Made by a program: the position numbers and the translations under genes. The notes under the pieces are model-generated. The model made no database searches. It had not been told where the DNA came from and was given only the letters and a program-made list of their open reading frames with translations. Of a stretch of 64,000 nt of DNA, positions 1-64,000 are shown piece by piece. Every line of letters starts with the position of its first letter. Positions within the stretch are counted from its first letter, which is position 1. Source of the stretch: a virus (taxonomy: Duplodnaviria > Caudoviricetes); the IMG/VR virus record IMGVR_UViG_3300019129_000002, positions 891 to 64,890 of that record; one strand, written 5' to 3'.

Positions 1-696
1 AAAGTAGCAAACAAGATTGCGGCAGCGGGGGCTGTCGGTGATATGGGGCATGGTGGAATTTCAGGTAGTGGAATTTCAGGTAGTGGAATTTTAGGTAATC
101 AGACTTTTGGTAATGATCCTATGAGCTACTTCGCAGAGTTAGCGGGAGAGTTTGGGTTGTCTAAAACATCAGGTTTGAGAAATAAACCTTGGCACAGCAA
201 AACGTCCCTCCACTACACCGGTAACGCTATCGATATAAGTAACACTGCGGGGGGTCACCACCGTTCGTCCGCAACCCCTGAGATGATGAGAGCAGCCACA
301 TACATTGCTGAAACTTATGGATCAAGACTTCAAGAACTTATCTATACTCCTCTCGGTTACTCAATCAAACATGGGAAGAAGGTTCCCCCCATTGCTGCAC
401 AAACACACTATAACCACATACATGTCGGCTGGCACAAAGGCAACACGAAACCTTTACTAGATGAAATGAGTAGTATGCCAAAGGGAGCTAAAATTGGATA
501 TGCAAACTCTTCAGAGTTTATAGCCAACAGTCAACAGACTAAGATGTTAGCCTCCGCTCTTCAAGGCTCTGGAGGTAGCGCAAATGTCACCGTCAACATC
601 AACGGGTTCAACGGTAACTCGGAAGAACTCGCTAAGAAGGTAGTCTATCATATCGAAACTGCCATGAATAGAGGTAGGCAAAACTCAATCGTATAG
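1..696 (+). CDS. C-terminal part of probable tail tape-measure protein with a peptidase-M15-like (HxxxxxxD...H) domain; 5'-truncated by the window
   Basis: Frame is open from base 1. Gly/Ser-rich linker, SLHYTGNAIDIS...HYNHIHV zinc-peptidase-like motifs, and a typical TMP tail (NVTVNING...EELAKKV). Confidence 0.55.
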   Translation, partial: KVANKIAAAGAVGDMGHGGISGSGISGSGILGNQTFGNDPMSYFAELAGEFGLSKTSGLRNKPWHSKTSLHYTGNAIDISNTAGGHHRSSATPEMMRAATYIAETYGSRLQELIYTPLGYSIKHGKKVPPIAAQTHYNHIHVGWHKGNTKPLLDEMSSMPKGAKIGYANSSEFIANSQQTKMLASALQGSGGSANVTVNINGFNGNSEELAKKVVYHIETAMNRGRQNSIV

Positions 697-707
697 TCAT
701 AAAAGAA

Positions 708-729
708 ATGTAAACAAATGTTACAACCC
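708..729 (+). repeat. 22-bp direct repeat, copy 1 (ATGTAAACAAATGTTACAACCC)
   Basis: Identical to 2091-2112. Starts 46 nt upstream of a TGnTAATAT -10-like hexamer at 754. Confidence 0.85.
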
Positions 730-912
730 TCTCCAATTCCCCGAAAGGTTTGTTAATATATATATATATAAATATTGGTAGGGGAGACTTTCTCAGGGAA
801 ATAAAGAAAAGACTGTTAAGCTCCGGTCACAATTTAGAAAACATAAACTTTAGGGTATGAAGGGGTTGAAGAATACAAGGTCTTTATAAGGCCAGCAAGG
901 AGAGAGAATGAT

Positions 913-1755
913 TTGAAAGCAGTAAACTTAATGAAATTTGATGTCGTCATAGGAAACCCCCCTTATCATGATGGGAAGAAGGGTAATACACGAGGTAAAC
1001 TATGGATGAAGTTTGTTAAAGAAACTCCTAGGCTTCTTAAAGAAGGAGGTTTCTTCTCTATTCTTATCCCCGACTCATGGGTTAAGAATGAGAGTAAGTC
1101 ATACCAAAAGATTAGAGAAGTTTTTTCCGCATCCCTTGACACCCAAAGAGTAACAGATGTTTCGGGCTTTTTTAAAGTGGGAGTAGGTATCGTAGGGGTT
1201 TCTGGTTTAAAGCAACCTTATTCTGGGGAAACGGATTTTGATGGATTGGTTAGGGATGTAAATACTCCACCTCTACCTGAAAAAGTCTTACTTTCTGAAA
1301 AGTTAGCCTTATCAGATTTTGCAAAACTCCATCTGATACGCTCAAATAGGGGCGGTGTGGAATACGAAGAAGGTGGAGCAAATGTTGTCTTGTACTCAGG
1401 GAAAAAGGAGAAACTTACAAATTGTAAAAACCTTGAAGGGAGTGGGGTGGACAAGATTGTTATCCCTGTTTCATGTTCCTATAAAAAAAGGTTTTTCACT
1501 AACCTTCCTACAGGAGACCTTAATTTTTGGTTCCCTTGTGGAAGTGAGGAGGAGTATGGGATTTTGGATAACTTGTTTAACTTAAAAGTCGTCAGGTTTC
1601 TATGTGAAAACTATAGGAAAAGCTCAGGTTTCACTAGTGCCGTTATAATGAATAAAATACCTGATCTAAGAGGAATGGATGATCAAGGTTCTTATAAGGC
1701 ACTAGGGTTAACACAAGAAGAAATTCAAATCATTGAGAAGGGCATAAAGTTATGA
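913..1755 (+). CDS. Amino-DNA methyltransferase, catalytic (NPPY) plus target-recognition half, Eco57I/TaqI-like; likely ATG at 931
   Basis: FDVVIGNPPY sits at the extreme N-terminus and there is no SAM-binding motif I. Confidence 0.8.
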   Translation: MKAVNLMKFDVVIGNPPYHDGKKGNTRGKLWMKFVKETPRLLKEGGFFSILIPDSWVKNESKSYQKIREVFSASLDTQRVTDVSGFFKVGVGIVGVSGLKQPYSGETDFDGLVRDVNTPPLPEKVLLSEKLALSDFAKLHLIRSNRGGVEYEEGGANVVLYSGKKEKLTNCKNLEGSGVDKIVIPVSCSYKKRFFTNLPTGDLNFWFPCGSEEEYGILDNLFNLKVVRFLCENYRKSSGFTSAVIMNKIPDLRGMDDQGSYKALGLTQEEIQIIEKGIKL

Positions 1756-2096
1756 TTGAAAGAAGTAAAGAACGAGTAAAGAAAACGGCTGAAGTATTCA
1801 CCCCTTTAGAGTTATGTGAAAGAATGGTCATGGAAATCCCAAAAGAAAAGTTAAAAGACCCTTCCTCTCTATACCTTGATAACTCTTGTGGAGATGGTAA
1901 CTTCTTGGTTACCCTCTTGAAAGTCCTCACAGAAGAATACGGGCATGATAGAAACCATGTAGTTAATCATCAACTCTTTGGTGTGGACTTAATGGAGGAC
2001 AATATCCGGGAAGTGCATAGAAGATTAGGTCTGGAATACCCTCACCCTCACTTCGTTTGTGCTGACTCTCTAAGGTACGATTTTTCTTTTATGTAA
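1752..2096 (+). CDS. DNA methyltransferase SAM-binding half
   Basis: AEVFTP (motif X), YLDNSCGDGNFL (motif I), LFGVDL and CADSL. No NPPY. ATGA overlap with the upstream gene. Confidence 0.8.
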   Translation: MIERSKERVKKTAEVFTPLELCERMVMEIPKEKLKDPSSLYLDNSCGDGNFLVTLLKVLTEEYGHDRNHVVNHQLFGVDLMEDNIREVHRRLGLEYPHPHFVCADSLRYDFSFM

Positions 2097-2112
2097 ACAA
2101 ATGTTACAACCC
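2091..2112 (+). repeat. 22-bp direct repeat, copy 2
   Basis: Identical to 708-729. Followed by TTGCCT-N17-TACTAT (2114-2142). Confidence 0.85.
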
Positions 2113-2192
2113 CTTGCCTTTCCTCTGGAAAGTTGCTACTATATAAATACAGGTCAAAGGGGTTTAACCAAAAAAAAAGTTTTTCAAATCCC

Positions 2193-2221
2193 TTGTCAAA
2201 ATCAAAAATAAGTGTTATACT
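2193..2221 (+). promoter_or_regulatory. sigma70-type promoter TTGTCA-N17-TATACT
   Basis: Member of the recurrent promoter family, with extended -10 TG. Confidence 0.7.
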
Positions 2222-2253
2222 TATTATATAGTCAAAAACAAAAGGTAAAACTA

Positions 2254-2391
2254 ATGCTTAACCAATATCAAAGAATACAGTACTGCAAAAAACAACTTAA
2301 AGCCGCTAAAGCTAAAGGTAATGAATTTCTCGCTATGCTCTATGAGCAAGAATTAGAATCTAGACTCTCTCATAATAATTATATAAAGTAA
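2254..2391 (+). CDS. Small hypothetical early protein (45 aa, MLNQYQRIQYCKKQ...)
   Basis: Below the ORF-track cutoff. Shares an AAAAACAAAAGGT-AAACTA(A)ATG initiation region with the next gene. Confidence 0.55.
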   Translation: MLNQYQRIQYCKKQLKAAKAKGNEFLAMLYEQELESRLSHNNYIK

Positions 2392-2411
2392 AAAACAAAA
2401 GGTCAAACTAA

Positions 2412-2690
2412 ATGTTTACAAACTACAAAACCGATCTTCGCAATCTCTACGCAGGGCTTAACCGTCAACACTATCTCATGACAGGTGAGATGCCCAAACA
2501 AATTAAAGTCACCGATACCACCAAACTCTACAAAGGTCATTCCTACAAACAACTACAAAGAAGAAACTCAGTAATCTTTAACTCACTCTCTCAAGAAAAA
2601 CAAAATGATCTTCGGGAAATGGGTTATAATAATAAAGGTTGGGAGAATGTTAAAGAGTCCTGGCGTATAATGTGGAAGTATTTTAACTAA
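2412..2690 (+). CDS. Hypothetical protein
   Basis: ORF with AAGGT RBS. Confidence 0.65.
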   Translation: MFTNYKTDLRNLYAGLNRQHYLMTGEMPKQIKVTDTTKLYKGHSYKQLQRRNSVIFNSLSQEKQNDLREMGYNNKGWENVKESWRIMWKYFN

Positions 2691-2694
2691 AACC

Positions 2695-2724
2695 TTGTCA
2701 AACTCCTAACCCTTGTGTTATAAT
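2695..2724 (+). promoter_or_regulatory. Promoter TTGTCA-N18-TATAAT
   Basis: Recurrent promoter family; upstream of the nucleotidyltransferase. Confidence 0.75.
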
Positions 2725-2767
2725 AAGTACATAAGCAAAAAACAAATGACATTTAACTACAGTTATA

Positions 2768-3247
2768 ATGAAACAAATCAACCTAACTTACGGACGCTTT
2801 AATCAGATTCACAACGGACACCTTGAGGTTTTCAACACCGTGATGCACCACGGAAACCCCGATGAGGCTATCATCGCCTCCAATCGCATTGACTTCGGTA
2901 TGTTGAGAGACCTCCTCCCAGATGCCAGTTACACCTCTATTCGCACTAACAATGTCTTCTCACTGGTATCTGAGATTATAGAACTATACGGGGAAGATGT
3001 CCGGATAACTTTTATAGTAGGAGAAGACCAGGAAAAATTCGCTAACGCCCTACAAAATAGTTTCCCTCAAGTAGAAACCTTCTTAATCCCTCGGAGTCCT
3101 GAAGCTCCTTCTTCTACACGGGTGAGAGAACTTTTTGCTTCTACATCCAATAAAAGACAGTTCGTAACCCAAACCATTCAAAGTGGTTGCTTCTCCAATG
3201 AACACCACGCAAAAATGATTTTCAATCAACTTAGTCACTTGACGTGA
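2768..3247 (+). CDS. HIGH-superfamily (cytidylyltransferase-like) nucleotidyltransferase
   Basis: GRFNQIHNGH (HxGH), FIVGEDQ and SSTRVRE motifs. Confidence 0.75.
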   Translation: MKQINLTYGRFNQIHNGHLEVFNTVMHHGNPDEAIIASNRIDFGMLRDLLPDASYTSIRTNNVFSLVSEIIELYGEDVRITFIVGEDQEKFANALQNSFPQVETFLIPRSPEAPSSTRVRELFASTSNKRQFVTQTIQSGCFSNEHHAKMIFNQLSHLT

Positions 3248-3762
3248 CAAATCCTTATCTTATAACCAAAGTGCTAATCATGAAGACAAAAAATCTTAGC
3301 AAATATGAACTAATGACCTTAGCTTATTATGTAGCAGCCAAGATGGAGAAAGATTCTTCTATTGCTACGGACAAGGTAACTTGGGAAAGTTATCATGGCT
3401 TTCCGGTGGGGGTTATTGACAGAGATGTCTATGCGGACTTCTGTGAGTTCATGAGGATTGACATGGATGACTTCACTCTACAACTTGCTGAGAGCTTCTC
3501 AGAATCAGACGCAGGTATCCACTACCACCTAAAAGGGCACCAATTAGTAGTCGCTCTTGGTGAAGAATGTGGGCTTCCTAACCCTGAACCTAATGCAAAG
3601 GTCTATATTGAAGGAGAATACTTCGAAGCAGAAGCAGGAGAGTTCTACTACTTCAACAATTGTGTCAGCCATAACTTCCATGGTAAGTTTCACTTTATCA
3701 ACCTACAGAATCCTCCTCTAGTAGACTGTGAGGGTCATGACGACTTCGTTCTTTCAGAATAG
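3244..3762 (+). CDS. Possible cupin / 2OG-Fe(II) oxygenase-like protein
   Basis: GIHYH...AGEFYYFNNCVSH pattern resembles a double-stranded beta-helix metal site. Weak call. Confidence 0.35.
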   Translation: MTNPYLITKVLIMKTKNLSKYELMTLAYYVAAKMEKDSSIATDKVTWESYHGFPVGVIDRDVYADFCEFMRIDMDDFTLQLAESFSESDAGIHYHLKGHQLVVALGEECGLPNPEPNAKVYIEGEYFEAEAGEFYYFNNCVSHNFHGKFHFINLQNPPLVDCEGHDDFVLSE

Positions 3763-3786
3763 TTAGCGAAGCTAACGGGGGACAAC

Positions 3787-3815
3787 TTGTCAGAGAGGCT
3801 AAAATCTGTTATAAT
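3787..3815 (+). promoter_or_regulatory. Promoter TTGTCA-N17-TATAAT heading the modification cluster
   Basis: Recurrent promoter family. Confidence 0.75.
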
Positions 3816-3939
3816 AGGGTCAGCAACTCAAAACGGGTTATGACCCGTTGGGTCAAGGTTCTAACGGACACTTCAACAATAAAGTTTAGCCCTTCACACA
3901 AGATAGAATAAACTAACTTAGGAGGTTTTACGAAGTAAA

Positions 3940-4569
3940 ATGTGTGCAATATTTGGGTGTGCCTTAGACAAAGCCACCTCTTATCAAAAACAACTATTGG
4001 AAGCAATAGGCAGAGAGTCTCAGATCCGGGGGAAGCACTCTACAGGGATTTCTTACATCCGTTTTGGAGTAATACGGACAGTAATCAAAACCGTACCCTC
4101 TAACCTATTCTTCGACGAAGTTATTGAATGGAAGTCTCCCGATAATCTTCGATTAATAGGACATTGTCGTTATCCTACATCTGCTTTGCGTTTCAATCAA
4201 CCCCTACACTCTCCTGAGTTATCTATGGTGCATAACGGGGTAATCAGTCAACTCCCTAAAGAAAGATGGTTCGATGAGTTTGGTCTCCAGACAGAGACAT
4301 CCAATGATTCCGAACTTATCCTAAGAGCGGTTGAGCAAGGTCTTGATCCAATAAAGTATTTCCCTGATGCTTCCATCGCTATGGCTACCTTAACGAAGGA
4401 AGGGGATATCCATGTCCAGAGAAACGGGAAACGTCCCTGTCACTTTCACCCTGTAGAGAATGGTTTTTTCTTCTTCTCAACCAAGAGTATAGGTGTCAGA
4501 GCAGGGGTTCCAGAAGAAGACATCATCAAAGTAAAATCTTACGGAAAAGAACATATTGAATACAACTAA
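3940..4569 (+). CDS. Class-II (Ntn) glutamine amidotransferase
   Basis: N-terminal MCAIFG (catalytic Cys2), RGKHSTG, GHCRYPT, NQPL, HNG and DSE. Confidence 0.9.
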   Translation: MCAIFGCALDKATSYQKQLLEAIGRESQIRGKHSTGISYIRFGVIRTVIKTVPSNLFFDEVIEWKSPDNLRLIGHCRYPTSALRFNQPLHSPELSMVHNGVISQLPKERWFDEFGLQTETSNDSELILRAVEQGLDPIKYFPDASIAMATLTKEGDIHVQRNGKRPCHFHPVENGFFFFSTKSIGVRAGVPEEDIIKVKSYGKEHIEYN

Positions 4570-5422
4570 GACCTGGGGCTACGAAATAGAATGGGGTGAT
4601 ATCCCTCGATGTTTACCTATTCCCGAACATCTAGGCTCGTGGGAATATGCTGAGGTTGACATTTTAAATCTTCGAGAACCTTATGCACTAATGGGGGTTG
4701 ACCCTTTAGGTTTAGAGCCCCCTGTGGGAGGAGAAATCAACACCACTCCTGACAAATCTATCAAGGAACAAGTGGATAAGATTATCCGTCTCAGAGACTT
4801 ATTCATTGATTCAGGTTATCCTCCTACTGCATCCCTTGTTAATCATGGGCATTTACACGCATTTGTAAAAGGTTTGAAGGAAGATGTTCAAAGTCTAAAG
4901 AAACTGACCCGTTACATCCTGGATAATCAAGAAGACCTTATTAGAGCTTGCTATCAGTTCAAACCTGACCTAGAAATGAAGAAGCTGAAAAATGCGACTA
5001 GCTATCTGAAACTGGACGGAGGACGAATGATGCCTGAATGGATGGGCAATAACGTTATTAACATGGCAGAAAGCTTTGAGGACTTCATTCGGATCCAATG
5101 TTGTGGAAAGGATGGAGTAAGCAGAGGGAGACCCTTCCGTTATGCAGTGAATACTTATTGTATGAAACATACAGGGACTATAGAGTTCCGTTGCTTCCGT
5201 AGTTCCACCAAACGAAGAGAGATTGAAAGTTGCTTCCGTATAGCGGAGAGGTTTATTGATAGTGCGTTGGGTGATCAAAAGCCTATAAAGGAAATCCTCC
5301 AAGAAGAAGAGTTCACTTTCCCTCCTTTTGTTTGGAACGCCGAACATTACAAAGCGTGGATTGAAACCAAGTGGGACAAATCTCGTGGTAACAAAAAACG
5401 CCAGTTTATAGAACTCTTGTAA
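4556..5422 (+). CDS. Putative amidoligase (COOH-NH2 ligase, glutamine-synthetase/GCS2 fold)
   Basis: TWGYEIEW, GGEINT, HGHLH and TIEFRCF motifs; overlaps the GATase gene. Confidence 0.75.
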   Translation: MNTTKTWGYEIEWGDIPRCLPIPEHLGSWEYAEVDILNLREPYALMGVDPLGLEPPVGGEINTTPDKSIKEQVDKIIRLRDLFIDSGYPPTASLVNHGHLHAFVKGLKEDVQSLKKLTRYILDNQEDLIRACYQFKPDLEMKKLKNATSYLKLDGGRMMPEWMGNNVINMAESFEDFIRIQCCGKDGVSRGRPFRYAVNTYCMKHTGTIEFRCFRSSTKRREIESCFRIAERFIDSALGDQKPIKEILQEEEFTFPPFVWNAEHYKAWIETKWDKSRGNKKRQFIELL

Positions 5423-5467
5423 CCTAACGGGTAAAATCCTCTGATGAATTAAATTAGAGGAAACCCC

Positions 5468-5998
5468 TTGGAAATTAGAGAGTGCAATAAAGAGATATTT
5501 AAATTAGCTTACGAACAGAGTAACCCAAAAAATAACAAGTTCGCTAAAACTTTTATGTCTAAAGCGAAGGTAATGGAGTTATGGGATAAATGCTTCGGCA
5601 TATATGATCCTAATGGCTCTCTTTTGGGAGCAGTGGTGGTAACCCTTTCTAAAAGGAAACCCCTTGTCGCTAACTTACAACTTCTCCACGTCTTCCATGA
5701 GCATCGAAAAAACGGTTATGGTAGATGTCTGATGGAGTTTGCACTTTCTCACGCCGTGGATCAAGGGGCAGAATATTTCAGAGTATCTTCCGAACCGTCA
5801 GCAGTTAAGTTCTATGAGAGCTTAGGGTTGCGGATGATATGTGAACAGAAGAGTGGTTCTCAATTATCTTTTTCTAAGATAGGGGGCAAAACTTTTGATC
5901 TTTGTTATAATGATAGTGAGGACACTCAGTTCCAAAAAGTAATCAACCATAAAGGTCGGGGTGGTTGCGTAAAGCTTCTTAGAGAGGGCAAACCCTAG
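5468..5998 (+). CDS. GNAT acetyltransferase
   Basis: LHVFHEHRKNGYGRCLM (motif A) and AVKFYESLG (motif B). Confidence 0.9.
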   Translation: MEIRECNKEIFKLAYEQSNPKNNKFAKTFMSKAKVMELWDKCFGIYDPNGSLLGAVVVTLSKRKPLVANLQLLHVFHEHRKNGYGRCLMEFALSHAVDQGAEYFRVSSEPSAVKFYESLGLRMICEQKSGSQLSFSKIGGKTFDLCYNDSEDTQFQKVINHKGRGGCVKLLREGKP

Positions 5999-6038
5999 TC
6001 CCATCTTTTTTGGTGATCTACCTTGTGCCTCCGGGTGT

Positions 6039-7100
6039 GTGAGGAATGTTAATGAAACTAAGAAAGAAAGGATGTACCAAACTTCTAGGAAAGAACAGTT
6101 TATCGAATGGTTCCGATGGGGAGTAGCTAACGGAGATTGTGACTCAGCTCTCTGGATGATAAACTATCTTAACAAACGTTACGAACACAACACGGAAGAA
6201 AAAATTTGGCTGTGTTGGCTCTACGGTAACACCTACTACTTGCCAACATCTTGGCTTCTTAAGCAAGAGTTTCCTGATGAGGAGCTTGCCAGTTACGAAA
6301 GACTTGATAAATGGAATACAGAAAACTACAAACGTCTAAGGTATCAAACCGATACCAAGTGGTCTAAGGGTCATCTACCTGAGATGTATCAGAGTTATCA
6401 TGAATGGCTGGGTGGCAAGACTCAACTTGAACGAATAAACGAGTTTGTCACAGATGATGAACAAGAGACCTTTGACAACCTTTGGAAAGAAGTCAAGAAG
6501 AAATGGTTTAAGTTCGGTAGATATACCGCTTGGTTTTATCTGCAAACTTTGAAGCACACGGTGAGTATCTCTATGGAACCTGCCACCCTGATGCTAAATG
6601 ACTACTCAGGGAGTAAAAGTCATCGGAATGGTTTAATCTACGCTTTAGGGTTGGAGGGCTCTGGATGGTTGAATAAAAAGCTAACCATTGATCAGTACCA
6701 GTTCTTAGAGGGGGAGGCTTCTGAAATCCTTGAGGAGTGTCACAGGCGTTTTCCTGAACTTAAGGGGCAGATGGATAGGTTCGCCATGGAAACATCCCTT
6801 TGTTCATTCAAGAAGCTCTTCAGGGAGTCCAGGGGCCGTTACATGGGTTATTACCTTGATCGGCAATCCGAAGAAATCATGAGGGTGGAAAAGGATGGTT
6901 GGTTCGGAGTGGATTGGGAAGTCCTCTGGGATGGCAGAGAAGAAGTTATCGGTGAACCTTTAGCTCCTCTTTATGGGCGGGTTGACAAAAGCAAAATGAA
7001 GTTATTTGTAGAAGAAGGGAGGTTCCATTATAAAAGTGATCGGATTCATAGGGTGTCCAGCGTCCGGAAAGTCAACTCTAATGAGACGGTTAATGTCTGA
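6039..7100 (+). CDS. Amino acid:DNA transferase (alpha-glutamyl/putrescinyl-thymine pyrophosphorylase clade 2-like); likely ATG at 6072
   Basis: WLYGNTY, FGRYTAWFYLQTL, ETSLCSFKK and RYMGYYLDRQ signatures; adjacent P-loop kinase. Confidence 0.8.
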   Translation: MRNVNETKKERMYQTSRKEQFIEWFRWGVANGDCDSALWMINYLNKRYEHNTEEKIWLCWLYGNTYYLPTSWLLKQEFPDEELASYERLDKWNTENYKRLRYQTDTKWSKGHLPEMYQSYHEWLGGKTQLERINEFVTDDEQETFDNLWKEVKKKWFKFGRYTAWFYLQTLKHTVSISMEPATLMLNDYSGSKSHRNGLIYALGLEGSGWLNKKLTIDQYQFLEGEASEILEECHRRFPELKGQMDRFAMETSLCSFKKLFRESRGRYMGYYLDRQSEEIMRVEKDGWFGVDWEVLWDGREEVIGEPLAPLYGRVDKSKMKLFVEEGRFHYKSDRIHRVSSVRKVNSNETVNV

Positions 7101-7530
7101 GATAGGAGATGAATGGGAGTTAGTTCAGGAAGGAATGATCCGGTTTCATTTCAATGCTCAGAAGAACGTTATGGTGATGGGGATATATGATGATAAAGTT
7201 TTTAGTGGAACTGACCGTCTAGCTAAGAACGTGGGGCCAAAGTTCCGAGAATGGATTTCTGCATTCCACGAACAAGACACCGTTACCATATTGTGGGAAG
7301 GAGAGAGATTCTCTAACAACCCTACTATCCAACATCTGTTAAAAACTGTAGATACTGAACTCTATCTAGTGGAAGCTCCAGAGGAAGTTCTAGAAGAACG
7401 TAATCGTAATCGGAGCAACCAGAATGACAAGTGGCGTAAAGGTATGAAGACTCGGATTAACAATCTGGTTAAAAAATATCCTATCAAACCCTTGTCTGAG
7501 TTCGACAAAAATGTTATAATGAAAAAGTAA
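7036..7530 (+). CDS. P-loop nucleotide kinase of the family linked to DNA hypermodification
   Basis: GCPASGKST Walker A, FSGTDRL, WEGERF; overlaps the transferase gene. Confidence 0.8.
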   Translation: MIGFIGCPASGKSTLMRRLMSEIGDEWELVQEGMIRFHFNAQKNVMVMGIYDDKVFSGTDRLAKNVGPKFREWISAFHEQDTVTILWEGERFSNNPTIQHLLKTVDTELYLVEAPEEVLEERNRNRSNQNDKWRKGMKTRINNLVKKYPIKPLSEFDKNVIMKK

Positions 7531-7547
7531 GGAGTAAGGAGTAAGTA

Positions 7548-7730
7548 ATGCCAACTTTAGAACCCCCTGATAGAAGACCCGACGGGAGAATAAAGAAGCC
7601 TGAACCCGTTGAAGTAAACCCTCTTGCTGGTTTGACTAGTGACCAGTTGCTTGATAAGAGAAATGTTTTTAAGAAACTGAAGCAACCCTTAAACGAAATT
7701 GATGCAGAACTAAAAAGAAGACATGGTTAA
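7548..7730 (+). CDS. Hypothetical protein
   Basis: AGGAG RBS; promoter at 7492-7520. Confidence 0.6.
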   Translation: MPTLEPPDRRPDGRIKKPEPVEVNPLAGLTSDQLLDKRNVFKKLKQPLNEIDAELKRRHG

Positions 7731-8562
7731 AACACCTTTACGATACCCTGGGGGTAAATCCCGAGCAATCAAACATCTGAAAGGCTTTCTCCCTTATCTT
7801 GGGAATGAGGAGTTTGAAGAGTTCTGTGAACCCTTTGCAGGTGGGGCTTCGGTCTCCATCTATATTTCTCAACTTTACCCAGAACTAAAAATCTGGATCA
7901 ATGACATCTACACCCCTTTATACAACTTCTGGATTACTTTGCAGCAAGAGCCTATGGAGCTTATCCCCGAGTTGGAAAAGATAAGAGTAGAAACTGTCAA
8001 TCTAGAGGATGACCTCCGACACAGGAAGTGTAAAGAGAGGTTCCTGCAAGCCAAGGAAGAACTGGATTCAGAAGATCCTATAGTCAGTGCCATCAGTTTC
8101 TACATCGTTAACAAGTGTGGATTCAGTGGTATGATTACAGGTTTTTCTAAGAGTTCATCCGATAAAACGTTTACTCTCAGAGGAATAGAAAAGCTCTGGT
8201 TAGTAAAACACCTTATCCGAGATTGGTCTATTACCAATCTATCCTATGAGGACTTGCTAACTAATAGTCAAAAGACCTTTATTTATCACGACCCTCCCTA
8301 TGAAATAAACTCTAGTCTTTACGGGAAACAAGGAAGTGTCCATAAGGTTTTCGACCACGTTAACTTTGCTGAGAACTGCAACCTATTCACTTGTCCTCAA
8401 CTAATCTCTTACAATGATACTCAAAAAGTCACAGAGAGATTTTCGGGTTGGCATCAAGGCAGGTTTAAGCATCAGTATTCTATGCAGTCTGGTAAGAAGT
8501 ACCGAGAAAATCAAAAGAAACGTCACGAGTTAGTCCTATACAACTACGAACTGGAGGAATAA
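7723..8562 (+). CDS. dam: Dam-like (D12 class) DNA adenine methyltransferase
   Basis: KTPLRYPGGKSR, EPFAGGAS and DPPY. Confidence 0.9.
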   Translation: MVKTPLRYPGGKSRAIKHLKGFLPYLGNEEFEEFCEPFAGGASVSIYISQLYPELKIWINDIYTPLYNFWITLQQEPMELIPELEKIRVETVNLEDDLRHRKCKERFLQAKEELDSEDPIVSAISFYIVNKCGFSGMITGFSKSSSDKTFTLRGIEKLWLVKHLIRDWSITNLSYEDLLTNSQKTFIYHDPPYEINSSLYGKQGSVHKVFDHVNFAENCNLFTCPQLISYNDTQKVTERFSGWHQGRFKHQYSMQSGKKYRENQKKRHELVLYNYELEE

Positions 8563-8768
8563 TGCAAGGAATAGTAGCTGTTTGTGAAGATACTTTCGCT
8601 CCTGGCTATGGGGTGATGATGTGTAACGAGTTTGGTAAGGGTTTCCGTGTTGATACCCTTATTGACGGGAAAGTAGAAAATAGAGCAATGAATATGAGTC
8701 AGGAGGATGCCAAAAAAGTTTATGGTGACTTCCATCTTAAAATCTATTCCTTTATAAACAAATCTTAA
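8562..8768 (+). CDS. Hypothetical protein
   Basis: Coupled ORF with GGAGG RBS. Confidence 0.6.
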   Translation: MQGIVAVCEDTFAPGYGVMMCNEFGKGFRVDTLIDGKVENRAMNMSQEDAKKVYGDFHLKIYSFINKS

Positions 8769-8878
8769 TTTCCCTCTGAAAACATGGTCAAACCACTACC
8801 AAGTTGTTATAATATAAATGAACACTCCAAAGAAAAGCCTTTGGATTTCTGTGTTCCACTAAATAGGAGAAATACCGA

Positions 8879-9841
8879 ATGCGTACCGCCAAAATCAATG
8901 TTGCTTTAGATGAAAGAAACCGCGCTATGTTGTCCTCTAGAACTTATGACAAGCGTTTCTACCCTATGAAAAACACTGCTCTCCCCTCAGTCTTAAGAGC
9001 AGACATTAGCCAAGTTTATAAAGGGTTAACAGGCAACGATCTTCCTGAACTCGATTACACCTTCATTATTGTTTCCGACTTCAACGGGTTCTTTAAACGG
9101 GTTTTATCTCCTTGTCTTTATGCCAATGAGGAGTCAGGTCTGTTCATCAAATGGGGTGAGGTTCAAATCCCTATCACCATTGAAGAAGGCACTATCAAGA
9201 CTGCTAAATCTACCAAGAACGTTAAGTTTTCTTTTAAAGAAGAAAAAATCGGAAAGTATGATAACCTTTGCTTAACGGTTGCGGTGAGAAGTAAAGACTC
9301 CCTCATCTCAATGCCCATTATGGTTCGGGTTAAGGACTTAAATAACGCCCCAACCTCTGATCTCTTAGAAGTCTTAGTCGAAGAAGGTGATATTGATAAA
9401 ATCATCGCTGAAGTTTCTGCTCCACCTTCGGGTGACGGTAACAAGGATCAAATATTCCGTGCAGAGGGTCATCTAATCAAGCAAGCTCAACTGCCCGTTG
9501 ATTCCTACGAAGTATATTCCTACTGGGATAAAGATTCTAAGTATGGTACTAAATACTACATGACCGTTAAGGTTAACGAACCTTTCTCAGCTATGGCACG
9601 GGTCAAAGAAAATGAAGAGTGGTTAGATAAAGAGGTTGTATGTGAGGAGTTTGCTATTGTGCAAGCTAACTCATGGGCTTCCAAGGTTTTAGCCGCTCAC
9701 CCTATCATTGAACCTAAGGCACCTGCAACTCTTACTATCACTGATACTTACCTCACCAAGGATGGAAAGAATGCGAGTAAAGGAAGTCTTCAGGCAAATG
9801 CCTTTGAACAAGATGAAAACACCCTTGCTCTAGACTTCTAA
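8879..9841 (+). CDS. Conserved replication-region protein, possibly a single-stranded DNA-binding protein
   Basis: Beta-rich, acidic/aromatic C-terminus (EQDENTLALDF), own promoter (8785-8813), next to the helicase. Function is inference only. Confidence 0.4.
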   Translation: MRTAKINVALDERNRAMLSSRTYDKRFYPMKNTALPSVLRADISQVYKGLTGNDLPELDYTFIIVSDFNGFFKRVLSPCLYANEESGLFIKWGEVQIPITIEEGTIKTAKSTKNVKFSFKEEKIGKYDNLCLTVAVRSKDSLISMPIMVRVKDLNNAPTSDLLEVLVEEGDIDKIIAEVSAPPSGDGNKDQIFRAEGHLIKQAQLPVDSYEVYSYWDKDSKYGTKYYMTVKVNEPFSAMARVKENEEWLDKEVVCEEFAIVQANSWASKVLAAHPIIEPKAPATLTITDTYLTKDGKNASKGSLQANAFEQDENTLALDF

Positions 9842-10249
9842 AGCTAGAGAGTCAAAAAACTTTTGAACTGTTATGTGGGGGGAAACCCCCATTCCCTTTA
9901 ATGAACAACAACATATTTACGTATTGATTAAAGTTTTATCACCCCCAATCCTTTACCCCTTGGTAGAGGAGCATGTAGGATCAACAAACCAAGGAAGTTC
10001 AAACCGGATACCTGTGGTCCTTATGGTTAGTAACAACCACCCAATGAAAAACAAAGATAGTCAGGAGAGGACTAAAGAAACTAATAGAGAAGTGAGGGAG
10101 GGCTGACTACCCTCTTCAGTCTGAGTAAATTAGGAAAAAGAGACTAGAAACTCTCCTAAAAAAAAAAATAGGGGAGTAAGTCAAAAAACCACACTGAAGT
10201 TATAATAATGTAGGGTAACACCCCCTACCTTTTCTTATGGAGGATATAA

Positions 10250-12223
10250 ATGACTGATCCCTCAAATGTAAGACCATTTGAAGACAACCAAGCCAAAAGG
10301 ATTGTTAAAGAAAGAAGGTTCCAGAAGCAAGAGAAGAGTGGCAACCCCGATGTAAAGTCACCTACCCAACTCTACGAACAAGGTATCCGAAAGTTAGAGT
10401 CTAAGGGTTATGAGGTAACTCTGGTAGATAAAAAGTCTATCTGTTTCCATCAGATCCTCAAACCTCAGTTCCCTCAGGAAATAAAAGGTATCTCTTACCC
10501 CCACTATTTCAAACCTTTGCAACCCATCAGAGAATTAGACACTCTGAAAGACATTGACATGGTTTTTGCAGAGTGTGGCCCAGAAGTCCTAAAGTTTTGG
10601 GAACCTTTTATTAACCCTACCAGCAAAGAAACCCCCTTTGATGCTTATTGCAAACGCATCCTGGACTTACAACGGAACAAGGTGAAGTTTGAAGGAGAGG
10701 AAGTCTTAGATTATAAGCAGACCTTTGACCCTGACGGGACAATGGAGAAACACGGGAAAGTTTATTTTCCTAAGATCTGGGTTCCTGCCACTGAATGGTT
10801 TGACCCTGCTATCCGTAAGGTGAGGTTCAAGGACATCTTTACTATCTTCCCTAAAGCAGAACGGGAACTACTGATGTTAATCCTTGGAAGGATTGGGGTA
10901 GGACGTACAGATCATCTCCCTCCCAACTTTAAAGAGCCTATATCCCATACTGCTAGGATGGCGGGTGTGATTGTAGGTAAGGACGCAGGGCTTGGTAAGA
11001 GCACCCTTTTCAACGGTGTGGTGAAAGCTATTGAGAAATGTGGTTTCACTTTCCATACGTTTAAAAACCTCTCTGATAAGTTTGGGGTAGAAGACGCAGC
11101 AATGGCTGACCTTGCTTATAAAGATGACAGTGCAATGAAGCAACTTAAAAGTTTCCTTGCTTCTGAGGATACTAAGACCTTGGTTACTAATGGGTGGTTT
11201 CAGGTTGAGGAGAAGTTTGAACGTAAACGGGAGATTAAACCTCGTTGCATGATTATCATCAACTCTAACGATTGGGATGCAAATTTCGCCTACGATTTAG
11301 ACCCTGGGATCGTTGATCGTATCAAAATCTTATCCACTTATCGTAAATATGAAGTTGAAAACCTCAAGTCCACTATTGGTGGTGTCAGTGCGAATAGTCC
11401 TGATCTTCGTCCTCACGCTCATCTCTCTTGGTTATCTAAGGAACTTGGCGTTTCTGTGGACTCACTTTATCTCTGGGCTTTACGGTTAGCTACCAACCGC
11501 TTCTGGGAAGTAATCAATGACAAGAGCGACCCTTCTAAGAATGCACTGGAAGAAGAAGTAAGGAAGTGGACTACCCGTTGTCGTATCCGATTTAAGAATG
11601 ATGTTAGTCTTGCACTGATAAACGCCATGAAGCAAGCTTCCGCTATCCGTAGAGGTGAGGACTATTACATGAAGGAACTAACCGTAGAGGTTCTTTTTGA
11701 GCATCTACAAGACCTTTATTTTGTGGGTGTTGATCCCTCTGGTTATAAGGTGATGGAAGCAATGAAGAAGCAGTGGGAAGACGAGGGTAGGACAGCTAGT
11801 CACTATTATCAAGGTTTCCGTGAAATCCGGTGGGAAACTCTTAAGGATGGAATACAAGCATGTAGAAACGCCATTAACAACGGGGAACTCTCCTGGTCTA
11901 TAAAAATGAAAATGGTCTTCGACAAGATTACCATGAGGGACGGGTTCCGTATAGGTGGAGGGCAGTCCTATTTAACAGAGGATTGGAACACTGCTAAGAT
12001 TACCTTTGAAGAAGCTAAAGAGAACGCTCAACTACTCTTATCAGACGAAGGGGTGTCTAGTTGGGACATCCATAGGTTAACTCATCCAGAAGATGACTCC
12101 TTAAAGGAACCAAAGGATGGTTGGATCTTCGAAAGGGACTACACTCCTGAACTCGCAGAAAAGTTTAGAGAGGTTGCACGAGATAAGATGATGTCTCAAG
12201 AAGATAACATTCCTTCGTTTTAA
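10250..12223 (+). CDS. Superfamily-3 (D5/NrS-1-like) replicative helicase
   Basis: GKDAGLGKST Walker A, LAYKDD Walker B, EEKF and IIINSN motif C. Confidence 0.75.
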   Translation: MTDPSNVRPFEDNQAKRIVKERRFQKQEKSGNPDVKSPTQLYEQGIRKLESKGYEVTLVDKKSICFHQILKPQFPQEIKGISYPHYFKPLQPIRELDTLKDIDMVFAECGPEVLKFWEPFINPTSKETPFDAYCKRILDLQRNKVKFEGEEVLDYKQTFDPDGTMEKHGKVYFPKIWVPATEWFDPAIRKVRFKDIFTIFPKAERELLMLILGRIGVGRTDHLPPNFKEPISHTARMAGVIVGKDAGLGKSTLFNGVVKAIEKCGFTFHTFKNLSDKFGVEDAAMADLAYKDDSAMKQLKSFLASEDTKTLVTNGWFQVEEKFERKREIKPRCMIIINSNDWDANFAYDLDPGIVDRIKILSTYRKYEVENLKSTIGGVSANSPDLRPHAHLSWLSKELGVSVDSLYLWALRLATNRFWEVINDKSDPSKNALEEEVRKWTTRCRIRFKNDVSLALINAMKQASAIRRGEDYYMKELTVEVLFEHLQDLYFVGVDPSGYKVMEAMKKQWEDEGRTASHYYQGFREIRWETLKDGIQACRNAINNGELSWSIKMKMVFDKITMRDGFRIGGGQSYLTEDWNTAKITFEEAKENAQLLLSDEGVSSWDIHRLTHPEDDSLKEPKDGWIFERDYTPELAEKFREVARDKMMSQEDNIPSF

Positions 12224-12445
12224 GATTGCTAGCCCAACCCTTCACTATCTTGTGGAGGGTGGTCTGACAAGTTATAATGTTTATGTGTTATAGTAGGAGA
12301 ACAACTACAACTATAGGCCCTTCAAACTCTCAGGTATCAAAAGTCTTGCTAAAATCTTGTCATCCTCTAAAGGGTTTGTTATAATAGAAATGTAAGCAAA
12401 GTAAACCACTGAAGGGTTTACGTAGTAAAAACAAAGGAGAAACAA

Positions 12446-12883
12446 ATGACTACACTATTCACTCGTATAGGTGTTCCTGCACAGGGTAAAACTACTTTGA
12501 ATCTAAATTTACCAAAGGAAAATAACGAAATGAAGGCTATGCAAATTGAGTCCACTTTACAAAGGGACTTATACAATCAAGTCATTCAAGAAGGTTTAAC
12601 TCTCGCTGAAGACCCTGGCAACTTAGGCCCTAACGTTGGTGAGATTATCGAAGTAGAAGTTTACTGTGAGGAGTTCACTGACAAACTATTAGCCAAACTT
12701 TACATTAAGGGGACGGAGGATCTAGAACATTCCTTCATGCTCGTTCCTGTCTGGCAGATTGTTAAATACGGACAGGTGGTTCCAGAGCCAGGGAAGTATT
12801 TCTTAGGGAAGTTTGTGGTAGGTGTTCGGAGAATCTTAAACTCCCGTCAATACCTCTACACCTTACGTCTCCCTCGTCATTAA
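12446..12883 (+). CDS. Hypothetical protein
   Basis: AAGGAG RBS; promoter at 12357-12385. Confidence 0.65.
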   Translation: MTTLFTRIGVPAQGKTTLNLNLPKENNEMKAMQIESTLQRDLYNQVIQEGLTLAEDPGNLGPNVGEIIEVEVYCEEFTDKLLAKLYIKGTEDLEHSFMLVPVWQIVKYGQVVPEPGKYFLGKFVVGVRRILNSRQYLYTLRLPRH

Positions 12884-12905
12884 ACTAAGAGGGTTAACCC
12901 CTCAA

Positions 12906-13382
12906 ATGAAACTTATGGATAAATGGGATCAAAGGTTTTACAACCTTGCCAAGAATGTATCGGAGTGGTCGAAAGACCCTTCAAAGAAAGTCGGAGCCGT
13001 GATAGTTGATGGAAGAAGAATCATTGCAACTGGCTACAATGGACTACCTCACGGGATAGAAGACAATGAACGATTATTTGATAGAGAATGGAAGCTCAAA
13101 GTTGTTATTCATGCTGAGGTCAATGCTATCCTCAACGCCGCTAAGAACGGAGCTTCTACCAGAGGATGCACTATCTACGTTAATATTCCCCCCTGTTCTA
13201 ATTGTGGAGCATCTATTATTCAAGCTGGCATCCGTCGAGTAGTGTGTCCAAGTTTTGAGGAGTATAACGGAAACTGGAAAGAAAGTTTTCAGCTTTCCAA
13301 AGATTTGTTAACAGAAGCCGGAGTAGATTATGAAAACCCCGAAGAAATGTCCCACGTGCGGATTAGTAGTTATCCCTCTTGA
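12906..13382 (+). CDS. dCMP deaminase
   Basis: SKDPSKKVGA, TGYNG, HAEVNA and PCSNC. Confidence 0.95.
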   Translation: MKLMDKWDQRFYNLAKNVSEWSKDPSKKVGAVIVDGRRIIATGYNGLPHGIEDNERLFDREWKLKVVIHAEVNAILNAAKNGASTRGCTIYVNIPPCSNCGASIIQAGIRRVVCPSFEEYNGNWKESFQLSKDLLTEAGVDYENPEEMSHVRISSYPS

Positions 13383-13644
13383 GGATGGCTCAGAACAACC
13401 CGTATGGTCAACTCCATGTGGAGAACATCGTAAACCTGAAGAATGCACAGGAGGGAAACTTAATGCGAATTGGGTGGATGTAAAGTCCTTAGTCTGTAAA
13501 CCGTACTGCAATGGCCGAACTTGTATTAATCCTCTCATGGGTAGCAAGTTCGATCAACTTCCTGAGGGCGACACCTGGGAAAAACGTGGAGAGTTTGCTA
13601 AGGGTTTTGAAAGAAATAACATGGACGGGTTGTCATTTCAATAA
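13330..13644 (+). CDS. Cys-rich hypothetical protein
   Basis: CPTCG...VCKPYC...CINP...GDTWEKR. Confidence 0.6.
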   Translation: MKTPKKCPTCGLVVIPLEDGSEQPVWSTPCGEHRKPEECTGGKLNANWVDVKSLVCKPYCNGRTCINPLMGSKFDQLPEGDTWEKRGEFAKGFERNNMDGLSFQ

Positions 13645-13694
13645 ATCCGTGTTATAATAAAAAAATAACAGTTCAACAGTTTTGAGGTACACAA

Positions 13695-14213
13695 ATGATT
13701 AGTAAGCAAAACGCACTAAACCAGTATTCCAAAATGATTTGGAAGTTTGCCAACAAATACCAGTACCTTTATCTTCCTTCTACTTCCTTAGAAGACATCT
13801 ACAACATCGGTGTTCTCGGTTTAATGAAAGCCGTTAGGGACTTCGACCCAGACAACGAGAAGAAAGCTCAATTCGGGACTTATGCCTGCATAAAAATCCA
13901 AGGTGAGATCCGTTATAAAGCTCGTTTAGAAGCTCGTTATCCTGCTTACCCTATAGGTCTTGAGGATCACCATTTGGTTTCACTTAGTGAACAAAAAACG
14001 GACTACTCAGACCTTTATAGTGTTTTGAATGGAATGGGTGAACGCCCCCGTAAGATTGTAGAGTTAACCTATGGTCTGAACAACCAAAAAGTTATGAAAC
14101 AGGGAGAGATTGCTGAACTCATGGGTTGCTCTCGAACCACTGTTGTTAATAACCTTACCAAGTTCCGGAAAAAAGTCCGTGACGAACACCCTGAACTCGC
14201 TAGACTTTACTAA
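13695..14213 (+). CDS. Phage sigma70-family sigma factor (regions 2 and 4)
   Basis: EDIYNIGVLGLMKAVRDFDP...FGTYA and MKQGEIAELMGCSRTTV HTH. Confidence 0.9.
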   Translation: MISKQNALNQYSKMIWKFANKYQYLYLPSTSLEDIYNIGVLGLMKAVRDFDPDNEKKAQFGTYACIKIQGEIRYKARLEARYPAYPIGLEDHHLVSLSEQKTDYSDLYSVLNGMGERPRKIVELTYGLNNQKVMKQGEIAELMGCSRTTVVNNLTKFRKKVRDEHPELARLY

Positions 14214-14518
14214 TGATAGACATTAAGATTATTGATGAGAACTGTCCCATTTGCCATAGCTTTAAAAAGATTGATAGTTCTCTTTTCTTCAACTTGATTG
14301 AAGTCCCCTTTGACCAAATCAGTGAGAATGACCCTTTCTATGAACACATGGAAATCAAGTTCTCAGAACAAATGGTTCACCTTCCTTTATACATCTTTGA
14401 AATTTTAGATGGAGAGTTCTTTTCATTCACACCGGAAAATCAAGCACAACTAAAAAAATATGCCACAACAATCTCAAGTATCCGTCAAGAAGTTAACCGC
14501 TATGGCCAAGCTACCTGA
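14213..14518 (+). CDS. Thioredoxin/glutaredoxin-like protein
   Basis: N-terminal CPIC and downstream LP. Confidence 0.5.
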   Translation: MIDIKIIDENCPICHSFKKIDSSLFFNLIEVPFDQISENDPFYEHMEIKFSEQMVHLPLYIFEILDGEFFSFTPENQAQLKKYATTISSIRQEVNRYGQAT

Positions 14519-14903
14519 ATACGCCCACCCTGGCGACTCAGGAATGGATATCTATTCTGTAAAGGAGTTCACCCTTAGACCAGGGGAACGGAAGATTATC
14601 TCAACAGGATTGCAACTCACCTATCTTCCTGTAGGATATGAAATCCAAGTCCGGAGTAAAAGCGGAATAGCTCTCAAGTATGGTGTTACTGTCCTCAATA
14701 GTCCTGGCACGATTGACTCTGGATACAGAGGTGAAATCAAAGTAATCCTTATCAACCATAGCGACATATTGTACGTTGGTAAGAAGGGTCAAAAGATTGC
14801 TCAATTAGTAGTGCAAGCCGTTGAAAGGTTCACAGTTATTGAAGACCACGGAGTCGTTGAGAGTTCAAGAGGAGAAGGTGGGTTCGGTTCTACAGGAGTT
14901 TAA
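14460..14903 (+). CDS. dut: Trimeric dUTPase
   Basis: GDSGMD, RSKSG, GTIDSGYRGEI and RGEGGFGSTG. Confidence 0.95.
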   Translation: MPQQSQVSVKKLTAMAKLPEYAHPGDSGMDIYSVKEFTLRPGERKIISTGLQLTYLPVGYEIQVRSKSGIALKYGVTVLNSPGTIDSGYRGEIKVILINHSDILYVGKKGQKIAQLVVQAVERFTVIEDHGVVESSRGEGGFGSTGV

Positions 14904-15072
14904 GCACATTTCACAACGTTAAACGAGATCAAAGATGGTAAAGTAAACTTCCAACTAAAAGGTTTAACAAAATTTACCTTTATTGACTCTACTTAACGGA
15001 GGTCACTATCTACTACTGCTTAGTCTATTTTCGTGTTCTGTATAATGATGATGTATTTTTTCGAAGGTTAAA

Positions 15073-15240
15073 ATGAACATAAAGCTAACACAGGAACAAG
15101 AGTTCCTACTCGTTAAGATACGATTAGGCTTAAAGAAGCTAACTCGGGCAGAACTAGAAGACAAGTTTATCGAACTCTACGATGCTTGGCTACGGACAAA
15201 AAACTTCTTACGACAAGACACTTTAGGAGACAACGAATAA
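15073..15240 (+). CDS. nblA: NblA-like phycobilisome degradation adaptor (55 aa, not in the ORF track)
   Basis: MNIKLTQEQEFLLVKIRLGLKKLTRAELEDKFIELYDAWLRTKNFLRQ matches the L(S/T)xEQxF...helix-turn-helix NblA pattern. Confidence 0.7.
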   Translation: MNIKLTQEQEFLLVKIRLGLKKLTRAELEDKFIELYDAWLRTKNFLRQDTLGDNE

Positions 15241-15338
15241 GACAGTCCTCTAAGGTTTAGCTCATCGCAAGAAGAAAGCCAAGGAACTTGGTAATACTCT
15301 GTTGTTAATAGCTCTAGAAAAAGAAGAAAGAGAAATCT

Positions 15339-15665
15339 ATGAACGAACAAGAACTTGCCCTCCAACTACAATCTCTACTGGATTACCATTACGATAACAA
15401 GGTGATGGTGGAAATGATTGAGGGAGGGTTGCTCCCAGTGATCCAACTTGTATGTGGAGAGAACATAGTAAACCTTTTCCTCATCAAAGGTGCCAGGAAC
15501 ATGGAAAATGCTCTCTTGAACATCTCTCAACTCGCAACCGACTCCGGTTGGGTGGTCAACAAATGGGGAGGGTTCTATAACGAACTTTACTCCATACTTT
15601 ATCAATATTATATAGAAGGAACCAATGATCAAGACATTCAGGGTACGCTCCGCTTTAAGTCCTAA
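15339..15665 (+). CDS. Hypothetical protein
   Basis: ORF in a co-oriented gene run. Confidence 0.55.
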   Translation: MNEQELALQLQSLLDYHYDNKVMVEMIEGGLLPVIQLVCGENIVNLFLIKGARNMENALLNISQLATDSGWVVNKWGGFYNELYSILYQYYIEGTNDQDIQGTLRFKS

Positions 15666-15839
15666 AACTCTCTTTGAAGTCCAAGTCGATATTGACATTC
15701 AAGAGGACTCCGAGGTTATCAAGCAAAAAATCAACGAACAAGTATTTCGTCATTTAGTTATAGAGCTTAAAGAAGATGTCTAACACCACTCACATCGAAC
15801 GCGGTAACGAGAAAACCATCTTAGTAACGGATAGGAATT

Positions 15840-16043
15840 ATGAGCAAAAAGTTAAGTCTGTCTCTAACACAGGAGTTCGAGCTAAGAAGAATGATGGACG
15901 CCGCTCGGACGGGTAACAAAGAACAAATCTTAGAACTGTTAGAAAGTTCTCTTCGTCACAACTTTGAATTAAAGAACCACTTTATCACTTCGGTTATGTC
16001 CCTTGAAAAAGAAATCCAAGAACTGACCTCTTCCAAGGTCTAA
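15840..16043 (+). CDS. nblA: Second NblA-like protein
   Basis: LSLSLTQEFELRRMMDAA...KEQILELL...KN, NblA-like N-terminal motif and size. Confidence 0.6.
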   Translation: MSKKLSLSLTQEFELRRMMDAARTGNKEQILELLESSLRHNFELKNHFITSVMSLEKEIQELTSSKV

Positions 16044-16237
16044 CAAACAGTCTGGGCAGAAAGTTCTCTTCGGTAGTCCTTTTGTCCACGAATCTTACAT
16101 CTGTTTAAGGATTAAACCGGGACTACCTTACTGGTAGTGTTAACCCCGAAGTAAAGGAACGAATGGGTAAGACATAAGTATATGCTTACTTTGAACTTAT
16201 AGGACTATTCAACATTAATCTTCTTCCGGAGGCATAA

Positions 16238-16432
16238 ATGAGAAAGACAATCTTTTTAACCATGAAGGAAATCGAGGGACTTTACCCCCTAGTAGATGTT
16301 AACAAGTTTGAAGGGTTGTCTTACTTCCTAAAACTGATCTTAGATGATTCTGATAGAGAGATAGACGACGTTGTCCCGGTGGGGGTCAACTACATGGAAG
16401 AAATGTATATTCAAAGTCTACTTGCAAGTTAA
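16238..16432 (+). CDS. Hypothetical protein
   Basis: GGAGG RBS. Confidence 0.55.
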   Translation: MRKTIFLTMKEIEGLYPLVDVNKFEGLSYFLKLILDDSDREIDDVVPVGVNYMEEMYIQSLLAS

Positions 16433-16475
16433 TCCTATCTGTGTTATAATGGTAGTGTAGTAAACAAGAGGAACC

Positions 16476-16838
16476 ATGAAAGAAAAAAGTTTCCGGCTAC
16501 CCCCCCAAGCCGCTAAAAGGATAGGACGCTCCGTTAGACGTAAAGCCAGAATCTATAATCCAGAAGATGTCAGATACAATCTGGAGAGTATGATGTCTGA
16601 CTCAAGGTACAACGGTGATATTAGAAGGGTGTGGGCTGACTTCCGCCATAAGCATACCAGCTATGAGTATATCCTAGATAGTACCCGGACGGATGATGAA
16701 AAAGAAAAAAACTATATGGTTAGACGTGCTGGCAACATGATCATGGAACTAACCATCAAAGCTCTTATTGATCAGAGGGAACCTAGTAAAACTTGGAAGT
16801 TTCAGTTCTTAGGGTTTAAGGTAGAAATCAGGAGGTAA
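16476..16838 (+). CDS. Hypothetical protein
   Basis: GAGG RBS; promoter at 16422-16450. Confidence 0.6.
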   Translation: MKEKSFRLPPQAAKRIGRSVRRKARIYNPEDVRYNLESMMSDSRYNGDIRRVWADFRHKHTSYEYILDSTRTDDEKEKNYMVRRAGNMIMELTIKALIDQREPSKTWKFQFLGFKVEIRR

Positions 16839-17032
16839 CAATGGTAGGCGTAAAACTAGAGTTCTTCATCGGTGAAAAAGTTTGGCACAAACTGAAAAAA
16901 TGTGTTATAATGAAGGTACAGACAAATGAAAACACTTTTTCTCTTTTCAATGGCTGTCACCATACTTCGCGGTTTAGCAATCTTTCTTAGTGACCCTCGG
17001 ATACCTTATACAAAATCTTGCAGGTAAACAAC

Positions 17033-17524
17033 ATGAACATCTTCGTCTTATCAACTAATCCCGTCGAGTCTGCTAAACTGCACCCCTCTAAAGTTCTTAA
17101 CAAAATGGCTTTGGAAGGTTGTCAAATGTTAGCGACCGTTTTCTCTGAACATTATTTAGATTGGGGAACATTACCTAAAAAAGATGGAACGCCTTACAAA
17201 CCCACCCATAAGAACCACCCCTGCGTTAAGTGGATCACCGAAAGCCATAGTAACATTGCCTGGACAATAGTTCACTCTATGGCTCTCGCTCTGGAACATC
17301 GTGACCGCTATGGCAAGCTGCCTGCTACTTACCGCACTCTTCAAAAAGCTAAAGAGTTATTTGAGCGACACACTCGCTACAAGCTTCTTCATTACCAAGT
17401 TCTTTCTGACGAACATTTCGTAAGAGCAATGATTGAGGATATCAAAACTGATTCCAAAATAACCACAGTGGAAGCATACCGAGCATACATCAAAACCAAA
17501 CCTTATTTTGACGGGAGATTTTAA
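17033..17524 (+). CDS. Pyrimidine-dimer DNA glycosylase / DenV-like protein
   Basis: MNIFVL...KMALEGCQML...YKPTHKNHPCVKW...VEAYRAY family signature. Confidence 0.75.
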   Translation: MNIFVLSTNPVESAKLHPSKVLNKMALEGCQMLATVFSEHYLDWGTLPKKDGTPYKPTHKNHPCVKWITESHSNIAWTIVHSMALALEHRDRYGKLPATYRTLQKAKELFERHTRYKLLHYQVLSDEHFVRAMIEDIKTDSKITTVEAYRAYIKTKPYFDGRF

Positions 17525-17530
17525 ACTACT

Positions 17531-17791
17531 ATGAAAACCATAAACAGTCTCATCTCTAGAAGAAGAGAGATGATCCAAAAGGTCAGAGAAGAGGGACTTT
17601 GTGTCCCCTTTGCCTCCTACGAAGATTGGATGGAAATCCTAGACGACATGATTGATGGTTACTACCTCTACCTCTACTCCGACCTAAACCTTAAAAAAGA
17701 AGACCCCTTACGAACTTTCAAAGTTCAACAAGCTTTCAGCTATTGGATGAAGTACGGGGAGTACATTACACAAATCACTAGGAATCAATAA
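17531..17791 (+). CDS. Hypothetical protein
   Basis: Co-oriented ORF. Confidence 0.55.
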   Translation: MKTINSLISRRREMIQKVREEGLCVPFASYEDWMEILDDMIDGYYLYLYSDLNLKKEDPLRTFKVQQAFSYWMKYGEYITQITRNQ

Positions 17792-17792
17792 T

Positions 17793-18164
17793 ATGGACTT
17801 ACACAAACAAGCTATCGTAGATCAAATCATTGCAAAGGCTAATATCTCAGAGTTAATAGAACAAACAAAAGAGATCCAAAGACTCTTATTGGAAGTAGCT
17901 GTCACTACTACGGATAAAGCCAAAGAGAAAATCCATTTGCTGGAAACCCTGTTAGAAGGTTATTATCCTATCCAGTACTACCTTTTAGAACGTGGCTTAG
18001 AACCTCTCCGAGATGAGCAAGAAATGATTAACTGTTTGGTTTACCTTATATGTGAGAGTGACGAGTTGGGTTATGACTTCATAGAAGTCACCAATAGCAA
18101 TGGGGAGCAAGCTTTAGCTTTCCACAAAGATGTCTTAGATGATTGGTTAGATATGCCTTTTTAA
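17793..18164 (+). CDS. Hypothetical protein
   Basis: Co-oriented ORF. Confidence 0.55.
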   Translation: MDLHKQAIVDQIIAKANISELIEQTKEIQRLLLEVAVTTTDKAKEKIHLLETLLEGYYPIQYYLLERGLEPLRDEQEMINCLVYLICESDELGYDFIEVTNSNGEQALAFHKDVLDDWLDMPF

Positions 18165-18196
18165 TAAGGTCGCAGTAAACAACAAGGGTTAAAACT

Positions 18197-18475
18197 ATGA
18201 ACATTTATGACCTTTTCACTCCTCCTAATATTGCAGAAGAGATGAGAAGAGCTAGGGCTGACTACTGGAGGGTTAACAACTCTTCTCCCTCGGAAAGGGT
18301 TGCAAGAACCCTCCCTTGTCCAGAGGAAGTAGATCCCCGTACTTGGGAGTTCTGTATGGAGTTCCTGCAAAACAATAACCGTCTTCCAAGAGAAGAAGAT
18401 GTAGTAAGGTTTTGCATCCGGAACCGTATTCCTGTCCAAGTCCGTCTGATTCGCAGTAGAAGAGGTTTATTATGA
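18197..18475 (+). CDS. Hypothetical protein
   Basis: Co-oriented ORF. Confidence 0.55.
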   Translation: MNIYDLFTPPNIAEEMRRARADYWRVNNSSPSERVARTLPCPEEVDPRTWEFCMEFLQNNNRLPREEDVVRFCIRNRIPVQVRLIRSRRGLL

Positions 18476-18553
18476 ACAATGTATGATTTTAGTAGTCTCA
18501 TTAGTAGGTTTGATTGACGTGACATCACCCCGAAAAACAAACAATACAAGCGA

Positions 18554-19603
18554 GTGCAGTTTAAGCAAAATAAATGGAAGTATAATAATGGAGTTATCAA
18601 ATTGACGAGTATAAAAGAAAAGAGGGAAGCGTATAAAACGGACGAAGGGTTTGAGTTCCCAGAATATTTTGAGAAGTATCAAAACGCTGTGGCTACCCTT
18701 TGGAGACCTCAAGAAGTTTCCATGTCCAGTGATGTGAGAGACTGGGGGAACGCCACCCCAGAAGAGAAAACCTTAATAGGAGGACTTCTAAAAGGTTTTA
18801 CTCAGTTTGAATGTATTGTAGGAGACTACTGGTCAGATGACGTGGCACAGATGTTTCCTAAGCCCGAAATCTTGTCTATGGTTAGAGCTTATTCTTTACA
18901 GGAATGTATCCATCAGGAAGCTTATAATCATCTTTCAGATACCCTTGGCATAAACGAGTTCCAGGCTTTCCTTGGTGACCCCGTGGCCCAGAAAAAACTC
19001 AAACAGTTTTACAACTATTGCAATAGTGGTAAAGTTACCCTCGGGGTCTTCTCCGGCGCTGGAGAAGGTGTTAGTCTATTTAGTTCCTTTGCCATCTTAC
19101 TAAGCTTCAGTCTTAGTGGAAGGTTTAAAGGGTTGGCACAGATTATCTCCTGGAGTCAGATAGATGAACAGACTCATAGTGATTCAGGTTGCTCCCTCTT
19201 CCGACAACTTGTTAGAGAAGAAGGAATAACCTTTGAAGAGAAAGTAGAAATCTTTAATGGTTTCAACGCTGTATTAGATAATGAGTTACACTTCCTTCAG
19301 AATGCCTTCCAGGGGAGGGATAAAACCATCAATGGGTTGAATATAGAAATTATGGAACACTACATGAGATCCCGAGCTAACAACCGATTGAGAGCATTAG
19401 GTATCTACGATGAGAAGGACTTCTTCTATGAATACGAGCCGGCATTAGCTTTCAAGGTGAGCGAATGGTTTGACCCCTTATCTACGGGTTCTATTTCTCA
19501 TGACTTCTTTGCATTAACAAAAGAAGGTAGCTCTTACGTAGCGAAACCGACCTACAACTGGGAACTAGTCAATATCGGAAAAATATCATTGGAGTATAGG
19601 TAA
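18554..19603 (+). CDS. nrdB: Class I ribonucleotide reductase beta subunit
   Basis: WRPQEV, ECIHQEAY (radical Tyr), EGVSLFSSF and DEQTH diiron ligands. Confidence 0.95.
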   Translation: MQFKQNKWKYNNGVIKLTSIKEKREAYKTDEGFEFPEYFEKYQNAVATLWRPQEVSMSSDVRDWGNATPEEKTLIGGLLKGFTQFECIVGDYWSDDVAQMFPKPEILSMVRAYSLQECIHQEAYNHLSDTLGINEFQAFLGDPVAQKKLKQFYNYCNSGKVTLGVFSGAGEGVSLFSSFAILLSFSLSGRFKGLAQIISWSQIDEQTHSDSGCSLFRQLVREEGITFEEKVEIFNGFNAVLDNELHFLQNAFQGRDKTINGLNIEIMEHYMRSRANNRLRALGIYDEKDFFYEYEPALAFKVSEWFDPLSTGSISHDFFALTKEGSSYVAKPTYNWELVNIGKISLEYR

Positions 19604-19911
19604 TGGACATAGAAGAGTTTAAGCAAAAAATCATCGACTCTTCAAATGGATTTAAGATTCCATTAAGTGACGGAACTTATATCATCTATAATCATTCTTC
19701 CAAGATAGGTATTATAGAGAGACTAAAGGTAATCAAAGAGGAAACCACGGCTTATTTCACCGAGGGTCTAGAAGTCACCTATTACCAAGATGGGGAAAAT
19801 AGTATGGAAGTTACCTTTCGAAATATTACCTTTCTTGAGTTTGCTTGCAGTCAAGTAAAACTTTTATTTGGGTGTGCTTTCTATTGTCAAAATCCTACGG
19901 AAAGGTTATAA
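19603..19911 (+). CDS. Hypothetical protein
   Basis: Coupled to nrdB. Confidence 0.55.
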   Translation: MDIEEFKQKIIDSSNGFKIPLSDGTYIIYNHSSKIGIIERLKVIKEETTAYFTEGLEVTYYQDGENSMEVTFRNITFLEFACSQVKLLFGCAFYCQNPTERL

Positions 19912-19916
19912 TATAA

Positions 19917-20141
19917 ATGAACACAAGGAAACTAACCTACTTAGGAAACGGTATTGTCCTTATTTCTTACTGGTTAATGTTAAAGGTTAACCCTATCTAT
20001 GCCGGAGGTAAGGTTATAGGTGGAAGTATCCTTATTTACTGCTTTATAAAAGAAAAGCGATGGGATATAGCAGCCATGTTAACCTTGTTCTCTTGCGTAG
20101 ATATCTCAGTAGTTCTAAACGTATTATTTGGAGGAAACTAA
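19917..20141 (+). CDS. Small membrane protein
   Basis: Three hydrophobic segments; promoter at 19884-19912. Confidence 0.55.
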   Translation: MNTRKLTYLGNGIVLISYWLMLKVNPIYAGGKVIGGSILIYCFIKEKRWDIAAMLTLFSCVDISVVLNVLFGGN

Positions 20142-20374
20142 AATGAGTCGGAGTCCTGTATTTACTATCCTTGTTGATTTTAAGTGTTTCATAAAAGATC
20201 TGACAAAGTTGCCTTCTAAATGGTTCTAAGATGAACCACCTGCCAGTTTTGATTCTAGATTTAACAATGGGAAGATCACAAAAACACCCATAAAGAGATG
20301 TTAATGCGCTCGCTGGCTCATATTTAATAAACAATAACAACGGGAGGGGGAACCCTCCTGATTTTGACTTTTTT

Positions 20375-20476
20375 ATGATTTACCATAAACACCACCTATT
20401 GCCAAAACACCCTAGAGGAACAGACGACTTTAAAGAAAAGGAAGGAGTCCGGAGAACTTTCCAAATATCAGAATAA
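20375..20476 (+). pseudogene. HNH homing-endonuclease relic
   Basis: 33-aa frame MIYHKHHLLPKHPRGTDD... resembles the HHI.PK..GG.D start of HNH endonucleases, then stops. Confidence 0.55.
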
Positions 20477-20512
20477 ATAAGGGATAGACAAAAAGAATAG
20501 AAAGAGGATTTT

Positions 20513-22438
20513 ATGAAGACAAGACCAGATTGGTTCACACCCGAGGCGGTTGAGACGGTAAATCAAGGTTACTTATTACCGGGGGAAACAGTAAGAGGGG
20601 CTTTTGAAAGGGTTAGCAAACAGGCATCCAAGGATTTAGGCATTCCAGAAATAGAAGAGGAGATTTTCCATTGTCTTTGGAATGGCTTCGTAGGTTTAGC
20701 TTCACCCGTTTTCTCAAATTATGGTGCTTCTAGAGGAATGCCCATTTCCTGTTACAGTGTGGATGTAGGAGATTCTGTTCAAAGCATTTTCTCTCATTTA
20801 AAAGAAGTTTCCTTACTTTCCAAAAATGGCGGGGGAGTGGGGATTTATTTAGGAAACCTGAGACCTGCTGGAGCCCCTATTATGGGGGGAGGTAAGTCCA
20901 ATGGGAGTGTTAGTTTTGCTCAAGTGTTTGATACTACTTCTAGGGTGGTCTCACAAGGAGGAGTTCGCAGGGGAGCTTTCTCTTTCTTCTTACCTATTGA
21001 CCACCCTGATTTACCTGAACTATTGAGGAGTAAACGTCACGATCAGGGTGACCCTCGAACATTCATCGATTCTAATATAGCTTTGACTGTCCCAGACAAG
21101 TGGATGGAAGAACTTATGGCAGGTGACCCTGAGAAGTTTGAGTTGATGACAGAAATCATTGAAACCCGTATGGCTTCAGGTTCCCCCTATCTTATCTACA
21201 TAGATAACGTAAACAATCAGAACCCTGAGTGTTACAAAGAAAGAGGTTTGAAGGTTAGTACGAGTAATATTTGTACTGAAATTGTCCTCCATACTGATGA
21301 GAACCACACCTTTGTCTGTTGTCTAAGTTCTCTTAACCTCGCACGGTTTGGAGAGTGGAAAGATTTAAGGTTTAAATCCGGTAGATCAGTCCCTCAAGTT
21401 TGCACCTATTTATTAGAAGGTGTCTTGACAAACTTTATTCAAAGAACAAAAAATCAACCTGGAATGGGTCGTGCAAGACGGTTTGCTGAGAAGTCCCGTG
21501 CGATTGCAGTAGGTGTCATGGGTTACCACCTCTATCTTCAGAAGAAGGGTATCCCTTTTAAAAGTGATGAGGCTCGTAGAGAGAACATTCTTATCCACTC
21601 CTTCATCCGAAATGAATGTGACATAGCAAGTAGAGAGTTAGCCACCCTATACGGCGAACCTGAGTGGTGTGAGGGGTCTGGTTTCCGACATACTCATCGT
21701 ACAGCCATAGCACCCACCAGGACTAACTCTGTTATCTGTGGGGCATTTAGTCAGGGTATTGAACCCGTAGATAGAAACTACTTTGTCGTTAAACAGATGC
21801 AAGGTGTATTTGTCCGTAAGAACCCTGTTCTGGAGGGCATCCTGGAAGAGTACGGGAAGAACACGGAAGAAGTGTGGAGTTCCATCAATGATAATGATGG
21901 TAGTGTTTTACATTTGAGTTTCCTTCCTTGGGAAGTGAAACAAGTCTTCTTAACTGCTAGAGAGATAGACCAGACAGAAATTATCCGACAAGCTGCTGAA
22001 CGTCAACCCTACATCTGCCAAGCTCAATCGGTTAACTTATTCGTTAACTCCAACGTTACTGAAGAAGAGTTAATGTATTATCACTTGTTGGCTTGGAAGA
22101 AGAAAATGAAGTCCCTTTATTATTTGAAAGCTAAATCACCCCAGAATGAGAAAACTCCTTTAACTATCATTACTAAGGAGGGTTGCCCGTTCTGTGAAAA
22201 GGCTAAGTTGTTGGCACGGGAGAGGAACTATTATGTAACTGTAATGGACAGAGATGAGTACCCGGCTAAGGAACTCTTGAAGGATGTTTTCTGGAATACA
22301 TACCCTAAGATATTTATTGATGGGAAGTTCATCGGAGGGTATCAAGAACTATTAGAGGTTCAGCATAAAGGATTAGGCAACGTTGTAAACTTAGAAACAG
22401 AGGAAACGGAGGCAGATTGTGTCAGTTGTGAAGGATAA
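20513..22438 (+). CDS. nrdA: Class I ribonucleotide reductase alpha subunit with internal glutaredoxin domain
   Basis: PISC, QGGVRRGA, SNICTEI, APTRTNS, KSLYY, then CPFC...TYPKIFIDGKFIGGY Grx domain and terminal CVSCEG. Confidence 0.95.
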   Translation: MKTRPDWFTPEAVETVNQGYLLPGETVRGAFERVSKQASKDLGIPEIEEEIFHCLWNGFVGLASPVFSNYGASRGMPISCYSVDVGDSVQSIFSHLKEVSLLSKNGGGVGIYLGNLRPAGAPIMGGGKSNGSVSFAQVFDTTSRVVSQGGVRRGAFSFFLPIDHPDLPELLRSKRHDQGDPRTFIDSNIALTVPDKWMEELMAGDPEKFELMTEIIETRMASGSPYLIYIDNVNNQNPECYKERGLKVSTSNICTEIVLHTDENHTFVCCLSSLNLARFGEWKDLRFKSGRSVPQVCTYLLEGVLTNFIQRTKNQPGMGRARRFAEKSRAIAVGVMGYHLYLQKKGIPFKSDEARRENILIHSFIRNECDIASRELATLYGEPEWCEGSGFRHTHRTAIAPTRTNSVICGAFSQGIEPVDRNYFVVKQMQGVFVRKNPVLEGILEEYGKNTEEVWSSINDNDGSVLHLSFLPWEVKQVFLTAREIDQTEIIRQAAERQPYICQAQSVNLFVNSNVTEEELMYYHLLAWKKKMKSLYYLKAKSPQNEKTPLTIITKEGCPFCEKAKLLARERNYYVTVMDRDEYPAKELLKDVFWNTYPKIFIDGKFIGGYQELLEVQHKGLGNVVNLETEETEADCVSCEG

Positions 22439-23081
22439 GAAGAAGGGGTGGCAAGTGAAAAAGTGTACAAGTATTAAGAAGAGAAGACCCTTAACTTCCA
22501 ATGAAAGAAAAATGGTAGTAGCTAATCTCCATCTCCCGAAAATCTTGGCATTCAAGGCTATCAGGAGTACAGGGGGTTGGACGGGTTCCTACACCCGTGA
22601 AGACTTAGAATCTGTAGGAAACTTTGCTTTGTGTGCTGCTGCCCAAGATTACGATCCGGATAATAAGGCTGGTGCTTCTTTCGAGACTTACGCATGGTAC
22701 AAGGTTCAGGGTTACATCAGACACGCCCTCAGAGATAAGAGTAGGGTTGTCAAAATGCCTCGTTGGATACCTAAGATGAGAATCAAGGTAAGAGAGCTTA
22801 TTCAACAAGGTAAGACCAATGAGGAAGTTGCCAAGGAGCTTGATATCACGGTAGAAAAAGTGGAAATGTGTGAACGCAGTTGGCATGAAATCCCTTATCC
22901 TCTCGAACCCGAAAACAGAGATTGGATTCTATTTGAACATAATAGTTCTTCCAGAGATAACCCTGAAATGTTAAAATATATTAAAAGTTTAGGGGAAGAC
23001 CAGATTCTTGAACTGGTGGGAAAGATAGAAAGTGGAGATCTAAGTGATGAAAGGTTGCAAACCATCCTTCTTTTTGGGTAA
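22419..23081 (+). CDS. Second sigma70-family factor (FliA/SigF-like)
   Basis: EDLESVGNFALCAAAQDYDP...FETYAWYKVQGYIRHALRDKSRVVKMPR and NEEVAKELDI. Confidence 0.85.
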   Translation: MSVVKDKKKGWQVKKCTSIKKRRPLTSNERKMVVANLHLPKILAFKAIRSTGGWTGSYTREDLESVGNFALCAAAQDYDPDNKAGASFETYAWYKVQGYIRHALRDKSRVVKMPRWIPKMRIKVRELIQQGKTNEEVAKELDITVEKVEMCERSWHEIPYPLEPENRDWILFEHNSSSRDNPEMLKYIKSLGEDQILELVGKIESGDLSDERLQTILLFG

Positions 23082-23154
23082 AACCTCTTAGGAAAAGGTC
23101 GCTTAAATATGGGTATTCCTTTCCCTCTTCACCAAATAACAGGCAGATATTTAG

Positions 23155-23179
23155 AGATCCAGATTCTGGGTCTTTTTTT
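23155..23179 (+). terminator. Probable intrinsic terminator
   Basis: AGATCCAG-ATT-CTGGGTCT stem followed by a T-tract. Confidence 0.6.
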
Positions 23180-23260
23180 AGGTATAACGGGCAGGTAAAC
23201 GTAGAAGTTAAAGAAGAACTTGATACCCCTCTGAACTACTAGCTATTTTAGAAGAATATT

Positions 23261-23446
23261 GTGACTAATATGGAACAAGAACTACTCACCAAAGAAGAAA
23301 TCCAAAAACTTATCAACGGTACTTATACGGATAGAATAAGGTTGGCCTACGACCTCGTTCAACTCCACAACTGGGAGGAATCCGATGCCCTTGATATAAT
23401 CGATGAAACAATAGCGTTCTATAAAGAACAGGAAGAACAAGTATGA
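23261..23446 (+). CDS. Hypothetical protein
   Basis: Co-oriented ORF. Confidence 0.5.
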   Translation: MTNMEQELLTKEEIQKLINGTYTDRIRLAYDLVQLHNWEESDALDIIDETIAFYKEQEEQV

Positions 23447-23565
23447 TTTCCACTTTAGATTTGCTTCCCTAACCTCTACACTTATGACGATGACAACCCT
23501 CTCGTAGCTAGGAACCGTAATGCTTTCGATAACGTTGCCTACATTTCTATAGAATCGGCGGAGAA

Positions 23566-23790
23566 GTGTCTTATTTACTTTATTTAAAAATCTGGCGGAT
23601 GGTTAAAATGAAATATCTTCTTACCTTGATTGAACAGAAAACGCTTTTAGCCGTTAACACCCTAGAAGTAGAAACTTGTAAAAAACCTTCTTCGGTTGCA
23701 CTCTGGAAAGATAGTGTTTCCAAAGGTCTCGTCCAGGAAAAAGATATTCAAAACTACAGATTTGTCTATAGAGCCTTGTCAAAAGGGTAA
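23566..23790 (+). CDS. Hypothetical protein (true start probably further downstream)
   Basis: Co-oriented ORF. Confidence 0.45.
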   Translation: MSYLLYLKIWRMVKMKYLLTLIEQKTLLAVNTLEVETCKKPSSVALWKDSVSKGLVQEKDIQNYRFVYRALSKG

Positions 23791-23804
23791 ATAAAGGTTA
23801 TAAT
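23776..23804 (+). promoter_or_regulatory. Promoter TTGTCA-N17-TATAAT for the tRNA
   Basis: Recurrent promoter family; 21 nt upstream of the tRNA. Confidence 0.75.
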
Positions 23805-23825
23805 AGTTGTGTGTAAGGAGTTCAT

Positions 23826-23896
23826 GCTCCCTTAGCTCAATGGTAGAGCAACTGTCTCGTAAACAGCCGACGTCGGATCGTTACCGACAGGGAGCT
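23826..23896 (+). tRNA. tRNA-Thr(CGT), no encoded CCA
   Basis: Acceptor GCTCCCT/AGGGAGC, D-arm GCTC-AATGGTA-GAGC, anticodon loop CT-CGT-AA, T-arm GTCGG-ATCGTTA-CCGAC. Confidence 0.85.
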
Positions 23897-23918
23897 TCTG
23901 TCGTTTAGTAAATGTACT

Positions 23919-24149
23919 ATGGCTTCATCAACTCTTAGTCTACCCTATCAGAAAGAAAAGGTTATTCTAGAACCTCGCCCCGTTAACGGTAGGGGGAATC
24001 TTTACGTCATAACTGATGAGGATTTTTTGGAAACTTCTACTATTAGAAAACTAGGGAGAAACAAATGGGTAAACACTCAATTTCCAAGTCGTATTTATCC
24101 GACAATGACAGACGCAAGCTTATTGAACAACAATTGGCAGAATATGTAG
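23919..24149 (+). CDS. Hypothetical protein
   Basis: Co-oriented ORF. Confidence 0.5.
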   Translation: MASSTLSLPYQKEKVILEPRPVNGRGNLYVITDEDFLETSTIRKLGRNKWVNTQFPSRIYPTMTDASLLNNNWQNM

Positions 24150-24391
24150 ATCTGTCAAAGTACGGACGCATAATGCCTGAAAACTGGCTAGACAATTTAA
24201 AACTATGATCGAAACATTTAAAAGAAACGGACGGATTATCTTTAGGGTTTATGTCCACTTCGGTGATGAAGCCTTTAACGGGTAACTAAAACTCAAATCA
24301 TACTCTACGGTGGAATGAAGTTTCACAAAACCAATGGAACCAAGGTTACTAAAAACAAACTAGATAGGAGTGTAATAATCGAAAAGGTAAC

Positions 24392-25222
24392 ATGACAAAG
24401 TTAAGTTTTAAGAACGTCGCTAAATACTACGGGGGTAAGTATCATCAAGACCTCGCTCTGGAGTATCTGGACAAAGCTATTCCCCCAGAGATTCTGGAAC
24501 AGTTTACCGAACTCTGGCGAGGGAAATCTCCTGAAGAAGAGAAGAAGCCTATAGTAGTCGCACCCACCGGCCTTAGAGGTGCTGATCCCCTCGCTCAAAA
24601 GGTAGTCGACTACTACGGTAACAAAGGCTGGAGGATTAAAAAACCTTCCCACGGTGGCTATGAGGTTCTACTAGTGGGTTTTGAAGGTGCAACACGGACA
24701 GGGAATAAAACCTTTGTTACTAATAATGATAGCCCTACAGGTGATAATTTTAATGATCTTATCGGTGTTTTTTTGGTGGATAAGTTCGACCAAGTTTCTA
24801 CGGCTAACCTATACACCGCCACCACCGAGCCAGGACTTTTTTATACAAGAAATCGTCTCAATCCAGCAGGAGCAGCTCGCATTCAAATCGACGTTCTCCA
24901 ACGTAATGTCTGGCAAGTCGGTTCCCATAAAGGTCGCGAAGAAGCTCTAGTCCAAACTGGTGGAGCTATTATGGTTACTCGTGATGGTAATCAGGACTTC
25001 ATGCGAACTGGTGATCAGACAATGACTGGATACTACGGCATTAACTGCCATTCTGCTCGGAACTCTGGAAAAATAGGGCGCTGGTCGGCAGGTTGTCAAG
25101 TGGTACAAATGACCAAAGACCTCGTCTCTATAATGAACTACGTTAAAGGTGGGGATGGATACAAATCAAACCGAGCTTTCAAATATGACTACTCCTGCCT
25201 TGATGCCGCTCTTTTTGTATGA
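24392..25222 (+). CDS. Putative endolysin (L,D-transpeptidase-like fold)
   Basis: ATTEPG, YGINCH...IGRWSAGCQV His/Cys motif; N-terminal HQxxALxxL...F..LWR domain seen in cyanophage lysins. Confidence 0.6.
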   Translation: MTKLSFKNVAKYYGGKYHQDLALEYLDKAIPPEILEQFTELWRGKSPEEEKKPIVVAPTGLRGADPLAQKVVDYYGNKGWRIKKPSHGGYEVLLVGFEGATRTGNKTFVTNNDSPTGDNFNDLIGVFLVDKFDQVSTANLYTATTEPGLFYTRNRLNPAGAARIQIDVLQRNVWQVGSHKGREEALVQTGGAIMVTRDGNQDFMRTGDQTMTGYYGINCHSARNSGKIGRWSAGCQVVQMTKDLVSIMNYVKGGDGYKSNRAFKYDYSCLDAALFV

Positions 25223-25421
25223 TAAGTTCATATCATGGGGAAACCTTCCAAAACTGGTTCAACTTGCAGACCTCATCTAAACTTTTCACTCTGAAAACTT
25301 TTCTCAAAGGGTTTCCAAATTAAACCAACCTGTGTTATAATAAAGTCATGAACAAAGAACTACAAGACCGACTTTACTGCTCCATCTTGAAACAGATGCT
25401 CGTCGGTATGGAGGATAAATA

Positions 25422-25778
25422 ATGGCCCGTATTACCGAGATTCTAACACTAGACCAGATTTGTGAAAGACTTATTCTTGACCGCCTAACCTTAACAACGG
25501 CGTATTTTAGCTCTCTTCAAGAAGTCTACCAGCAAACCACCTTCCGAGGGGAAGTGACAAAGGAGGAGATGTTAGATTTCCTAGACAGAATAACCCTTAA
25601 CAAAAAAGAAGCGGAGGACGGATTAACCCCTAACTCTAACTTCCAGCCTCAGTTAGTTCTAGATAGAAGACTCTTAGGTCGTTGGTTGAAGGTTGAGGGT
25701 CAAGATTGGCAGTTTATTCTCTGCATGGTGCTTAATAGTTCCTTTGAAAAGTACATTATGGAGGTTTTTGTCTCATGA
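25422..25778 (+). CDS. Hypothetical protein
   Basis: GGAGG RBS. Confidence 0.6.
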   Translation: MARITEILTLDQICERLILDRLTLTTAYFSSLQEVYQQTTFRGEVTKEEMLDFLDRITLNKKEAEDGLTPNSNFQPQLVLDRRLLGRWLKVEGQDWQFILCMVLNSSFEKYIMEVFVS

Positions 25779-26098
25779 GGTTAACTTATTTCCGAAACGT
25801 GGTAGAAGGACAGTTCCTTTACAGAGTGGTAAAAAATAGAGGAATATATGGTCCGAGTGTCGTCTTCTATACGGTTCAAAGGGTGGGAAAGAACAGAGTA
25901 ACCCTCCTGGAACATAAAGCCACGTTACCCGATTTCTTTGAGACACACATTGCCACCGTAGATATCCACGGCAATGAGTGGGTTCTATATAATAATGTTA
26001 AAGAGGCTCTGGAGATGAGGGACAAGGTAGAAAAAGCCTTACAACTAAGGGAGGAGTCATTTAAACTTTTAAGAGAAGCGGGTTTTTGGTCAGGTTAA
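25775..26098 (+). CDS. Hypothetical protein
   Basis: ATGA overlap. Confidence 0.6.
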   Translation: MRLTYFRNVVEGQFLYRVVKNRGIYGPSVVFYTVQRVGKNRVTLLEHKATLPDFFETHIATVDIHGNEWVLYNNVKEALEMRDKVEKALQLREESFKLLREAGFWSG

Positions 26099-26130
26099 CT
26101 AACAAGTGTTATAATAAAGGTGTAAGAAAA

Positions 26131-26319
26131 ATGTGGAATGACTATCGTGTGGTTATAGAAAGCAGAGGTAAGTACCACGTAGAACATAAAATCTTCTGGT
26201 ATTTCTGGGTTCCTATAACCTACTATAGTCCCGTGTTGCAAGAGGACTTTCCACTCAAGTTCCCAACCCGTAATGATGCTGAAGTCTGGGTTTTTGTAAG
26301 AGGGGGTAACATTGTTTAA
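26131..26319 (+). CDS. Hypothetical protein
   Basis: ATG just downstream of the promoter at 26087-26115. Confidence 0.55.
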   Translation: MWNDYRVVIESRGKYHVEHKIFWYFWVPITYYSPVLQEDFPLKFPTRNDAEVWVFVRGGNIV

Positions 26320-26357
26320 TTTTTTTTTCGTTGAAGCCAAGGAGGTAGTTAAAACCT

Positions 26358-26669
26358 GTGGATAAGTTAGAACTAATGAATAAAGATGTCTGGAACTTAG
26401 ACTATGCAACCGTTAACTTTTTAGTCCCTCGTTTATTGTATGCCAAGACCTTCTATGATTATTGGTTCTTTGGGGAACCCCCTGAAGAACATTCTAAACC
26501 TGGGACGTTTATCACGAGAGAGGAGTGGGAGGAAATAGTTGACCAGATTATTGAAGGTTTCCTAATCCTTATGAACGATTCCTGGACTTTAGGAAAAAAT
26601 GGCAATGATTGGAAGGTTGCACGGGCGTTTAGATTATTTGGAGAATTTGCTCAGTGGATGTGGGATTGA
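26358..26669 (+). CDS. Conserved phage hypothetical protein
   Basis: WNLD...PRL...EWEEIVDQIIEGF...LFGEFAQWMWD pattern; GGAGG RBS. Confidence 0.65.
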   Translation: MDKLELMNKDVWNLDYATVNFLVPRLLYAKTFYDYWFFGEPPEEHSKPGTFITREEWEEIVDQIIEGFLILMNDSWTLGKNGNDWKVARAFRLFGEFAQWMWD

Positions 26670-26989
26670 TTGACAAGTTTATTTATGGTTTTACTTCTTG
26701 TAAGCACTCTTTCCGAGAGTGGAAAAGTTACGTGAAAGCAGAACCAGGACAAACATTAGTAAGGGAATTAATATTTTGGACTTTTTTAAACTACCCTCTA
26801 TAATCGGTGGTTTTTACTACACTCGAATGTGTTTTGACACTCTCTGACATTTTTAACCGTTTATTTGGGATACGGTGATACCGAACTTTGAGATTGAATA
26901 AATAGAACTCAAAGAAAACTTGAAGATAGTCACTCGTTACGTTCAAGAGCCAAGATTCAACACTTACAAAATAACACAACCTAAGAACT

Positions 26990-27295
26990 ATGCAAGATTT
27001 CAATAAAGTATCAACAATTCCCCTAGCTATTAGCGTCGTTTCCGGAGCCATCGGAATAGGGTTTATTTTGGAAAGAGTCCTGGGGGGGTTGATTGACTCA
27101 CTCCCTTTTGTGGGGGTTTCGCTTATTTCCTACCTAGTGTTCTTTTCCCTTTCTTCCAAGGAAGGTCTTTCCGGACTCTTTAATAAAGGAAAGGGAGAAC
27201 CATTGACCGGTAAAGAAGACTTTCAAACCACTGAGCAAACCCAGACTATTTTAGACCAACTCAAAAAGAAAAAACAAGGTATAGATTATGAGTAG
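26990..27295 (+). CDS. Two-TM membrane protein (holin-like?)
   Basis: Two hydrophobic helices and a charged C-terminus. Confidence 0.45.
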   Translation: MQDFNKVSTIPLAISVVSGAIGIGFILERVLGGLIDSLPFVGVSLISYLVFFSLSSKEGLSGLFNKGKGEPLTGKEDFQTTEQTQTILDQLKKKKQGIDYE

Positions 27296-27397
27296 AGATT
27301 TTTTATTAAGGGTGGAAGCCTTGGTTTTATCGGGGACGGAATCAAAGGTGCTATTAGTGGGGATCCTGGGTTCTAAACTTACGAAGAGGTATAAACA

Positions 27398-27637
27398 GTG
27401 TCAAGCAAGCTAACTGAAACACACAATAGAGTCCAGGTGTTGAAGGCTATAGCCAGGAGTAACCATCTTCCGGCTGAGGTCTTCACTACTTACGATGAAC
27501 CTTCGGGAACGTTCGTCACAATGGTTGTCGTCAACGATGTCAGAGACTATCAACTAGCAGTGGAGATGTTCAGCCGTGGCGGCGTGTTCCCTCATACTTA
27601 CAAAATGAAAATCAAGAGAAAAGAAAGGAGCTTATGA
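27398..27637 (+). CDS. Hypothetical protein
   Basis: GAGG RBS. Confidence 0.55.
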   Translation: MSSKLTETHNRVQVLKAIARSNHLPAEVFTTYDEPSGTFVTMVVVNDVRDYQLAVEMFSRGGVFPHTYKMKIKRKERSL

Positions 27638-27760
27638 ACCAAAAAAGTTATATAAAGGAGAGTTATCAAATCTACGAGTCTCTTGGGATAGAGATTGGAA
27701 AGCTTTGAAAGTTCTCGAAGAAACCAGAACTGAGAAGGTAAAACCACCCAAAAATCTCCA

Positions 27761-27885
27761 AAGTTTGTAAATAAGCAAAAATGGAGATGTACAATAACAG
27801 GTAAAATCTCTACACCTGGGCCATTAACTATATGGCAAAAGCTAGAGGTATTGACACTAAAAATAAAGAAAAGTTAGAGGATTAA
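27761..27885 (+). pseudogene. Frameshifted C-terminal relic of a homing-endonuclease-type gene
   Basis: NKQKWRCTITGKISTPGPLTIWQK / ARGIDTKNKEKL*; homologous to 36731-36852. Confidence 0.6.
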
Positions 27886-27887
27886 CT

Positions 27888-28025
27888 ATGAATAAGTTTG
27901 GTTTAGGATTCACCCATGATGCAGAGTTGTTAAACGGAAGGGTAGCGATGGTTGCGTTTTTATTAGGGGTGGTTACAGAGGCATTGACTGGACACGGGAT
28001 TCTTTCCCAGTTAGGTCTTATGTAA
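27888..28025 (+). CDS. hli: High-light-inducible protein (45 aa, not in the ORF track)
   Basis: GFTHDAELLNGRVAMVAFLLGVVTEALTGHGILSQLG, with the canonical ExxNGRxAM chlorophyll-binding motif. Confidence 0.95.
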   Translation: MNKFGLGFTHDAELLNGRVAMVAFLLGVVTEALTGHGILSQLGLM

Positions 28026-28172
28026 CTTTTTTTGAGAAGAGGGTTGTCACTCGGCAGCCCTTTATGTTATAATGAAACGGGGAGGAAGGTTACGAAACCA
28101 CTCTTCCTCCACCCCAGACCTAGACGGAAGAAACAATGGCCTACATCAAAATGATGGAGAGAAAAGCAAAAA

Positions 28173-28658
28173 ATGGATAAAAAGATTTTAAAATTTTTCA
28201 AAGGTTCCGAAGGCTTTTGGGATGAGTGCTTAAACGTTTCGGTAGAAGGTGACATCTTTGGAAAAGATACATCCTTTTTCCAGGAGTATATCACAGACCC
28301 TAACAGTATTCGTCTTAAGCTCCTTAACTATCACTTTGAAGAGTCATTTGATGATTGCTTTTTCCGCCTTTATAAAGACCGTTCCTCCGTGGTTACTGCT
28401 TTCAAGGGTGGTAAATACTACGAGTTGGGTTATGAAGTTTGCTATGAAGAGAGTGAATGGAGGTTAGCTAGAGGAGTCTATAACATAGCTAACGGAAACC
28501 AACTTATGATAGAGGCGACAATGGGTGACTATGAAGTTTCTTCTTCTGTGTTTAAGATGAATGAAGAGTTTTACACTACTAGTGTAACTGTCTATGTAGA
28601 GGGAGAACTTAAAATAGTTGTTTCGGGGTTGGAGGCTAAGTTTAATGAAGGTACTTAG
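28173..28658 (+). CDS. Divergent CpcS/CpeS-family (S/U/V-type) phycobiliprotein-lyase-like protein
   Basis: FFKGSEGFW N-terminus, beta-barrel-like sequence, same size and strand pattern as its neighbour. Confidence 0.45.
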   Translation: MDKKILKFFKGSEGFWDECLNVSVEGDIFGKDTSFFQEYITDPNSIRLKLLNYHFEESFDDCFFRLYKDRSSVVTAFKGGKYYELGYEVCYEESEWRLARGVYNIANGNQLMIEATMGDYEVSSSVFKMNEEFYTTSVTVYVEGELKIVVSGLEAKFNEGT

Positions 28659-28691
28659 AGGCCACAGGCGCAACACAACACAAAGGAATAA

Positions 28692-29186
28692 ATGGAACAA
28701 ATATTACACTTTATGAAAAAATGCGAGGGTAGTTGGATTTCACACCGTCGCTACATCTATTACCCTAAGCAAACCATAGTAAACTCTGTAAATGAGTTTA
28801 CCTGTGAGTTCTTAGGATTAAAAGAAATAAAGCCATTACAAGAAGCCATAGGACATCCGGTTATTCTCGGGAATAAAATCACTTGGCATTCTTATCCTTT
28901 GGGGAACCCTTCTAAAACTATTTCCGAAGGAGAAATGGTAATTGCACCTGAAGGGGGTAAACTTTATCGGAGCAGAGGTTACTCCACTATGGAAAAAACT
29001 CATTCAAAGTTTACCTGTGACAGAGGTGGAACAAAGCTAAGAACCATCACTTCTTACGGTGGGGAGATTTATGAGGAGGAGATTTTATTCGTGGATGACG
29101 ACCATCGCATCCGGAAGAACATCGGCCGTGATTTAGAAACAGGTATTATTAAGTTAGTGGGGCAGTATTTTGAGCAAAGAGTTTGA
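28692..29186 (+). CDS. CpcS/CpeS-family phycobiliprotein lyase
   Basis: FMKKCEGSWISHRRY, LYRSRGY, TSYGGEIYEEEI, RIR and VGQYFEQR. Confidence 0.75.
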   Translation: MEQILHFMKKCEGSWISHRRYIYYPKQTIVNSVNEFTCEFLGLKEIKPLQEAIGHPVILGNKITWHSYPLGNPSKTISEGEMVIAPEGGKLYRSRGYSTMEKTHSKFTCDRGGTKLRTITSYGGEIYEEEILFVDDDHRIRKNIGRDLETGIIKLVGQYFEQRV

Positions 29187-29421
29187 ACTTGAACAGTTTA
29201 TGGAACTGGTTTCCCAAGAAGTGGGTAGACAGAATGAAAAATGGGGATACCAGTTCCACTCTCCTGATACGTGGGTGACTATACTCACTGAAGAGGTGGG
29301 GAAGGTTGCTCACGATGCCTTAAACTTGAACCAGCAGGGTTTTCTCAATGAATTAGTGCAAGTTGCCGCCGTGGCCTATCAAGCGTATAAAACCAATCAG
29401 AGCGAAGAATGCGATTTATGA
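29170..29421 (+). CDS. MazG-like NTP pyrophosphohydrolase
   Basis: RQNEKWG...ILTEEVGKVA...ELVQVAAVA. Confidence 0.75.
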   Translation: MSKEFELEQFMELVSQEVGRQNEKWGYQFHSPDTWVTILTEEVGKVAHDALNLNQQGFLNELVQVAAVAYQAYKTNQSEECDL

Positions 29422-29603
29422 TTTATTTTGAAAATAAATGTATTTAGGGTTGTCAAGTTATCTACATCTGTGCTATAATAAAGCAAAGGATAGATTGCAA
29501 TGCACAACATTAGTCAAGTCACTTAGTCTTCACCGACAACTTTTATCTTAGTTGTGTGGACAGGAAAATCTTTTTATCAAGTATTGACAGGAGGAGGTAA
29601 ACC

Positions 29604-29855
29604 TTGGAAGATAAAGAATGTTGTACTCGTCCATTCGGAGTAAAGAAGACGGGTCAAAATTTTATGAGGTCAATGGCCAACATTGTTAAGAGTGGAGGTA
29701 AGCACGTTACTGAAGAGGTAAGACAGGAAAGGATAAGATTGTGTGAATCTTGTGAACACTTCCAAGGCAAAACTCGTCAGTGTGGGATCTGTAGGTGTTT
29801 TTTGGATTTAAAAACACGATTTTCGACCGAAGAGTGTCCTATAGGTCGTTGGTAG
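29604..29855 (+). CDS. Cys-rich putative Zn-binding protein
   Basis: R..LCESC...CGICRCF..K...CPIGRW. Confidence 0.7.
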   Translation: MEDKECCTRPFGVKKTGQNFMRSMANIVKSGGKHVTEEVRQERIRLCESCEHFQGKTRQCGICRCFLDLKTRFSTEECPIGRW

Positions 29856-29882
29856 TTTATTTTTTAGGAGGTAAAGAAAACT

Positions 29883-30266
29883 ATGTGGTTAGGTACTTTC
29901 TACAATGGTTCCTCAGATGTATCAGATATTGACAAAGCTATGCAAACCAAGTATGAAGAAATGGGAGGTGTAGGTGAGTACACTATGGAAAAGTTTGAGG
30001 GTGTACTTCCAGCATTTACTACTTTCACCACTGGCATCCATAAAGGGGGGGTTTTTCTAGGCATCTGGCCTGAGGCTGGTTTTGAAAAGCTTACTTGTCA
30101 TGAGTATCAAATCCCCTGGATTCACGACCTTATTTCGGAACTTGGGGAAAATTACGAGGGAGCTTTATTCTGTGAAGAGTTAGACCCTGACACGGGATAC
30201 AAGATTCACACCACCTTTTATCAAGTTTACCCTGGAAAAAAGTTAGAGATCATCTGGAGAGTCTAA
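29883..30266 (+). CDS. Hypothetical protein
   Basis: AGGAGG RBS. Confidence 0.6.
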   Translation: MWLGTFYNGSSDVSDIDKAMQTKYEEMGGVGEYTMEKFEGVLPAFTTFTTGIHKGGVFLGIWPEAGFEKLTCHEYQIPWIHDLISELGENYEGALFCEELDPDTGYKIHTTFYQVYPGKKLEIIWRV

Positions 30267-30267
30267 A

Positions 30268-30468
30268 ATGGAAATGGGAATCGAACAACTGTTGGAAGAA
30301 TGGGACAATGTCCTTGAACTTAGTAAACGATTAAATGGTGAAGAGAAAGAAGCCGTCTTCTTACTGGGTGCTTCAGTTCTTGGAAAGCCAAAAGAAGAGA
30401 CAATGAAAAACCGTCAACGGTTGCAAGATATCACGGAAAAGTTGAACTTAGGTTGGGACTGGGTGTAA
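30268..30468 (+). CDS. Hypothetical protein
   Basis: Co-oriented ORF. Confidence 0.5.
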   Translation: MEMGIEQLLEEWDNVLELSKRLNGEEKEAVFLLGASVLGKPKEETMKNRQRLQDITEKLNLGWDWV

Positions 30469-30761
30469 TGTATTTTCAGACCGCTTTTTCTGACGCCCAA
30501 GATGTAAAGAACCTTAAAAATGGTACACAAATCTTTATATATAAAAACCCTGACAAAGAAATCACTATTTTCTATGAGTCTTGGGCTAAGAACTACTCCA
30601 TCAGTGTAAAGAGGCTTGGAGGGAAGACCTATAAAATAAACTTTCCTCAAGGGTTAACCTCCACTTATGGCCCGGAAGAGTTCCGGCAGAAACTAGAAAC
30701 GGCTCTTAATGACCAGATTGTCAGGGAACTGGAAGGAACCCTTCGAAGATCTGGAAAGTAG
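30453..30761 (+). CDS. Hypothetical protein (likely ATG at 30468)
   Basis: Co-oriented ORF. Confidence 0.55.
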   Translation: MGLGVMYFQTAFSDAQDVKNLKNGTQIFIYKNPDKEITIFYESWAKNYSISVKRLGGKTYKINFPQGLTSTYGPEEFRQKLETALNDQIVRELEGTLRRSGK

Positions 30762-30883
30762 AGAAATGGCAACTGCTGAAGGATTTGTTATTATATAAGC
30801 GCAGTAAAAAGAGTGAGGAGGTTACGGAAAAATCTAGGATCACACTCCTAAGTAAATAAAGGGTCTCCCTCCCTTCAAAAACC

Positions 30884-30968
30884 CGAGTATGTTGTCCTTA
30901 CTGTAAAAAGGAGACAAGTATTATCGGTATAACTAGAAATCATACATCAAAAACTGGAGAAAAAATCT
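30884..30968 (+). pseudogene. Possible homing-endonuclease C-terminal Zn-knuckle relic
   Basis: Orphan frame RVCCPYCKKETSIIGITRNH with no intact upstream ORF. Confidence 0.35.
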
Positions 30969-31811
30969 ATGACTAAACCCCTTTTTATGTGGGCAGGTGG
31001 AAAGACCAAAAGGATCAAGCATTACCAACCTTTCCTTAAAAAAGTTACCTCTTATTGTGAACCTTTCTTTGGGGGAGGAGCTATGTTCATCCACATGAAA
31101 AAAGAGTTTGGTATAAGAGAGGCTTATATAAATGATATTCATCTTGAAGTCATGGATATTTACCGTACCATTAAATTTGATGTAGAAGGTTTTCTTAAAA
31201 TCCTGGAAGATTTAGAAAGAATCTATATGCCTCTGGACAAAGAGGGGAGGAAGGGTTACTATTACGACCTGAGGAACAAAAATGCCTGGGATTATAAAAT
31301 GTGGGACTTAACTCAACGTTCTGCTATCTTATACTTCCTGATGAGAACCTCCTTTAACGGTATCTACGAACTCAGAAAGAATACAAATGGAAGGTATGCA
31401 ACCTCTTGTGGAAAAGTAGACCAGAAGAAGGAAGTCTTTTCTAGAGAAGTAGTCAGGTGGTGGCATAAGAACCTTCAAGATGTAACCATTACCCACGGGA
31501 ACTGGAAGGAAAATCTACCAGAAGGTGACATCTTTTATTTCTTAGATCCTCCGTACAGAGGGACAAGAATGAAATACGGTACAGGATTTAGTGATCAAGA
31601 TCTGGAAGACCTCTTAGAGTTCGCCAAAGATAAAAAGTCTATGGTTTGCAACCAAGACTTAGGAGATGGATGGTTTGATAGCTACTCCGATGACTTCCAT
31701 ATACATAGATTCCCCATAACCTACACAGTCGGAGTAAAGAAGAAAACGCCCGATGGTTACAAAGCCAAACCAGCTACAGAAGTTCTATTATTACCAAAAG
31801 GAGGAAAGTAA
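30969..31811 (+). CDS. dam: Second Dam-like DNA adenine methyltransferase
   Basis: KPLFMWAGGK, EPFFGGGA, SFNG and LDPPY. Confidence 0.9.
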   Translation: MTKPLFMWAGGKTKRIKHYQPFLKKVTSYCEPFFGGGAMFIHMKKEFGIREAYINDIHLEVMDIYRTIKFDVEGFLKILEDLERIYMPLDKEGRKGYYYDLRNKNAWDYKMWDLTQRSAILYFLMRTSFNGIYELRKNTNGRYATSCGKVDQKKEVFSREVVRWWHKNLQDVTITHGNWKENLPEGDIFYFLDPPYRGTRMKYGTGFSDQDLEDLLEFAKDKKSMVCNQDLGDGWFDSYSDDFHIHRFPITYTVGVKKKTPDGYKAKPATEVLLLPKGGK

Positions 31812-31813
31812 AA

Positions 31814-32155
31814 ATGAAACTTATCTCTACATTATTAACCGTCCTTACGCTTTGTACACCCCCTTCCATTGCTCAAGCCAACGAACTCCGATTCCCCCTA
31901 GTTGAAGATATTCATGCTACGGTTTCGGAACAAGAGGACCCATTAAGAATCCAGTATCGTGACACTATTTGTCGAACTCGCACAGGGATTACAGTTTCCC
32001 GCGACTCACGACTTGACTTCCCTATTTTTATCACTTTGCAAGATGGAGATGGAATCATGACAAAAAGCAGTCACAATAACAACTCTCGGATCACTTTAAG
32101 AGCTTATGGAGATTTTTTCTCAGGGTGGGTTTCTTCTCACAATAATTGCCGATAA
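31814..32155 (+). CDS. Hypothetical secreted/periplasmic protein
   Basis: Signal-peptide-like N-terminus (MKLISTLLTVLTLC...AQA). Confidence 0.55.
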   Translation: MKLISTLLTVLTLCTPPSIAQANELRFPLVEDIHATVSEQEDPLRIQYRDTICRTRTGITVSRDSRLDFPIFITLQDGDGIMTKSSHNNNSRITLRAYGDFFSGWVSSHNNCR

Positions 32156-32206
32156 TCTAAAGTTGTGTTATAATAAGGTACAAACGTTACAAAGGTTTAA
32201 ATCACT

Positions 32207-32764
32207 ATGAAGAAAATCACTGTTCAATTAGACCCCTCCATCCATTTAACCAGAAAACCCAAAGGCCAGGAGGAATACAGACCTTTGGCTGGAAGAGTAG
32301 CCTTCGGGTGTAACCCTGTTATCCTAACCCCTCAAGAGTTTACCAAGATGGTTTCGGAACAGGGTGTTCCCTTCTTCTCTTCCAGTTTCTACCGACCCGA
32401 AAAAGAAGATTACTGGAGACTCCGTAACTACCCTGGAAAAGTTTATTACCGTTGTACCCACCTCTTTGCTCTAGATTTTGACGAACAGGATTTTAACTTC
32501 CGAGAAGCAGTAGAAATGGTAGCCCGTTCTATGGAAGAGTTTGATCCTATTTGTATTTATCATTCTTTCTCCTCTACTCCCCAACATAATCGTCTTCGGG
32601 TGGTTTATCACTGCGATGAACCATTTACCCCTTACGATGAACATAAGGAGAGGGTGAAATACCTGAACGTTAAATACTTCAAAAGCCAGGCTGACAAGAG
32701 TTGCATCACTCCTGTAAAATTTTGGCAGGGAAGCACTAGGGGCGGTTTCTGCTTTGCTTTGTAG
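32207..32764 (+). CDS. Stand-alone AEP/PrimPol-type primase domain
   Basis: LFALDFD, YHSFSS, RLRVVY and DKSC motifs. Confidence 0.6.
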   Translation: MKKITVQLDPSIHLTRKPKGQEEYRPLAGRVAFGCNPVILTPQEFTKMVSEQGVPFFSSSFYRPEKEDYWRLRNYPGKVYYRCTHLFALDFDEQDFNFREAVEMVARSMEEFDPICIYHSFSSTPQHNRLRVVYHCDEPFTPYDEHKERVKYLNVKYFKSQADKSCITPVKFWQGSTRGGFCFAL

Positions 32765-32912
32765 GTTGTGTCAATCTGTCTAAAGTGTGTTATAATAAAA
32801 GTGTAAACACACAAAAAAAGGACAGATGCTATAACGACTATGAGGCTCTTGTGGTAACCCTTAGCCTCGACCCTTACTACTGAGATTTCAAAAACTTCAC
32901 ACAGTAAAAGTC

Positions 32913-33122
32913 ATGCCCAAACCTAAGAAACAGTACAAGATTACTTCAACCTCCTGGAAAACCGCTCGTATAAATATGTACTTCACACTTATTGAGTGCT
33001 TCGGTGAAAAAGGAGGTAAAGAAATCCACAACATCATCAAAGAACAAATGCACGAAGAAGGTTTCAAAATGGAAAGTGACCCCGGCCGTCAACGTTACAT
33101 AGAAATCGCTGTTCAGTTCTAA
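32913..33122 (+). CDS. Hypothetical protein
   Basis: Downstream of the promoter at 32768-32796. Confidence 0.5.
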   Translation: MPKPKKQYKITSTSWKTARINMYFTLIECFGEKGGKEIHNIIKEQMHEEGFKMESDPGRQRYIEIAVQF

Positions 33123-33195
33123 TGTAACAAGGGGTTGTCAACTCCAATAAAAAGTTGTTATAATAAAACTACAAACAAACAAAGGAGCCCCAATC

Positions 33196-33579
33196 ATGAC
33201 ATCTACCAATACAACCGTTAAAACCATCGAACGTATCCCTTCTTCTCTCAAGGGTAATGCTCTTGTAAAATACCAAAGGTTATTAGTTGCGCGTAACGCA
33301 ATGAAAGCAGCCGGCAAACGCTGTGATATGATTGAAGACATGATGAGAACTCTTGTAGCTCAATCTCGCACTAAAGGAACTGACCTCCATCTATCCGAAC
33401 GTTGGGAAGAAAACTCTAAAGAACGTCTCACCCGTCCGGTCTATCGCGTAACCAAACAAACTAGATACTTCTGTTCTGAAAAACATGACAACCGTGAATA
33501 TCCTAACGCTGACCGTGTAGGACTCGAAATCCAAAGTCGCTTTAATCAACTTCCCACAAAACCCGTTCTTCGTAAGTAA
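33196..33579 (+). CDS. Hypothetical basic protein
   Basis: AAGGAG RBS; promoter at 33135-33164. Confidence 0.65.
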   Translation: MTSTNTTVKTIERIPSSLKGNALVKYQRLLVARNAMKAAGKRCDMIEDMMRTLVAQSRTKGTDLHLSERWEENSKERLTRPVYRVTKQTRYFCSEKHDNREYPNADRVGLEIQSRFNQLPTKPVLRK

Positions 33580-33617
33580 ACCTTATCCGCGATCTCTTCA
33601 GGTCGCCTAACAAAAAC

Positions 33618-34877
33618 ATGGTATTGAGATTAGTAAAAACTCCCATCAGTTGCGAACACTTGTTAGGAACATTCCTTGATGAAAGCCATTTCGATAACTT
33701 ATTCGATCAAGACGTGGACATCATCGATGCCAATACGGGGGAGGTTGCAGTATCCTTTCGGAAAGGTTGCTTAGATAGCTACCACTCCCTCTCCCCTAAA
33801 GCCTTAAAACTGCTCAAAAGTGCCTCCAAGACAATCACATACTCTCGTAATCTTGCTGCTGGCAAAAAGCTTAACACCCGTACTGGTCCAGGTGGTAAAT
33901 CTGGTCGCGAACGTGCAACTCTCGGTGAGGTAGAACTACTCAACCAACTTATTAATAAACATCCAAGTGAAGTTAAGTTTGAAGTCCTCAACAAAACCGA
34001 ACTCAGTGTCTTCCCCTGGTTGAAACCTAAGACTACCGACAACTTCGATCTCAAAGTGTGGGCTGAGGAACTCCGAGCAAATCTGGTTCCCGAACTATGG
34101 GCTACTGAAGCGAAAGCTATTAAGAAGAAATACCTCGCTTCCACTGGTAGAGGTAACGGAGCAGAGTCAGGTATAATAGGAGCCATTGAAAAAACCTCCC
34201 GTCAACCTTACTGTCGTATGTCCTATATCGCCCGTAACAACTGGGAAACCTTCCAAGAGTGCTTCCCGCTGGTAGAACAAATCTCTGACATTTACCTTCA
34301 ATGTTCTCCTAAACAACATGAACTCCAAAGATTAAAAGCTCAGAAAACTGACCCTCGTTATCTTATCGGTGACAGTGTGTTCTCTACCATTACCGTTAAC
34401 CACAACTTCCGCACAGCAGCTCACCGTGACCCCGGCAACTATGGGAAATCCTTAGCACCTTTAGTAACCATTTCTGAAACTGGGTTCTCTGGTTCCTACT
34501 TGGTATTCCCTGAGTTCCGTGCTGCTGTAACACTACAACCTTCAGATTTCATCGTCTGTAACAATGCTCTTTATATTCATGGGAACACAGCCGCCGGCTC
34601 ACTGGATGATGAGCGTATCAGTTTAGTTCTTTATCTCCGCGAAGGTTTAGCGACTAAATGTTGCTCCTATGAAATTGAAGATGCCCGTCAGGAGTTTGTC
34701 TTCCACCTCCGTTCTCAGAAAGCGACTCACCCTTTGTCTACTGGAAACCGTTGGCAAGGGGTATACTCAGGTATGTGGGAAAAAGATGAGTGGTATAACT
34801 ACTTAGAAGAAAAGCAAGGCAAAGAGGCCGTAGATTTTTGGAAAGAGTTCCGTATCCAACAAAAGAAAAATAAGTAA
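33618..34877 (+). CDS. TET/JBP-family 2OG-Fe(II) dioxygenase
   Basis: SGIIG...PYCR, FSTITVNHNFRTAAHRDPGN (HxD), HGNT and RISLVLYLRE. Confidence 0.9.
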   Translation: MVLRLVKTPISCEHLLGTFLDESHFDNLFDQDVDIIDANTGEVAVSFRKGCLDSYHSLSPKALKLLKSASKTITYSRNLAAGKKLNTRTGPGGKSGRERATLGEVELLNQLINKHPSEVKFEVLNKTELSVFPWLKPKTTDNFDLKVWAEELRANLVPELWATEAKAIKKKYLASTGRGNGAESGIIGAIEKTSRQPYCRMSYIARNNWETFQECFPLVEQISDIYLQCSPKQHELQRLKAQKTDPRYLIGDSVFSTITVNHNFRTAAHRDPGNYGKSLAPLVTISETGFSGSYLVFPEFRAAVTLQPSDFIVCNNALYIHGNTAAGSLDDERISLVLYLREGLATKCCSYEIEDARQEFVFHLRSQKATHPLSTGNRWQGVYSGMWEKDEWYNYLEEKQGKEAVDFWKEFRIQQKKNK

Positions 34878-35051
34878 ACACCTTGTCAAACCCTATCAAG
34901 TTGTTATAATAAGGGCAGGGGACTTATTAAAACCCTGAGACAAGTTTTAGGCTATGCACTTTTATGAGGGTGAAAAGAAACCTGGACTTATATTCCCTTT
35001 TTTCTATGTTAGTCCCCGGGTTAACACATCAAAGTTAAACACAAATAACTT

Positions 35052-35900
35052 ATGAGCTACTACGACACTATTATTATCGATGGGAATGCCTTCTTCTATC
35101 GCTCTCGGTATGCAATTCTTAGAAGAAGCAAAAATGAACTCACTAACCAAGATGGGGTTATCACCACTGGAAGTTATGGCTTTTTGAATAACTTGTTTTA
35201 CATTCTAAAAACTTATGGTAAACCTAAGCATTTAGTCTCAACCTTTGATGCAGGGGGTGGAAACTTTAGGAAAGAACTTGACCCTAACTATAAAGCAGGG
35301 AGGGAGAAAGTTTCTCAGAACCATATCCAAGATTTCAGAAACCTCGTGGACTTTATTCTACCGAGTATGGGTTCTCAAATTTTTATGAGAAAAGGCATCG
35401 AGGCAGACGATATTATCTTCACCCTATCCCTTGATGATAGGTTAGGCAAGACCTTAATCGTAACGGTGGACTTAGACCTTCTAGGCTGCCTATCGGAACG
35501 GGTAGATGTTCTGGTCTTCAACTCTGCCAAGAAAAAGAAAGTTTGGACACTACCTGCCTTTGAGGAGGAATACCGTATTCCAATCACCCACTACCCCGTC
35601 TATAAATCCATTAAGGGGGATAGTAGTGACAACGTTAAGGGTATTAAAGGCTATGGTCATAAACGGGCTATCAAGGTCATTCAAGGTATCGTCTCAGGGT
35701 CTTCTTTAGAGGACTTCTTCTGCCAGAAAGATTTGTTCACCATCTATGGCAATATGAGACTGATGGCACTACAAAACTGCGACCCCCTTAACTTCCCGTT
35801 GCTTCCATTCAACTTGAATGAGGATGCCTTTACCATGATGTGTGAGGACTTCAGGTTCAATACATTTATCAAACGACTAGAAAAAGGAGGTTTATTCTAA
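35052..35900 (+). CDS. 5'-3' exonuclease / flap endonuclease (PolI N-terminal / T4 RNase H-like)
   Basis: IIDGN, FRKELDPNYKAGR, EADD and GDSSDNVKGIKGYG. Confidence 0.93.
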   Translation: MSYYDTIIIDGNAFFYRSRYAILRRSKNELTNQDGVITTGSYGFLNNLFYILKTYGKPKHLVSTFDAGGGNFRKELDPNYKAGREKVSQNHIQDFRNLVDFILPSMGSQIFMRKGIEADDIIFTLSLDDRLGKTLIVTVDLDLLGCLSERVDVLVFNSAKKKKVWTLPAFEEEYRIPITHYPVYKSIKGDSSDNVKGIKGYGHKRAIKVIQGIVSGSSLEDFFCQKDLFTIYGNMRLMALQNCDPLNFPLLPFNLNEDAFTMMCEDFRFNTFIKRLEKGGLF

Positions 35901-36403
35901 TGAAAACACTTACGGTTAATCGTCAATCCACTAGTAACACCAAAAGCCTCCTCAAGTTTCTTGATGAAGTAAAGGTGGGGGAAACCTTAGAGATAATCTG
36001 TGAGGAAAGTTTCTTTAAGTTTGACCGTTTTATTAAAGATGAGAATGGGGACTTTATTTTAGAGGAAGATAACTTCATAGAAGGGGGAACAGTAACCATT
36101 TGTAAGTTGGGCATCATCACCATTATCGCTGACGAGTATTGGGAATACTTCTTGCATAATATCCAAGGTGCTTTGAACTGCTTATTCTTTGAGACAGAGT
36201 TTGATGTTAGCAGAGATGTTAAATGTTTAACCGTCTGTTACCCTCCCACGGGGGACTTTGTAGAGGTAGATGTTTGTGTGGATGAAGATGTAAAAATCAA
36301 CATTTACTACCACCATGAAATAATTGAGGGATTGGATATCAACTGGACGGGTACTTTCCCTTTACTAAAACGTATCATCATAGAAACTCTGAAGAAAAAG
36401 TAA
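35900..36403 (+). CDS. Hypothetical acidic protein
   Basis: Coupled ORF with GGAGG RBS. Confidence 0.6.
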   Translation: MKTLTVNRQSTSNTKSLLKFLDEVKVGETLEIICEESFFKFDRFIKDENGDFILEEDNFIEGGTVTICKLGIITIIADEYWEYFLHNIQGALNCLFFETEFDVSRDVKCLTVCYPPTGDFVEVDVCVDEDVKINIYYHHEIIEGLDINWTGTFPLLKRIIIETLKKK

Positions 36404-36730
36404 ACTTCCTTGTCAATGCGTATGCCTATCCACCTTGATAATATTCCTCTCGACGATATTGTTACCGACTACTCACTAGCTCCAGGGCAAAAACGTGAGG
36501 AGGTGTTATACTGTATATATAAACAAGCAAAGGAGTTGGTCCTATGTCTCGTAAGCCTCAATTCGCTAAATGGAGTCAGGATGTGAACCAACGCAACTTT
36601 TTCAACGTATTTTCAGACAAGGAACTCAGACTATGTAGAAGCTAACATCATCACGGCTGAATAGGGTAGGAACTCTAATAGTTATGATTACTCTAACTCT
36701 GGTAAAGCCGCCACGGGGTCACCCAAAAGT

Positions 36731-36852
36731 GTAAATAAAGTTAAATACAAATGCACCGTGACCGGACACATTAGCACAGCAGTCCCGCTCTCTATCTATC
36801 AAAGAAAGGGGGAATAGACATTTCAAACCGAGTAAAAGTTGAGGAACAATAA
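36731..36852 (+). pseudogene. Frameshifted C-terminal relic of a homing-endonuclease-type gene
   Basis: NKVKYKCTVTGHISTAVPLSIYQRK / GIDISNRVKVEEQ*; its stop abuts the topoisomerase ATG. Confidence 0.6.
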
Positions 36853-38778
36853 ATGGAGATTACACAAGTAAACTTAGGGAAGCAACTGTCAGATGATTAT
36901 CTCAAGTATTCCATGTCAGTTATTATTGGACGTGCAATTCCCGATCTTAGAGACGGATTGAAACCTGTCCAGAGAAGAGTCCTCACGGCTATGAAGTGGA
37001 TGAACTTACACCCTGATGCCAAGTATATGAAGTCTGCGAGGGTGGAAGGTGAGACAATGGGTAAACTCCACCCACACTCTTCTGCCTATGGTGTGTTGGT
37101 TAACATGGCTGCTTGGTGGAAAAACAGTGAACCCTTAGTAGATGGTCACGGAAACTTTGGTAGTCCTACGGATAACGCTGGAGCATCAAGGTACACAGAA
37201 GCAAGGTTAACTAACTATGCTTGGAAATATTTGTTAGAAGACTTCTCATTCTGTCAGACTAAACCTAGTTATGATGGTAGTTTCCAGGAGCCGGTAGTTC
37301 TAGAGGCACAAATCCCTAACGTCCTTGTTAACGGATCTTCTGGTGTGGCTGTTGGCTTCAGTACTAACATCCCTACCCATAACTTTCATAACGTTGTTCT
37401 AGCGACCCATAAAGTCCTAGAGGGTAAAGAGGAAGAAGCTCGAAAGTTATTAGTCCCACACTTCCCTACCCAATGTTATATCCACAAAACTCAAGGACTG
37501 GAGGACTATCTCAATACAGGTAAAGGTTCTATTACTATGCAGGCTCGTTTTTACTACGACATCGAAAAACGTGGTGGGAGGAAGAAAGACCGACCTATTA
37601 TTAGTTTTTACAATCTACCTTTTGGAACTGACCCTGAATCAATATGTCAGCAGATTGCTAAGGGGGTAGAGCAAGGTAATATCACTAATCTGGCAGACGT
37701 AAGGGATGAGACAGATAGGGAAGGTATCAGGGTGACTGTAGTTGCCAAACCTAACACGGATTTGGAGGAGTTGAAGAATCAACTCTTTGCCTACACCAAT
37801 CTGATGAAGAACTTTCCTGCTCAGAACACGGTTATCCACAACATGAAGCCCGTAGTTCTACCACCCGTTCAGATTATCAAGGAGTGGTTGCAGTGGAAAG
37901 ATGACAGATTGGTTAAGAAGTTTACTGTCGAACTCCAGCAAATTCAAGATAGGATCCATATTGTTACTGGTTATCTGATTGCTCTTGAGAAGTTGGATCA
38001 AGTAGTAACCATCGTTAAGAAATCTAAAACCCGTGCTAGTGCTAAGAATGAACTGGTCTATGAAATGAAGTTCTCGCAGACACAAGCGGAAGCTATCCTC
38101 AACCTTCGACTCTCCAGCCTAGTTTCTCTGGAAGGGGACAAACTTTCTATAGAGTTCCAGTCCTTGTTAAAAGAGGAGAAGAGCCGGAAGTTGCTTATTG
38201 AGTCCCAGAGTAAGCGAGAAAGTTTTTTGAAAAAAGAAGTGCAAAGGATTATCGAGAAAAACCCTTCCTCCAGCGATTCACCATTGATAGAGGTTAAGGT
38301 TGTAACCCCTAAGACCTCCAAAAAAGCTCCTCAAAAAGGTGTTAAGGCCGTTAAGTATATTCACAAGGAGGTTTCCTCTAGAGGGGTAATAAGCACTGTT
38401 AAGACCCCGTCCAGGAAAGGAATAAGCTTACGGAAAGATGATAAGTTAATAGCCATCAACTCTGAAGGATTGCTCCGGAAACTACCTTCTAACTTCAAAG
38501 GACCTGTATTCCAGTCAGGGAAAATTCTCATGGTGGGTAAAGCTTCTGACATAGAGCATTGTCATTATATGGTGGTCTTTTCCCTAGAGGATGGAAGAAC
38601 CCGTGCTAATGTGATTAAAGGGTCTGACCTTTTGAAATCTTCTTCGGTGGCTAAACAAGGTCTTCCTCCGTTTAAGAAGCTTATTTACTTTGGGGAAGGT
38701 AACTACAAGAACCTAACTCAGAAGGAAGTAGGCATTAGAGGCCCAAGGAGTCAGGGGAAGCTTGTGAAGCTTCGATAA
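36853..38778 (+). CDS. gyrA: Type IIA topoisomerase subunit A (GyrA/ParC-like)
   Basis: RAIPDLRDGLKPVQRR, HPH, GNFGS, SRYTEARL (catalytic Tyr) and AEAILNLRL. Confidence 0.93.
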   Translation: MEITQVNLGKQLSDDYLKYSMSVIIGRAIPDLRDGLKPVQRRVLTAMKWMNLHPDAKYMKSARVEGETMGKLHPHSSAYGVLVNMAAWWKNSEPLVDGHGNFGSPTDNAGASRYTEARLTNYAWKYLLEDFSFCQTKPSYDGSFQEPVVLEAQIPNVLVNGSSGVAVGFSTNIPTHNFHNVVLATHKVLEGKEEEARKLLVPHFPTQCYIHKTQGLEDYLNTGKGSITMQARFYYDIEKRGGRKKDRPIISFYNLPFGTDPESICQQIAKGVEQGNITNLADVRDETDREGIRVTVVAKPNTDLEELKNQLFAYTNLMKNFPAQNTVIHNMKPVVLPPVQIIKEWLQWKDDRLVKKFTVELQQIQDRIHIVTGYLIALEKLDQVVTIVKKSKTRASAKNELVYEMKFSQTQAEAILNLRLSSLVSLEGDKLSIEFQSLLKEEKSRKLLIESQSKRESFLKKEVQRIIEKNPSSSDSPLIEVKVVTPKTSKKAPQKGVKAVKYIHKEVSSRGVISTVKTPSRKGISLRKDDKLIAINSEGLLRKLPSNFKGPVFQSGKILMVGKASDIEHCHYMVVFSLEDGRTRANVIKGSDLLKSSSVAKQGLPPFKKLIYFGEGNYKNLTQKEVGIRGPRSQGKLVKLR

Positions 38779-38918
38779 GAGGGGGGAAGAATTTAAAGTT
38801 AAAAAAAGGTTGTCAATCTCAAGAATAAGTGCTATACTTGTTACATAAGCAAACAAACAGGGGGCCAACTTCGGCTCCCAGGGTAAAAACAAAAACTTCA
38901 CTAAATAGAGTAAAGATT

Positions 38919-39041
38919 ATGTCTAGAGATCGAACCATGTGGTTAATAATCGCCGTCATGTTTATTGTGGCTGTCTCCATTCCATCTCCTGATCGAACTC
39001 CCCTTGGAGATAACGTAATAAAAACTCAGCAGGTAAGATAA
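38919..39041 (+). CDS. Small single-TM protein
   Basis: MSRDRTMWLIIAVMFIVAVSIP; downstream of the promoter at 38810-38838. Confidence 0.45.
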   Translation: MSRDRTMWLIIAVMFIVAVSIPSPDRTPLGDNVIKTQQVR

Positions 39042-39473
39042 ACCAGCCATGTTACTTAAACTCCTACAGGGCATTGAAGACATCATGAAGGGTAAAATCA
39101 AAATGAGTTGATAATGAACAGGTTTTATGTTTGTAAAGTGCAAGACAACGGCTGGAATAGATGTTTTCTTCAATAAGCAGTTCATCTCGAAGATAATCGG
39201 TGGTAGAGGCAAGACGATCACGGTCTACACTGCGGATGGTAGTTCTGGGGTGAAGGTTCCAGTCGAAGAGCTTGCTAAGCTTTTGTAGAAGGTGGTCATA
39301 AGGGTTCAACCTCGTTATAATAAGTATGAGTAAGTCAAACTTTAGGAGATTAAAAATCTCTTGGTTATTCGACTGGACAAATGGCAGAAACAGGGCTAGC
39401 CCTCGAAGACCTCAACCCGTTAAAGAAAATAAGGGTGTCCGGTTAGCTCCAAAAGAATTTAAGGAATAGCATT

Positions 39474-40100
39474 ATGGAAGAACTCCCTATCAGAATCATT
39501 TACCCTATCAATAGAATATTATCCAATCCAAGAGTCCTCCTTTTAGTATGCAACAGAATGGGGGGATTAGAAATAGTCCACCCTGATCAACTAAGAGAGT
39601 TCTTTTACTCCCTAATGGAAATGGATATGCACACACGAGAGATGTATTACTTTGAGGAGTATGACGAAGTTATTTTTGACTTTTATGAAGAAAGTGATAC
39701 TATCAAGATTATGTTTACCACGGGGAGCTTCATGGAAGCCAAGGTTGTGTTAGAAGACCCCGAATCTAGTGAGAAGACCTGGGTGAAGAGTGAAGAAGAC
39801 TTAGTAACCTCTATGGAAATTTCGGGAACCCTTATGTCCCAGATCAGAGAGGTTCTTCCAGAAGAAATGAAGCATGACTTTATTCTTACCAGTTTACCTA
39901 GTCCTAAAAATAACTATCTGATGGATGATAAAGGTAACTACTTTGAAGGGGACTTCAACCTCATTTCTGACCCCTCTAAAGAATATCATTTCACTGCAAG
40001 CCTAGACATATCTACTAACCAATGGGAGACCAACTATGAGCCAAAAGAAGGCACAGAAAGAAAAGAATTTGGGGAAGGAGATCAACAAGTTAGTAGCTAA
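39474..40100 (+). CDS. Hypothetical acidic protein
   Basis: 208-aa ORF with AAGGA RBS. Confidence 0.7.
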   Translation: MEELPIRIIYPINRILSNPRVLLLVCNRMGGLEIVHPDQLREFFYSLMEMDMHTREMYYFEEYDEVIFDFYEESDTIKIMFTTGSFMEAKVVLEDPESSEKTWVKSEEDLVTSMEISGTLMSQIREVLPEEMKHDFILTSLPSPKNNYLMDDKGNYFEGDFNLISDPSKEYHFTASLDISTNQWETNYEPKEGTERKEFGEGDQQVSS

Positions 40101-40692
40101 CGGAGAAAATTTCATCGAACAGTTGTATTCTCTACAAAAAGAGTTTCAGTCTTTTAAAAATGCTGACAATCCTGACTTTTTGGATGATACTAAATTTGGT
40201 GAAGTTTCCACCATCTCAATCTTCGAGGCTTTGATTTACACATCATGTCACTTGGAAGAAGACTTTGAGTTGGTGGTTCGTTCTATCCTTTACCCTTGCG
40301 TTTATGAAAGAGTTTTTTCTCAAGACGAGCAATACTTTCTCCATAAGATGCCAGAGAATCCCCCAAAAACTTTGCAAAGACTCTTAGGAGAGGTTAGAAA
40401 GGATATTACTTCTAACCTTTTATCACCTGATAACTTTGATAAGGCACAACGCTTGATGGAATCCGCTATCAAAGAGGAGTTCCTGGTTGAAGTGTATGGG
40501 GCCGAAGACCCTAGATGGAGGGAGGATCAATGTTACGACTTCAAGACAATGAAAGTTTATTATCAGGAAGACCCTACGATTCTTCCTCTCATTTTTGACG
40601 GGTTGGATTCCTACCAACAAAGAAAACTAAAAGTTTCTTTGCAAAATGGTGTCATTTCTTATGTGTCCAGTTATAATAGAAGTGTAAAATAA
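40036..40692 (+). CDS. Hypothetical protein
   Basis: 218-aa co-oriented ORF. Confidence 0.7.
   Translation: MSQKKAQKEKNLGKEINKLVANGENFIEQLYSLQKEFQSFKNADNPDFLDDTKFGEVSTISIFEALIYTSCHLEEDFELVVRSILYPCVYERVFSQDEQYFLHKMPENPPKTLQRLLGEVRKDITSNLLSPDNFDKAQRLMESAIKEEFLVEVYGAEDPRWREDQCYDFKTMKVYYQEDPTILPLIFDGLDSYQQRKLKVSLQNGVISYVSSYNRSVK
40649..40677 (+). promoter_or_regulatory. Promoter GTGTCA-N17-TATAAT for Pol fragment 1
   Basis: Recurrent family; embedded in the 3' end of the upstream ORF. Confidence 0.7.
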
Positions 40693-40702
40693 GGTCAACA
40701 GT

Positions 40703-42478
40703 ATGGAAACTAATCCTCTAGGTTATCCTGTCCTAAACAAAAAGAACGCAAAAAAGATTTTCGGTAACTTGAAACCGAAGAACTTTGATCCCTGGGGTAT
40801 AGAAAATGCTAAGAGAAACCTTAAAAAATTTGGTATTCCTGTCCCAGTTTATTCAGAAGAAGTTTGGGAGGGTGACTTACCCGTCCCACCACTAAAGGGA
40901 GAGGATATTTTCTCTCATTTTGATAATGTAGCTAATGAACAAGTAGGGAGGTTTATAAAATATGGTGACGAACTGAAAAGTAACCGTGTACAAGTTGACT
41001 TTAATCTCTTATATCATAATAACATTTCTCCTTCTTTCAAGACTTTCGTAGATACCTTACTGGACCATGTTAAGGGTGGAGTGTGGTTGAGAGCGGAACC
41101 CGTAGTAATAGAGGACGGTGAGGTATTTCTCTTCTTGGACCATGTTGATACTCCCACGGAACCTGGGTTTATCTTTGACACAGAAACATTCGTAAAGTAC
41201 AAGAACTACCCAATCATCGGGACAGCTTGCTCCCACAAAGCTATCTATCTATGGATTGCTTCTGAACTGTTGGATCCGAGTCTTCCGAAGGAACAATGGG
41301 ATCAGTTCAACTTTATCAATGTAGGGACTGACAACTTTATTGTTGCCCATAACGCAGCGTTCGATAGAACTAGAACTCAGGCGGCTTACCAGTTAAACAA
41401 GCTTGGCCCTGATAACTTCTGGTTTGATACTCAGTCTGCTCACATTGCTGTCAGCGGGTTAGCTTCTGGTCAACGTTGGCTCTACGCTCTAAATGGGAAA
41501 GACCCTAGCTTACTGTCGGCTGCTGAGAAACGTAAGCTCCGTTACAAACCTGAATGGTTAGGAGAAGGTTCTACCAACTCCTTAGTCGAAGTTTATAACT
41601 TTCATGTTGCACAACCAAAGTTTCTACTTAACCCTGACACTAAGTTCCTGGGTGATGAAGACAAGGAAACTCGGGATATATTTGTTCTGTCAGAAACCTT
41701 GCAGGAGATTAAGGATCAACTTTACGTAGCCGTTGAGTACGCTATAAAGGACTCCCTCTACACCCATGAACTCTTCCAGGTGTTATGGGGGAAATATAAA
41801 GAAACGACTCCTTCTAAGATCGCTTTTGTAGGTCATTACCACCTTGGAGCATCTAAGGTTCCCTTAGTCCCTGATTGGGAAGAGTGGAAGGAAGAAGCCG
41901 AAAAGGTGTGGGAGTCTCGTAACCAGCAAATGGAAGACAACGTCAAAGCTATTGCTAAGAAAGAGTTCGAGAAGTGGCAAAAGTCTGTCCTTGACGAGAA
42001 AGCAGGAGTAGTTAAGTATATTCACAGTAACTACCCTAAGTTCATGCCTCTACTCTTCGGTTTCAAGACGATGGAGGAACAAATAGAATTTGTTGAGGAG
42101 TATGCCCACATTGATAAGTTTATTCGCAACTTCTGTAATAAGAAGGGTGAATGGACTTTCAAATGGGTAAAGGGTAGCAACAAGTTTAAACGCCCCGACC
42201 TTGACAAGCATATTCTAAAGTGGTTAGAACTGCTAGGGTTTGACTGGCATCCTAAGACTACTAAGATGATAGATGACGACTCTTGGATGCGTCAGCTTGA
42301 CTGGAAGTTTACGACTACAGGTACCTATGCCTATAAACCTAACTGGTATCGTAAGTTCCAAGAGAAAACTGTTTCAACTAAGAACAGAACTGCACACTTA
42401 TTATTGAGGCTTAAGTGGGATGGAAAGCCTATTTTATTTACCAAAGACAAAGGATGGTGTTTTGATGACGGAAACTAA
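40703..42478 (+). CDS. DNA polymerase gamma-like (family A), fragment 1: 3'-5' exonuclease plus linker
   Basis: ExoI FDTETFV, ExoII HNAAFDR, FDTQSAHIAVSGL, ExoIII YAIKD, and POLG-like LLRLKWDG...GW at the C-terminus. Confidence 0.88.
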   Translation: METNPLGYPVLNKKNAKKIFGNLKPKNFDPWGIENAKRNLKKFGIPVPVYSEEVWEGDLPVPPLKGEDIFSHFDNVANEQVGRFIKYGDELKSNRVQVDFNLLYHNNISPSFKTFVDTLLDHVKGGVWLRAEPVVIEDGEVFLFLDHVDTPTEPGFIFDTETFVKYKNYPIIGTACSHKAIYLWIASELLDPSLPKEQWDQFNFINVGTDNFIVAHNAAFDRTRTQAAYQLNKLGPDNFWFDTQSAHIAVSGLASGQRWLYALNGKDPSLLSAAEKRKLRYKPEWLGEGSTNSLVEVYNFHVAQPKFLLNPDTKFLGDEDKETRDIFVLSETLQEIKDQLYVAVEYAIKDSLYTHELFQVLWGKYKETTPSKIAFVGHYHLGASKVPLVPDWEEWKEEAEKVWESRNQQMEDNVKAIAKKEFEKWQKSVLDEKAGVVKYIHSNYPKFMPLLFGFKTMEEQIEFVEEYAHIDKFIRNFCNKKGEWTFKWVKGSNKFKRPDLDKHILKWLELLGFDWHPKTTKMIDDDSWMRQLDWKFTTTGTYAYKPNWYRKFQEKTVSTKNRTAHLLLRLKWDGKPILFTKDKGWCFDDGN

Positions 42479-43043
42479 AAAGGAATGTATCCTCCAGATA
42501 TGTGAGGATTTCGGTTCCAAGTACCCATTCAAAGTCCCTAGAACTGCAAACGAAGAGTCTTTTGATCGAAGTAGAATACACAATCTTAATCGTGATCCTA
42601 ATCAGTATAGTTTTTATCACTGGACCGGGAACGACACAATAAAACTCCCTTACTACTCACTATCTCAACTCTATGTCATCGCCTATAATGAAGCCTTTCA
42701 AAAAGAAAATAGTTTGCATGATGTCAGGTTGGGAGACGTGGTTCTTAGGGTTATTAAGTACGGGAAGAAAGAACCTTTTGGTCAACACTTGGATATCGAC
42801 TATGTTAGCTATACCGTCGCTTCAGTTAAGGATAATGAAGTAAAACTAAAAGGTAACATCCATTATGGACTTCAAGCTGAGAAGGTAGGGTTAGTGAAAG
42901 AGGCAACTCCTCACTATTTTAATCCTGATGGTGCGGACTTCTCTTTCGTCATGTTCTTTAACCTGCACTTTTCTACTAAACTTACAGACTATCAAAACGT
43001 GGGAGAATATTTAAATGCTTGCATCTACAAACACAGAGACTAA
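42465..43043 (+). CDS. Hypothetical protein inserted between Pol fragments (MTETKKE...)
   Basis: ATG overlaps the last codons of Pol fragment 1. Confidence 0.6.
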   Translation: MTETKKECILQICEDFGSKYPFKVPRTANEESFDRSRIHNLNRDPNQYSFYHWTGNDTIKLPYYSLSQLYVIAYNEAFQKENSLHDVRLGDVVLRVIKYGKKEPFGQHLDIDYVSYTVASVKDNEVKLKGNIHYGLQAEKVGLVKEATPHYFNPDGADFSFVMFFNLHFSTKLTDYQNVGEYLNACIYKHRD

Positions 43044-43359
43044 ACGTCTCGAGTTCATTAAACCTTATTTCTCCTTTAGGGGCGGATTTAATACAACTTG
43101 TCGTCTAGGGAAGAAGTGGTTCGACGCACTTAAGGGGGAGAAAGAAGTTCTTCTCACAGGTTATGAAGACCATCATGTTATCCGTGCTGAAGTGGTAACT
43201 ATTTCCTACAAACCTTTCTATCGACTCAGTACTATGGACGTAGCTAGTCACCAATATACTCGGGATTTAAGGAGTTTGGAACGGTTAATGAGGGAATGCT
43301 ATAGTTTGAAGTTCGACCCTGAAACTGCTTTCGTAACACTTGTAGGATTTGATATATGA
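43015..43359 (+). CDS. ASCH/PUA-like domain protein
   Basis: NTTCRLG...AEVVTI...F..L...L..LM..CY...VTLVGF pattern. Confidence 0.5.
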   Translation: MLASTNTETKRLEFIKPYFSFRGGFNTTCRLGKKWFDALKGEKEVLLTGYEDHHVIRAEVVTISYKPFYRLSTMDVASHQYTRDLRSLERLMRECYSLKFDPETAFVTLVGFDI

Positions 43360-43501
43360 ACCAATTTGGAATATTGTTGTTTTCCGGAGTTAGCGTCTTT
43401 TTAATGTGTGTAGTTTTGTTAACTTTTTTCAATAGTTTTACACAAGGGGGTGATTAGATGTTATAATGGTATCATAAGCTTTACGGAGGTAAAGAGCCAT
43501 T

Positions 43502-43738
43502 ATGTCCGACACACATCGTAATGTTCGCTTCGCTAACCTTAACGCTCGTCGGGTTAGCCGTCATTCTCAGTTGAAAAATGTAACCAACGCTATTGAGCAG
43601 ATTACCGAAGAATTCGGAACCGAGATGCTCTATAGTCGGTTACTCAACATAGGTCGTATCCCTAACAACTATGATGACTACCGTGTTAGCGGAGCAAGTG
43701 AAATTTTTGTAGAAGATTGGGAGGAATATTTATCCTAG
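43502..43738 (+). CDS. Hypothetical protein
   Basis: GGAGGT RBS; TATAAT at 43462. Confidence 0.6.
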   Translation: MSDTHRNVRFANLNARRVSRHSQLKNVTNAIEQITEEFGTEMLYSRLLNIGRIPNNYDDYRVSGASEIFVEDWEEYLS

Positions 43739-43876
43739 TTAGTAGTTTCAAAAGCACTTCTTTATCCATACTGGGTATCTTTATCCTATGGGCTTTTGTT
43801 TGGGGAGTTGTGTCCTTGTCACAATCCCTAGATATCTCTTCGGAGAGGGTGGTCAGTATGGAATAGAACCGTTATA

Positions 43877-44158
43877 ATGTTGGTGTCAAAGTCTTTAGTT
43901 GTCATGACACTTTACAAGAGTAAGGAAACGAAGGCTAAGCTCCTTAACTCCACCCGTGTCTATCTTCTGAAGGTTTACTACCTTGCTCAATCTGAAGACG
44001 CTCCTGAAAAGGAGGCAAAAATAGGTCGGGTCTTGTCAAACTACCCTATAACCAGTTATAATGACTTTGGTTACACCGAAATGTTTGAACTAAACCAACA
44101 CACAATGGAGTTTATAGAAAACTATGGTATTGCGTCAAATTCCTCACCCATCGGGTAA
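43877..44158 (+). CDS. Hypothetical protein (start probably ATG at 43904)
   Basis: Promoter at 43850-43878; overlaps the start of Pol fragment 2. Confidence 0.55.
   Translation: MLVSKSLVVMTLYKSKETKAKLLNSTRVYLLKVYYLAQSEDAPEKEAKIGRVLSNYPITSYNDFGYTEMFELNQHTMEFIENYGIASNSSPIG
44033..44062 (+). promoter_or_regulatory. Promoter TTGTCA-N18-TATAAT for Pol fragment 2
   Basis: Recurrent family; lies inside the upstream ORF. Confidence 0.7.
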
Positions 44159-44735
44159 GAAGGGGCAGAATGTTGGGGTTTTACTCTCAAAGGACTTCGT
44201 AAAGGCCCTGGAAAGTGGTCTGTTGAGTTCTGACTACCCTGAAGCTGAGGAAGCTCTTCAAATAGCAAGGGAGACAAGCTACTGGACATCTGTTAGGAAG
44301 AGGGTGTTTGACCGTATCTTCCGTGAGGTTAAAAACCCTTATGGTGAGAATGCTAACATCACTCTCCCTGACATTCTTCCACATGGAACCGTAACACGCC
44401 GAACCGTAGAAAACCTTATGGTTACGATGTGTAGCACCAAAAACTATAAAATAGGGTCTGAGCTAAAAACCCGTATCCAAGCTCCAGATGGTTGGAAGGT
44501 AGTGGGTGCGGACTTTGACTCTCAAGAGTTGAGTATCGCTGGTATCTATGCCGATAGTTGGGAGGGAGGGATAAATGGTTGCACAGCACTAGGTTTCCAA
44601 GTTCTATCTGGTTCCAAGGCAAAGGGTTCTGATGGACACACAGTCTTTGCACGTAACATGATGGAAGAGGAGTACAAAGATCTTTACTTTGATCCAGAAC
44701 TCGGCATCTTAGAAAAGGTTACTATTGATGAGTAA
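44124..44735 (+). CDS. DNA polymerase gamma-like, fragment 2: thumb/palm with motif A
   Basis: IPHPSG..NVG.LLSKDF, SYW, GTVTRRTVE, GSELKTRIQAPDG and VGADFDSQEL. Confidence 0.9.
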   Translation: MVLRQIPHPSGKKGQNVGVLLSKDFVKALESGLLSSDYPEAEEALQIARETSYWTSVRKRVFDRIFREVKNPYGENANITLPDILPHGTVTRRTVENLMVTMCSTKNYKIGSELKTRIQAPDGWKVVGADFDSQELSIAGIYADSWEGGINGCTALGFQVLSGSKAKGSDGHTVFARNMMEEEYKDLYFDPELGILEKVTIDE

Positions 44736-44967
44736 AAGACTTGACCAAAACAACCTTTATCAAATATGCTATCATTATCTTAGAAAATGAATGATAATGA
44801 CCAGGAATATATCTTACTGTCAAATAATACAGGTGAAGACACTATTTCTGCTACTCTTCATATCAAAGGGGCTTGTGATTTAGGTGAAAACGGGGGGGGA
44901 ACCTAAAAAGGATTTTAGACAGATGCGGACTATTGTGAGGATTCTAAAAAAGCAAAGGAGTTCTCAA

Positions 44968-45150
44968 TTGAGAAAGTTAGCCAGAATCGAGAAGATTGAT
45001 GACATCCTTCCCATTGAAAAAGCAAATCGGATTAAGGTTACCACTATTGGGGGGTGGGATGTCGTTGTAAAGGAACGGGAACACCGTGTCAGGGAAAGTA
45101 AAGTTTCCTTCAAGGTTACCTCCAATCTCCACCTCTTAAATGAGGGCTAA
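44968..45150 (+). pseudogene. Internally deleted RNA ligase (DRB0094/Rnl5-like) remnant
   Basis: AAGGAG + TTG start. RKLARIEKIDDILPIEKANRIKVTTIGGWDVVVK (N-terminus) is joined directly to VSFKVTSNLHLL (motif V). Confidence 0.7.
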
Positions 45151-45152
45151 AC

Positions 45153-45182
45153 TTGTCAGATCCCTTACACAAGGGTTATAAT
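45153..45182 (+). promoter_or_regulatory. Promoter TTGTCA-N18-TATAAT for Pol fragment 3
   Basis: Recurrent family; followed by AGGAG RBS. Confidence 0.75.
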
Positions 45183-45205
45183 GTTTATGTAAACCAGGAG
45201 ACAAA

Positions 45206-46021
45206 ATGGATTACCCTACAAAGACCTTAAAAGACGGGACAGAAGTTTATCAAATCAACGGTGAGTGGTATAAAAAGATTGACAAGGAAAGGAAAGCTCT
45301 CCTAAAAGAATATAGAGAGTGTGCCAAAGTCTCTAATTATAGCATTCTTTACGGGGGAGGGGCTTATGCTTCCTCTATACCTTGGAAACAATCTTTCCCT
45401 ATGATGGATCAGGAAGTTCTTTTTAGCAAGCTTAAAAAAGCCATGGTTAAAAAGAAGGGAGTAAGAGATAAGGAAACTGGACATCTCAGAGGAGGTACAG
45501 ATTCCGAAGCTTTTTGTAAGATGGAACAGATTGCTCTGAAAAGTAGGGTTCCCACGTTGCCCGCACTGGGGACTCAAATCACCACGGCTCTAAGACCCAA
45601 GGCAGTAAACAGTGACTTCGTAACGGGTAGGTTGAATTGGGGAATCCAATGTTCCGGATCTGAGTTCTTAGCTATCTTCCTAACTGCCATCCATTGGTTA
45701 GCAGAGGAAAAAGAAATCCCTTGTCAGTTCATCATCTCCATCCACGATGAAATCTGGTTTATGGTTCCCGAAGAGTATGCTTCGGCATTCGTGGTCTTAT
45801 TTCAGATTGCTCACGTTTTTACATGGGCTTACTTCCAAGCTGCTTGTGGGATCTACGAGTTACCTTTGGCAAGAGCTTTCTTCTCAGGTGTGTCATTAGA
45901 TGACAGAGTGAGGAAGTCTCCTTACGAATGTACCAAAACTCTAAGCAACCAGAAAGACGAGTCTGATGGGGAAGAAATCACCATGTGGGACTTAGAAAAA
46001 CGCGGTTGGTTACATGACTAA
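45206..46021 (+). CDS. DNA polymerase gamma-like, fragment 3: fingers/palm with motifs B and C
   Basis: RECAKVSNYSILYGGG, GGTDSEAF, RLNWGIQCSG, ISIHDEIWF and FFSGVSLDDRVRK. Confidence 0.9.
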   Translation: MDYPTKTLKDGTEVYQINGEWYKKIDKERKALLKEYRECAKVSNYSILYGGGAYASSIPWKQSFPMMDQEVLFSKLKKAMVKKKGVRDKETGHLRGGTDSEAFCKMEQIALKSRVPTLPALGTQITTALRPKAVNSDFVTGRLNWGIQCSGSEFLAIFLTAIHWLAEEKEIPCQFIISIHDEIWFMVPEEYASAFVVLFQIAHVFTWAYFQAACGIYELPLARAFFSGVSLDDRVRKSPYECTKTLSNQKDESDGEEITMWDLEKRGWLHD

Positions 46022-46047
46022 AAAAACAAACAGATAAAAAGATTACT

Positions 46048-46269
46048 ATGGTTGTTGAAGTAGGTTCTGAAGTTTTCGTTACTAGTATTAAAGACTATGA
46101 CATCCTTACTATTGAAGACGATACCTTTCGTTTCCAATGGGGTTGTGTTATCAGAAAAATCACCGCCTCAAGTCCAGATAAGTTGGGTAATGTAGATTAC
46201 GAAGTTAAGTATTACGCAAGAATAGGAGAAGCAAGTGCAGAAAAAGATTCTAACGTTCAACGCACCTGA
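46048..46269 (+). CDS. Hypothetical protein
   Basis: Co-oriented ORF. Confidence 0.5.
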   Translation: MVVEVGSEVFVTSIKDYDILTIEDDTFRFQWGCVIRKITASSPDKLGNVDYEVKYYARIGEASAEKDSNVQRT

Positions 46270-46810
46270 TAGAGCAGGTAAATCCACCCTAATCAAAGAA
46301 ATAGAAAGTCTTGGAAAGGGGGTTAAGGTTATCCACCTTGGGCCACCTCAATGGGACTGGAATAACCCTTTAGAAGACATTGAGGGACACATTAAAGAGT
46401 TGCTTGAACAAACTGAGTATAACACCTTGGTCTATGATAGAGGTTGGATATGCCGTCATGTCTATTCTCAGATCCGGGATAAAGGTTTTGATATGCTAAA
46501 CGCTATCAAGTATTTAGAACTCCAGATCCTCCGAAAGAAAGTAGAATGTTATCATGTGATTCTCTACCGTCCTTGGTACTTCTCTGGACCAAAAAACTTT
46601 GAGGAGGTTGACACGACTTCTACCAATCACTGGGAGACTCTCTATAAAATGGAGAGCCGAAGAAAGGAACACCTTGCTTACTATGATTTTGCTTACGAGT
46701 TCTTGACGGAACATTCCTTATTCCCTACAATTGAACTTAGGGGACACCAAAGATTTAATGTGGACGATGTCTTAAAAGGAATGTGGACTTATAAGGAGGA
46801 AATGGCTTAA
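46235..46810 (+). CDS. Thymidylate-kinase-like dNMP kinase
   Basis: APDRAGKST P-loop, IHLGPP and VYDRGW...VY. Confidence 0.75.
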   Translation: MQKKILTFNAPDRAGKSTLIKEIESLGKGVKVIHLGPPQWDWNNPLEDIEGHIKELLEQTEYNTLVYDRGWICRHVYSQIRDKGFDMLNAIKYLELQILRKKVECYHVILYRPWYFSGPKNFEEVDTTSTNHWETLYKMESRRKEHLAYYDFAYEFLTEHSLFPTIELRGHQRFNVDDVLKGMWTYKEEMA

Positions 46811-47026
46811 ATGGCTTTTCCTCCACCCAGGAACTACTCACTACAGATCCAAACTATTTGTCAATGGTTGGACTCTGCACAGTGGGCTCTGGAAGAACTA
46901 AATAATGTTGAACGGGCTAATGAAGACTACTTCTTAGCTTGTCAACTTTCCCGTACTCTCCCCTCCATACCGGAGGAGCTTTTTCGTTGTCTTAAAGAAG
47001 TGGGTAAAAATCTAGAGGATAGATAA
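46811..47026 (+). CDS. Hypothetical protein
   Basis: Coupled ORF. Confidence 0.55.
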   Translation: MAFPPPRNYSLQIQTICQWLDSAQWALEELNNVERANEDYFLACQLSRTLPSIPEELFRCLKEVGKNLEDR

Positions 47027-47040
47027 AGTAAATAAAGAAT

Positions 47041-47430
47041 ATGAAAACTCTAAAGTCCGAACAAATGGTATCCAATAGCGGTAAAACTGTCGTTATGCCT
47101 GAGACAGATGATATCGAATGCACTGTCATTTCCTCTGGGAAACAAGTTTGCTTTCGTCCTATGGTAGCTAAAGACCTTCTCGTTATGGAAAGGTTATCAG
47201 CACGTCCTAAACCAGGGAAGAAAGGACAAGAACAGGCTGGGATGGGTGAAATCGAGATGAGCATCCGTCTTATGGAAAGATTATCAGTTTCACCAGGAAA
47301 AATCACCGTGGTTGAACTTGAAAAGTTAGGAATGAAAGACTTCCAAGCGATCTCTTCTCTTTTAAGTCTAGTGAGTGGTACAGATGACAAAGAAGATGAT
47401 TACCTAGAGGATGGCCTGGGAAACGAATAG
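47041..47430 (+). CDS. Tail assembly chaperone (gpG-like)
   Basis: SGKQVCFRPMVAKDLL...ELEKLGMKDFQAI Mu gp41-like pattern; ends LGNE over a G-GGA-AAC slippery site. Confidence 0.7.
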   Translation: MKTLKSEQMVSNSGKTVVMPETDDIECTVISSGKQVCFRPMVAKDLLVMERLSARPKPGKKGQEQAGMGEIEMSIRLMERLSVSPGKITVVELEKLGMKDFQAISSLLSLVSGTDDKEDDYLEDGLGNE

Positions 47431-47867
47431 AGGTTAGGGATTTACCTGATTTCTCTTATAGAATAACTCTTCCTTCTAAAAAGAAACTAAGAATAAGAGA
47501 AATCTGCCCGAAGGACTACTATCAAATCCAGATCTGGATGGGAGAACTAGAAGAAACAGAAACTCTTCTGGTTTATAACATTTTTAAACTTCTGATTAAA
47601 GAACCTACCAAGAAAGGAAGTTTCCTAGAGAACCTCGATGTAAGAGATTGGGGATGTTTGGTTAGTTGGGCTTCCGATAACCTCCTAGAAGATAAGATAA
47701 TGCCCGTGGAGGATTGGTTAGAAGTTTGCTTTTACCTTATGAAAGAAAGATGGGGAAGTGACATGGACTGGTTAGAGAAGCAACCCTTAAGCAAGATTAT
47801 GACTATGATAAACATCGTTAAACGACATGGAGAGAGGGTAAAAAAGTCATACGACACTAAGAAATAG
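47418..47867 (+). CDS. -1 frameshift extension of the tail assembly chaperone (gpGT-like)
   Basis: The -1 frame is open from GGGAAAC (47418-47424) into the 47538-47867 ORF. Confidence 0.7.
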   Translation, partial: GKRIEVRDLPDFSYRITLPSKKKLRIREICPKDYYQIQIWMGELEETETLLVYNIFKLLIKEPTKKGSFLENLDVRDWGCLVSWASDNLLEDKIMPVEDWLEVCFYLMKERWGSDMDWLEKQPLSKIMTMINIVKRHGERVKKSYDTKK

Positions 47868-47871
47868 TAAT

Positions 47872-48276
47872 ATGATTGAGTGGGAAGTAGAAATCCCTGT
47901 CCTTAATGTAGATGACTGGTGGCAAAAAACTCAAAAAGAATATACCAGACACTGGAGAGACGACATCCGACCTTACTGGAAAGCAGAAGTAGACCCTGTT
48001 GATCAAAGTGCATGGTCTTTAAGAAAAAAAGATTATTCTTGGAAGACTCTTAGGAAGACGGGTCGTATGCAAGACACTGCCCAATTACGAGTAGGTAGCA
48101 ACGATTTATTCAGGGTAAAAATAAATAGATACGGAATTTACCATCAACAGGGAACCCGTCGCATGGCTCAAAGGCGGTGGCTAGGTATTCCTAGAGAAGG
48201 GATGCAAAAACTCAGTAAATTTAGTGCAAAGCATATTTTGAACAATGGAAGAACAAAAACTTACCGATTCGGTTGA
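47872..48276 (+). CDS. Virion morphogenesis / tail-completion protein (Mu gpG / P2 gpS-like)
   Basis: LRKTGRM...YGIYHQQGTRRMAQRRWLGI. Confidence 0.75.
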   Translation: MIEWEVEIPVLNVDDWWQKTQKEYTRHWRDDIRPYWKAEVDPVDQSAWSLRKKDYSWKTLRKTGRMQDTAQLRVGSNDLFRVKINRYGIYHQQGTRRMAQRRWLGIPREGMQKLSKFSAKHILNNGRTKTYRFG

Positions 48277-48523
48277 AGAAGTAAAAAAGATGAACCCAAA
48301 CCCACTGTTAAAAGTCGAAAAAGAACTACAAGAAGAAAAACCAAAGAGCCGACGGACAACAAGGTCAAGAAAGAAGAAACCAGAATCACCCCCTGCCCAA
48401 GAGCATCCAAGCGAAAAAACTCCAAAATCGCAGCCGCAATCCGAAGAAAAAAATAAAGGGTTGACAAGGGGTCAGATCATTGCTGAACGTTTGATTCAAA
48501 GAGCAAGAGCAAGGGGTTATTAA
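48245..48523 (+). CDS. Low-complexity basic/acidic hypothetical protein
   Basis: Co-oriented ORF in the structural region. Confidence 0.55.
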   Translation: MEEQKLTDSVEEVKKMNPNPLLKVEKELQEEKPKSRRTTRSRKKKPESPPAQEHPSEKTPKSQPQSEEKNKGLTRGQIIAERLIQRARARGY

Positions 48524-48526
48524 TCC

Positions 48527-48865
48527 ATGGCTGTCAATACCAGAGTTTTTCGAAGTGAAGATACCTGGAGAAGACTGGGTTATATAGTTCATCAAGACTC
48601 CCGAGAGTTCCGAAGAGTGTTAGACGAGAACCCCGCCTGGGATATCGGATTCTTACCTGCCGAGGGTGACATAGTTTTTGTTAACTCTAGTCAGTTTGGG
48701 GAACCCGTAGGACAGTTAAAAAGTATCCCTCTGACAGATTTTGCAGGTGCAAATAACGGAACTCAAAACAACTTCTACCCGTGGAATGATTTGAAAAAGC
48801 TTTATAAAAGACTTTCAAAATACACTCAATATGGTTTAGATAACCCAAATGAACTAAACGGATAA
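48527..48865 (+). CDS. Tail protein X / LysM-like baseplate protein
   Basis: DTWRRLGY...FRRVLDENP...LPAEGDIV. Confidence 0.55.
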   Translation: MAVNTRVFRSEDTWRRLGYIVHQDSREFRRVLDENPAWDIGFLPAEGDIVFVNSSQFGEPVGQLKSIPLTDFAGANNGTQNNFYPWNDLKKLYKRLSKYTQYGLDNPNELNG

Positions 48866-48946
48866 GCCCTAAGCTCTTCGGAGACCAGCATCTAGTAAAT
48901 CCTGCTAGAACTTAGGCGATTATTATCAGGATAAGGAAAAGGAAAA

Positions 48947-51900
48947 ATGTCAACAATTTCATTAGCATCGTTTAGTACAGGGGCTGCCGGAACCTTTATT
49001 ACAGAAGGTGTCTCGGCTTCCAGTGGTCAGCCTACTATCGCTACCCACAACTCCGTTTATATGTTGGTAGAGGTTCCTAATAGTGTTCCCGTAACATTAT
49101 TCCCAGAGAACGAGCCAACCTTAATATTCTCTCTTAACGACTATCTTAATCTTATCGGGGGAACCGTTCCCGTTGAAGGTTCAGAACTTTTAAGTTACAA
49201 CAACGTTAACTCCTTCTTCCTCAATGCACAAGGTGGAGCTTTATACGTAGTTCGTGTCGGTACTCCTGCTCAAGTACAACGTTTAACCTTCCGTGCAAAC
49301 GGTAACAAAGATAATGGGACTTCTATTCCTTCTAGTTTAAAGAAAGGAGATGCAGTTTATGCTCAAATCTCATTAAACGGTCAGGAACTAGGTGATAAAA
49401 ACCCTCTCGGACAATATCGTGGTGTCCGGGTAGTAATCCCTGTCGATTACGATGCGGGAAACTTAACAAGCCAACTACAGATCAGTCAAGCTATTCGAGA
49501 TGCAGTTAAAGACGCCATTGAAGAAGACTCTCTAATCTCTTCTTCTGCTTATGTTCGGGATTCTTCCAGTAATCCTTTAACAGGAGACTCCTTCTTAGAT
49601 CTTACAGGCCGAGTCTTAGGTCAACCTGTGGTAGTAGTTCCTACAGTTCAACCTGTAGATAACTTATTCGTATTTAGCCTCAGCACCTACGATGTATCTA
49701 ACTTAAACGTTGAAGACCTTCCTGATCAAGGCCCTAACGATTATCTTCAAACCATTCGTACAGGTTTTACAGGACAACTACCTCAAGGTTTCTTGTTGGC
49801 TCCTACCGCTTTCCAAAAATTCCGAGCAACTGATCGCGCAGCTATCGGGGCGGCTATGGAGGCATTGGCTTCTAATGAGAACTATAAATGGATGGCTCTT
49901 GTCGATCCTGGCCCATACTTAGTAACCGATCTGCAACCTTATGCTGACTTTGAGCAACATAGTCCTGCTGACGGATTCTTCGAGAATGAACTCTATCTTA
50001 TCGGAAATACTATCTATCGTTGGACTGACTCTGACTTTCGCTTCCGTCAAGTAAACGTTGGCTTAACTGCTGATGAAGGTATTAACAAGAACATTGACCC
50101 TGGTTTTGATCAACGGGTTTCAATCAAGGATGACCGTATCATTGATGTAAATTCTGCCAATAGTGTTACTGATGTATTAACTCTTGCAGAAGATTGGCCT
50201 ATTGATAGTGACGGGTTCTCTACAGGGTCTCAGGTAGAACTAACTGACTCCACTATTAGTGGTCTGGACGATGGAACTTACTTTGTTATTGCTAGTGATG
50301 TAGAAATCACCCTCAACGGTAATGAAATCAAGTTAGCATCCACTATCGCTAATGCTCTTAACAATGTTGCCATTGATGTAACCGATGGTGGTTCAGGTGT
50401 TATTAGTTATCTAAATCCTGCTTTCGACTTAAAAGTTACTATTAACGACAAGACTTCCCACTTACTTGAAGCTCTTACTAACGATCAAGCTTTCAACGCA
50501 GCTTATCTTCCTGCTTCCTTGCAGAAGCCAACTGAACGTTATACTTTCCGCAACGTAGTTCGCCGATTTGTTGACCTTCAAGGTTCTCTAGCTTCCGAAG
50601 CACCTAACTTTGTAGTTTCTAGTAACGTAAGTACAGCCGGAGACACAATCAGCTTTAGCAACTCTTATACTGACAAAGATTTCGTCTTTGTTAATAAAGT
50701 TTCTGGAGCAACCGCCGCACAATATGAGACAGGTGGTTTAGTGACCTTAGGAACCATCGTAGGTGGTACTGGCTACACTGATGGGACTTATGTTAATATC
50801 CCCTTCTCAGGTGGTACAGGTGGTGGAGCCGTTGCTGATATCGTAGTTTCTGGTGGAGCCGTAACAGGTGTAACCATTAAAGATGGTGGAATCAGCTATG
50901 TTGCTACCGACGTTCTTACTGTAGACGATTCTCTTATTGGTGGAGGATCTAGTTTTACTTATACTGTAACAGGCGCTTCTCCTTTAGTAAATGCTGACTT
51001 AATCGGTTATTTCTATGTAGCTAACCGCACAGGAACAAATTTCCAACTAGCGTTAGACCCTGCCTTAACCAAAGTTATCAATATTACCGGAGCCGGTGTT
51101 GATTCAACAACATTCCGGATACCTAGCGTATTATCTGTATCTAATATAGGTGCGGACACTAACTCCTTATTCTTATTGGAAGACCACGGTTTAACCGATG
51201 GACAAGCTGTATTATTCTCTGGCGACGTAGTTGATGGGAATAGTAAGAACTTCTTAAGTGGAACAAATGCTAATAACTTAGTGCGTTACTACGTCTCTAA
51301 AGTTGATGATGACACCTTCTACTTAGCAGTAAGTTTAGCAGCCGTCGCTGACTCTCAGTTCCTAAACCTTCCTGAGAATCCAGTTCTGACGACTTCTACG
51401 GTAGAAATCTTTACCGATTATGAATATGAAAGTAATGAAAATCCTTTCAATGCTTATAACGAAGCAAGATACATCCGGGGACGTAAATATCAACTCGACA
51501 CCACTTTAGCAGAATATGATCTTGAAGATGAAAATGCTGATGTGATTGCAGACCGTCGAGTAGTCATTCGAGTGGCACAAGCTCAAAACGCTGTTGACGA
51601 AACTGGGTTCTACTACACTTATCAGACTCAAGCGGACGCAACTCCCATCAGTTCTTCCAACTTACCTAGTGGTGACGATATCTTCTTCAACACACCTACT
51701 GAAGAACAAGATACTCAACAAGTTCTTTACTTCGTATGTGGTATTGAAGATACCAGTGGAACCTCACCTCCACCCACTTCTGTTATCCAAGGTTCTGCTT
51801 TAACGTTGAACTTTGTTCCTGAGATTACTCCTCCTTCCAGCGTATGGAACTTCAAGACAGTTACTTCTTTGGACTTAATCGACGAATTCTTACGCGGTAT

Positions 51901-52699
51901 TAACAACGAAGGTGTTGCTCAAGTAGTCGTCGTGGATCAAGGTCTGGATTCCCATTCCAAGTTAATCGCTGACGGTTTAAACTATAGCACTGTGTTCGGG
52001 TTCTTAGCTTACTACGGGCCTTATATTCTTAACGAACAAAGACTCTGGGTGTCTCCTACTCCATTCGCAGCCGGCGTGGCAGTAAGACGTTATCGGGCAG
52101 AAGGGTTCCAATATCCACCTGCTGGTGTTAAATACCGTCTGAGAGGAGCGTTAGAGTCTCAAATCAAGATCTCCAGTGCAGAACAAGATGTTTCTAACCC
52201 TCTGGGTATTAACGTTCTGAGAACCCTCCCTGGTTACCCTACTGCAGATATTTATATCTGGGGTGGTAGAACTCGTGTTGACCGTCAAGACGTTGCTCAA
52301 AAACTCTATCAGTTCGTTAACACTCGTGTTATTCTGAACGTGATTTACGGTTCTTTGAAATTTGCCTTTGATTGTGAAATCTTCTCAGTTGGTGATGGTC
52401 AAAACGTCTTATTTACAAGGTTAAGAGCTCTTGCGGAAGCTTTACTCTATAGTTTATGGGTAGGGGGTGCATTATTCGGGTCTAAGCCTGGAGATGCTTA
52501 TTCCGTTATCTGTGACAGACGCAACAATCCTTCTAACACCTTAGAGGAGGGTATTGTTCAAATCTCAGTGTTCGTGGTTCCTGTTCCTACTTTGGAACGT
52601 ATCCAACTCGAACTCGTCCGTGTTTCCATTGATGGCGGCATTCCTGCGGCTCTTGGTGGTGCTGGATTCGATTATGCAACCAGTAATAGCTTTATCTAA
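48947..52699 (+). CDS. Contractile tail sheath protein with large insertion
   Basis: N-terminal AGTFITE; C-terminal AYYGPY, YPPAG, GINVLR, IWGGRT, VNTRV, VICDRRNN and PVPTLERI. Confidence 0.9.
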   Translation: MSTISLASFSTGAAGTFITEGVSASSGQPTIATHNSVYMLVEVPNSVPVTLFPENEPTLIFSLNDYLNLIGGTVPVEGSELLSYNNVNSFFLNAQGGALYVVRVGTPAQVQRLTFRANGNKDNGTSIPSSLKKGDAVYAQISLNGQELGDKNPLGQYRGVRVVIPVDYDAGNLTSQLQISQAIRDAVKDAIEEDSLISSSAYVRDSSSNPLTGDSFLDLTGRVLGQPVVVVPTVQPVDNLFVFSLSTYDVSNLNVEDLPDQGPNDYLQTIRTGFTGQLPQGFLLAPTAFQKFRATDRAAIGAAMEALASNENYKWMALVDPGPYLVTDLQPYADFEQHSPADGFFENELYLIGNTIYRWTDSDFRFRQVNVGLTADEGINKNIDPGFDQRVSIKDDRIIDVNSANSVTDVLTLAEDWPIDSDGFSTGSQVELTDSTISGLDDGTYFVIASDVEITLNGNEIKLASTIANALNNVAIDVTDGGSGVISYLNPAFDLKVTINDKTSHLLEALTNDQAFNAAYLPASLQKPTERYTFRNVVRRFVDLQGSLASEAPNFVVSSNVSTAGDTISFSNSYTDKDFVFVNKVSGATAAQYETGGLVTLGTIVGGTGYTDGTYVNIPFSGGTGGGAVADIVVSGGAVTGVTIKDGGISYVATDVLTVDDSLIGGGSSFTYTVTGASPLVNADLIGYFYVANRTGTNFQLALDPALTKVINITGAGVDSTTFRIPSVLSVSNIGADTNSLFLLEDHGLTDGQAVLFSGDVVDGNSKNFLSGTNANNLVRYYVSKVDDDTFYLAVSLAAVADSQFLNLPENPVLTTSTVEIFTDYEYESNENPFNAYNEARYIRGRKYQLDTTLAEYDLEDENADVIADRRVVIRVAQAQNAVDETGFYYTYQTQADATPISSSNLPSGDDIFFNTPTEEQDTQQVLYFVCGIEDTSGTSPPPTSVIQGSALTLNFVPEITPPSSVWNFKTVTSLDLIDEFLRGINNEGVAQVVVVDQGLDSHSKLIADGLNYSTVFGFLAYYGPYILNEQRLWVSPTPFAAGVAVRRYRAEGFQYPPAGVKYRLRGALESQIKISSAEQDVSNPLGINVLRTLPGYPTADIYIWGGRTRVDRQDVAQKLYQFVNTRVILNVIYGSLKFAFDCEIFSVGDGQNVLFTRLRALAEALLYSLWVGGALFGSKPGDAYSVICDRRNNPSNTLEEGIVQISVFVVPVPTLERIQLELVRVSIDGGIPAALGGAGFDYATSNSFI

Positions 52700-52707
52700 T
52701 CCCTAGG

Positions 52708-52740
52708 GGCCTAGGGGGTAAAACCTCTTAGGTCTTTTTT
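52708..52740 (+). terminator. Intrinsic terminator after the sheath gene
   Basis: GGCCTAGGGGG-TAAAA-CCTCTTAGGTC stem followed by T6. Confidence 0.7.
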
Positions 52741-52897
52741 CTTATTTAATCTAAATGAAAGATACAAAAACTTACAGATACTTAGGATTAGGAGAACTAA
52801 GAGAGGAAAGGTCGAAGTTAATAAAGGCTAGTCCTCCCGACTTAGATTCTAGATTAAGAAGGATAGATGCCATTATTAGGGGGTTTTATAAGGTCTA

Positions 52898-53263
52898 ATG
52901 AGCTTAGCAGCAAAGAGGGGGTTGACTTATCCTTTAGAAGTGGATATAAATGGTCAGTTAAAAACTTCTACGGACTACAATCTTGTTAGAGAACACATTT
53001 TGTCAGTTCTTGATACACGCCCCTATGAAAGGGTTTTAAGAGCGGATTATGGTTTACCCGATTTAATCTTTGAAGTCATAAACCCTATATTGATAAACTC
53101 TAGGATATCAAAAGCCATTTTAGACGAAGTAACCGAACTATCAGATTTAGAGGTCGACGGGGAATGGAGAAATACAGGGGAAGAAGGTATATATCAAGTT
53201 AAGATTACTTACTTTGTAAATGGGGTTCCCCAACCACCTATATCATTCGCACTTCAACGATAA
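52898..53263 (+). CDS. Baseplate wedge protein, GPW/gp25 family
   Basis: GLTYPL...VREHILSVLDTRPYERVLRADYG. Confidence 0.85.
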   Translation: MSLAAKRGLTYPLEVDINGQLKTSTDYNLVREHILSVLDTRPYERVLRADYGLPDLIFEVINPILINSRISKAILDEVTELSDLEVDGEWRNTGEEGIYQVKITYFVNGVPQPPISFALQR

Positions 53264-53282
53264 TAAACTTGGGGAAAGATTA

Positions 53283-54647
53283 GTGTCTAAAAGATTTCAA
53301 ACAGCACCCCTCTCAGGGGCTAAAGGTGAAGCAGCAGCCTATACAGATAACCCTTTTCAGCCATATTGGTATGGAGAAAAAGGTAGAGATTCTTCAGAAG
53401 GAGCCGTCCTGCAACCCAGTGACGAACTTCTTCTGGATAAAGGGGGGGTTCGCGCCCTCAATATGTACACTCGGTTGTTATTGGATGCTACTGTTCAATC
53501 AGCTATTTCTAGATTAGTTCAAGATATTACCTCAAAAGATATTGTGGTAGAACCTTTTTCTGAACTTCCTGGAGACAAAGTAGTAGCAGAATACGTGGAA
53601 AACCAAATAAACAACTTGCCAATGGATGAGATTTACAGAGGTTTTTCTGAAGCCATTATAACAGGATGCTCCTATGGGGAGATTATTTGGAACCGAACAA
53701 GAGCTGGTATTATTGCAGAAGAAGTTAGAATGAAAGACCCTCGGAGGTTCTTATGGCAAGAAAATCCAGAAGCTAAAAGAGGGTTTAACCTGAGGGTTGT
53801 CACAAGAGGAAACCAGTTTACTGGTGAGAAAGTACCTGAAAGAAAAATCATACCCTTCCGTTACTATATCAGTAACAATGGAGACCCTTATGGTCAAGGA
53901 GTGGGTAGGATACTTTACCCTTTATTGAAGTTTAGACGCAGGGCTCAAGAATCTCAAGTCTTATATTCTGACAGGTTTGCTAACCCAACCGTAGTTGTAA
54001 CCGCCCCCTTGTCTGCAACAGTTAATGAGATTAACACCTTATATGGGCAGATTACAAACTTGTCTCAAGAAACTGCTATAATCCTTCCAGAAGGTTATAA
54101 CTATGACTTTGCCAATCCTCAAGGGAATGGGGAAGTCTTTGAACAGATTTTGAAAAACCTTGCTAAAGAGATTCATATTCTTATAACAGGGGAAGCCGAA
54201 ACGGGTAATCCTGATGCTGGGAGTAGAGCTTCCTCAGAAGTTGCTCAAACGGTTAGAACAGTTCGTGCAAGCGAACTTTCTCAACTAATAAGCAAACAGC
54301 TTCGTGACACTTTAGTTAGATGGATAGTAGATTTTAACTTTGGTGTTAACGTAATGACTCCTAATATCCGGAGAGACTTCCGCCTGGAAGAGAGTAGTTC
54401 TTTAACTGTTCCAGATATTGTTCTCCTTAACGAAGGGACTGGTCTCTCACCTACCCAGGATTGGATAGCCAACCACTTCAAAGTGGAACTGCATGAAGAG
54501 AGCAAAAAAGTTGCTTCAGAAGAAGATAAGGAGTTAGGAAGATTGGAAACTAAATCTGATGAGGATATCTTAGAATCTCTCTTCGAGACTAAGGAAGAAG
54601 AAAATCAAATGAATGCCCTGGAAGGGGTCTTAACAAGAGAGGAATAA
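53283..54647 (+). CDS. Portal protein (Mu gp29 / DUF935 family)
   Basis: DATVQSA, EAIITGCSYGEIIW, DPYGQG, DRFANP and GSRASSEV; GTG start at 53283 preferred. Confidence 0.85.
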   Translation: MSKRFQTAPLSGAKGEAAAYTDNPFQPYWYGEKGRDSSEGAVLQPSDELLLDKGGVRALNMYTRLLLDATVQSAISRLVQDITSKDIVVEPFSELPGDKVVAEYVENQINNLPMDEIYRGFSEAIITGCSYGEIIWNRTRAGIIAEEVRMKDPRRFLWQENPEAKRGFNLRVVTRGNQFTGEKVPERKIIPFRYYISNNGDPYGQGVGRILYPLLKFRRRAQESQVLYSDRFANPTVVVTAPLSATVNEINTLYGQITNLSQETAIILPEGYNYDFANPQGNGEVFEQILKNLAKEIHILITGEAETGNPDAGSRASSEVAQTVRTVRASELSQLISKQLRDTLVRWIVDFNFGVNVMTPNIRRDFRLEESSSLTVPDIVLLNEGTGLSPTQDWIANHFKVELHEESKKVASEEDKELGRLETKSDEDILESLFETKEEENQMNALEGVLTREE

Positions 54648-54649
54648 AA

Positions 54650-56803
54650 ATGACACTAAGAAAGATTCACGTCTTTCGAGCAGGGCCACAAATTTCATCA
54701 AACGGTATGGAAAAAACCTTCACCCAGAAGGATTTACAAGAAGTGGTCGAGTCTTACGAACCAGATGTCCATGAGGCTCCTATAGTTATCGGTCATTCTG
54801 GGGATAATGATTCGGCTCCTGCCTATGGTTGGGTTAAAGGTTTTGAAAGGGAAGGGGATGACCTTTATGCCAAGGTTGACACCACCGCCCCTATGGATAA
54901 TCTACTTAAAAATAAACATTATAAAAAAGTATCTATTTCTCTATACTCTCCTAAATCCAAGGTAAACCCTCATAAAGGGAAATGGAGTGCAAGACATCTT
55001 GCTATGTTGGGGGCAAGTCCTCCAGCTATCAAAGGGTTATCCGATTTCGGATACTCAGAGGCTGAGATTTTGGACTTTTCAATGGATTTAGAAGATGAAG
55101 ATGATTCTATGAAAAATTTTGGTCCAAGTTTTCTTGATGAACTATCTCCAGGAGATCTTATGAAAGAAGCTTACCAAGAACACACGGGAGAAAAGGTTAC
55201 CATAAAGGTTTCTAAATCAATGAAAGGGGAAGAAGAAATGGCTGACGACAACACTATGAAATCTAAGGAAATTGACATGGCTGAATGTAAAGATAAGCAT
55301 AACCCTGCTTCTAGTAAGGAACATCATCTCACCTCTGAGAAGAAAGGTGATGGGAAGGTATGGTATGCAGGTGAAGATGGTTATATGTACACTTCTGAAG
55401 GCGACTACCCTCTCTATGTTAAAGGGGAAGAAGAAAAACGTTACACCAAAATGGAAGAAGGTGTGGACTTCAGAGATAAGAAATATTACTATAAAAGAGG
55501 TGGACGTTATAGAAACTTCTCTGAACTCCCAGAATCCGTATCTCATGAGTATGGGGAACAAATGACCCATACAGTGGAAGGTGTGGACTACCCTGCTTAC
55601 TATAAAGAAGGTAAGAAATACTACCCTATGGTGAAAGAAGGCAAAGCCGATTATTCTGATCGATGCCATTATTATAAAAAGAAAGGCAAGTATGTTATGT
55701 TTAGCTGTCCAGAAAATTATGCTGAAAAGCCCGGTCTGAATAATATCATGCCTTCCAATGACCCTAAAGCAGAAGAAAAGCGTTCTCAAGTTGCCAATGA
55801 CAATGGGGATGCAGAAGAAGCTCGTTACGAAACCGTTGGACAAGGTGATAGTCATCACGAAGAAGCAGAAGGTGACAACGAAACCGCTATTCAAGGGAAA
55901 GCTCCTGAAATCGCAGGTTTCCAAGGGGAAACGGGTTCTGACGGAGGGGACATGGAAGAGGCTCGTCACCGCTCCACCGCCACTAAAGCAAAAGATCACC
56001 GAAGAATGTTGGAAAACTCCAAAGGTATTGTCCAACCCATGGAAACAGACCTTGGAATGAGTGCTAAGTTAACTGCTTACTCAGAAGATGAGATGGAGAG
56101 ACCCGAAGAAAAAGGTTATCCCGCCAACCCTGAAGAAGGTCGTACCCCTGCTCCTGTAGCAGATAGAGGTGTTGAATCTGACTCCGTCACCCATGCCACT
56201 ATGGAAGGTACTAAAACTCATTTCTCCGAAGAAGATAAGCCTTCTGAAGAAGTTGCTAAAGAGGACTTTTATGAGCAACCTGTTTCTTCTGAAATGACTG
56301 GGGCCTCTCGTCATGAGAACGTGGTAGAAAACATTACTAAGGAAGACCATATCAAAGCTTTAATGGAAGAACTTTCTTCTATGAAGTCTGATATGTTGTC
56401 CATCAAAGAAGAAAATCAAAGATTACGTTCAGCAGCTAATCACGCAATGAAAGAACGTCGTCATTCCAACGTAGAAAAGTTCATTAATGGACTATACGAA
56501 TCAGGTAAGATGTACGACGCTATTGCCACCCCTGAAGCCATTTCTGGGTACTGCGAAAAACTCATTGCTTTTGATGAAGGAGAAGAAGTAGAGTTCTCTG
56601 AAGATGAACCTAAACTCTTTGACACCTTTAAAAAGATTATGGAGAACCTCCCTGTACAAGTTCCTTATGGAGAAATGAAGGAAGAAAAAGTTGACTTCCA
56701 AGAAGAAGACTTAGATCCCCATGAACGTGCTTTGAAGCGTTCCAAAGAGGAAGGAATTGAATACACTGAGGCTTTGAAACAAGAGTTATTTAGCAATAAA
56801 TAA
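54650..56803 (+). CDS. Mu-like prohead protease / scaffold (gpI/Z-like)
   Basis: HEAPIVIGH, PAYGWV, YKKVSISLY and HLAMLGASPPAIKGL, followed by a long acidic scaffold. Confidence 0.85.
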   Translation: MTLRKIHVFRAGPQISSNGMEKTFTQKDLQEVVESYEPDVHEAPIVIGHSGDNDSAPAYGWVKGFEREGDDLYAKVDTTAPMDNLLKNKHYKKVSISLYSPKSKVNPHKGKWSARHLAMLGASPPAIKGLSDFGYSEAEILDFSMDLEDEDDSMKNFGPSFLDELSPGDLMKEAYQEHTGEKVTIKVSKSMKGEEEMADDNTMKSKEIDMAECKDKHNPASSKEHHLTSEKKGDGKVWYAGEDGYMYTSEGDYPLYVKGEEEKRYTKMEEGVDFRDKKYYYKRGGRYRNFSELPESVSHEYGEQMTHTVEGVDYPAYYKEGKKYYPMVKEGKADYSDRCHYYKKKGKYVMFSCPENYAEKPGLNNIMPSNDPKAEEKRSQVANDNGDAEEARYETVGQGDSHHEEAEGDNETAIQGKAPEIAGFQGETGSDGGDMEEARHRSTATKAKDHRRMLENSKGIVQPMETDLGMSAKLTAYSEDEMERPEEKGYPANPEEGRTPAPVADRGVESDSVTHATMEGTKTHFSEEDKPSEEVAKEDFYEQPVSSEMTGASRHENVVENITKEDHIKALMEELSSMKSDMLSIKEENQRLRSAANHAMKERRHSNVEKFINGLYESGKMYDAIATPEAISGYCEKLIAFDEGEEVEFSEDEPKLFDTFKKIMENLPVQVPYGEMKEEKVDFQEEDLDPHERALKRSKEEGIEYTEALKQELFSNK

Positions 56804-56819
56804 TAGGGGTTACTTGACT

Positions 56820-57133
56820 TATGTGGGATAGGTCTTCAAGAGTCAAAGTAAAAAGGAATATATAGAAAAGGCTCTGAAACGAAGTAAAAAGTACCTGAGC
56901 CTAACCAAACTAGAAAACTACTTCTATAGATTTCTTCCTCTTGATGACTGATCCCTCTATATATATCTCAAGGGGTTACACCGTGACTCCTCTATTTCAG
57001 AGGGGAATATCGGGTTAAAAGAGATGAGAAGGGTTTCCCCCCAATGGATCATGAGACTTGTAAAGATTGTTGGAACTTCCATCAACGAGGTTGCAGATGT
57101 CTAGATCGTTGGCGTTGTGAAATGGAATTTTGA
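56820..57133 (+). pseudogene. Decayed head-morphogenesis (MuF-like) gene
   Basis: Broken frames ending GLKEMRRVSP / MDHETCKDCWNFHQRGCRCLDRWRCEMEF*, resembling the CxxC...CxCxxxCRC C-terminus of MuF-type proteins. Confidence 0.5.
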
Positions 57134-57234
57134 TATAAAGTTGGGTAAAACCACTACAGGGACAGTCTTAAAAATACTACTAGAAAATACAAGAAACAGG
57201 TGAATATCAACAATCATACCTGGAGGTATTTCCT

Positions 57235-57654
57235 ATGGCCTCAAACGTAGGGCCACAGTATGGCAAGCAGGTTATCCGCTTTGCCGAGACACACGAGTTT
57301 TCTTCTGACGAAGTTTTCGAGTTTCGTTTAGTTTGGAACAATGCTGGTACTAAAGAAGTCCAAGACGGTGCAAGTGCAGCCGGCTCTGTAACTCTCGGGG
57401 TTAACCAGTATTACATCCCTTCCGCAACCGAAGCTCCAGCAGCATCCCGTTTAGGATCTGTTGCCTTCTCTGGAACTCTTCTTGTAGAAGCCGATGCAGC
57501 CAACTTACAGGCTGTCGGAGATGCTCTTTTAGTAGATGGAGTAGGTCGAAGCGCATCTACTGGAGCAGCCGTTACCGTTAACAACACTACACCTATCATC
57601 CGTGAGCAAGTTCTCATCGGTGGCCGGTCAATGGTTTTAGTAAGCTTTAGCTAA
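57235..57654 (+). CDS. Capsid decoration/cement protein
   Basis: Small Gly/Ala/Val-rich protein directly upstream of the major capsid gene; GGAGGT RBS. Confidence 0.65.
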   Translation: MASNVGPQYGKQVIRFAETHEFSSDEVFEFRLVWNNAGTKEVQDGASAAGSVTLGVNQYYIPSATEAPAASRLGSVAFSGTLLVEADAANLQAVGDALLVDGVGRSASTGAAVTVNNTTPIIREQVLIGGRSMVLVSFS

Positions 57655-57672
57655 TATTTAGGAGGATTTAAA

Positions 57673-58695
57673 ATGCTGAATCTTAGAGATAGCTATGGTG
57701 GTACTGACCCGATCTTAACCACCTTGGCTCAAGGATATGCCTTACCCGAGACAAACATTGCAAACTTCATTGCTCCCGTTGTAGATACTCCCACCCGTGC
57801 TGGTCGGATTCTACGTTTCGGTAAAGAGCAATTTGCTATCAATGATTACCGTCGGGCTTACGGGACTAACATTCCCGCCGTTCAAAGCCGATTCGACAGT
57901 GAACCTTACACTGTAGAACAAGAGGTTATTGCATGGGAGATTCCTGAAGAAGTAATCGAAAACGCAGGTGAAGGCCCTGCACAAGTTGACTTACGAGCCA
58001 TTGAAACTCGTAACGCCATGAAACGCTTGATGAACAGCTATGAGAAGACTGTTGCTGATGGTGTGGCTGTTTCTGCTGCTTATGAGACAAACTTGGCATT
58101 CGCAACCTGGACTCTCTTCCAAGCTGCTTACCCTGGTGCTGGTAATGAAAACTGGACAGACCCTACTAACACTTCCGATCCCATCAAAGACGTATTGATT
58201 ATCAAGCGTCAAGTAGCTAACCAAATTGGTATCCGTCCTAACTCAATGGTGTTAGGTTCTGCTGTTTACGATAACCTATTAGTTAACAGTAAGATTGAAG
58301 AAAGAATCAAGTATACAACCGTTGCATCTATCGACATCGATGTAATCGCTCGTTACTTCGGCCTTTCCCGCGGTATCCGTGTAGCAGAAGGTCGCTTCTT
58401 AGAAACCGATGGACGTTTACTCCCCGTGTTCCCTGAGAATGCAATCTTAGTCTTCTATAGTCCATTAGGACCTAGTGATAGTGTTATGCCAGCCGGCGGT
58501 GCTTCTATGAGTACACCTGCTTATGCTTACACCTATCAGTTAACCGGAACCCCTGCTGTACGCCCTGAATACTTTGTTCGGGAACGCCGGGTTGTACGCG
58601 CTGAAATCACGGTCGAACGTATTGTAAACTTAGTTGGATTAGGAGCTACTGGATTAATCGGTTCGGGTTTCTACATTGCAGATATCTTAGCATAA
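57673..58695 (+). CDS. Major capsid protein
   Basis: DPILTTLAQGY...IAPVV...FGKE...GIRPNSMVLG; 340 aa; GGAGG RBS; position in the head module. Confidence 0.85.
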   Translation: MLNLRDSYGGTDPILTTLAQGYALPETNIANFIAPVVDTPTRAGRILRFGKEQFAINDYRRAYGTNIPAVQSRFDSEPYTVEQEVIAWEIPEEVIENAGEGPAQVDLRAIETRNAMKRLMNSYEKTVADGVAVSAAYETNLAFATWTLFQAAYPGAGNENWTDPTNTSDPIKDVLIIKRQVANQIGIRPNSMVLGSAVYDNLLVNSKIEERIKYTTVASIDIDVIARYFGLSRGIRVAEGRFLETDGRLLPVFPENAILVFYSPLGPSDSVMPAGGASMSTPAYAYTYQLTGTPAVRPEYFVRERRVVRAEITVERIVNLVGLGATGLIGSGFYIADILA

Positions 58696-58713
58696 TCTTG
58701 AGGAGGTGCAACT

Positions 58714-59136
58714 ATGGCAATTCTCAAGCCTATAACCAAAGCTGGTTTTATTGTTTACGCCGAAGGAGTCGACCTCTTCTGGACAACTTTCTCAGGTATC
58801 AATGACACAGCCGAGACTGGGACGTACGCTAACCAAACTGGAAACAGAATTTTCAAGGTAGTCGGACCAAGAACATTGGAAGATATGGAGCTAAGTTCTC
58901 CTTATGACCCCGTTCTTGCTCAACAGGCAGAAGAGTTCTGGCTTAACTATCAATGTCAATTCTTAACAATCACTATCCAACCCGTGCTTTGCGACGGTGA
59001 AGAAGAAAATGGGCCACCCTACATTATCGAAGGGGCTCAACTCAGTTCACTAAGTGTAGCCGAAGTAGATAGAGAATCTGGTGACGTTGCGATGATTACT
59101 TTATCCTTTACAGCCAACTCTTGGCGGCGAGGTTAA
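58714..59136 (+). CDS. Probable tail tube protein
   Basis: WTTFSGI...VGPRT...YDP...EVDRESGDVAMITLSF; 140-aa beta-rich protein. Confidence 0.65.
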   Translation: MAILKPITKAGFIVYAEGVDLFWTTFSGINDTAETGTYANQTGNRIFKVVGPRTLEDMELSSPYDPVLAQQAEEFWLNYQCQFLTITIQPVLCDGEEENGPPYIIEGAQLSSLSVAEVDRESGDVAMITLSFTANSWRRG

Positions 59137-59363
59137 ACTTTATCTTGGGAAGGGGGTTAAACCTCTTCCTATCACAATTTTTATCATAGGACTATGACTA
59201 AAAAAGTATTATGTGGAAAGACTATTATCAAGGAAGGTTCGTCCTGTAATAGTCATTTTTCTGAGTCAATATCTAAAAAAGTGGAGAAGGCTTCTTCTAA
59301 ACTTGCCAACAAGAAGGATTTATATTATACTGAAGAAGTAGATAAGGAAAAGGAAGAGACTCA

Positions 59364-59765
59364 ATGAGGACAGCTCACGTTTACCGAATAACCTTCATGG
59401 ATCCAGGACACTATTATTCAGGTAGCAGACTTTGTCCAAAAGGAGTTAGCATCCAAGAAGATTCTAAAATTACCGTAGAAGAAAACATTTCTAAAAGAAA
59501 GTTCGATAAGGATAGGTACGAGATTATAACTGAACCTACCATTTGGATAAAGAGAAAGTGGGACAGAAACGGGAGAAAACCCTCTTATCCAGATCTCGAA
59601 ATAATAAACACTATCTCAGTCCCAGGTTTTAATAGTCTTAAGAAACTGGAGGATTTTATGGAAAGAGAAACGGGGGAACCTGTGGGTAACTTAAGGAAAT
59701 ATTTAAAAGGCTATGCCAACCATGTTAAAGGGTGGACTATAATCCCAGGGGGTGATAATGGCTAA
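59364..59765 (+). CDS. Degenerate GIY-YIG/NUMOD-like endonuclease
   Basis: HVYRITF...YYSGSR N-terminus and HVKGWTI C-terminus; too short for an intact nuclease. Confidence 0.45.
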   Translation: MRTAHVYRITFMDPGHYYSGSRLCPKGVSIQEDSKITVEENISKRKFDKDRYEIITEPTIWIKRKWDRNGRKPSYPDLEIINTISVPGFNSLKKLEDFMERETGEPVGNLRKYLKGYANHVKGWTIIPGGDNG

Positions 59766-60264
59766 AACACAATTTTCGCCGGGCGTTGTAGTAACTTCTA
59801 AGTTCCTGAATGGTTTACAACAGATATTCTTTGACGGTAAGGACGCAGATTTTCACTACGACCCTCTCGATTTAAACGACATTCAAAAAGATGGGGATAT
59901 AGGTTTTGATTCCCGGTATATCACCTTAACAACCCAACAAACTATCACCGGTGATAAGTCGGTATTAGGGAAATGGGAGTTCGGAGAAGATGGTTGTCCC
60001 GGATCTACCCTACCCTCAAATGCTCCTCTATCCCATGTGAGTAACTGTAAATGGTATGGTGGAACCAATATAGGGAGCCTAGATCGGTTGGAAGATGCGG
60101 ACCTCATTACTAAGTTAATGTTGATCCAAGCCCTTCGAGATTTATCCCTAAATGACCTTGGAGACGTGGAATGTGCCTCACCAGGTGACGAGTTTATTCT
60201 AAGTTTCAATGCTTCCCAAGGGGAATGGACTTGCGGAGATGTAGTTAACGGAGGATTCTTTTAA
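59758..60264 (+). CDS. Tail/baseplate structural protein
   Basis: KTQFSPGVVVTSKFLNG, YITLTTQQTITGDK, and the SLNDLGDV fibre-type repeat. Confidence 0.6.
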   Translation: MAKTQFSPGVVVTSKFLNGLQQIFFDGKDADFHYDPLDLNDIQKDGDIGFDSRYITLTTQQTITGDKSVLGKWEFGEDGCPGSTLPSNAPLSHVSNCKWYGGTNIGSLDRLEDADLITKLMLIQALRDLSLNDLGDVECASPGDEFILSFNASQGEWTCGDVVNGGFF

Positions 60265-60267
60265 GAT

Positions 60268-62976
60268 ATGGTTCGTTATGCACCCCTCCCAGACATTAGA
60301 GTAGATCCGAGAACAGAGAGACAGTTAGTTAGCGACGCTTCCCAAAGAGTTTATCAAGCAAGTGGTGGAACACTTAACGACTTCTCCTCTGGATCTCCAG
60401 TAGTGGCCCTATTAGAGGGTCAAGCTTTCGCGCAATCAGAATTTTTATATTGGGCGAGTAAGCTACCAGAAGCTATATTAATAGATTGGATTGGCCCCTT
60501 TTTAGGAGCCCAAAGAAAACTTGGAAACCCGAGTCTAGTTACTTTACAATTTGACATTTCTCCTCAAGATACTCCTTTTGTTATTACAGAAGGGTTCTTC
60601 ACTTCAACAGACCCTAACCTTAACAACGGGGTGACGGTTCAATTTGTAACTACACAGACTTTAATCATCCCTCCAGGGAGTTTTACAGGGACTGTTACAG
60701 CCGTCTCCACTACTACGGGGAACTTGACAAACGTTCCACCTAATACCATCGTAAGATTTAATGAAATACTGCAAGGTTTAAATTCAGTAACTAACCCTGA
60801 ATCTTCTACTGGTGGTGAAGATTTTGAAACGGTAGATCAGGTTAAGGAAAGATTTTTCTCCCTTATCAGAAGACGAAACCCTGTTTCAGCCGAAGATTGG
60901 CAAGGTTTGATGGAAGATTTATTAGGGGTTGGCACAATAACCTGTGCTCTTCCGAGACGTTCCAACTTTGGTTCCTTTGACAGATTTGAAGATTACTTAA
61001 CAACCCCTGGACACTTCAGTCTGTTTAGCCTGAATGCAGATGGTTCTGAGCTATCAGAAGCTCAAATCGCAGGGGCTCAAAACATAATAAATAATAAGAC
61101 CCCCGTGGGGTTGGACGTTCATTTATACCCTAAGAAACTCTTTGAAGTGGATGTGAAAACGGTTATCCAGTATAATCCTGGTTTACCTTATTCTCAAAAC
61201 TTGCAGAACCTAAGTTTACAACTAAGAGAGCTTACTCGGAACATACTGAGACCTAACCGGGAATTCCCCTCTGACTATGCCCCATCAGTTACAGATATTG
61301 AGTCAGCACTGAACAGCACTTTCCCTGGAACTTTTGGTTCAACTAACCAGTATGTTGACCCTGACATACTGTCTATCTTAACATATACTTCTCCCAGAAC
61401 TTTAGTTTCTTCTAACATTCAAGGTGCTGAGTTAGTGCCGTTAGAAACAGGATTCCGAGTAAAAGAGGGTGACTTGGTTTCCCGAAATGAAAACTTGTTT
61501 TTAGCGTTGCAATCGTTTAACCCTGTTCCATTTAACAAAGGATATTATACTAACACTGATACTCTGGTGTTCAGAAGAATATTAAACTTCCAACCTGGAG
61601 ATTATAAGAGAAGCGACGTTATTGCTATCTTTGACTCAGGGACAGGATTATATGACATTCGTGTAGTTCTGAAGGACTTCTTCTACCGTGAAAGAAATAC
61701 TATTTCTGAACTAGAGGCTAATAAACTTATTTCTCCTGTAAAAACCTTTTCTGACTGGGTTATCGGAGATGACTACATTGCGATTGATAATTTCAATGCC
61801 TATAACCCTGACATAATCACTTTGGAAGAAACGGATTTAGAAGATATTTTTAAGCCCGAACAAATAGCTAACGAACCTTTAGAATCTCGTCCAGGGTGGT
61901 ATGTCTTCTTGGTTAATGAAAACTTTACTAGGGAAGCACCAACCTCTGACTTTTCTACAGTGCAGACTCAAGGGTTAGTTTCTTCTAGCATTATTATCAC
62001 TAAAAACCTTGTTCCAGGAACTACGTATCAGGAAGGAGACTATATTCAAACAAAACTCCCAGAAGATTCTTTATGTCCTGCCGACCCTTTCCAGTTTGTT
62101 GTTGACACCATGGAAGGAGTGGTTTCTATCACCGCCAGGGTTTTAAGAGAGTTCCGTTTTGAACCAAACTCTACAGAAACTTTAGAAGAATCTATAGAGA
62201 GATTAGTAGCTAACAACATTATCCGAATGGTAAATGTTCTACCCTTTGAAGATGAAGATGGAAGCTTCTACGAAAATACCCCCTTCCGTTATTCTACAAG
62301 GTTTTCTTTAGGAGAATACCTCAGAGGAAGAGTACCTCAAGCTGATGATACTTATTACCTCTGCTTAGCGGATTTCACCCCTGATACTTCTGACCTGAGT
62401 AAGCTCATAGAAAATAGAACTATTCTAGAAGTCAGTGTAAATGAAGTTCCTTCAACGGTTAGAGATATATTCAGGTTTATCCCAGGTGACACCGCTCTAT
62501 TCCGGCAAGATACCAGTAGGTTTAGAAGCTTTACCGCCACAGATTTTGTAACTCCCGTTGCTTTGCTCGAAGTTTACGAAGATAATGATCTGTTTGTGCC
62601 AACTTCTATGAGTGAAACCCAGAAATACTTTGATAGGAACTATAAGTATGAACAGATTATCCAAGATGATGAAGCTTTTTACCGAGTGATAAAACCTTTC
62701 ACCCCTCTTACAGAAGGGACTGCAAGAACCTTTGAGCTTCAGAAACTTGTCTTGAAGTTGGTAGTTAAAAAGGAATGTAGCGAAAGAATCCAGAATGCCA
62801 TTTCGGCTGCTACAAGTGCTAATCAATTGGGATTCTTTGATATTCAGTTGGTTGATCAGTCCGCTTCTAAGTTTGCTACAAGGTTTATTTGGGAGCAAGA
62901 TGCCAGTTTATCTTTCGTAACCCCCGGTAACGAAGAAGATTTAGTTGATTATGGGGATGGAACGTTAGCATTATGA
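60268..62976 (+). CDS. Baseplate J-like wedge protein with long C-terminal extension
   Basis: DPRTERQLV, LNDFSSGSP..ALLE, VTNPESSTGGEDFET and VSAEDW. Confidence 0.85.
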   Translation: MVRYAPLPDIRVDPRTERQLVSDASQRVYQASGGTLNDFSSGSPVVALLEGQAFAQSEFLYWASKLPEAILIDWIGPFLGAQRKLGNPSLVTLQFDISPQDTPFVITEGFFTSTDPNLNNGVTVQFVTTQTLIIPPGSFTGTVTAVSTTTGNLTNVPPNTIVRFNEILQGLNSVTNPESSTGGEDFETVDQVKERFFSLIRRRNPVSAEDWQGLMEDLLGVGTITCALPRRSNFGSFDRFEDYLTTPGHFSLFSLNADGSELSEAQIAGAQNIINNKTPVGLDVHLYPKKLFEVDVKTVIQYNPGLPYSQNLQNLSLQLRELTRNILRPNREFPSDYAPSVTDIESALNSTFPGTFGSTNQYVDPDILSILTYTSPRTLVSSNIQGAELVPLETGFRVKEGDLVSRNENLFLALQSFNPVPFNKGYYTNTDTLVFRRILNFQPGDYKRSDVIAIFDSGTGLYDIRVVLKDFFYRERNTISELEANKLISPVKTFSDWVIGDDYIAIDNFNAYNPDIITLEETDLEDIFKPEQIANEPLESRPGWYVFLVNENFTREAPTSDFSTVQTQGLVSSSIIITKNLVPGTTYQEGDYIQTKLPEDSLCPADPFQFVVDTMEGVVSITARVLREFRFEPNSTETLEESIERLVANNIIRMVNVLPFEDEDGSFYENTPFRYSTRFSLGEYLRGRVPQADDTYYLCLADFTPDTSDLSKLIENRTILEVSVNEVPSTVRDIFRFIPGDTALFRQDTSRFRSFTATDFVTPVALLEVYEDNDLFVPTSMSETQKYFDRNYKYEQIIQDDEAFYRVIKPFTPLTEGTARTFELQKLVLKLVVKKECSERIQNAISAATSANQLGFFDIQLVDQSASKFATRFIWEQDASLSFVTPGNEEDLVDYGDGTLAL

Positions 62977-64000
62977 TAAACCCTTTAGATGGGGGTCGGA
63001 GATCCATACAGGTTCCTGACCCTCCGTTAACAAATAACATTCAAGTAACCTCTGAGATTCTTAGAAGACTCTTTGGGCTGGAGGCTAGACCAACAGTTTG
63101 GGAAGAAGAAGGTGGAAGACCTATTTATGATAGGCTCCCTTCTGCTTCAGAGGCTTATAAGAAAACTCCAGAAGACACAACGGCTGGGAGAGTATTTCTT
63201 CCTCCTGATGGTTCTAGAGGTAGTGGAATAGGTTCTTTGCAACCCCTTCTCTTAGAAGGAAACAGGGTAGGGATACAATCCGGAATAGTTTCCTGGCCAG
63301 AAGGAACTACACAACATGAACAAACTTTTTTGGACATAACCCCCTTAGGGTTAGAATCTAGCAGATGGTTCCTTGGTTACGAGTTACAGACAGACGACAC
63401 TCCACGAGCTTTCCGTTATCAGATTCAAGACCAAAACCTTCAGAGTATAAAAGGGTGGGAAGTCTCCTCTCCTCTTGAAATATGCGGGATGGAGTCCATC
63501 TACGCTATCCAGAATACAGAGGATAGGTTTTTTAGCCCTCAAGCAGAATTAAACATCACTTTTTCAACCTTTGCGAACTTTAACAAAATACAAGTTCCTA
63601 TCCTACTGACATCTTTTGGGAAGCAGTTCATTCAATCAAACCCTGCAACCCTATCCACCAACCTTAATCCTGATGTTGAAATCGTAGGGAGATATGATGA
63701 TTCTAAAGGGGTAATCTTTTTTGAAAATCTTTCCTTTAACGGAGCGATTACTGAACTTACTATCAGATATCCTTTAGCACCCGTTTATTCCACTTCTATA
63801 AAAAACATTTTATTTGACGGGATTATAGATGTTGTCACTCCTCCAGAAAATAACTCATATGGTGCAAACTTGGTAATCTATAATTTGGAAGATGAAGAAG
63901 TTCGGACTTCCATTTTGTGCTTATTAGCTTATTTTGAAACTAACTCTCAGGGCATTATACAATCCTTTAGAGATATCCGTAGAATAACTGCTGTTAAGAA
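62973..64000 (+). CDS. Probable baseplate/tail protein, 3'-truncated by the window
   Basis: ATGA overlap with baseplate J; MINPLDGGRRS...RPIYDRLP. I checked the first ~110 codons as open. Absent from the ORF track, consistent with no stop before the window end. Confidence 0.65.
   Translation, partial: MINPLDGGRRSIQVPDPPLTNNIQVTSEILRRLFGLEARPTVWEEEGGRPIYDRLPSASEAYKKTPEDTTAGRVFLPPDGSRGSGIGSLQPLLLEGNRVGIQSGIVSWPEGTTQHEQTFLDITPLGLESSRWFLGYELQTDDTPRAFRYQIQDQNLQSIKGWEVSSPLEICGMESIYAIQNTEDRFFSPQAELNITFSTFANFNKIQVPILLTSFGKQFIQSNPATLSTNLNPDVEIVGRYDDSKGVIFFENLSFNGAITELTIRYPLAPVYSTSIKNILFDGIIDVVTPPENNSYGANLVIYNLEDEEVRTSILCLLAYFETNSQGIIQSFRDIRRITAVK

Follow-up and report, generated by a model that had tools for sequence, protein, structure and literature searches.

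What does a phage make with a glutaminase, an ATP-dependent ligase and an acetyltransferase encoded beside an amino acid:DNA transferase and a DNA kinase? Five such genes lie in a 64,000-nucleotide stretch of viral DNA (the window; positions 891 to 64,890 of IMG/VR record IMGVR_UViG_3300019129_000002). The window is part of a myovirus genome related to Synechococcus phage S-CBWM1 and probably comes from a cyanophage. S-CBWM1 (Aokuangvirus) is the nearest cultured phage, with a major capsid protein 62.8% identical to that of the window. It also carries a TET/JBP gene (27.7% identity to the window's) but, unlike in the window, the next genes are annotated as sugar-nucleotide enzymes, and a search of S-CBWM1 for the window's ligase and glutamine amidotransferase found no homologue of either.

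Gene content of the cassette

The features concerned are as follows.

3787–3815, + strand: promoter-like site, TTGTCA-17 nt-TGnTATAAT (with TG extension), 11 of 12 consensus matches
3940–4569, + strand: class-II (Ntn) glutamine amidotransferase, a stand-alone glutaminase domain (GAT); GATase_6, 27.4 bits
4556–5422, + strand: ATP-dependent carboxylate-amine ligase, predicted glutamine-synthetase (GS)/GCS2 fold, Amidoligase_2-like, subfamily I (AML); Pfam, AF2 model
5468–5998, + strand: GNAT-family N-acetyltransferase (GNAT); Acetyltransf_10, 40.8 bits
6039–7100, + strand: amino acid:DNA transferase (ADDT/AADT, formerly aGPT-Pplase clade 2); PF18724, 79 bits
7036–7530, + strand: P-loop kinase, probable 5-hmdU DNA kinase (KIN); AAA_33, 33.1 bits; Ploopntkinase3, 26.0 bits
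7723–8562: Dam methylase, next after the cassette; Pfam MethyltransfD12, 93.2 bits
33618–34877, + strand: TET/JBP 2OG-Fe(II) dioxygenase, probable thymine dioxygenase making 5hmU in DNA; Tet_JBP, 74.6 bits

A first-pass annotation described five co-oriented genes, with two overlapping pairs, behind one promoter and followed by a Dam methylase. The five reading frames are found where it placed them, all on the + strand in the order GAT, AML, GNAT, ADDT, kinase, with overlaps of 14 nt between GAT and AML (4556–4569) and 65 nt between ADDT and kinase (7036–7100), and the methylase follows. The promoter fared less well. A consensus-like site does lie 125 nt 5' of GAT, the first cassette gene, and its first position, 3787, is where the annotated cassette starts; since the region holds 15 such sites against 14.2 expected from shuffles, its consensus match makes it a plausible promoter only. 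No Rfam family matched the cassette leader.

The 353-residue product of 6039–7100 belongs to the ADDT family, as had been proposed (PF18724 E 5.6e-22, cut-off 26.2 bits; phrog_3271, E 7e-52). It aligns with the serine:DNA transferase gp247 of phage ViI at 28.7% identity over 296 residues, and its family profile scores 141 bits against gp247 and nothing significant against M6 gp51, PaMx11 gp46 or PhiW-14 gp109. The kinase (164 residues, P-loop GCPASGKST) matches phrog_800 (E 8.8e-15), falls just under the Ploopntkinase3 cut-off of 27 bits, and has a family profile that scores 12–24 bits against PaMx11 gp49, M6 gp54, ViI gp243 and the kinase of phage Simon (database of 13). GNAT (176 residues, motif RKNGYG) exceeds the cut-offs for Acetyltransf_10 (23.6 bits), Acetyltransf_1 (scoring 33.8 bits) and Acetyltransf_7 (33.2 bits); its family profile gives 20.8 bits against PaMx11 gp48 in a database of 13 sequences.

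GAT (209 residues) starts with MCAIFG, placing a cysteine after the initiator methionine, and stands just above the GATase_6 cut-off of 27 bits. Among 27 relatives C2, R30, G31, H75, R77, N99, G100 and D123 are invariant. The GAT profile matched 16 PDB sequences, namely 8 PurF, 5 GlmS and 3 asparagine synthetase and nothing else, the best being PurF (E 5.8e-11). Since all these matches are to ammonia-producing amidotransferases and the cysteine nucleophile, the arginine, the N-G pair and the aspartate are invariant, GAT looks like a genuine glutaminase. Class-II GAT domains as a rule either share a chain with their synthase or bind it tightly; a search for GAT fusion proteins found none, which counts, as weak evidence, against the ammonia-donor role proposed below.

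The ligase (288 residues) scores only 13.5 bits against Amidoligase_2, under the Pfam cut-off of 22. Of the Pfam families expected for the cassette, GATase_6 and the ADDT family were recovered above cut-off whereas Amidoligase_2 and Ploopntkinase3 fell below it. The weak amidoligase call is nevertheless confirmed, at the level of profiles and predicted structure, by matches at E ≤ 0.1 in 26 of 28 family members and by an AF2 model (pLDDT 93). Compared with the PDB using VIA-align, the top 18 representatives (Z 7.5–10.5) all belong to one superfamily, being glutamine synthetase, glutamate-cysteine ligase, YbdK, PafA or Dop enzymes, after which Z drops to 6 and 5. The best match is YbdK 1tt4 (Z 10.5, rmsd 5.6, 222 aligned), and a glutamine synthetase aligns at Z 10.3 (rmsd 3.2, 183 aligned). 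Invariant residues are E10, E12, E60, N62, H97, H99, H101, R192, R195, E210, R212 and R215.

The TET/JBP gene to which the first-pass annotation alluded was located 26 kb downstream of the cassette, and its residues H269-x-D271, H321 and R333 show conservation across 51 sequences. Most relatives of the cassette have a homologue directly 5' of GAT; by profile score the window's TET is more divergent than these cassette-linked TETs (286.8 bits against their profile, compared with 528 bits for the Cr30 homologue), and it is not adjacent to the cassette; both points count against its part in the pathway proposed below. Searches of the 64.9-kb record for a C5-methyltransferase and a thymidylate-synthase homologue found neither. 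Genes for dCMP deaminase and dUTPase are present, which together with the absence of a thymidylate-synthase homologue fits incorporation of ordinary T that would then be oxidised in DNA.

Conservation among IMG/VR loci

We gathered 157 IMG/VR loci, which reduced to 112 non-redundant loci, 72 of them spanning GAT, ADDT and KIN. These are nearest relatives only (for ADDT, the best 80 of at least 589), so the proportions below are not population estimates. Glutaminase, ligase and GNAT genes co-occur with ADDT in these relatives, as predicted. Because the gene set recurs with orientation kept in all 72 loci, the arrangement is, judged by synteny, not due to chance. TET/JBP is present in 64 loci, and the remaining 8 have less than 1.5 kb of sequence 5' of GAT.

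The tailoring genes vary. AML and GNAT occur together in 41 of the 72 loci, GNAT alone in 24, and a second AML subfamily without GNAT in 7; subfamily-I AML never lacks GNAT in these loci (41/41 cases). Among 27 informative loci found by ADDT alone (at least 3.5 kb of upstream sequence), GAT is present in all 27, while 17 have GNAT without amidoligase, 6 have AML and GNAT and 4 have AML only, an amidoligase thus being present in 10. ADDT is ~56–61% identical to that of the window in all three variants. In most loci GAT adjoins AML or GNAT rather than ADDT, and in 41/72 the GAT–AML pair lies between TET and GNAT/ADDT. One locus (L070) has the order GAT-ADDT-AML-GNAT-KIN with GAT and ADDT overlapping, which shows that gene order can shuffle while the gene set stays. 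Since GAT is constant with ADDT while AML and GNAT vary, GAT appears to travel with ADDT, KIN and TET, and the ligase and GNAT to be interchangeable tailoring genes.

Comparison with characterised systems and phage Simon

In ViI, a Salmonella phage with 5-(2-aminoethoxy)methyl-dU, the serine:DNA transferase gp247 (the nearest characterised ADDT) acts with the PLP decarboxylase gp226 and kinases; the window has no PLP decarboxylase and instead encodes GAT, an amidoligase and GNAT. The Pseudomonas phage PaMx11 (5-acetylaminomethyl-dU) shares with the window a kinase (gp49), a clade-2 AADT (gp46) and a GNAT finishing enzyme (gp48). It differs in that a thymidylate-synthase homologue provides its 5hmU and glycine transfer followed by FAD-dependent cleavage (gp47) provides its amine, whereas the window has TET and GAT, no FAD enzyme and an ADDT without significant similarity to gp46. 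Lee et al. 2021 (PMC8989533) give 5-aminomethyl-dU as the substrate of the PaMx11 acetyltransferase.

Among 50,697 phage records the only match to the window's ligase was in Simon (PQ683277), an unannotated sewage phage record. Like the window, Simon has an Amidoligase_2-like gene within an AADT/kinase cluster. Its AADT, however, is of the M6/PaMx11 type (Gly-type, 40% identity to M6 gp51), its kinase is 51% identical to PaMx11 gp49 and, unlike the window, it encodes an FAD enzyme (41.6% to PaMx11 gp47), a thymidylate-synthase homologue and an LMW phosphatase; no GNAT was detectable, nor any GAT (tblastn, E ≤ 1e-3). The Simon ligase sits between FAD lyase and kinase, in the slot of PaMx11's acetyltransferase. 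By analogy with gp47, the lyase upstream of it would strip the adduct on the base down to an amine. This analogy may not transfer to the window, since the ligases are of different subfamilies (24% identity); Simon's is 40–43% identical to the GNAT-less metagenomic subfamily found beside GAT and ADDT, and in both settings an LMW phosphatase follows the ligase.

A candidate pathway and its alternatives

Family assignments and synteny support the earlier view of a thymidine-hypermodification cassette built on kinase and amino acid:DNA transferase, and we consider it very probable that the five genes and TET/JBP form a post-replicative pathway of this kind. For its chemistry we tentatively favour, as a possibility drawn from gene content and analogy, amination by ammonia followed by acylation. 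TET/JBP would oxidise thymine in DNA to 5-hydroxymethyluracil, as suggested by its family, by published phage T-dioxygenases and by the record itself, which lacks a C5-methyltransferase or dUMP hydroxymethylase, and the kinase, given its homology to M6 gp54 and PaMx11 gp49, would yield 5-phosphomethyl-dU. ADDT would displace the phosphate with ammonia that GAT frees from glutamine, giving 5-aminomethyl-dU. The amidoligase would then spend ATP to couple the DNA-borne amine with a free carboxylate, the acyl donor probably being an amino acid, and GNAT would acetylate the remaining primary amine, giving a neutral 5-(N-acetyl-aminoacyl-aminomethyl)-dU. The cassette should convert thymine in the phage DNA to a bulky amide-bearing base. 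If GAT does supply ammonia, amidoligase-less relatives would arrive by another route at the base of PaMx11, 5-acetylaminomethyl-dU.

The presence of GAT in 27/27 but amidoligase in 10/27 ADDT-anchored loci, and a Simon ligase without detected GAT, argue for a role of GAT that would be independent of the ligase. There is a precedent in PurF, where ammonia from a class-II glutaminase domain displaces the pyrophosphate of PRPP at a carbon. The PurF glutaminase, however, is fused to its transferase and serves a small molecule, whereas GAT is stand-alone and would work with a transferase that modifies DNA and is unrelated to that of PurF, so the likeness is an analogy and not family membership. We know of no ADDT that uses ammonia, and it counts against this step that the closest characterised one, ViI gp247, transfers serine. 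Action of ligase and GNAT on one aminomethyl group also needs an acyl donor with its own amine, an added assumption. It also counts against this step that GAT in most loci adjoins AML or GNAT rather than ADDT. Moreover, the GAT–AML overlap and the GATase and Amidoligase_2 pairs of phages without reported ADDT point to a partnership of GAT with the ligase.

Such a partnership was assumed in the first-pass annotation. Spelled out, its scheme would have ADDT add an amino acid (O-linked serine, by nearest relative), AML amidate the adduct carboxylate with ammonia channelled from GAT and GNAT acetylate the alpha-amine, leaving a neutral N-acetyl amino-acid-amide adduct. This would agree with the serine specificity of gp247, with the overlap and adjacency of GAT and AML where both are present (L070, with ADDT between, excepted), with the attack of ammonia on the acyl-phosphates that GS-fold enzymes make, and with the constant company of GNAT and subfamily-I AML, expected if both finish one adduct. 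We nevertheless find it unlikely and a poor fit to the survey, as GAT would have no task in the amidoligase-less loci (17/27 ADDT-anchored; 24/72 overall) and Simon's ligase, without detectable GAT, comes after a lyase that would have cut away the part bearing the carboxyl. In the GS-fold ligases known to be characterised, furthermore, the activated carboxylate is a glutamate gamma-carboxyl and the amine partner varies; AML more probably acylates a DNA-borne amine, on this gene distribution, than amidates a carboxyl. It is quite improbable that the glutamyl group is a transient handle, with ADDT adding an amine group, AML gamma-glutamylating it and, after a further step, GAT acting as an Ntn amidohydrolase to remove the glutamyl, as in the ergothioneine (EgtA/EgtC) and putrescine (PuuA/PuuD) pathways. 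The AML fold does match glutamate-cysteine ligases, gamma-glutamylmethylamide synthetase and PafA, GAT retains the gamma-glutamyl-binding residues, and Pfam reportedly describes the neighbours of Amidoligase_2 as GAT-like thiol peptidases; but 24/72 loci have GAT without ligase, the PDB matches of GAT all produce ammonia, and addition followed by removal is an odd ending for a DNA modification pathway.

One report (PMC10580990) describes the GATase and Amidoligase_2 pair as recurring widely in phages without reported ADDT or hypermodification genes, with cell-wall modification or secondary metabolism as proposed roles. This recurrence is compatible with the amidation scheme, and also with GAT and AML being an independent module for a small molecule, protein or the host envelope, with only kinase, ADDT and GNAT touching DNA. 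We hold the latter to be highly improbable: 41/72 loci have the pair enclosed by TET on one side and GNAT/ADDT on the other, ADDT lies between GAT and AML in L070, the Simon ligase lies between FAD lyase and kinase, and GAT accompanies this ADDT clade in 27/27 informative loci.

Related clusters in the literature

We found no description of the product of such cassettes in the searchable literature, in agreement with the first-pass statement that no characterised base was known to be made by this enzyme set. Its expectation that similar neighbourhoods had been noted computationally was also correct: linkage of amidoligase and glutamine amidotransferase genes to kinase, transferase and TET_JBP in viral metagenomes is reported by Lee et al. 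(2021, NAR, PMC8989533) and O'Toole et al. (2026, PNAS, PMC13229309), who call the functions unknown. The window differs from these published clusters in the distance of its TET and in having no ParB-like gene in the 64.9-kb record. About a third of the relatives do have a ParB-like ORF among the cassette genes, a feature shared with the ParB-dependent T-dioxygenase subclass.

A candidate thymidine-hypermodification cassette

Thymidine hypermodifications shield the DNA of phages from restriction, and new DNA chemistry and enzymes can be found in them; the systems were reportedly defined by Lee et al. in 2018 (and 2021). The cassette studied here comprises five ORFs, all on the plus strand, and the two overlapping pairs described in the first-pass annotation were confirmed: the glutamine amidotransferase (GAT) and amidoligase (AML) genes share 14 nt, and the amino acid:DNA transferase (ADDT, or AADT) and kinase (KIN) genes share 65 nt.

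Features of the cassette region
3787–3815, + strand, promoter-like TTGTCA-17-TGnTATAAT, a good consensus match upstream of the five ORFs
3940–4569, + strand, class-II glutamine amidotransferase (GAT) ORF, 209 aa
4556–5422, + strand, amidoligase (AML) ORF, 288 aa
5468–5998, + strand, acetyltransferase (GNAT) ORF, 176 aa
6039–7100, + strand, amino acid:DNA transferase (ADDT) ORF, 353 aa
7036–7530, + strand, P-loop kinase (KIN) ORF, 164 aa
7723–8562, downstream of the cassette, Dam methylase of the D12 class (93.2 bits, Pfam)

The promoter assigned to the cassette stands as a consensus match on the plus strand but not as an enrichment, since region-wide the 15 sites are no excess over the 14.2 in shuffles. 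Four plus-strand sites (2695–2724, 3787–3815, 7492–7520 and 8785–8813) combine TTGTCA or a near match, 17–18 nt and TG-n-TATAAT upstream of gene starts, and may constitute a phage promoter class. Rfam detected no riboswitch in the 125-nt leader and, over the whole window, one tRNA only. The source record is linear, 64,890 bases long and about 30% complete by CheckV; the window covers its bases 891–64,890.

ADDT, kinase, dioxygenase and acetyltransferase

ADDT membership of the 6039–7100 product, as first proposed, is well founded: it scores 79 bits against Pfam PF18724, far over the cut-off of 26.2, with residues 47–263 aligned to profile positions 16–230 of 232, and it matches phrog_3271 in PHROGs (E 7e-52). 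The 3′ end of its gene runs into that of the kinase, and a TET/JBP gene is in the same record and adjoining in relatives. Matches occur in 380 of 50,697 phage records at identities of at most 31%, with ViI-like phages leading. Searching IMG/VR with the single ADDT protein gave nothing, while an alignment as query gave at least 589 stretches; 1356 protein clusters match at E ≤ 1e-10, and the best 120 among them consist solely of single-domain proteins about 340 aa long.

The kinase ORF, a candidate 5-hmdU DNA kinase (Ploopntkinase3 / HMUDK_HMUD1 type), reaches 26.0 bits against Ploopntkinase3 (cut-off 27), carries the Walker A motif GCPASGKST at residues 6–14 and matches phrog_800 (E 8.8e-15). 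PHROGs labels this family ‘terminase small subunit’, as RefSeq does the characterised kinases M6 gp54 and PaMx11 gp49; these two and ViI gp243 are found by the kinase family profile at 12–21 bits (database n=13).

The TET/JBP dioxygenase (33618–34877; 74.6 bits, cut-off 34.9) conserves the HxD...H triad and the 2OG arginine (H269, D271, H321 and R333, n=51 sequences). Neither a C5-methyltransferase nor a thymidylate-synthase homologue was found in the roughly 30% complete record, which would fit oxidation of ordinary thymine in DNA. The GNAT product exceeds the Pfam cut-offs of three GNAT families and has RKNGYG as its acetyl-CoA motif (R/Q-x-x-G-x-G/A).

Passages of O'Toole et al. 2026 (PMC13229309) describe a ParB-dependent T-dioxygenase subclass, shown to make 5hmU in DNA, as ‘consistently linked with’ GATases, P-loop kinases and AADTs. 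Membership would call for a ParB-like gene beside the dioxygenase. In the window we found neither a ParB_N match nor a homologue of the ParB-like ORF of relatives, the record being incomplete. In 35 of 80 ligase-anchored loci (for example L058:9388–10665, L018:9485–10804 and L005:9499–10800 in IMG/VR), that fast-evolving ORF of about 430 aa fills the gap from GNAT to ADDT; it scores only 14.6 bits against ParB_N and probably corresponds to the T-dioxygenase activator described in O'Toole 2026.

Glutamine amidotransferase and amidoligase

The GAT product scores 27.4 bits against GATase_6 (Pfam cut-off 27) and begins Met-Cys. C2 is invariant in 27 sequences, as are the glutamine-site positions R77, N99-G100 and D123, whose roles we assume to be those of the corresponding Arg, Asn-Gly and Asp of PurF. 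Against the PDB the GAT profile matched 16 sequences (eight PurF, five GlmS and three asparagine synthetase; best E 5.8e-11, to PurF), every one an ammonia-releasing amidotransferase; stand-alone Ntn amidohydrolases, which may still be kin, were absent from these 16. Five of 50,697 phage records match GAT, at 26–30% identity. A complex prediction of GAT with the amidoligase scored 0.00, which carries no weight either way.

Relatives, invariant residues and fold together identify the second ORF as an ATP-dependent carboxylate-amine ligase. Its sequence reaches 13.5 bits against Amidoligase_2 (PF12224), under the cut-off of 22; the family matches 26 of 28 aligned relatives at E ≤ 0.1 (best 3.7e-4), and a relative from the second subfamily described below, L101, attains 26.1 bits. 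Invariant in the alignment of the 28 are E10, E12, E60, H97, H99, H101, R192, R195, E210, R212 and R215, acidic, His and Arg residues that we take to be metal, ATP and carboxylate positions. The ligase profile gave nothing significant among PDB sequences (best E 0.41); the superfamily was recovered by fold comparison only. The AF2 model (pLDDT 93) aligns with YbdK (1tt4; Z 10.5, rmsd 5.6, 222 aligned) and with a glutamine synthetase (Z 10.3, rmsd 3.2, 183 aligned). All 18 best PDB representatives (Z 7.5–10.5) belong to one superfamily, comprising glutamine synthetases, glutamate-cysteine ligases, YbdK, gamma-glutamylmethylamide synthetase, PafA and Dop; next in score come lengsin, a glutamine-synthetase relative (Z 6.0), and the first unrelated proteins at about Z 5. 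Foldseek likewise placed glutamine synthetases at the top, marginally (E ~1e-3).

Among 50,697 phage records the ligase has a single match, phage Simon; in IMG/VR, 84 stretches encode ligases 52–64% identical to that of the window. Two subfamilies are 27–31% identical to one another: type I, that of the window, which occurs with GNAT in 41/41 loci, and type II, to which L101 belongs, with GNAT in 0/7. This split is based on pairwise identities, since the only tree, a quick one, was flagged for long-branch joins.

Gene content of related loci

Every frame of 157 related loci was scanned with profiles made from them; 112 of the loci are non-redundant, and 72 of those span GAT through ADDT to KIN. 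TET is present in 64 of the 72, the other eight having less than 1.5 kb upstream of GAT. The loci fall into three layouts, across all of which ADDT is about 56–61% identical to that of the window.

Cassette layouts in the 72 spanning loci
41 loci (window's type): TET-GAT-AML-GNAT-ADDT-KIN, with the ParB-like ORF before ADDT in 15
24 loci: TET-GAT-GNAT-ADDT-KIN
7 loci: TET-GAT-AML-ADDT-KIN, none with GNAT; LMW phosphatase between AML and ADDT in 5

Because half of the census loci had been found through the ligase, we counted an ADDT-anchored set separately (62 loci once redundancy is removed, of which 27 include 3.5 kb or more of upstream sequence). GAT accompanies ADDT in 27/27 of the latter and the ligase in 10/27. 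Their tailoring genes are GNAT alone (17), AML with GNAT (6) or AML alone (4), figures that are not population frequencies, as they come from the 80 closest among at least 589 matches. GAT is thus an invariant core component together with ADDT, KIN and TET, and the ligase is optional. This co-occurrence points to ADDT, not the ligase, as the candidate ammonia-receiving partner of GAT. The cassette type is common, and was found here in uncultured viruses only.

The LMW phosphotyrosine-phosphatase homologue (56–64 bits) follows the type II ligase and precedes ADDT or the kinase (L101:7573–7995; L087:9857–10378, phage Simon); a possible task for it is to clear unused phosphate from 5-phosphomethyl-dU. 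In one lineage (L071, L070) the genes run GAT-ADDT-AML-GNAT-KIN, and a radical SAM protein comes next (L071:9869–11119; 28 bits, slightly under cut-off). Just 3′ of the kinase, 60 loci of all variants, though not the window, have a conserved ORF of 231–242 aa with no Pfam match (L137:10017–10745, L034:10962–11669 and 58 others). Its presence across all cassette variants led us to reject it as an alternative ligase; it may contribute another step to the pathway.

Relation to described clusters and phages

By homology the cassette is placed among thymidine-hypermodification systems, within the TET-linked, GATase-bearing metavirome clusters. Such clusters are already drawn in two papers, in line with the earlier remark that similar neighbourhoods might have been noted computationally: passages of Lee et al. 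2021 (PMC8989533) report searches of IMG/VR2 and GOV2.0 with kinase queries and one group with TET_JBP replacing the dUMP hydroxymethylase, and the second paper is PMC13229309. In the excerpted text of both, the GATase and ligase are given no role, and the two papers list the tailoring enzymes as having no known function. Our literature search on amidoligase and hypermodification found no described product of such clusters, which agrees with the first-pass view that no characterised base is attributed to this enzyme set; figures and supplements, outside the search, may show the same gene order. The gene association is therefore already known, and the core-versus-tailoring pattern is what we find here. 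The window's cassette differs in its tailoring enzymes from each of the characterised M6, ViI, PaMx11, PhiW-14 and SP10 pathways.

Phage Simon (PQ683277) has a cluster resembling that of PaMx11, which encodes, in this order, a Gly-type AADT (40% identical to M6 gp51), an FAD enzyme (41.6% to PaMx11 gp47), the ligase, an LMW phosphatase, a kinase (51% to gp49), Nmad5 and a thymidylate-synthase homologue; no GAT was detected in it. Its ligase is type II (40–43% identical to metagenomic type II, 24% to that of the window) and occupies the slot of the PaMx11 acetyltransferase. In PaMx11, according to a passage of Lee 2021 (PMC8989533), 5-aminomethyl-dU is what remains once the FAD lyase has acted, and it is this amine, not the glycine adduct, that the acetyltransferase uses, so the DNA-borne substrate of the Simon ligase would most simply be the amine. 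As the module of ligase and phosphatase also follows GAT and ADDT in metagenomes, the comparison suggests that GAT with ADDT, and AADT(Gly) with the FAD lyase, are alternative routes to the same intermediate.

The cultured Caulobacter phage Cr30 (L165, NC_025422 51404–68666) carries members of the TET, ADDT and kinase families seen here but lacks all three tailoring genes, and its set probably directs another thymidine hypermodification. Its TET is annotated as ‘SNF2 DNA repair protein’, its ADDT homologue as hypothetical and its kinase homologue as ‘terminase small subunit’; genes lying between these carry the annotations cupin (‘cysteine dioxygenase’) and inositol-1-phosphate synthase. In Synechococcus phage S-CBWM1, the genes after TET are annotated as sugar-nucleotide enzymes.

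Proposed pathway and alternatives

From homology, TET would generate 5hmU, the kinase would convert it to 5-phosphomethyl-dU, and ADDT would displace the phosphate. We suggest that in this ADDT clade the nucleophile could be ammonia derived from GAT, yielding 5-aminomethyl-dU; the PurF reaction is chemically parallel. Relatives with GNAT only would then make 5-acetylaminomethyl-dU, and in the window the type I ligase would add an amine-bearing carboxylate whose amine GNAT caps. As a whole, we tentatively read GAT-II plus ADDT, with confidence short of even, as a PurF-like glutamine-dependent DNA aminase, with the ligase forming an amide bond on a DNA base at the expense of ATP, a reaction for which we know of no precedent, to add a peptide-like aminoacyl side chain that GNAT caps. 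Swaps among three tailoring sets (GNAT alone; ligase I with GNAT; ligase II with phosphatase) would then lead from one core to at least three different bases. Resolving the pathway would show whether an amino acid:DNA transferase can be supplied by a glutaminase. Its product, if determined, would define a new base, and testing it would give the phage Amidoligase_2 family, said to have been described in 2009, its first substrate.

The first-pass annotation had proposed a different scheme, in which the ligase amidates the carboxyl of the amino acid adduct with ammonia from GAT and GNAT acetylates the amine. Several observations weigh against ammonia as the nucleophile: the GAT and ligase genes overlap in the window and are adjacent wherever both occur, the nearest characterised ADDT uses serine, and we know of no ADDT that uses ammonia. 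In addition, no fused GAT was found among 466 candidates in a search for longer forms, which is weak evidence, and the argument from Simon leans on the other ligase subfamily. As the main logic of the cassette, amidation by a GAT-fed ligase nevertheless fits poorly with GAT being core and the ligase optional, and with a Simon ligase that sits in an acetyltransferase slot without a detected GAT. The two ligase subfamilies, one always and the other never found with GNAT, also argue against it. For these reasons we favour ammonia transfer by GAT and ADDT, and regard the amidation scheme as unlikely.

A transient gamma-glutamyl handle is another rival reading, which we consider improbable. A module of GAT and ligase unrelated to DNA would be in keeping with the GATase and Amidoligase_2 pair that an excerpt of PMC10580990 places in other phages with no ADDT reported, again a point against ammonia transfer; set beside the constant company of GAT and ADDT, it appears very improbable.

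Other features of the record

Tail sheath, baseplate, portal, protease and major head proteins are encoded in the record. It further has genes for ribonucleotide reductase, a topoisomerase subunit, primase, a split DNA polymerase, two sigma-like proteins, dCMP deaminase, dUTPase, a second Dam and a CpeS-like protein. No near-identical DNA was found among 50,697 phage records. The major head proteins of this phage and S-CBWM1 share 62.8% identity, from which the phage is probably a cyanomyovirus; together with this capsid protein, a CpeS-like phycobiliprotein lyase homologue (28692–29186, 53.6 bits) indicates a cyanobacterial host.

The DNA polymerase appears to be split, its two parts lying 2.7 kb apart. 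The N-terminal part (40703–42478; DNApol_Exo) covers positions 7–386 of phrog_22619 and the C-terminal part (45206–46021) positions 697–925; the middle of the profile was not located, and the intervening ORFs (42420–43043, 43015–43359, 43877–44158 and 44124–44735) have no Pfam match. Three adenine-methyltransferase loci (913–2096, 7723–8562 and 30969–31811) comprise two D12-class Dam genes and an Eco57I/N6_Mtase-like gene, the last seemingly split into overlapping ORFs (913–1755 and 1752–2096) with an apparently permuted domain order.

Further features of the window
12906–13382, dCMP deaminase
14460–14903, dUTPase
17018–17524, pyrimidine-dimer glycosylase, weak match (21.9 bits, under cut-off)
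23826–23896, tRNA-Thr (CGT), single (Rfam)

Follow-up and report, generated by a model that had tools for sequence, protein, structure and literature searches.

Can one DNA polymerase be encoded by three genes that lie apart on a phage genome and together supply a single active site? The question is raised by a marine, myovirus-like phage (IMG/VR record IMGVR_UViG_3300019129_000002; the window is the whole 64,000-nt stretch analyzed, positions 891 to 64,890 of that record), in which a Pol-gamma-like polymerase is present as three separate, separately promoted genes. The reading favored here, with a probability of roughly 0.7, is that homing endonucleases drove the formation of these "genes in pieces" and that the products associate non-covalently as the three subunits of a family A polymerase; of this reading, the physical association, the enzymatic activity and the sequence of past events are what we infer.

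Three genes tile one polymerase

The three ORFs reported in the initial annotation (591, 203, and 271 aa) are all present, all on the + strand, and meet at two junctions, J1 (pieces 1 and 2) and J2 (pieces 2 and 3):

40703..42478, + strand: piece 1, 591 aa; 3'-5' exonuclease domain (Exo I–III) and most of the spacer; ends at J1
44124..44735, + strand: piece 2, 203 aa; spacer end, thumb, and palm segment with motif A; C-terminal hairpin tail at J2
45206..46021, + strand: piece 3, 271 aa; N-terminal hairpin head, fingers O-helix (motif B), and palm segment with motif C

The pieces are colinear and non-overlapping, as had been claimed, because a tblastn search of the window with the intact 953-aa gp77 of Synechococcus phage S-CBWM1 returns consecutive blocks of the query: residues 1–488 in piece 1 (as 1–417 and 419–488), 493–684 in piece 2, and 689–936 in piece 3. 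Together they tile gp77 with zero residues lost in the alignment, at 42–58% identity and with the same order of motifs. In Pfam, piece 1 matches the mitochondrial polymerase exonuclease domain (PF18136, E 2.3e-41), and PF00476 reaches 33.9 bits on piece 3, slightly below its cut-off of 34.3 bits. Piece 2 aligns to residues 523–712 of yeast Mip1 and 751–937 of human Pol gamma, piece 3 aligns to Mip1 717–941, and the pieces match solved Pol gamma and Mip1 chains with E values of 1e-27 to 1e-30. The catalytic residues of Exo I–III and motifs A, B, and C are intact, as first described, and occupy invariant columns of 25-row alignments (piece 1: D159, E161, N217, D221, Y346, and D350; piece 2: D130, D132, Q134, and E135; piece 3: R37, K41, Y49, G50, H180, D181, and E182).

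Gap contents and promoters

Gap 1 (1645 bp, 42479–44123) and gap 2 (470 bp, 44736–45205) have the sizes first given (about 1.65 and 0.47 kb), and the ligase-like ORF placed in gap 2 is there; gap 1, however, holds five + strand ORFs (49 to 207 aa) rather than four, none of which matched a family in family searches:

42420..43043, + strand: gap-1 ORF, 207 aa; internal ATG at 42465, overlaps the end of piece 1; lineage-specific, no family match
43015..43359, + strand: gap-1 ORF, 114 aa; no family match
43502..43738, + strand: gap-1 ORF, 78 aa; no family match
43717..43866, + strand: gap-1 ORF, 49 aa; hydrophobic
43877..44158, + strand: gap-1 ORF, 93 aa; holds the piece-2 promoter and overlaps the piece-2 start
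44787..45150, + strand: gap-2 ORF; RNA-ligase-type N-terminal OB-fold

Relatives of the 207-aa ORF are confined to its own cluster of 18 members, with weak atlas matches. The 49-aa ORF may not be a real gene, and the listed ATG of the 93-aa ORF lies inside a -10 box, so that a later start is likelier. In gap 2, an 88-aa ORF (44884–45150) resembles the N-terminal OB-fold of PHA02142-type RNA ligases (PF21189, E 5e-8; phrog_968, E 5e-10); it is what is left in the window after a break at a run of eight G residues (44892–44899), and in three of four runs, which have seven G residues there, the ORF reads about 120 aa.

The three pieces share a promoter motif, TTGTCA-N17/18-GTTATAAT:

40649..40677, + strand: piece-1 promoter; GTGTCA, 17-nt spacer, TATAAT with GT before it; 10/12 matches
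44033..44062, + strand: piece-2 promoter; TTGTCA, 18-nt spacer, TATAAT; 11/12 matches
45153..45182, + strand: piece-3 promoter; TTGTCA, 18-nt spacer, TATAAT; 11/12 matches
43439..43467, + strand: promoter-like site in gap 1 (sigma-70-like motif scan)
43850..43878, + strand: second promoter-like site in gap 1 (sigma-70-like motif scan)

The window has 31 copies of GTTATAAT where 2.4 would be expected; 29 of them are on the + strand, and most are preceded by a TTGTCA-like -35 box. The three highest-ranking sigma-70-like sites between 40400 and 46300 are exactly the three piece promoters. Motif counts and site ranking thus bear out the proposal that each piece has its own copy of the phage promoter motif directly upstream (40649, 44033, and 45153).

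Junctions in related phages

Most relatives carry an intact gene: 77 of 80 IMG/VR loci are uninterrupted through J1 and J2 and one covers J2 only, while L030 is split at J1 and L007 at J2. In the 68 metagenome loci, J1 is interrupted in L103 and L116 and J2 in L087, whose contig is that of L007. Homologous free-standing HNH endonucleases (58–67% identity; phrog_655, E 1e-6) are encoded by the inserts found at J1 in L030, L103, and L116, and the J2 insert of L007 has an HNH-like motif and nuclease-type repeats. To judge from these sequences, free-standing HNH homing endonuclease genes, which the initial annotation missed, are the likely cause of the cuts. In the window's own gaps, neither a homing endonuclease nor a remnant was detected by family searches or by tblastn (best E 0.04), and we infer an endonuclease origin of this split from the relatives only.

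Pieces with matching ends recur in metagenomes: stand-alone middle pieces with the same ends (P0004, P0021, and P0036), N-terminal plus middle pieces terminating at the J2 tail (P0016, P0017, P0018, P0022, P0025, and P0033), C-terminal pieces bearing the conserved head hairpin (P0205–P0209 and P0223), and pieces starting at J1 (P0019, P0210, and P0222). P0004 and P0223, for which the same longest contig is listed (7931 bp), match the window pieces at 58% identity; their J1 start and both J2 ends are those of the window.

The extra residues at J2 had been taken for a possible docking beta-module. They are not specific to the split, because intact long-form relatives (S-CBWM1, L008, L009, L015, L016, L019, L022, L025, and L089) contain both halves in one polypeptide, as an insertion of 36–52 aa in whose variable middle loop the break falls; therefore, tail and head were not necessarily created for docking. 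The docking idea stands in a refined form: both hairpins are conserved among independent split forms, and in an AlphaFold model of the intact relative L008 (pLDDT 79, pTM 0.78) they are predicted as two adjacent beta-hairpins. J1 corresponds in this model to a turn between strands 491–495 and 501–503, and J2 to a loop (697–706) between hairpins 684–696 and 707–716, directly preceding the motif B helix (719–740). Both junctions are thus predicted to lie at beta-hairpin turns or loops.

On the favored reading, the polymerase gene would have been cut into three at J1 and J2, landing sites of free-standing HNH genes in related phages; the endonucleases would since have been lost or replaced in the window lineage and be no longer recognizable. 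The gaps would now be filled by lineage-specific small ORFs and by extra copies of the phage sigma-70-type promoter, so that transcription and translation of each piece may be independent of the other two. The resulting three polypeptides would then reassemble without covalent joining: pieces 1 and 2 would complete a beta-hairpin at J1, and the C-terminal hairpin tail of piece 2 would pair with the N-terminal hairpin head of piece 3 at J2. In the resulting enzyme, motif A of piece 2 would share a single active site with motifs B and C of piece 3, and piece 1 would supply the proofreading exonuclease.

Alternative explanations

An assembly artefact, or a programmed DNA excision that gives back a single ORF, has nothing in its favor beyond the oddness of the arrangement and can practically be dismissed. 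Mis-assembly, raised at the outset as a test, is rejected by dozens of contigs from independent sources: exact pieces 1, 2, and 3 occur on 24, 53, and 31 contigs (JGI/IMG, Logan, and ENA), the longest of 105,697 bp. In DNA run X5, from a different study, a single 9566-nt contig spans the entire stretch and joints are absent, and the gaps lack flanking direct repeats (the best is 17/20 nt, with boundaries not matching). Phage polymerase genes are classic intron hosts, and the gaps could be self-splicing introns (group I or II) with ORFs, giving a single mRNA and polypeptide, but this is very unlikely. The precedent in its favor is the Pol-gamma gene of Microcystis phage Mic1, where ORF86 and ORF85 have an intron between them according to the published report (PMC7156551); our Rfam control found a group I intron there (RF00028, full model, 45.5 bits, E 1.3e-9). 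The same search found no RNA splicing element in the window between 40000 and 47000 at E ≤ 1, nor an intron in the split relatives L007, L030, L103, and L116 at E ≤ 0.1, and the gap of L030 is almost entirely taken up by the HNH ORF. The start codon of every piece falls precisely where the homology begins, with a separate promoter in front, and two more promoter-like sites lie inside gap 1. RNA-library run X1 gave one unspliced 8205-nt contig over the whole stretch, and run X19 of another study gave unspliced contigs over 42258–42643, 44068–44269, and 44592–45610; contigs of the two studies bridge every junction, and joined (spliced) junctions were found in none of the four runs. Such contigs may include DNA carry-over and drop rare variants, so a minor spliced form could still occur. 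Joining after translation by split inteins is less probable again, even though PMC2677866 describes fractured genes of marine phages in which split-intein halves flank a homing endonuclease. Intein/Hint families are absent from all three pieces at E ≤ 0.1, which together with the Rfam result upholds the initial reading of no intein termini and no intron core. J1 lacks any extra residues, and the J2 tail (about 26 aa) and head (about 35 aa) have no terminal Cys/Ser ... His-Asn signature and are retained inside mature-length intact enzymes of relatives.

The pieces might instead be a decaying or non-essential remnant, with replication by a polymerase of the host or of the unsampled part of the genome. 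Gene fragmentation often precedes loss, and the 64,890-bp record, on which searches for a further polymerase of the family A, family B, or Pol III alpha kind came up empty, covers at most about 60% of a genome whose probable size is at least 100 kb. Nonetheless, this is quite improbable, and the relaxed selection that would go with it was not seen: the catalytic columns are invariant, and root-to-tip distances show no rate acceleration (2.617, 1.403, and 2.434 for window pieces 1, 2, and 3 versus means of 2.753, 1.670, and 2.499 for the other tips; z -1.0, -3.8, and -0.5; trees rooted on S-TIM5, n = 64 other tips, comprising 62 intact genes and the L007 and L030 pieces). Of the cluster members read, 12/15 (591 aa), 10/12 (203 aa), and 11/13 (271 aa) are full length, at 90–99.8% identity, and the remainder are partial; every complete variant in the lineage retains 591, 203, and 271 aa despite protein divergence of up to 7–10%. 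Across the four runs, the polymerase coding sequence (3204 bp) has 3 SNPs, two of them synonymous and one D>E, whereas the gaps (about 2.1 kb) have 9, a density about four times as high; 3 of 4 indels lie in the gaps and the other in an A run at the piece-3 stop codon. Strong promoters are kept by the pieces, and the same architecture exists in the relative at 58% identity. The pieces thus appear, from these comparisons, to be under constraint. Functional pieces need not form one trimer; for example, piece 1 could be a stand-alone proofreading exonuclease that associates transiently, with pieces 2 and 3 as the polymerase. Separate exonuclease and polymerase genes in S-SBP1-like T7-type phages and the independent origin of J1-only and J2-only splits in relatives make this conceivable, but J1 lies within a predicted beta-hairpin and not between domains, and most of the spacer preceding the thumb sits on piece 1, which makes it unlikely.

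Comparison with known systems

A close parallel to the favored reading is the "genes in pieces" ribonucleotide reductase of Aeromonas phage Aeh1, nrdA-a/mobE/nrdA-b (Crona et al., 2010, PMC3045599). There too, as reported, active-site residues are on different polypeptides, C- and N-terminal tails occur at the junction, and neither RNA nor protein splicing is involved. The window phage differs in having two cuts and three pieces, in a family A DNA polymerase, and in retaining no endonuclease in its gaps, only in those of relatives; its J2 tails are also found inside intact relatives, and its pieces are known from sequence. In T4-like phages, gp43 (a family B DNA polymerase) can be encoded by two genes separated by 2–3 kb, an interval that in one case contains a GIY-YIG endonuclease (Petrov and Karam, as cited in PMC2677866). 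Both systems involve a phage replicative polymerase, colinear genes at one locus and kb-scale inserts able to hold a homing endonuclease, although the polymerase families differ and gp43 is in two pieces rather than three.

The exonuclease/polymerase split of S-SBP1-like T7-type phages, which Czernecki et al. (2023, PMC10201439) describe as the first of its kind among PolAs, likewise concerns a family A polymerase in separately encoded, presumably interacting parts. Their split falls at the exo/pol domain border, whereas in the window J1 comes after the spacer and the polymerase domain itself is cut at J2, between motifs A and B. The Mic1 gene is also a cyanophage Pol-gamma-like gene annotated as two ORFs, but there a group I intron, identified with Rfam, interrupts motif A, so that a single polypeptide should result, whereas the window has no intron signal. 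The earlier statement that Pol-gamma-like polymerases occur in some cyanophages as single genes holds for S-CBWM1 and others, and the Mic1 intron shows that such genes are not always uninterrupted. The intact enzymes of S-CBWM1, S-TIM5, and A-HIS1/2, like mitochondrial Pol gamma and Mip1, are single polypeptides, whereas the window encodes three.

Organization of the polymerase genes

The Pol-gamma-like DNA polymerase of this marine phage is spread over three ORFs that lie 1645 and 470 bp apart, each with its own start codon, stop codon and promoter:

40703-42478, + strand: piece 1, ORF of 591 aa
44124-44735, + strand: piece 2, ORF of 203 aa
45206-46021, + strand: piece 3, ORF of 271 aa

Piece 1 carries the mitochondrial-type 3'-5' exonuclease domain (PF18136, E 2.3e-41 in Pfam) with Exo I-III present, and piece 3 gives a sub-threshold match to the family A polymerase domain PF00476 (33.9 bits vs a cut-off of 34.3). 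Of the named intact homologs, gp77 of Synechococcus phage S-CBWM1 (953 aa) is the closest, with identities of 42%, 58% and 48% to pieces 1, 2 and 3. Because tblastn of gp77 against the window aligns its residues 1-488, 493-684 and 689-936, the pieces are colinear and tile the enzyme; they share one orientation and one locus, as expected of a gene in pieces. At the break between pieces 1 and 2 (J1), the end of piece 1 and the start of piece 2 together have the same residue count as intact enzymes. Among solved structures, piece 2 aligns with residues 523-712 of yeast Mip1 and 751-937 of human Pol gamma, and piece 3 aligns with Mip1 717-941. These alignments place the break between pieces 2 and 3 (J2) a few residues upstream of the motif B helix, so that one polypeptide has motif A and another has motifs B and C. 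Pol gamma and Mip1 are also the closest solved structures in phmmer searches of PDB sequences, where piece 2 matches 9c51_A (E 1.8e-29) and human Pol gamma (E about 5e-27), piece 3 reaches E about 2e-30, and all 14 matches in each search are Pol gamma chains. The initial annotation had proposed three colinear, non-overlapping POLG-like pieces, and both the gp77 map and the structural alignments agree with it. A single-polypeptide catalytic subunit, a feature of Pol-gamma-like PolAs (PolA cluster 2 of PMC10201439), is therefore not what the window encodes.

The same annotation had read all catalytic residues as intact, and in 25-row alignments those checked all fall in invariant columns: D159, E161, N217, D221, Y346 and D350 of piece 1 (Exo I-III), D130, D132 and E135 of piece 2 (motif A), and R37, K41, Y49, H180, D181 and E182 of piece 3 (motifs B and C). 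Trees were built for each region, cut at the junctions (FastTree, LG+gamma, outgroup S-TIM5), from 105 full-length loci and S-CBWM1, partial loci being excluded; 62 intact genes were left after dropping those at least 95% identical. Compared with the other tips (the 62 intact genes and the pieces of the split loci L007 and L030), the root-to-tip lengths of the window's pieces do not exceed the mean (z = -1.0, -3.8 and -0.5). Among four sequencing runs, the pieces differ by three SNPs (two synonymous, one D>E) and the gaps by nine; three of the four indels lie in the gaps, and the other is in an A run at the piece-3 stop codon.

Promoters and the DNA between the pieces

The word GTTATAAT occurs 31 times in the window (2.4 expected), 29 of these on the + strand, and usually sits 17-18 nt past a TTGTCA-like box. 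One promoter copy had been proposed before each piece, at sites that rank as the top three sigma-70-type sites in 40400-46300 (40649-40677, 44033-44062 and 45153-45182); gap 1, between pieces 1 and 2, holds two further promoter-like sites. As a phage-wide promoter word (copies, e.g., at 2717, 3808, 12378, 23797, 33157 and 34903), TTGTCA-N17/18-GTTATAAT flags a large number of short transcription units that all share one strand. In run X19, two metatranscriptome contigs start at 43474 and 44068, 7 and 6 nt past the -10 boxes 43462-43467 and 44057-44062, which would fit transcript starts, something that contigs cannot prove.

Gap 1 (1645 bp) contains five ORFs of 49-207 aa, none of which matches a Pfam or PHROG family or has a homolog in the related loci. 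For the 207-aa ORF, a large protein collection returned its own cluster only; its atlas neighbours (score 0.93, 131-139 shared features) are a lead only. Gap 2 (470 bp), between pieces 2 and 3, contains an 88-aa ORF matching the N-terminal OB-fold of PHA02142-type RNA ligases:

44787-45150: OB-fold ORF of gap 2, with a G run at 44892-44899 (G8, a frameshift in this contig)

The G8 run reads G7 in three of the four runs, giving an ORF of about 120 aa that starts at the ATG at 44787, and in one run a +4 at 44806 is joined by a -1 indel so that the frame stays long. The G7 reading and the compensating indels indicate that most strains probably have a live small gene here, which this contig carries in frameshifted form.

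Absence of splicing signals

If intron splicing restored a single product, the three ORFs would not amount to three proteins. Rfam gives nothing at E<=1 in 40000-47000 and no RF00028 match, hence no group I intron core between the pieces; the split relatives likewise have no match at E<=0.1. The same approach detected its positive control, ORF86/ORF85 of phage Mic1, where a 298-bp intron has been reported in Pol gamma (PMC7156551): the group I intron model matched full length (45.5 bits, E 1.3e-9). This match (L156, the Mic1 locus, 1313-1585, - strand) lies below the family gathering score of 50. Metatranscriptome contigs from two studies run unspliced over the junctions, including a single 8205-nt contig from run X1 over the whole stretch and X19 contigs at 42258-42643, 44068-44269 and 44592-45610. 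No joint of a spliced or excised form is present among the RNA or DNA contigs of four runs, contigs being a form of evidence in which rare forms are lost and RNA libraries may include DNA.

Split inteins could instead join the pieces as proteins. No intein or Hint family of Pfam matches any piece, no split-intein halves flank a break, and J1 is without extra residues; the hairpins that border J2, at the C-terminus of piece 2 (tail) and the N-terminus of piece 3 (head), are short and are kept within intact relatives. Direct repeats flanking the gaps were not found. The earlier reading that the locus has neither an intein nor an intron core thus stands, on the Rfam search with its working Mic1 control, the intein search and the unspliced contigs, and nothing was found that would remove the intervening DNA.

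Related loci and the break points

Most related polymerase loci are intact. In IMG/VR (n=80), 77 are uninterrupted at both junctions, one reaches across J2 alone, and the remaining two are split, L030 at J1 and L007 at J2. Among 68 metagenome loci, some of which duplicate IMG/VR loci, J1 is split in L103 and L116, and L087 lies on the L007 contig already counted. Homologous HNH homing endonuclease ORFs (58-67% identity; phrog_655, E 1e-6) fill the inserts at J1 in L030, L103 and L116, which measure about 0.6-0.75 kb. At J2 of L007, the insert has a 155-aa ORF bearing nuclease-type repeats, with an HNH-like motif in the same frame. Homing endonucleases are thus found between pieces in relatives at J1 and, as an HNH-like ORF, at J2, and none is found in the window's gaps, where the best tblastn matches to endonuclease remnants (E 0.04 to 8) are not evidence.

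Homologs of the J1-type HNH ORFs also occur directly downstream of the polymerase gene (L116 2148-2351, L147 1196-1375, L123 2030-2209, L098 6324-6512 and L084 9287-9466), so this endonuclease family is drawn to more than one site at the polymerase locus. One intact polymerase, that of L128, has a 19-residue insertion exactly at J1, which could be a tolerated loop expansion or the scar of an earlier insertion since re-fused.

Protein searches return further pieces ending at these breaks: stand-alone middle pieces with the same ends as the window's (P0004, P0021 and P0036), N-terminal plus middle pieces ending in the J2 tail (P0016, P0017, P0018, P0022, P0025 and P0033), C-terminal pieces with the conserved head hairpin (P0205-P0209 and P0223) and pieces starting at J1 (P0019, P0210 and P0222). 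For P0004 and P0223, the longest contig listed is one and the same (7931 bp), and both show 58% identity to the window's pieces, so the three-gene form seems to extend across a deep divergence. Single-protein scans of viral contigs and genome contigs with piece 2 found no relative. In the tree of C-terminal pieces, split forms occupy several positions; its sample has no intact relatives of the basal lineages, so it gives no ancestral state.

Structure at the breaks

Intact long-form relatives have an insertion of 36-52 aa at J2, the two ends of which correspond to the window's tail and head; short forms are without it. The extra residues at J2 had been suggested to form a docking beta-module: hairpins are indeed predicted there, but the residues are also present in the intact long forms. 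In an AlphaFold model of the intact L008 polymerase (27-row alignment, pLDDT 79.0, pTM 0.78), J1 falls in a turn between strands 491-495 and 501-503, and J2 in loop 697-706, which is flanked by hairpins 684-687/691-696 and 707-709/712-716 and lies shortly ahead of helix 719-740; in these stretches, block pLDDT is 72-86. Both cuts would thus part adjacent beta-strands, as in Aeh1 NrdA, whose tails are reported to matter for assembly or activity. A predicted complex of piece 1 (residues 67-591) with pieces 2 and 3 scores 0.86 three times with piece 2 as partner, and 0.70 in a control with chain 1 replaced, which speaks neither for nor against binding; halves of a known fold can also reach high scores from likeness to solved Pol gamma structures.

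Origin of the three-gene form

The layout is best explained by homing-endonuclease-driven fragmentation of the polymerase gene at J1 and J2, with the endonucleases then lost or replaced in this lineage. The outcome would be three separately promoted genes whose products presumably reassemble non-covalently into an active enzyme. An assembly artefact is one alternative, and it is countered by the recovery of exact pieces 1, 2 and 3 on 24, 53 and 31 contigs from several sources (JGI/IMG, Logan and ENA; longest 105,697 bp), which also answers the concern about mis-assembly raised with the first description. In the 90%-identity clusters of pieces 1, 2 and 3, the members read that are full length number 12 of 15, 10 of 12 and 11 of 13, all with unchanged lengths; the rest are partial. 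At least part of the stretch is held by 20 of the 24 listed runs, all labelled marine. Less probably, the pieces could be decaying while another polymerase serves the phage. The lengths of the contigs carrying them point to a genome size of about 100-105 kb, which makes the linear IMG/VR record (64,890 bases, 64,000 of them in the window) incomplete and leaves room for such a gene; against this, the record has no polymerase of family A, family B or Pol III alpha type other than the pieces. No HNH gene is found on this incomplete record either. A further alternative, also less probable, is that the pieces have a partly independent function.

Fragmentation by homing endonucleases has been described for nrdA of phage Aeh1 (PMC3045599), and PMC2677866 cites it for gp43 of T4-like phages. 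The window resembles the Aeh1 nrdA-mobE type in its colinear pieces and in having no intron or intein, and differs in that no endonuclease is detectable between the pieces. It differs from the Mic1 type, a gene with a reported group I intron (PMC7156551), by the absence of an intron core, and from the fractured gene with a split intein (Dassa et al., 2009) by the absence of intein halves. The split reported in T7-like PolAs, the one PolA split found in the literature, lies at the exo/pol border (PMC10201439), whereas the window's J1 comes after the spacer and its J2 between motif A and motif B; the split polymerase reported from uncultured marine cyanophages is T7-like and not Pol gamma (bioRxiv 10.1101/325100). 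Full-text literature searches returned no account of a Pol-gamma-like polymerase spread over three genes, nor of homing endonucleases at J1 or J2.

A bolder extension, which we consider unlikely, is that the J2 split is old, widespread and stable in environmental Pol-gamma-like phage polymerases. The tail and head left by the endonuclease would then be a dedicated docking module, and intact long forms such as S-CBWM1 gp77 would be secondary re-fusions in which the module survives as a scar. On this view, the three genes would encode a true heterotrimeric family A replicase with a separately promoted, and so separately regulable, fingers subunit.

If the pieces do form a replicase, this would be a natural family A active site to which two polypeptides contribute (one motif A, the other the O-helix and motif C), with the proofreading domain on a third, and homing endonucleases would be seen turning a single-chain enzyme into a multi-subunit one. 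For split-polymerase engineering, the locus offers two break sites validated by nature, together with a candidate docking module made of beta-hairpins. As to Pol gamma evolution, it shows a phage branch that tolerates insertions and breaks at two defined loops. Annotation is affected as well, as "partial" Pol gamma matches of 200-700 aa in viromes can be complete genes.

Other genes in the window

The following genes are also present:

6039-7100, 7723-8562, 30969-31811 and 33618-34877: DNA-modification set (amino acid:DNA transferase, two D12-class adenine methyltransferases, Tet/JBP-type 2OG-Fe oxygenase)
18554-19603: ribonucleotide reductase small subunit
20513-22438: ribonucleotide reductase large subunit with a fused C-terminal glutaredoxin domain (PF02867 + PF00462)
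23826-23896: tRNA gene (Rfam RF00005, 58.2 bits), the sole RNA family at gathering score in the window
35052-35900, 36853-38778 and 10250-12223: replication module around the polymerase (FEN-like 5'-3' exonuclease, GyrA/ParC-type topoisomerase subunit, DUF5906 protein)

The amino acid:DNA transferase matches PF18724 (E 6e-22) and the oxygenase matches PF12851 (E 7e-21). If the phage DNA is hypermodified, as it may be, the polymerase would have to copy it in that state. In S-CBWM1, a gyrase A gene likewise lies upstream of the polymerase gene.
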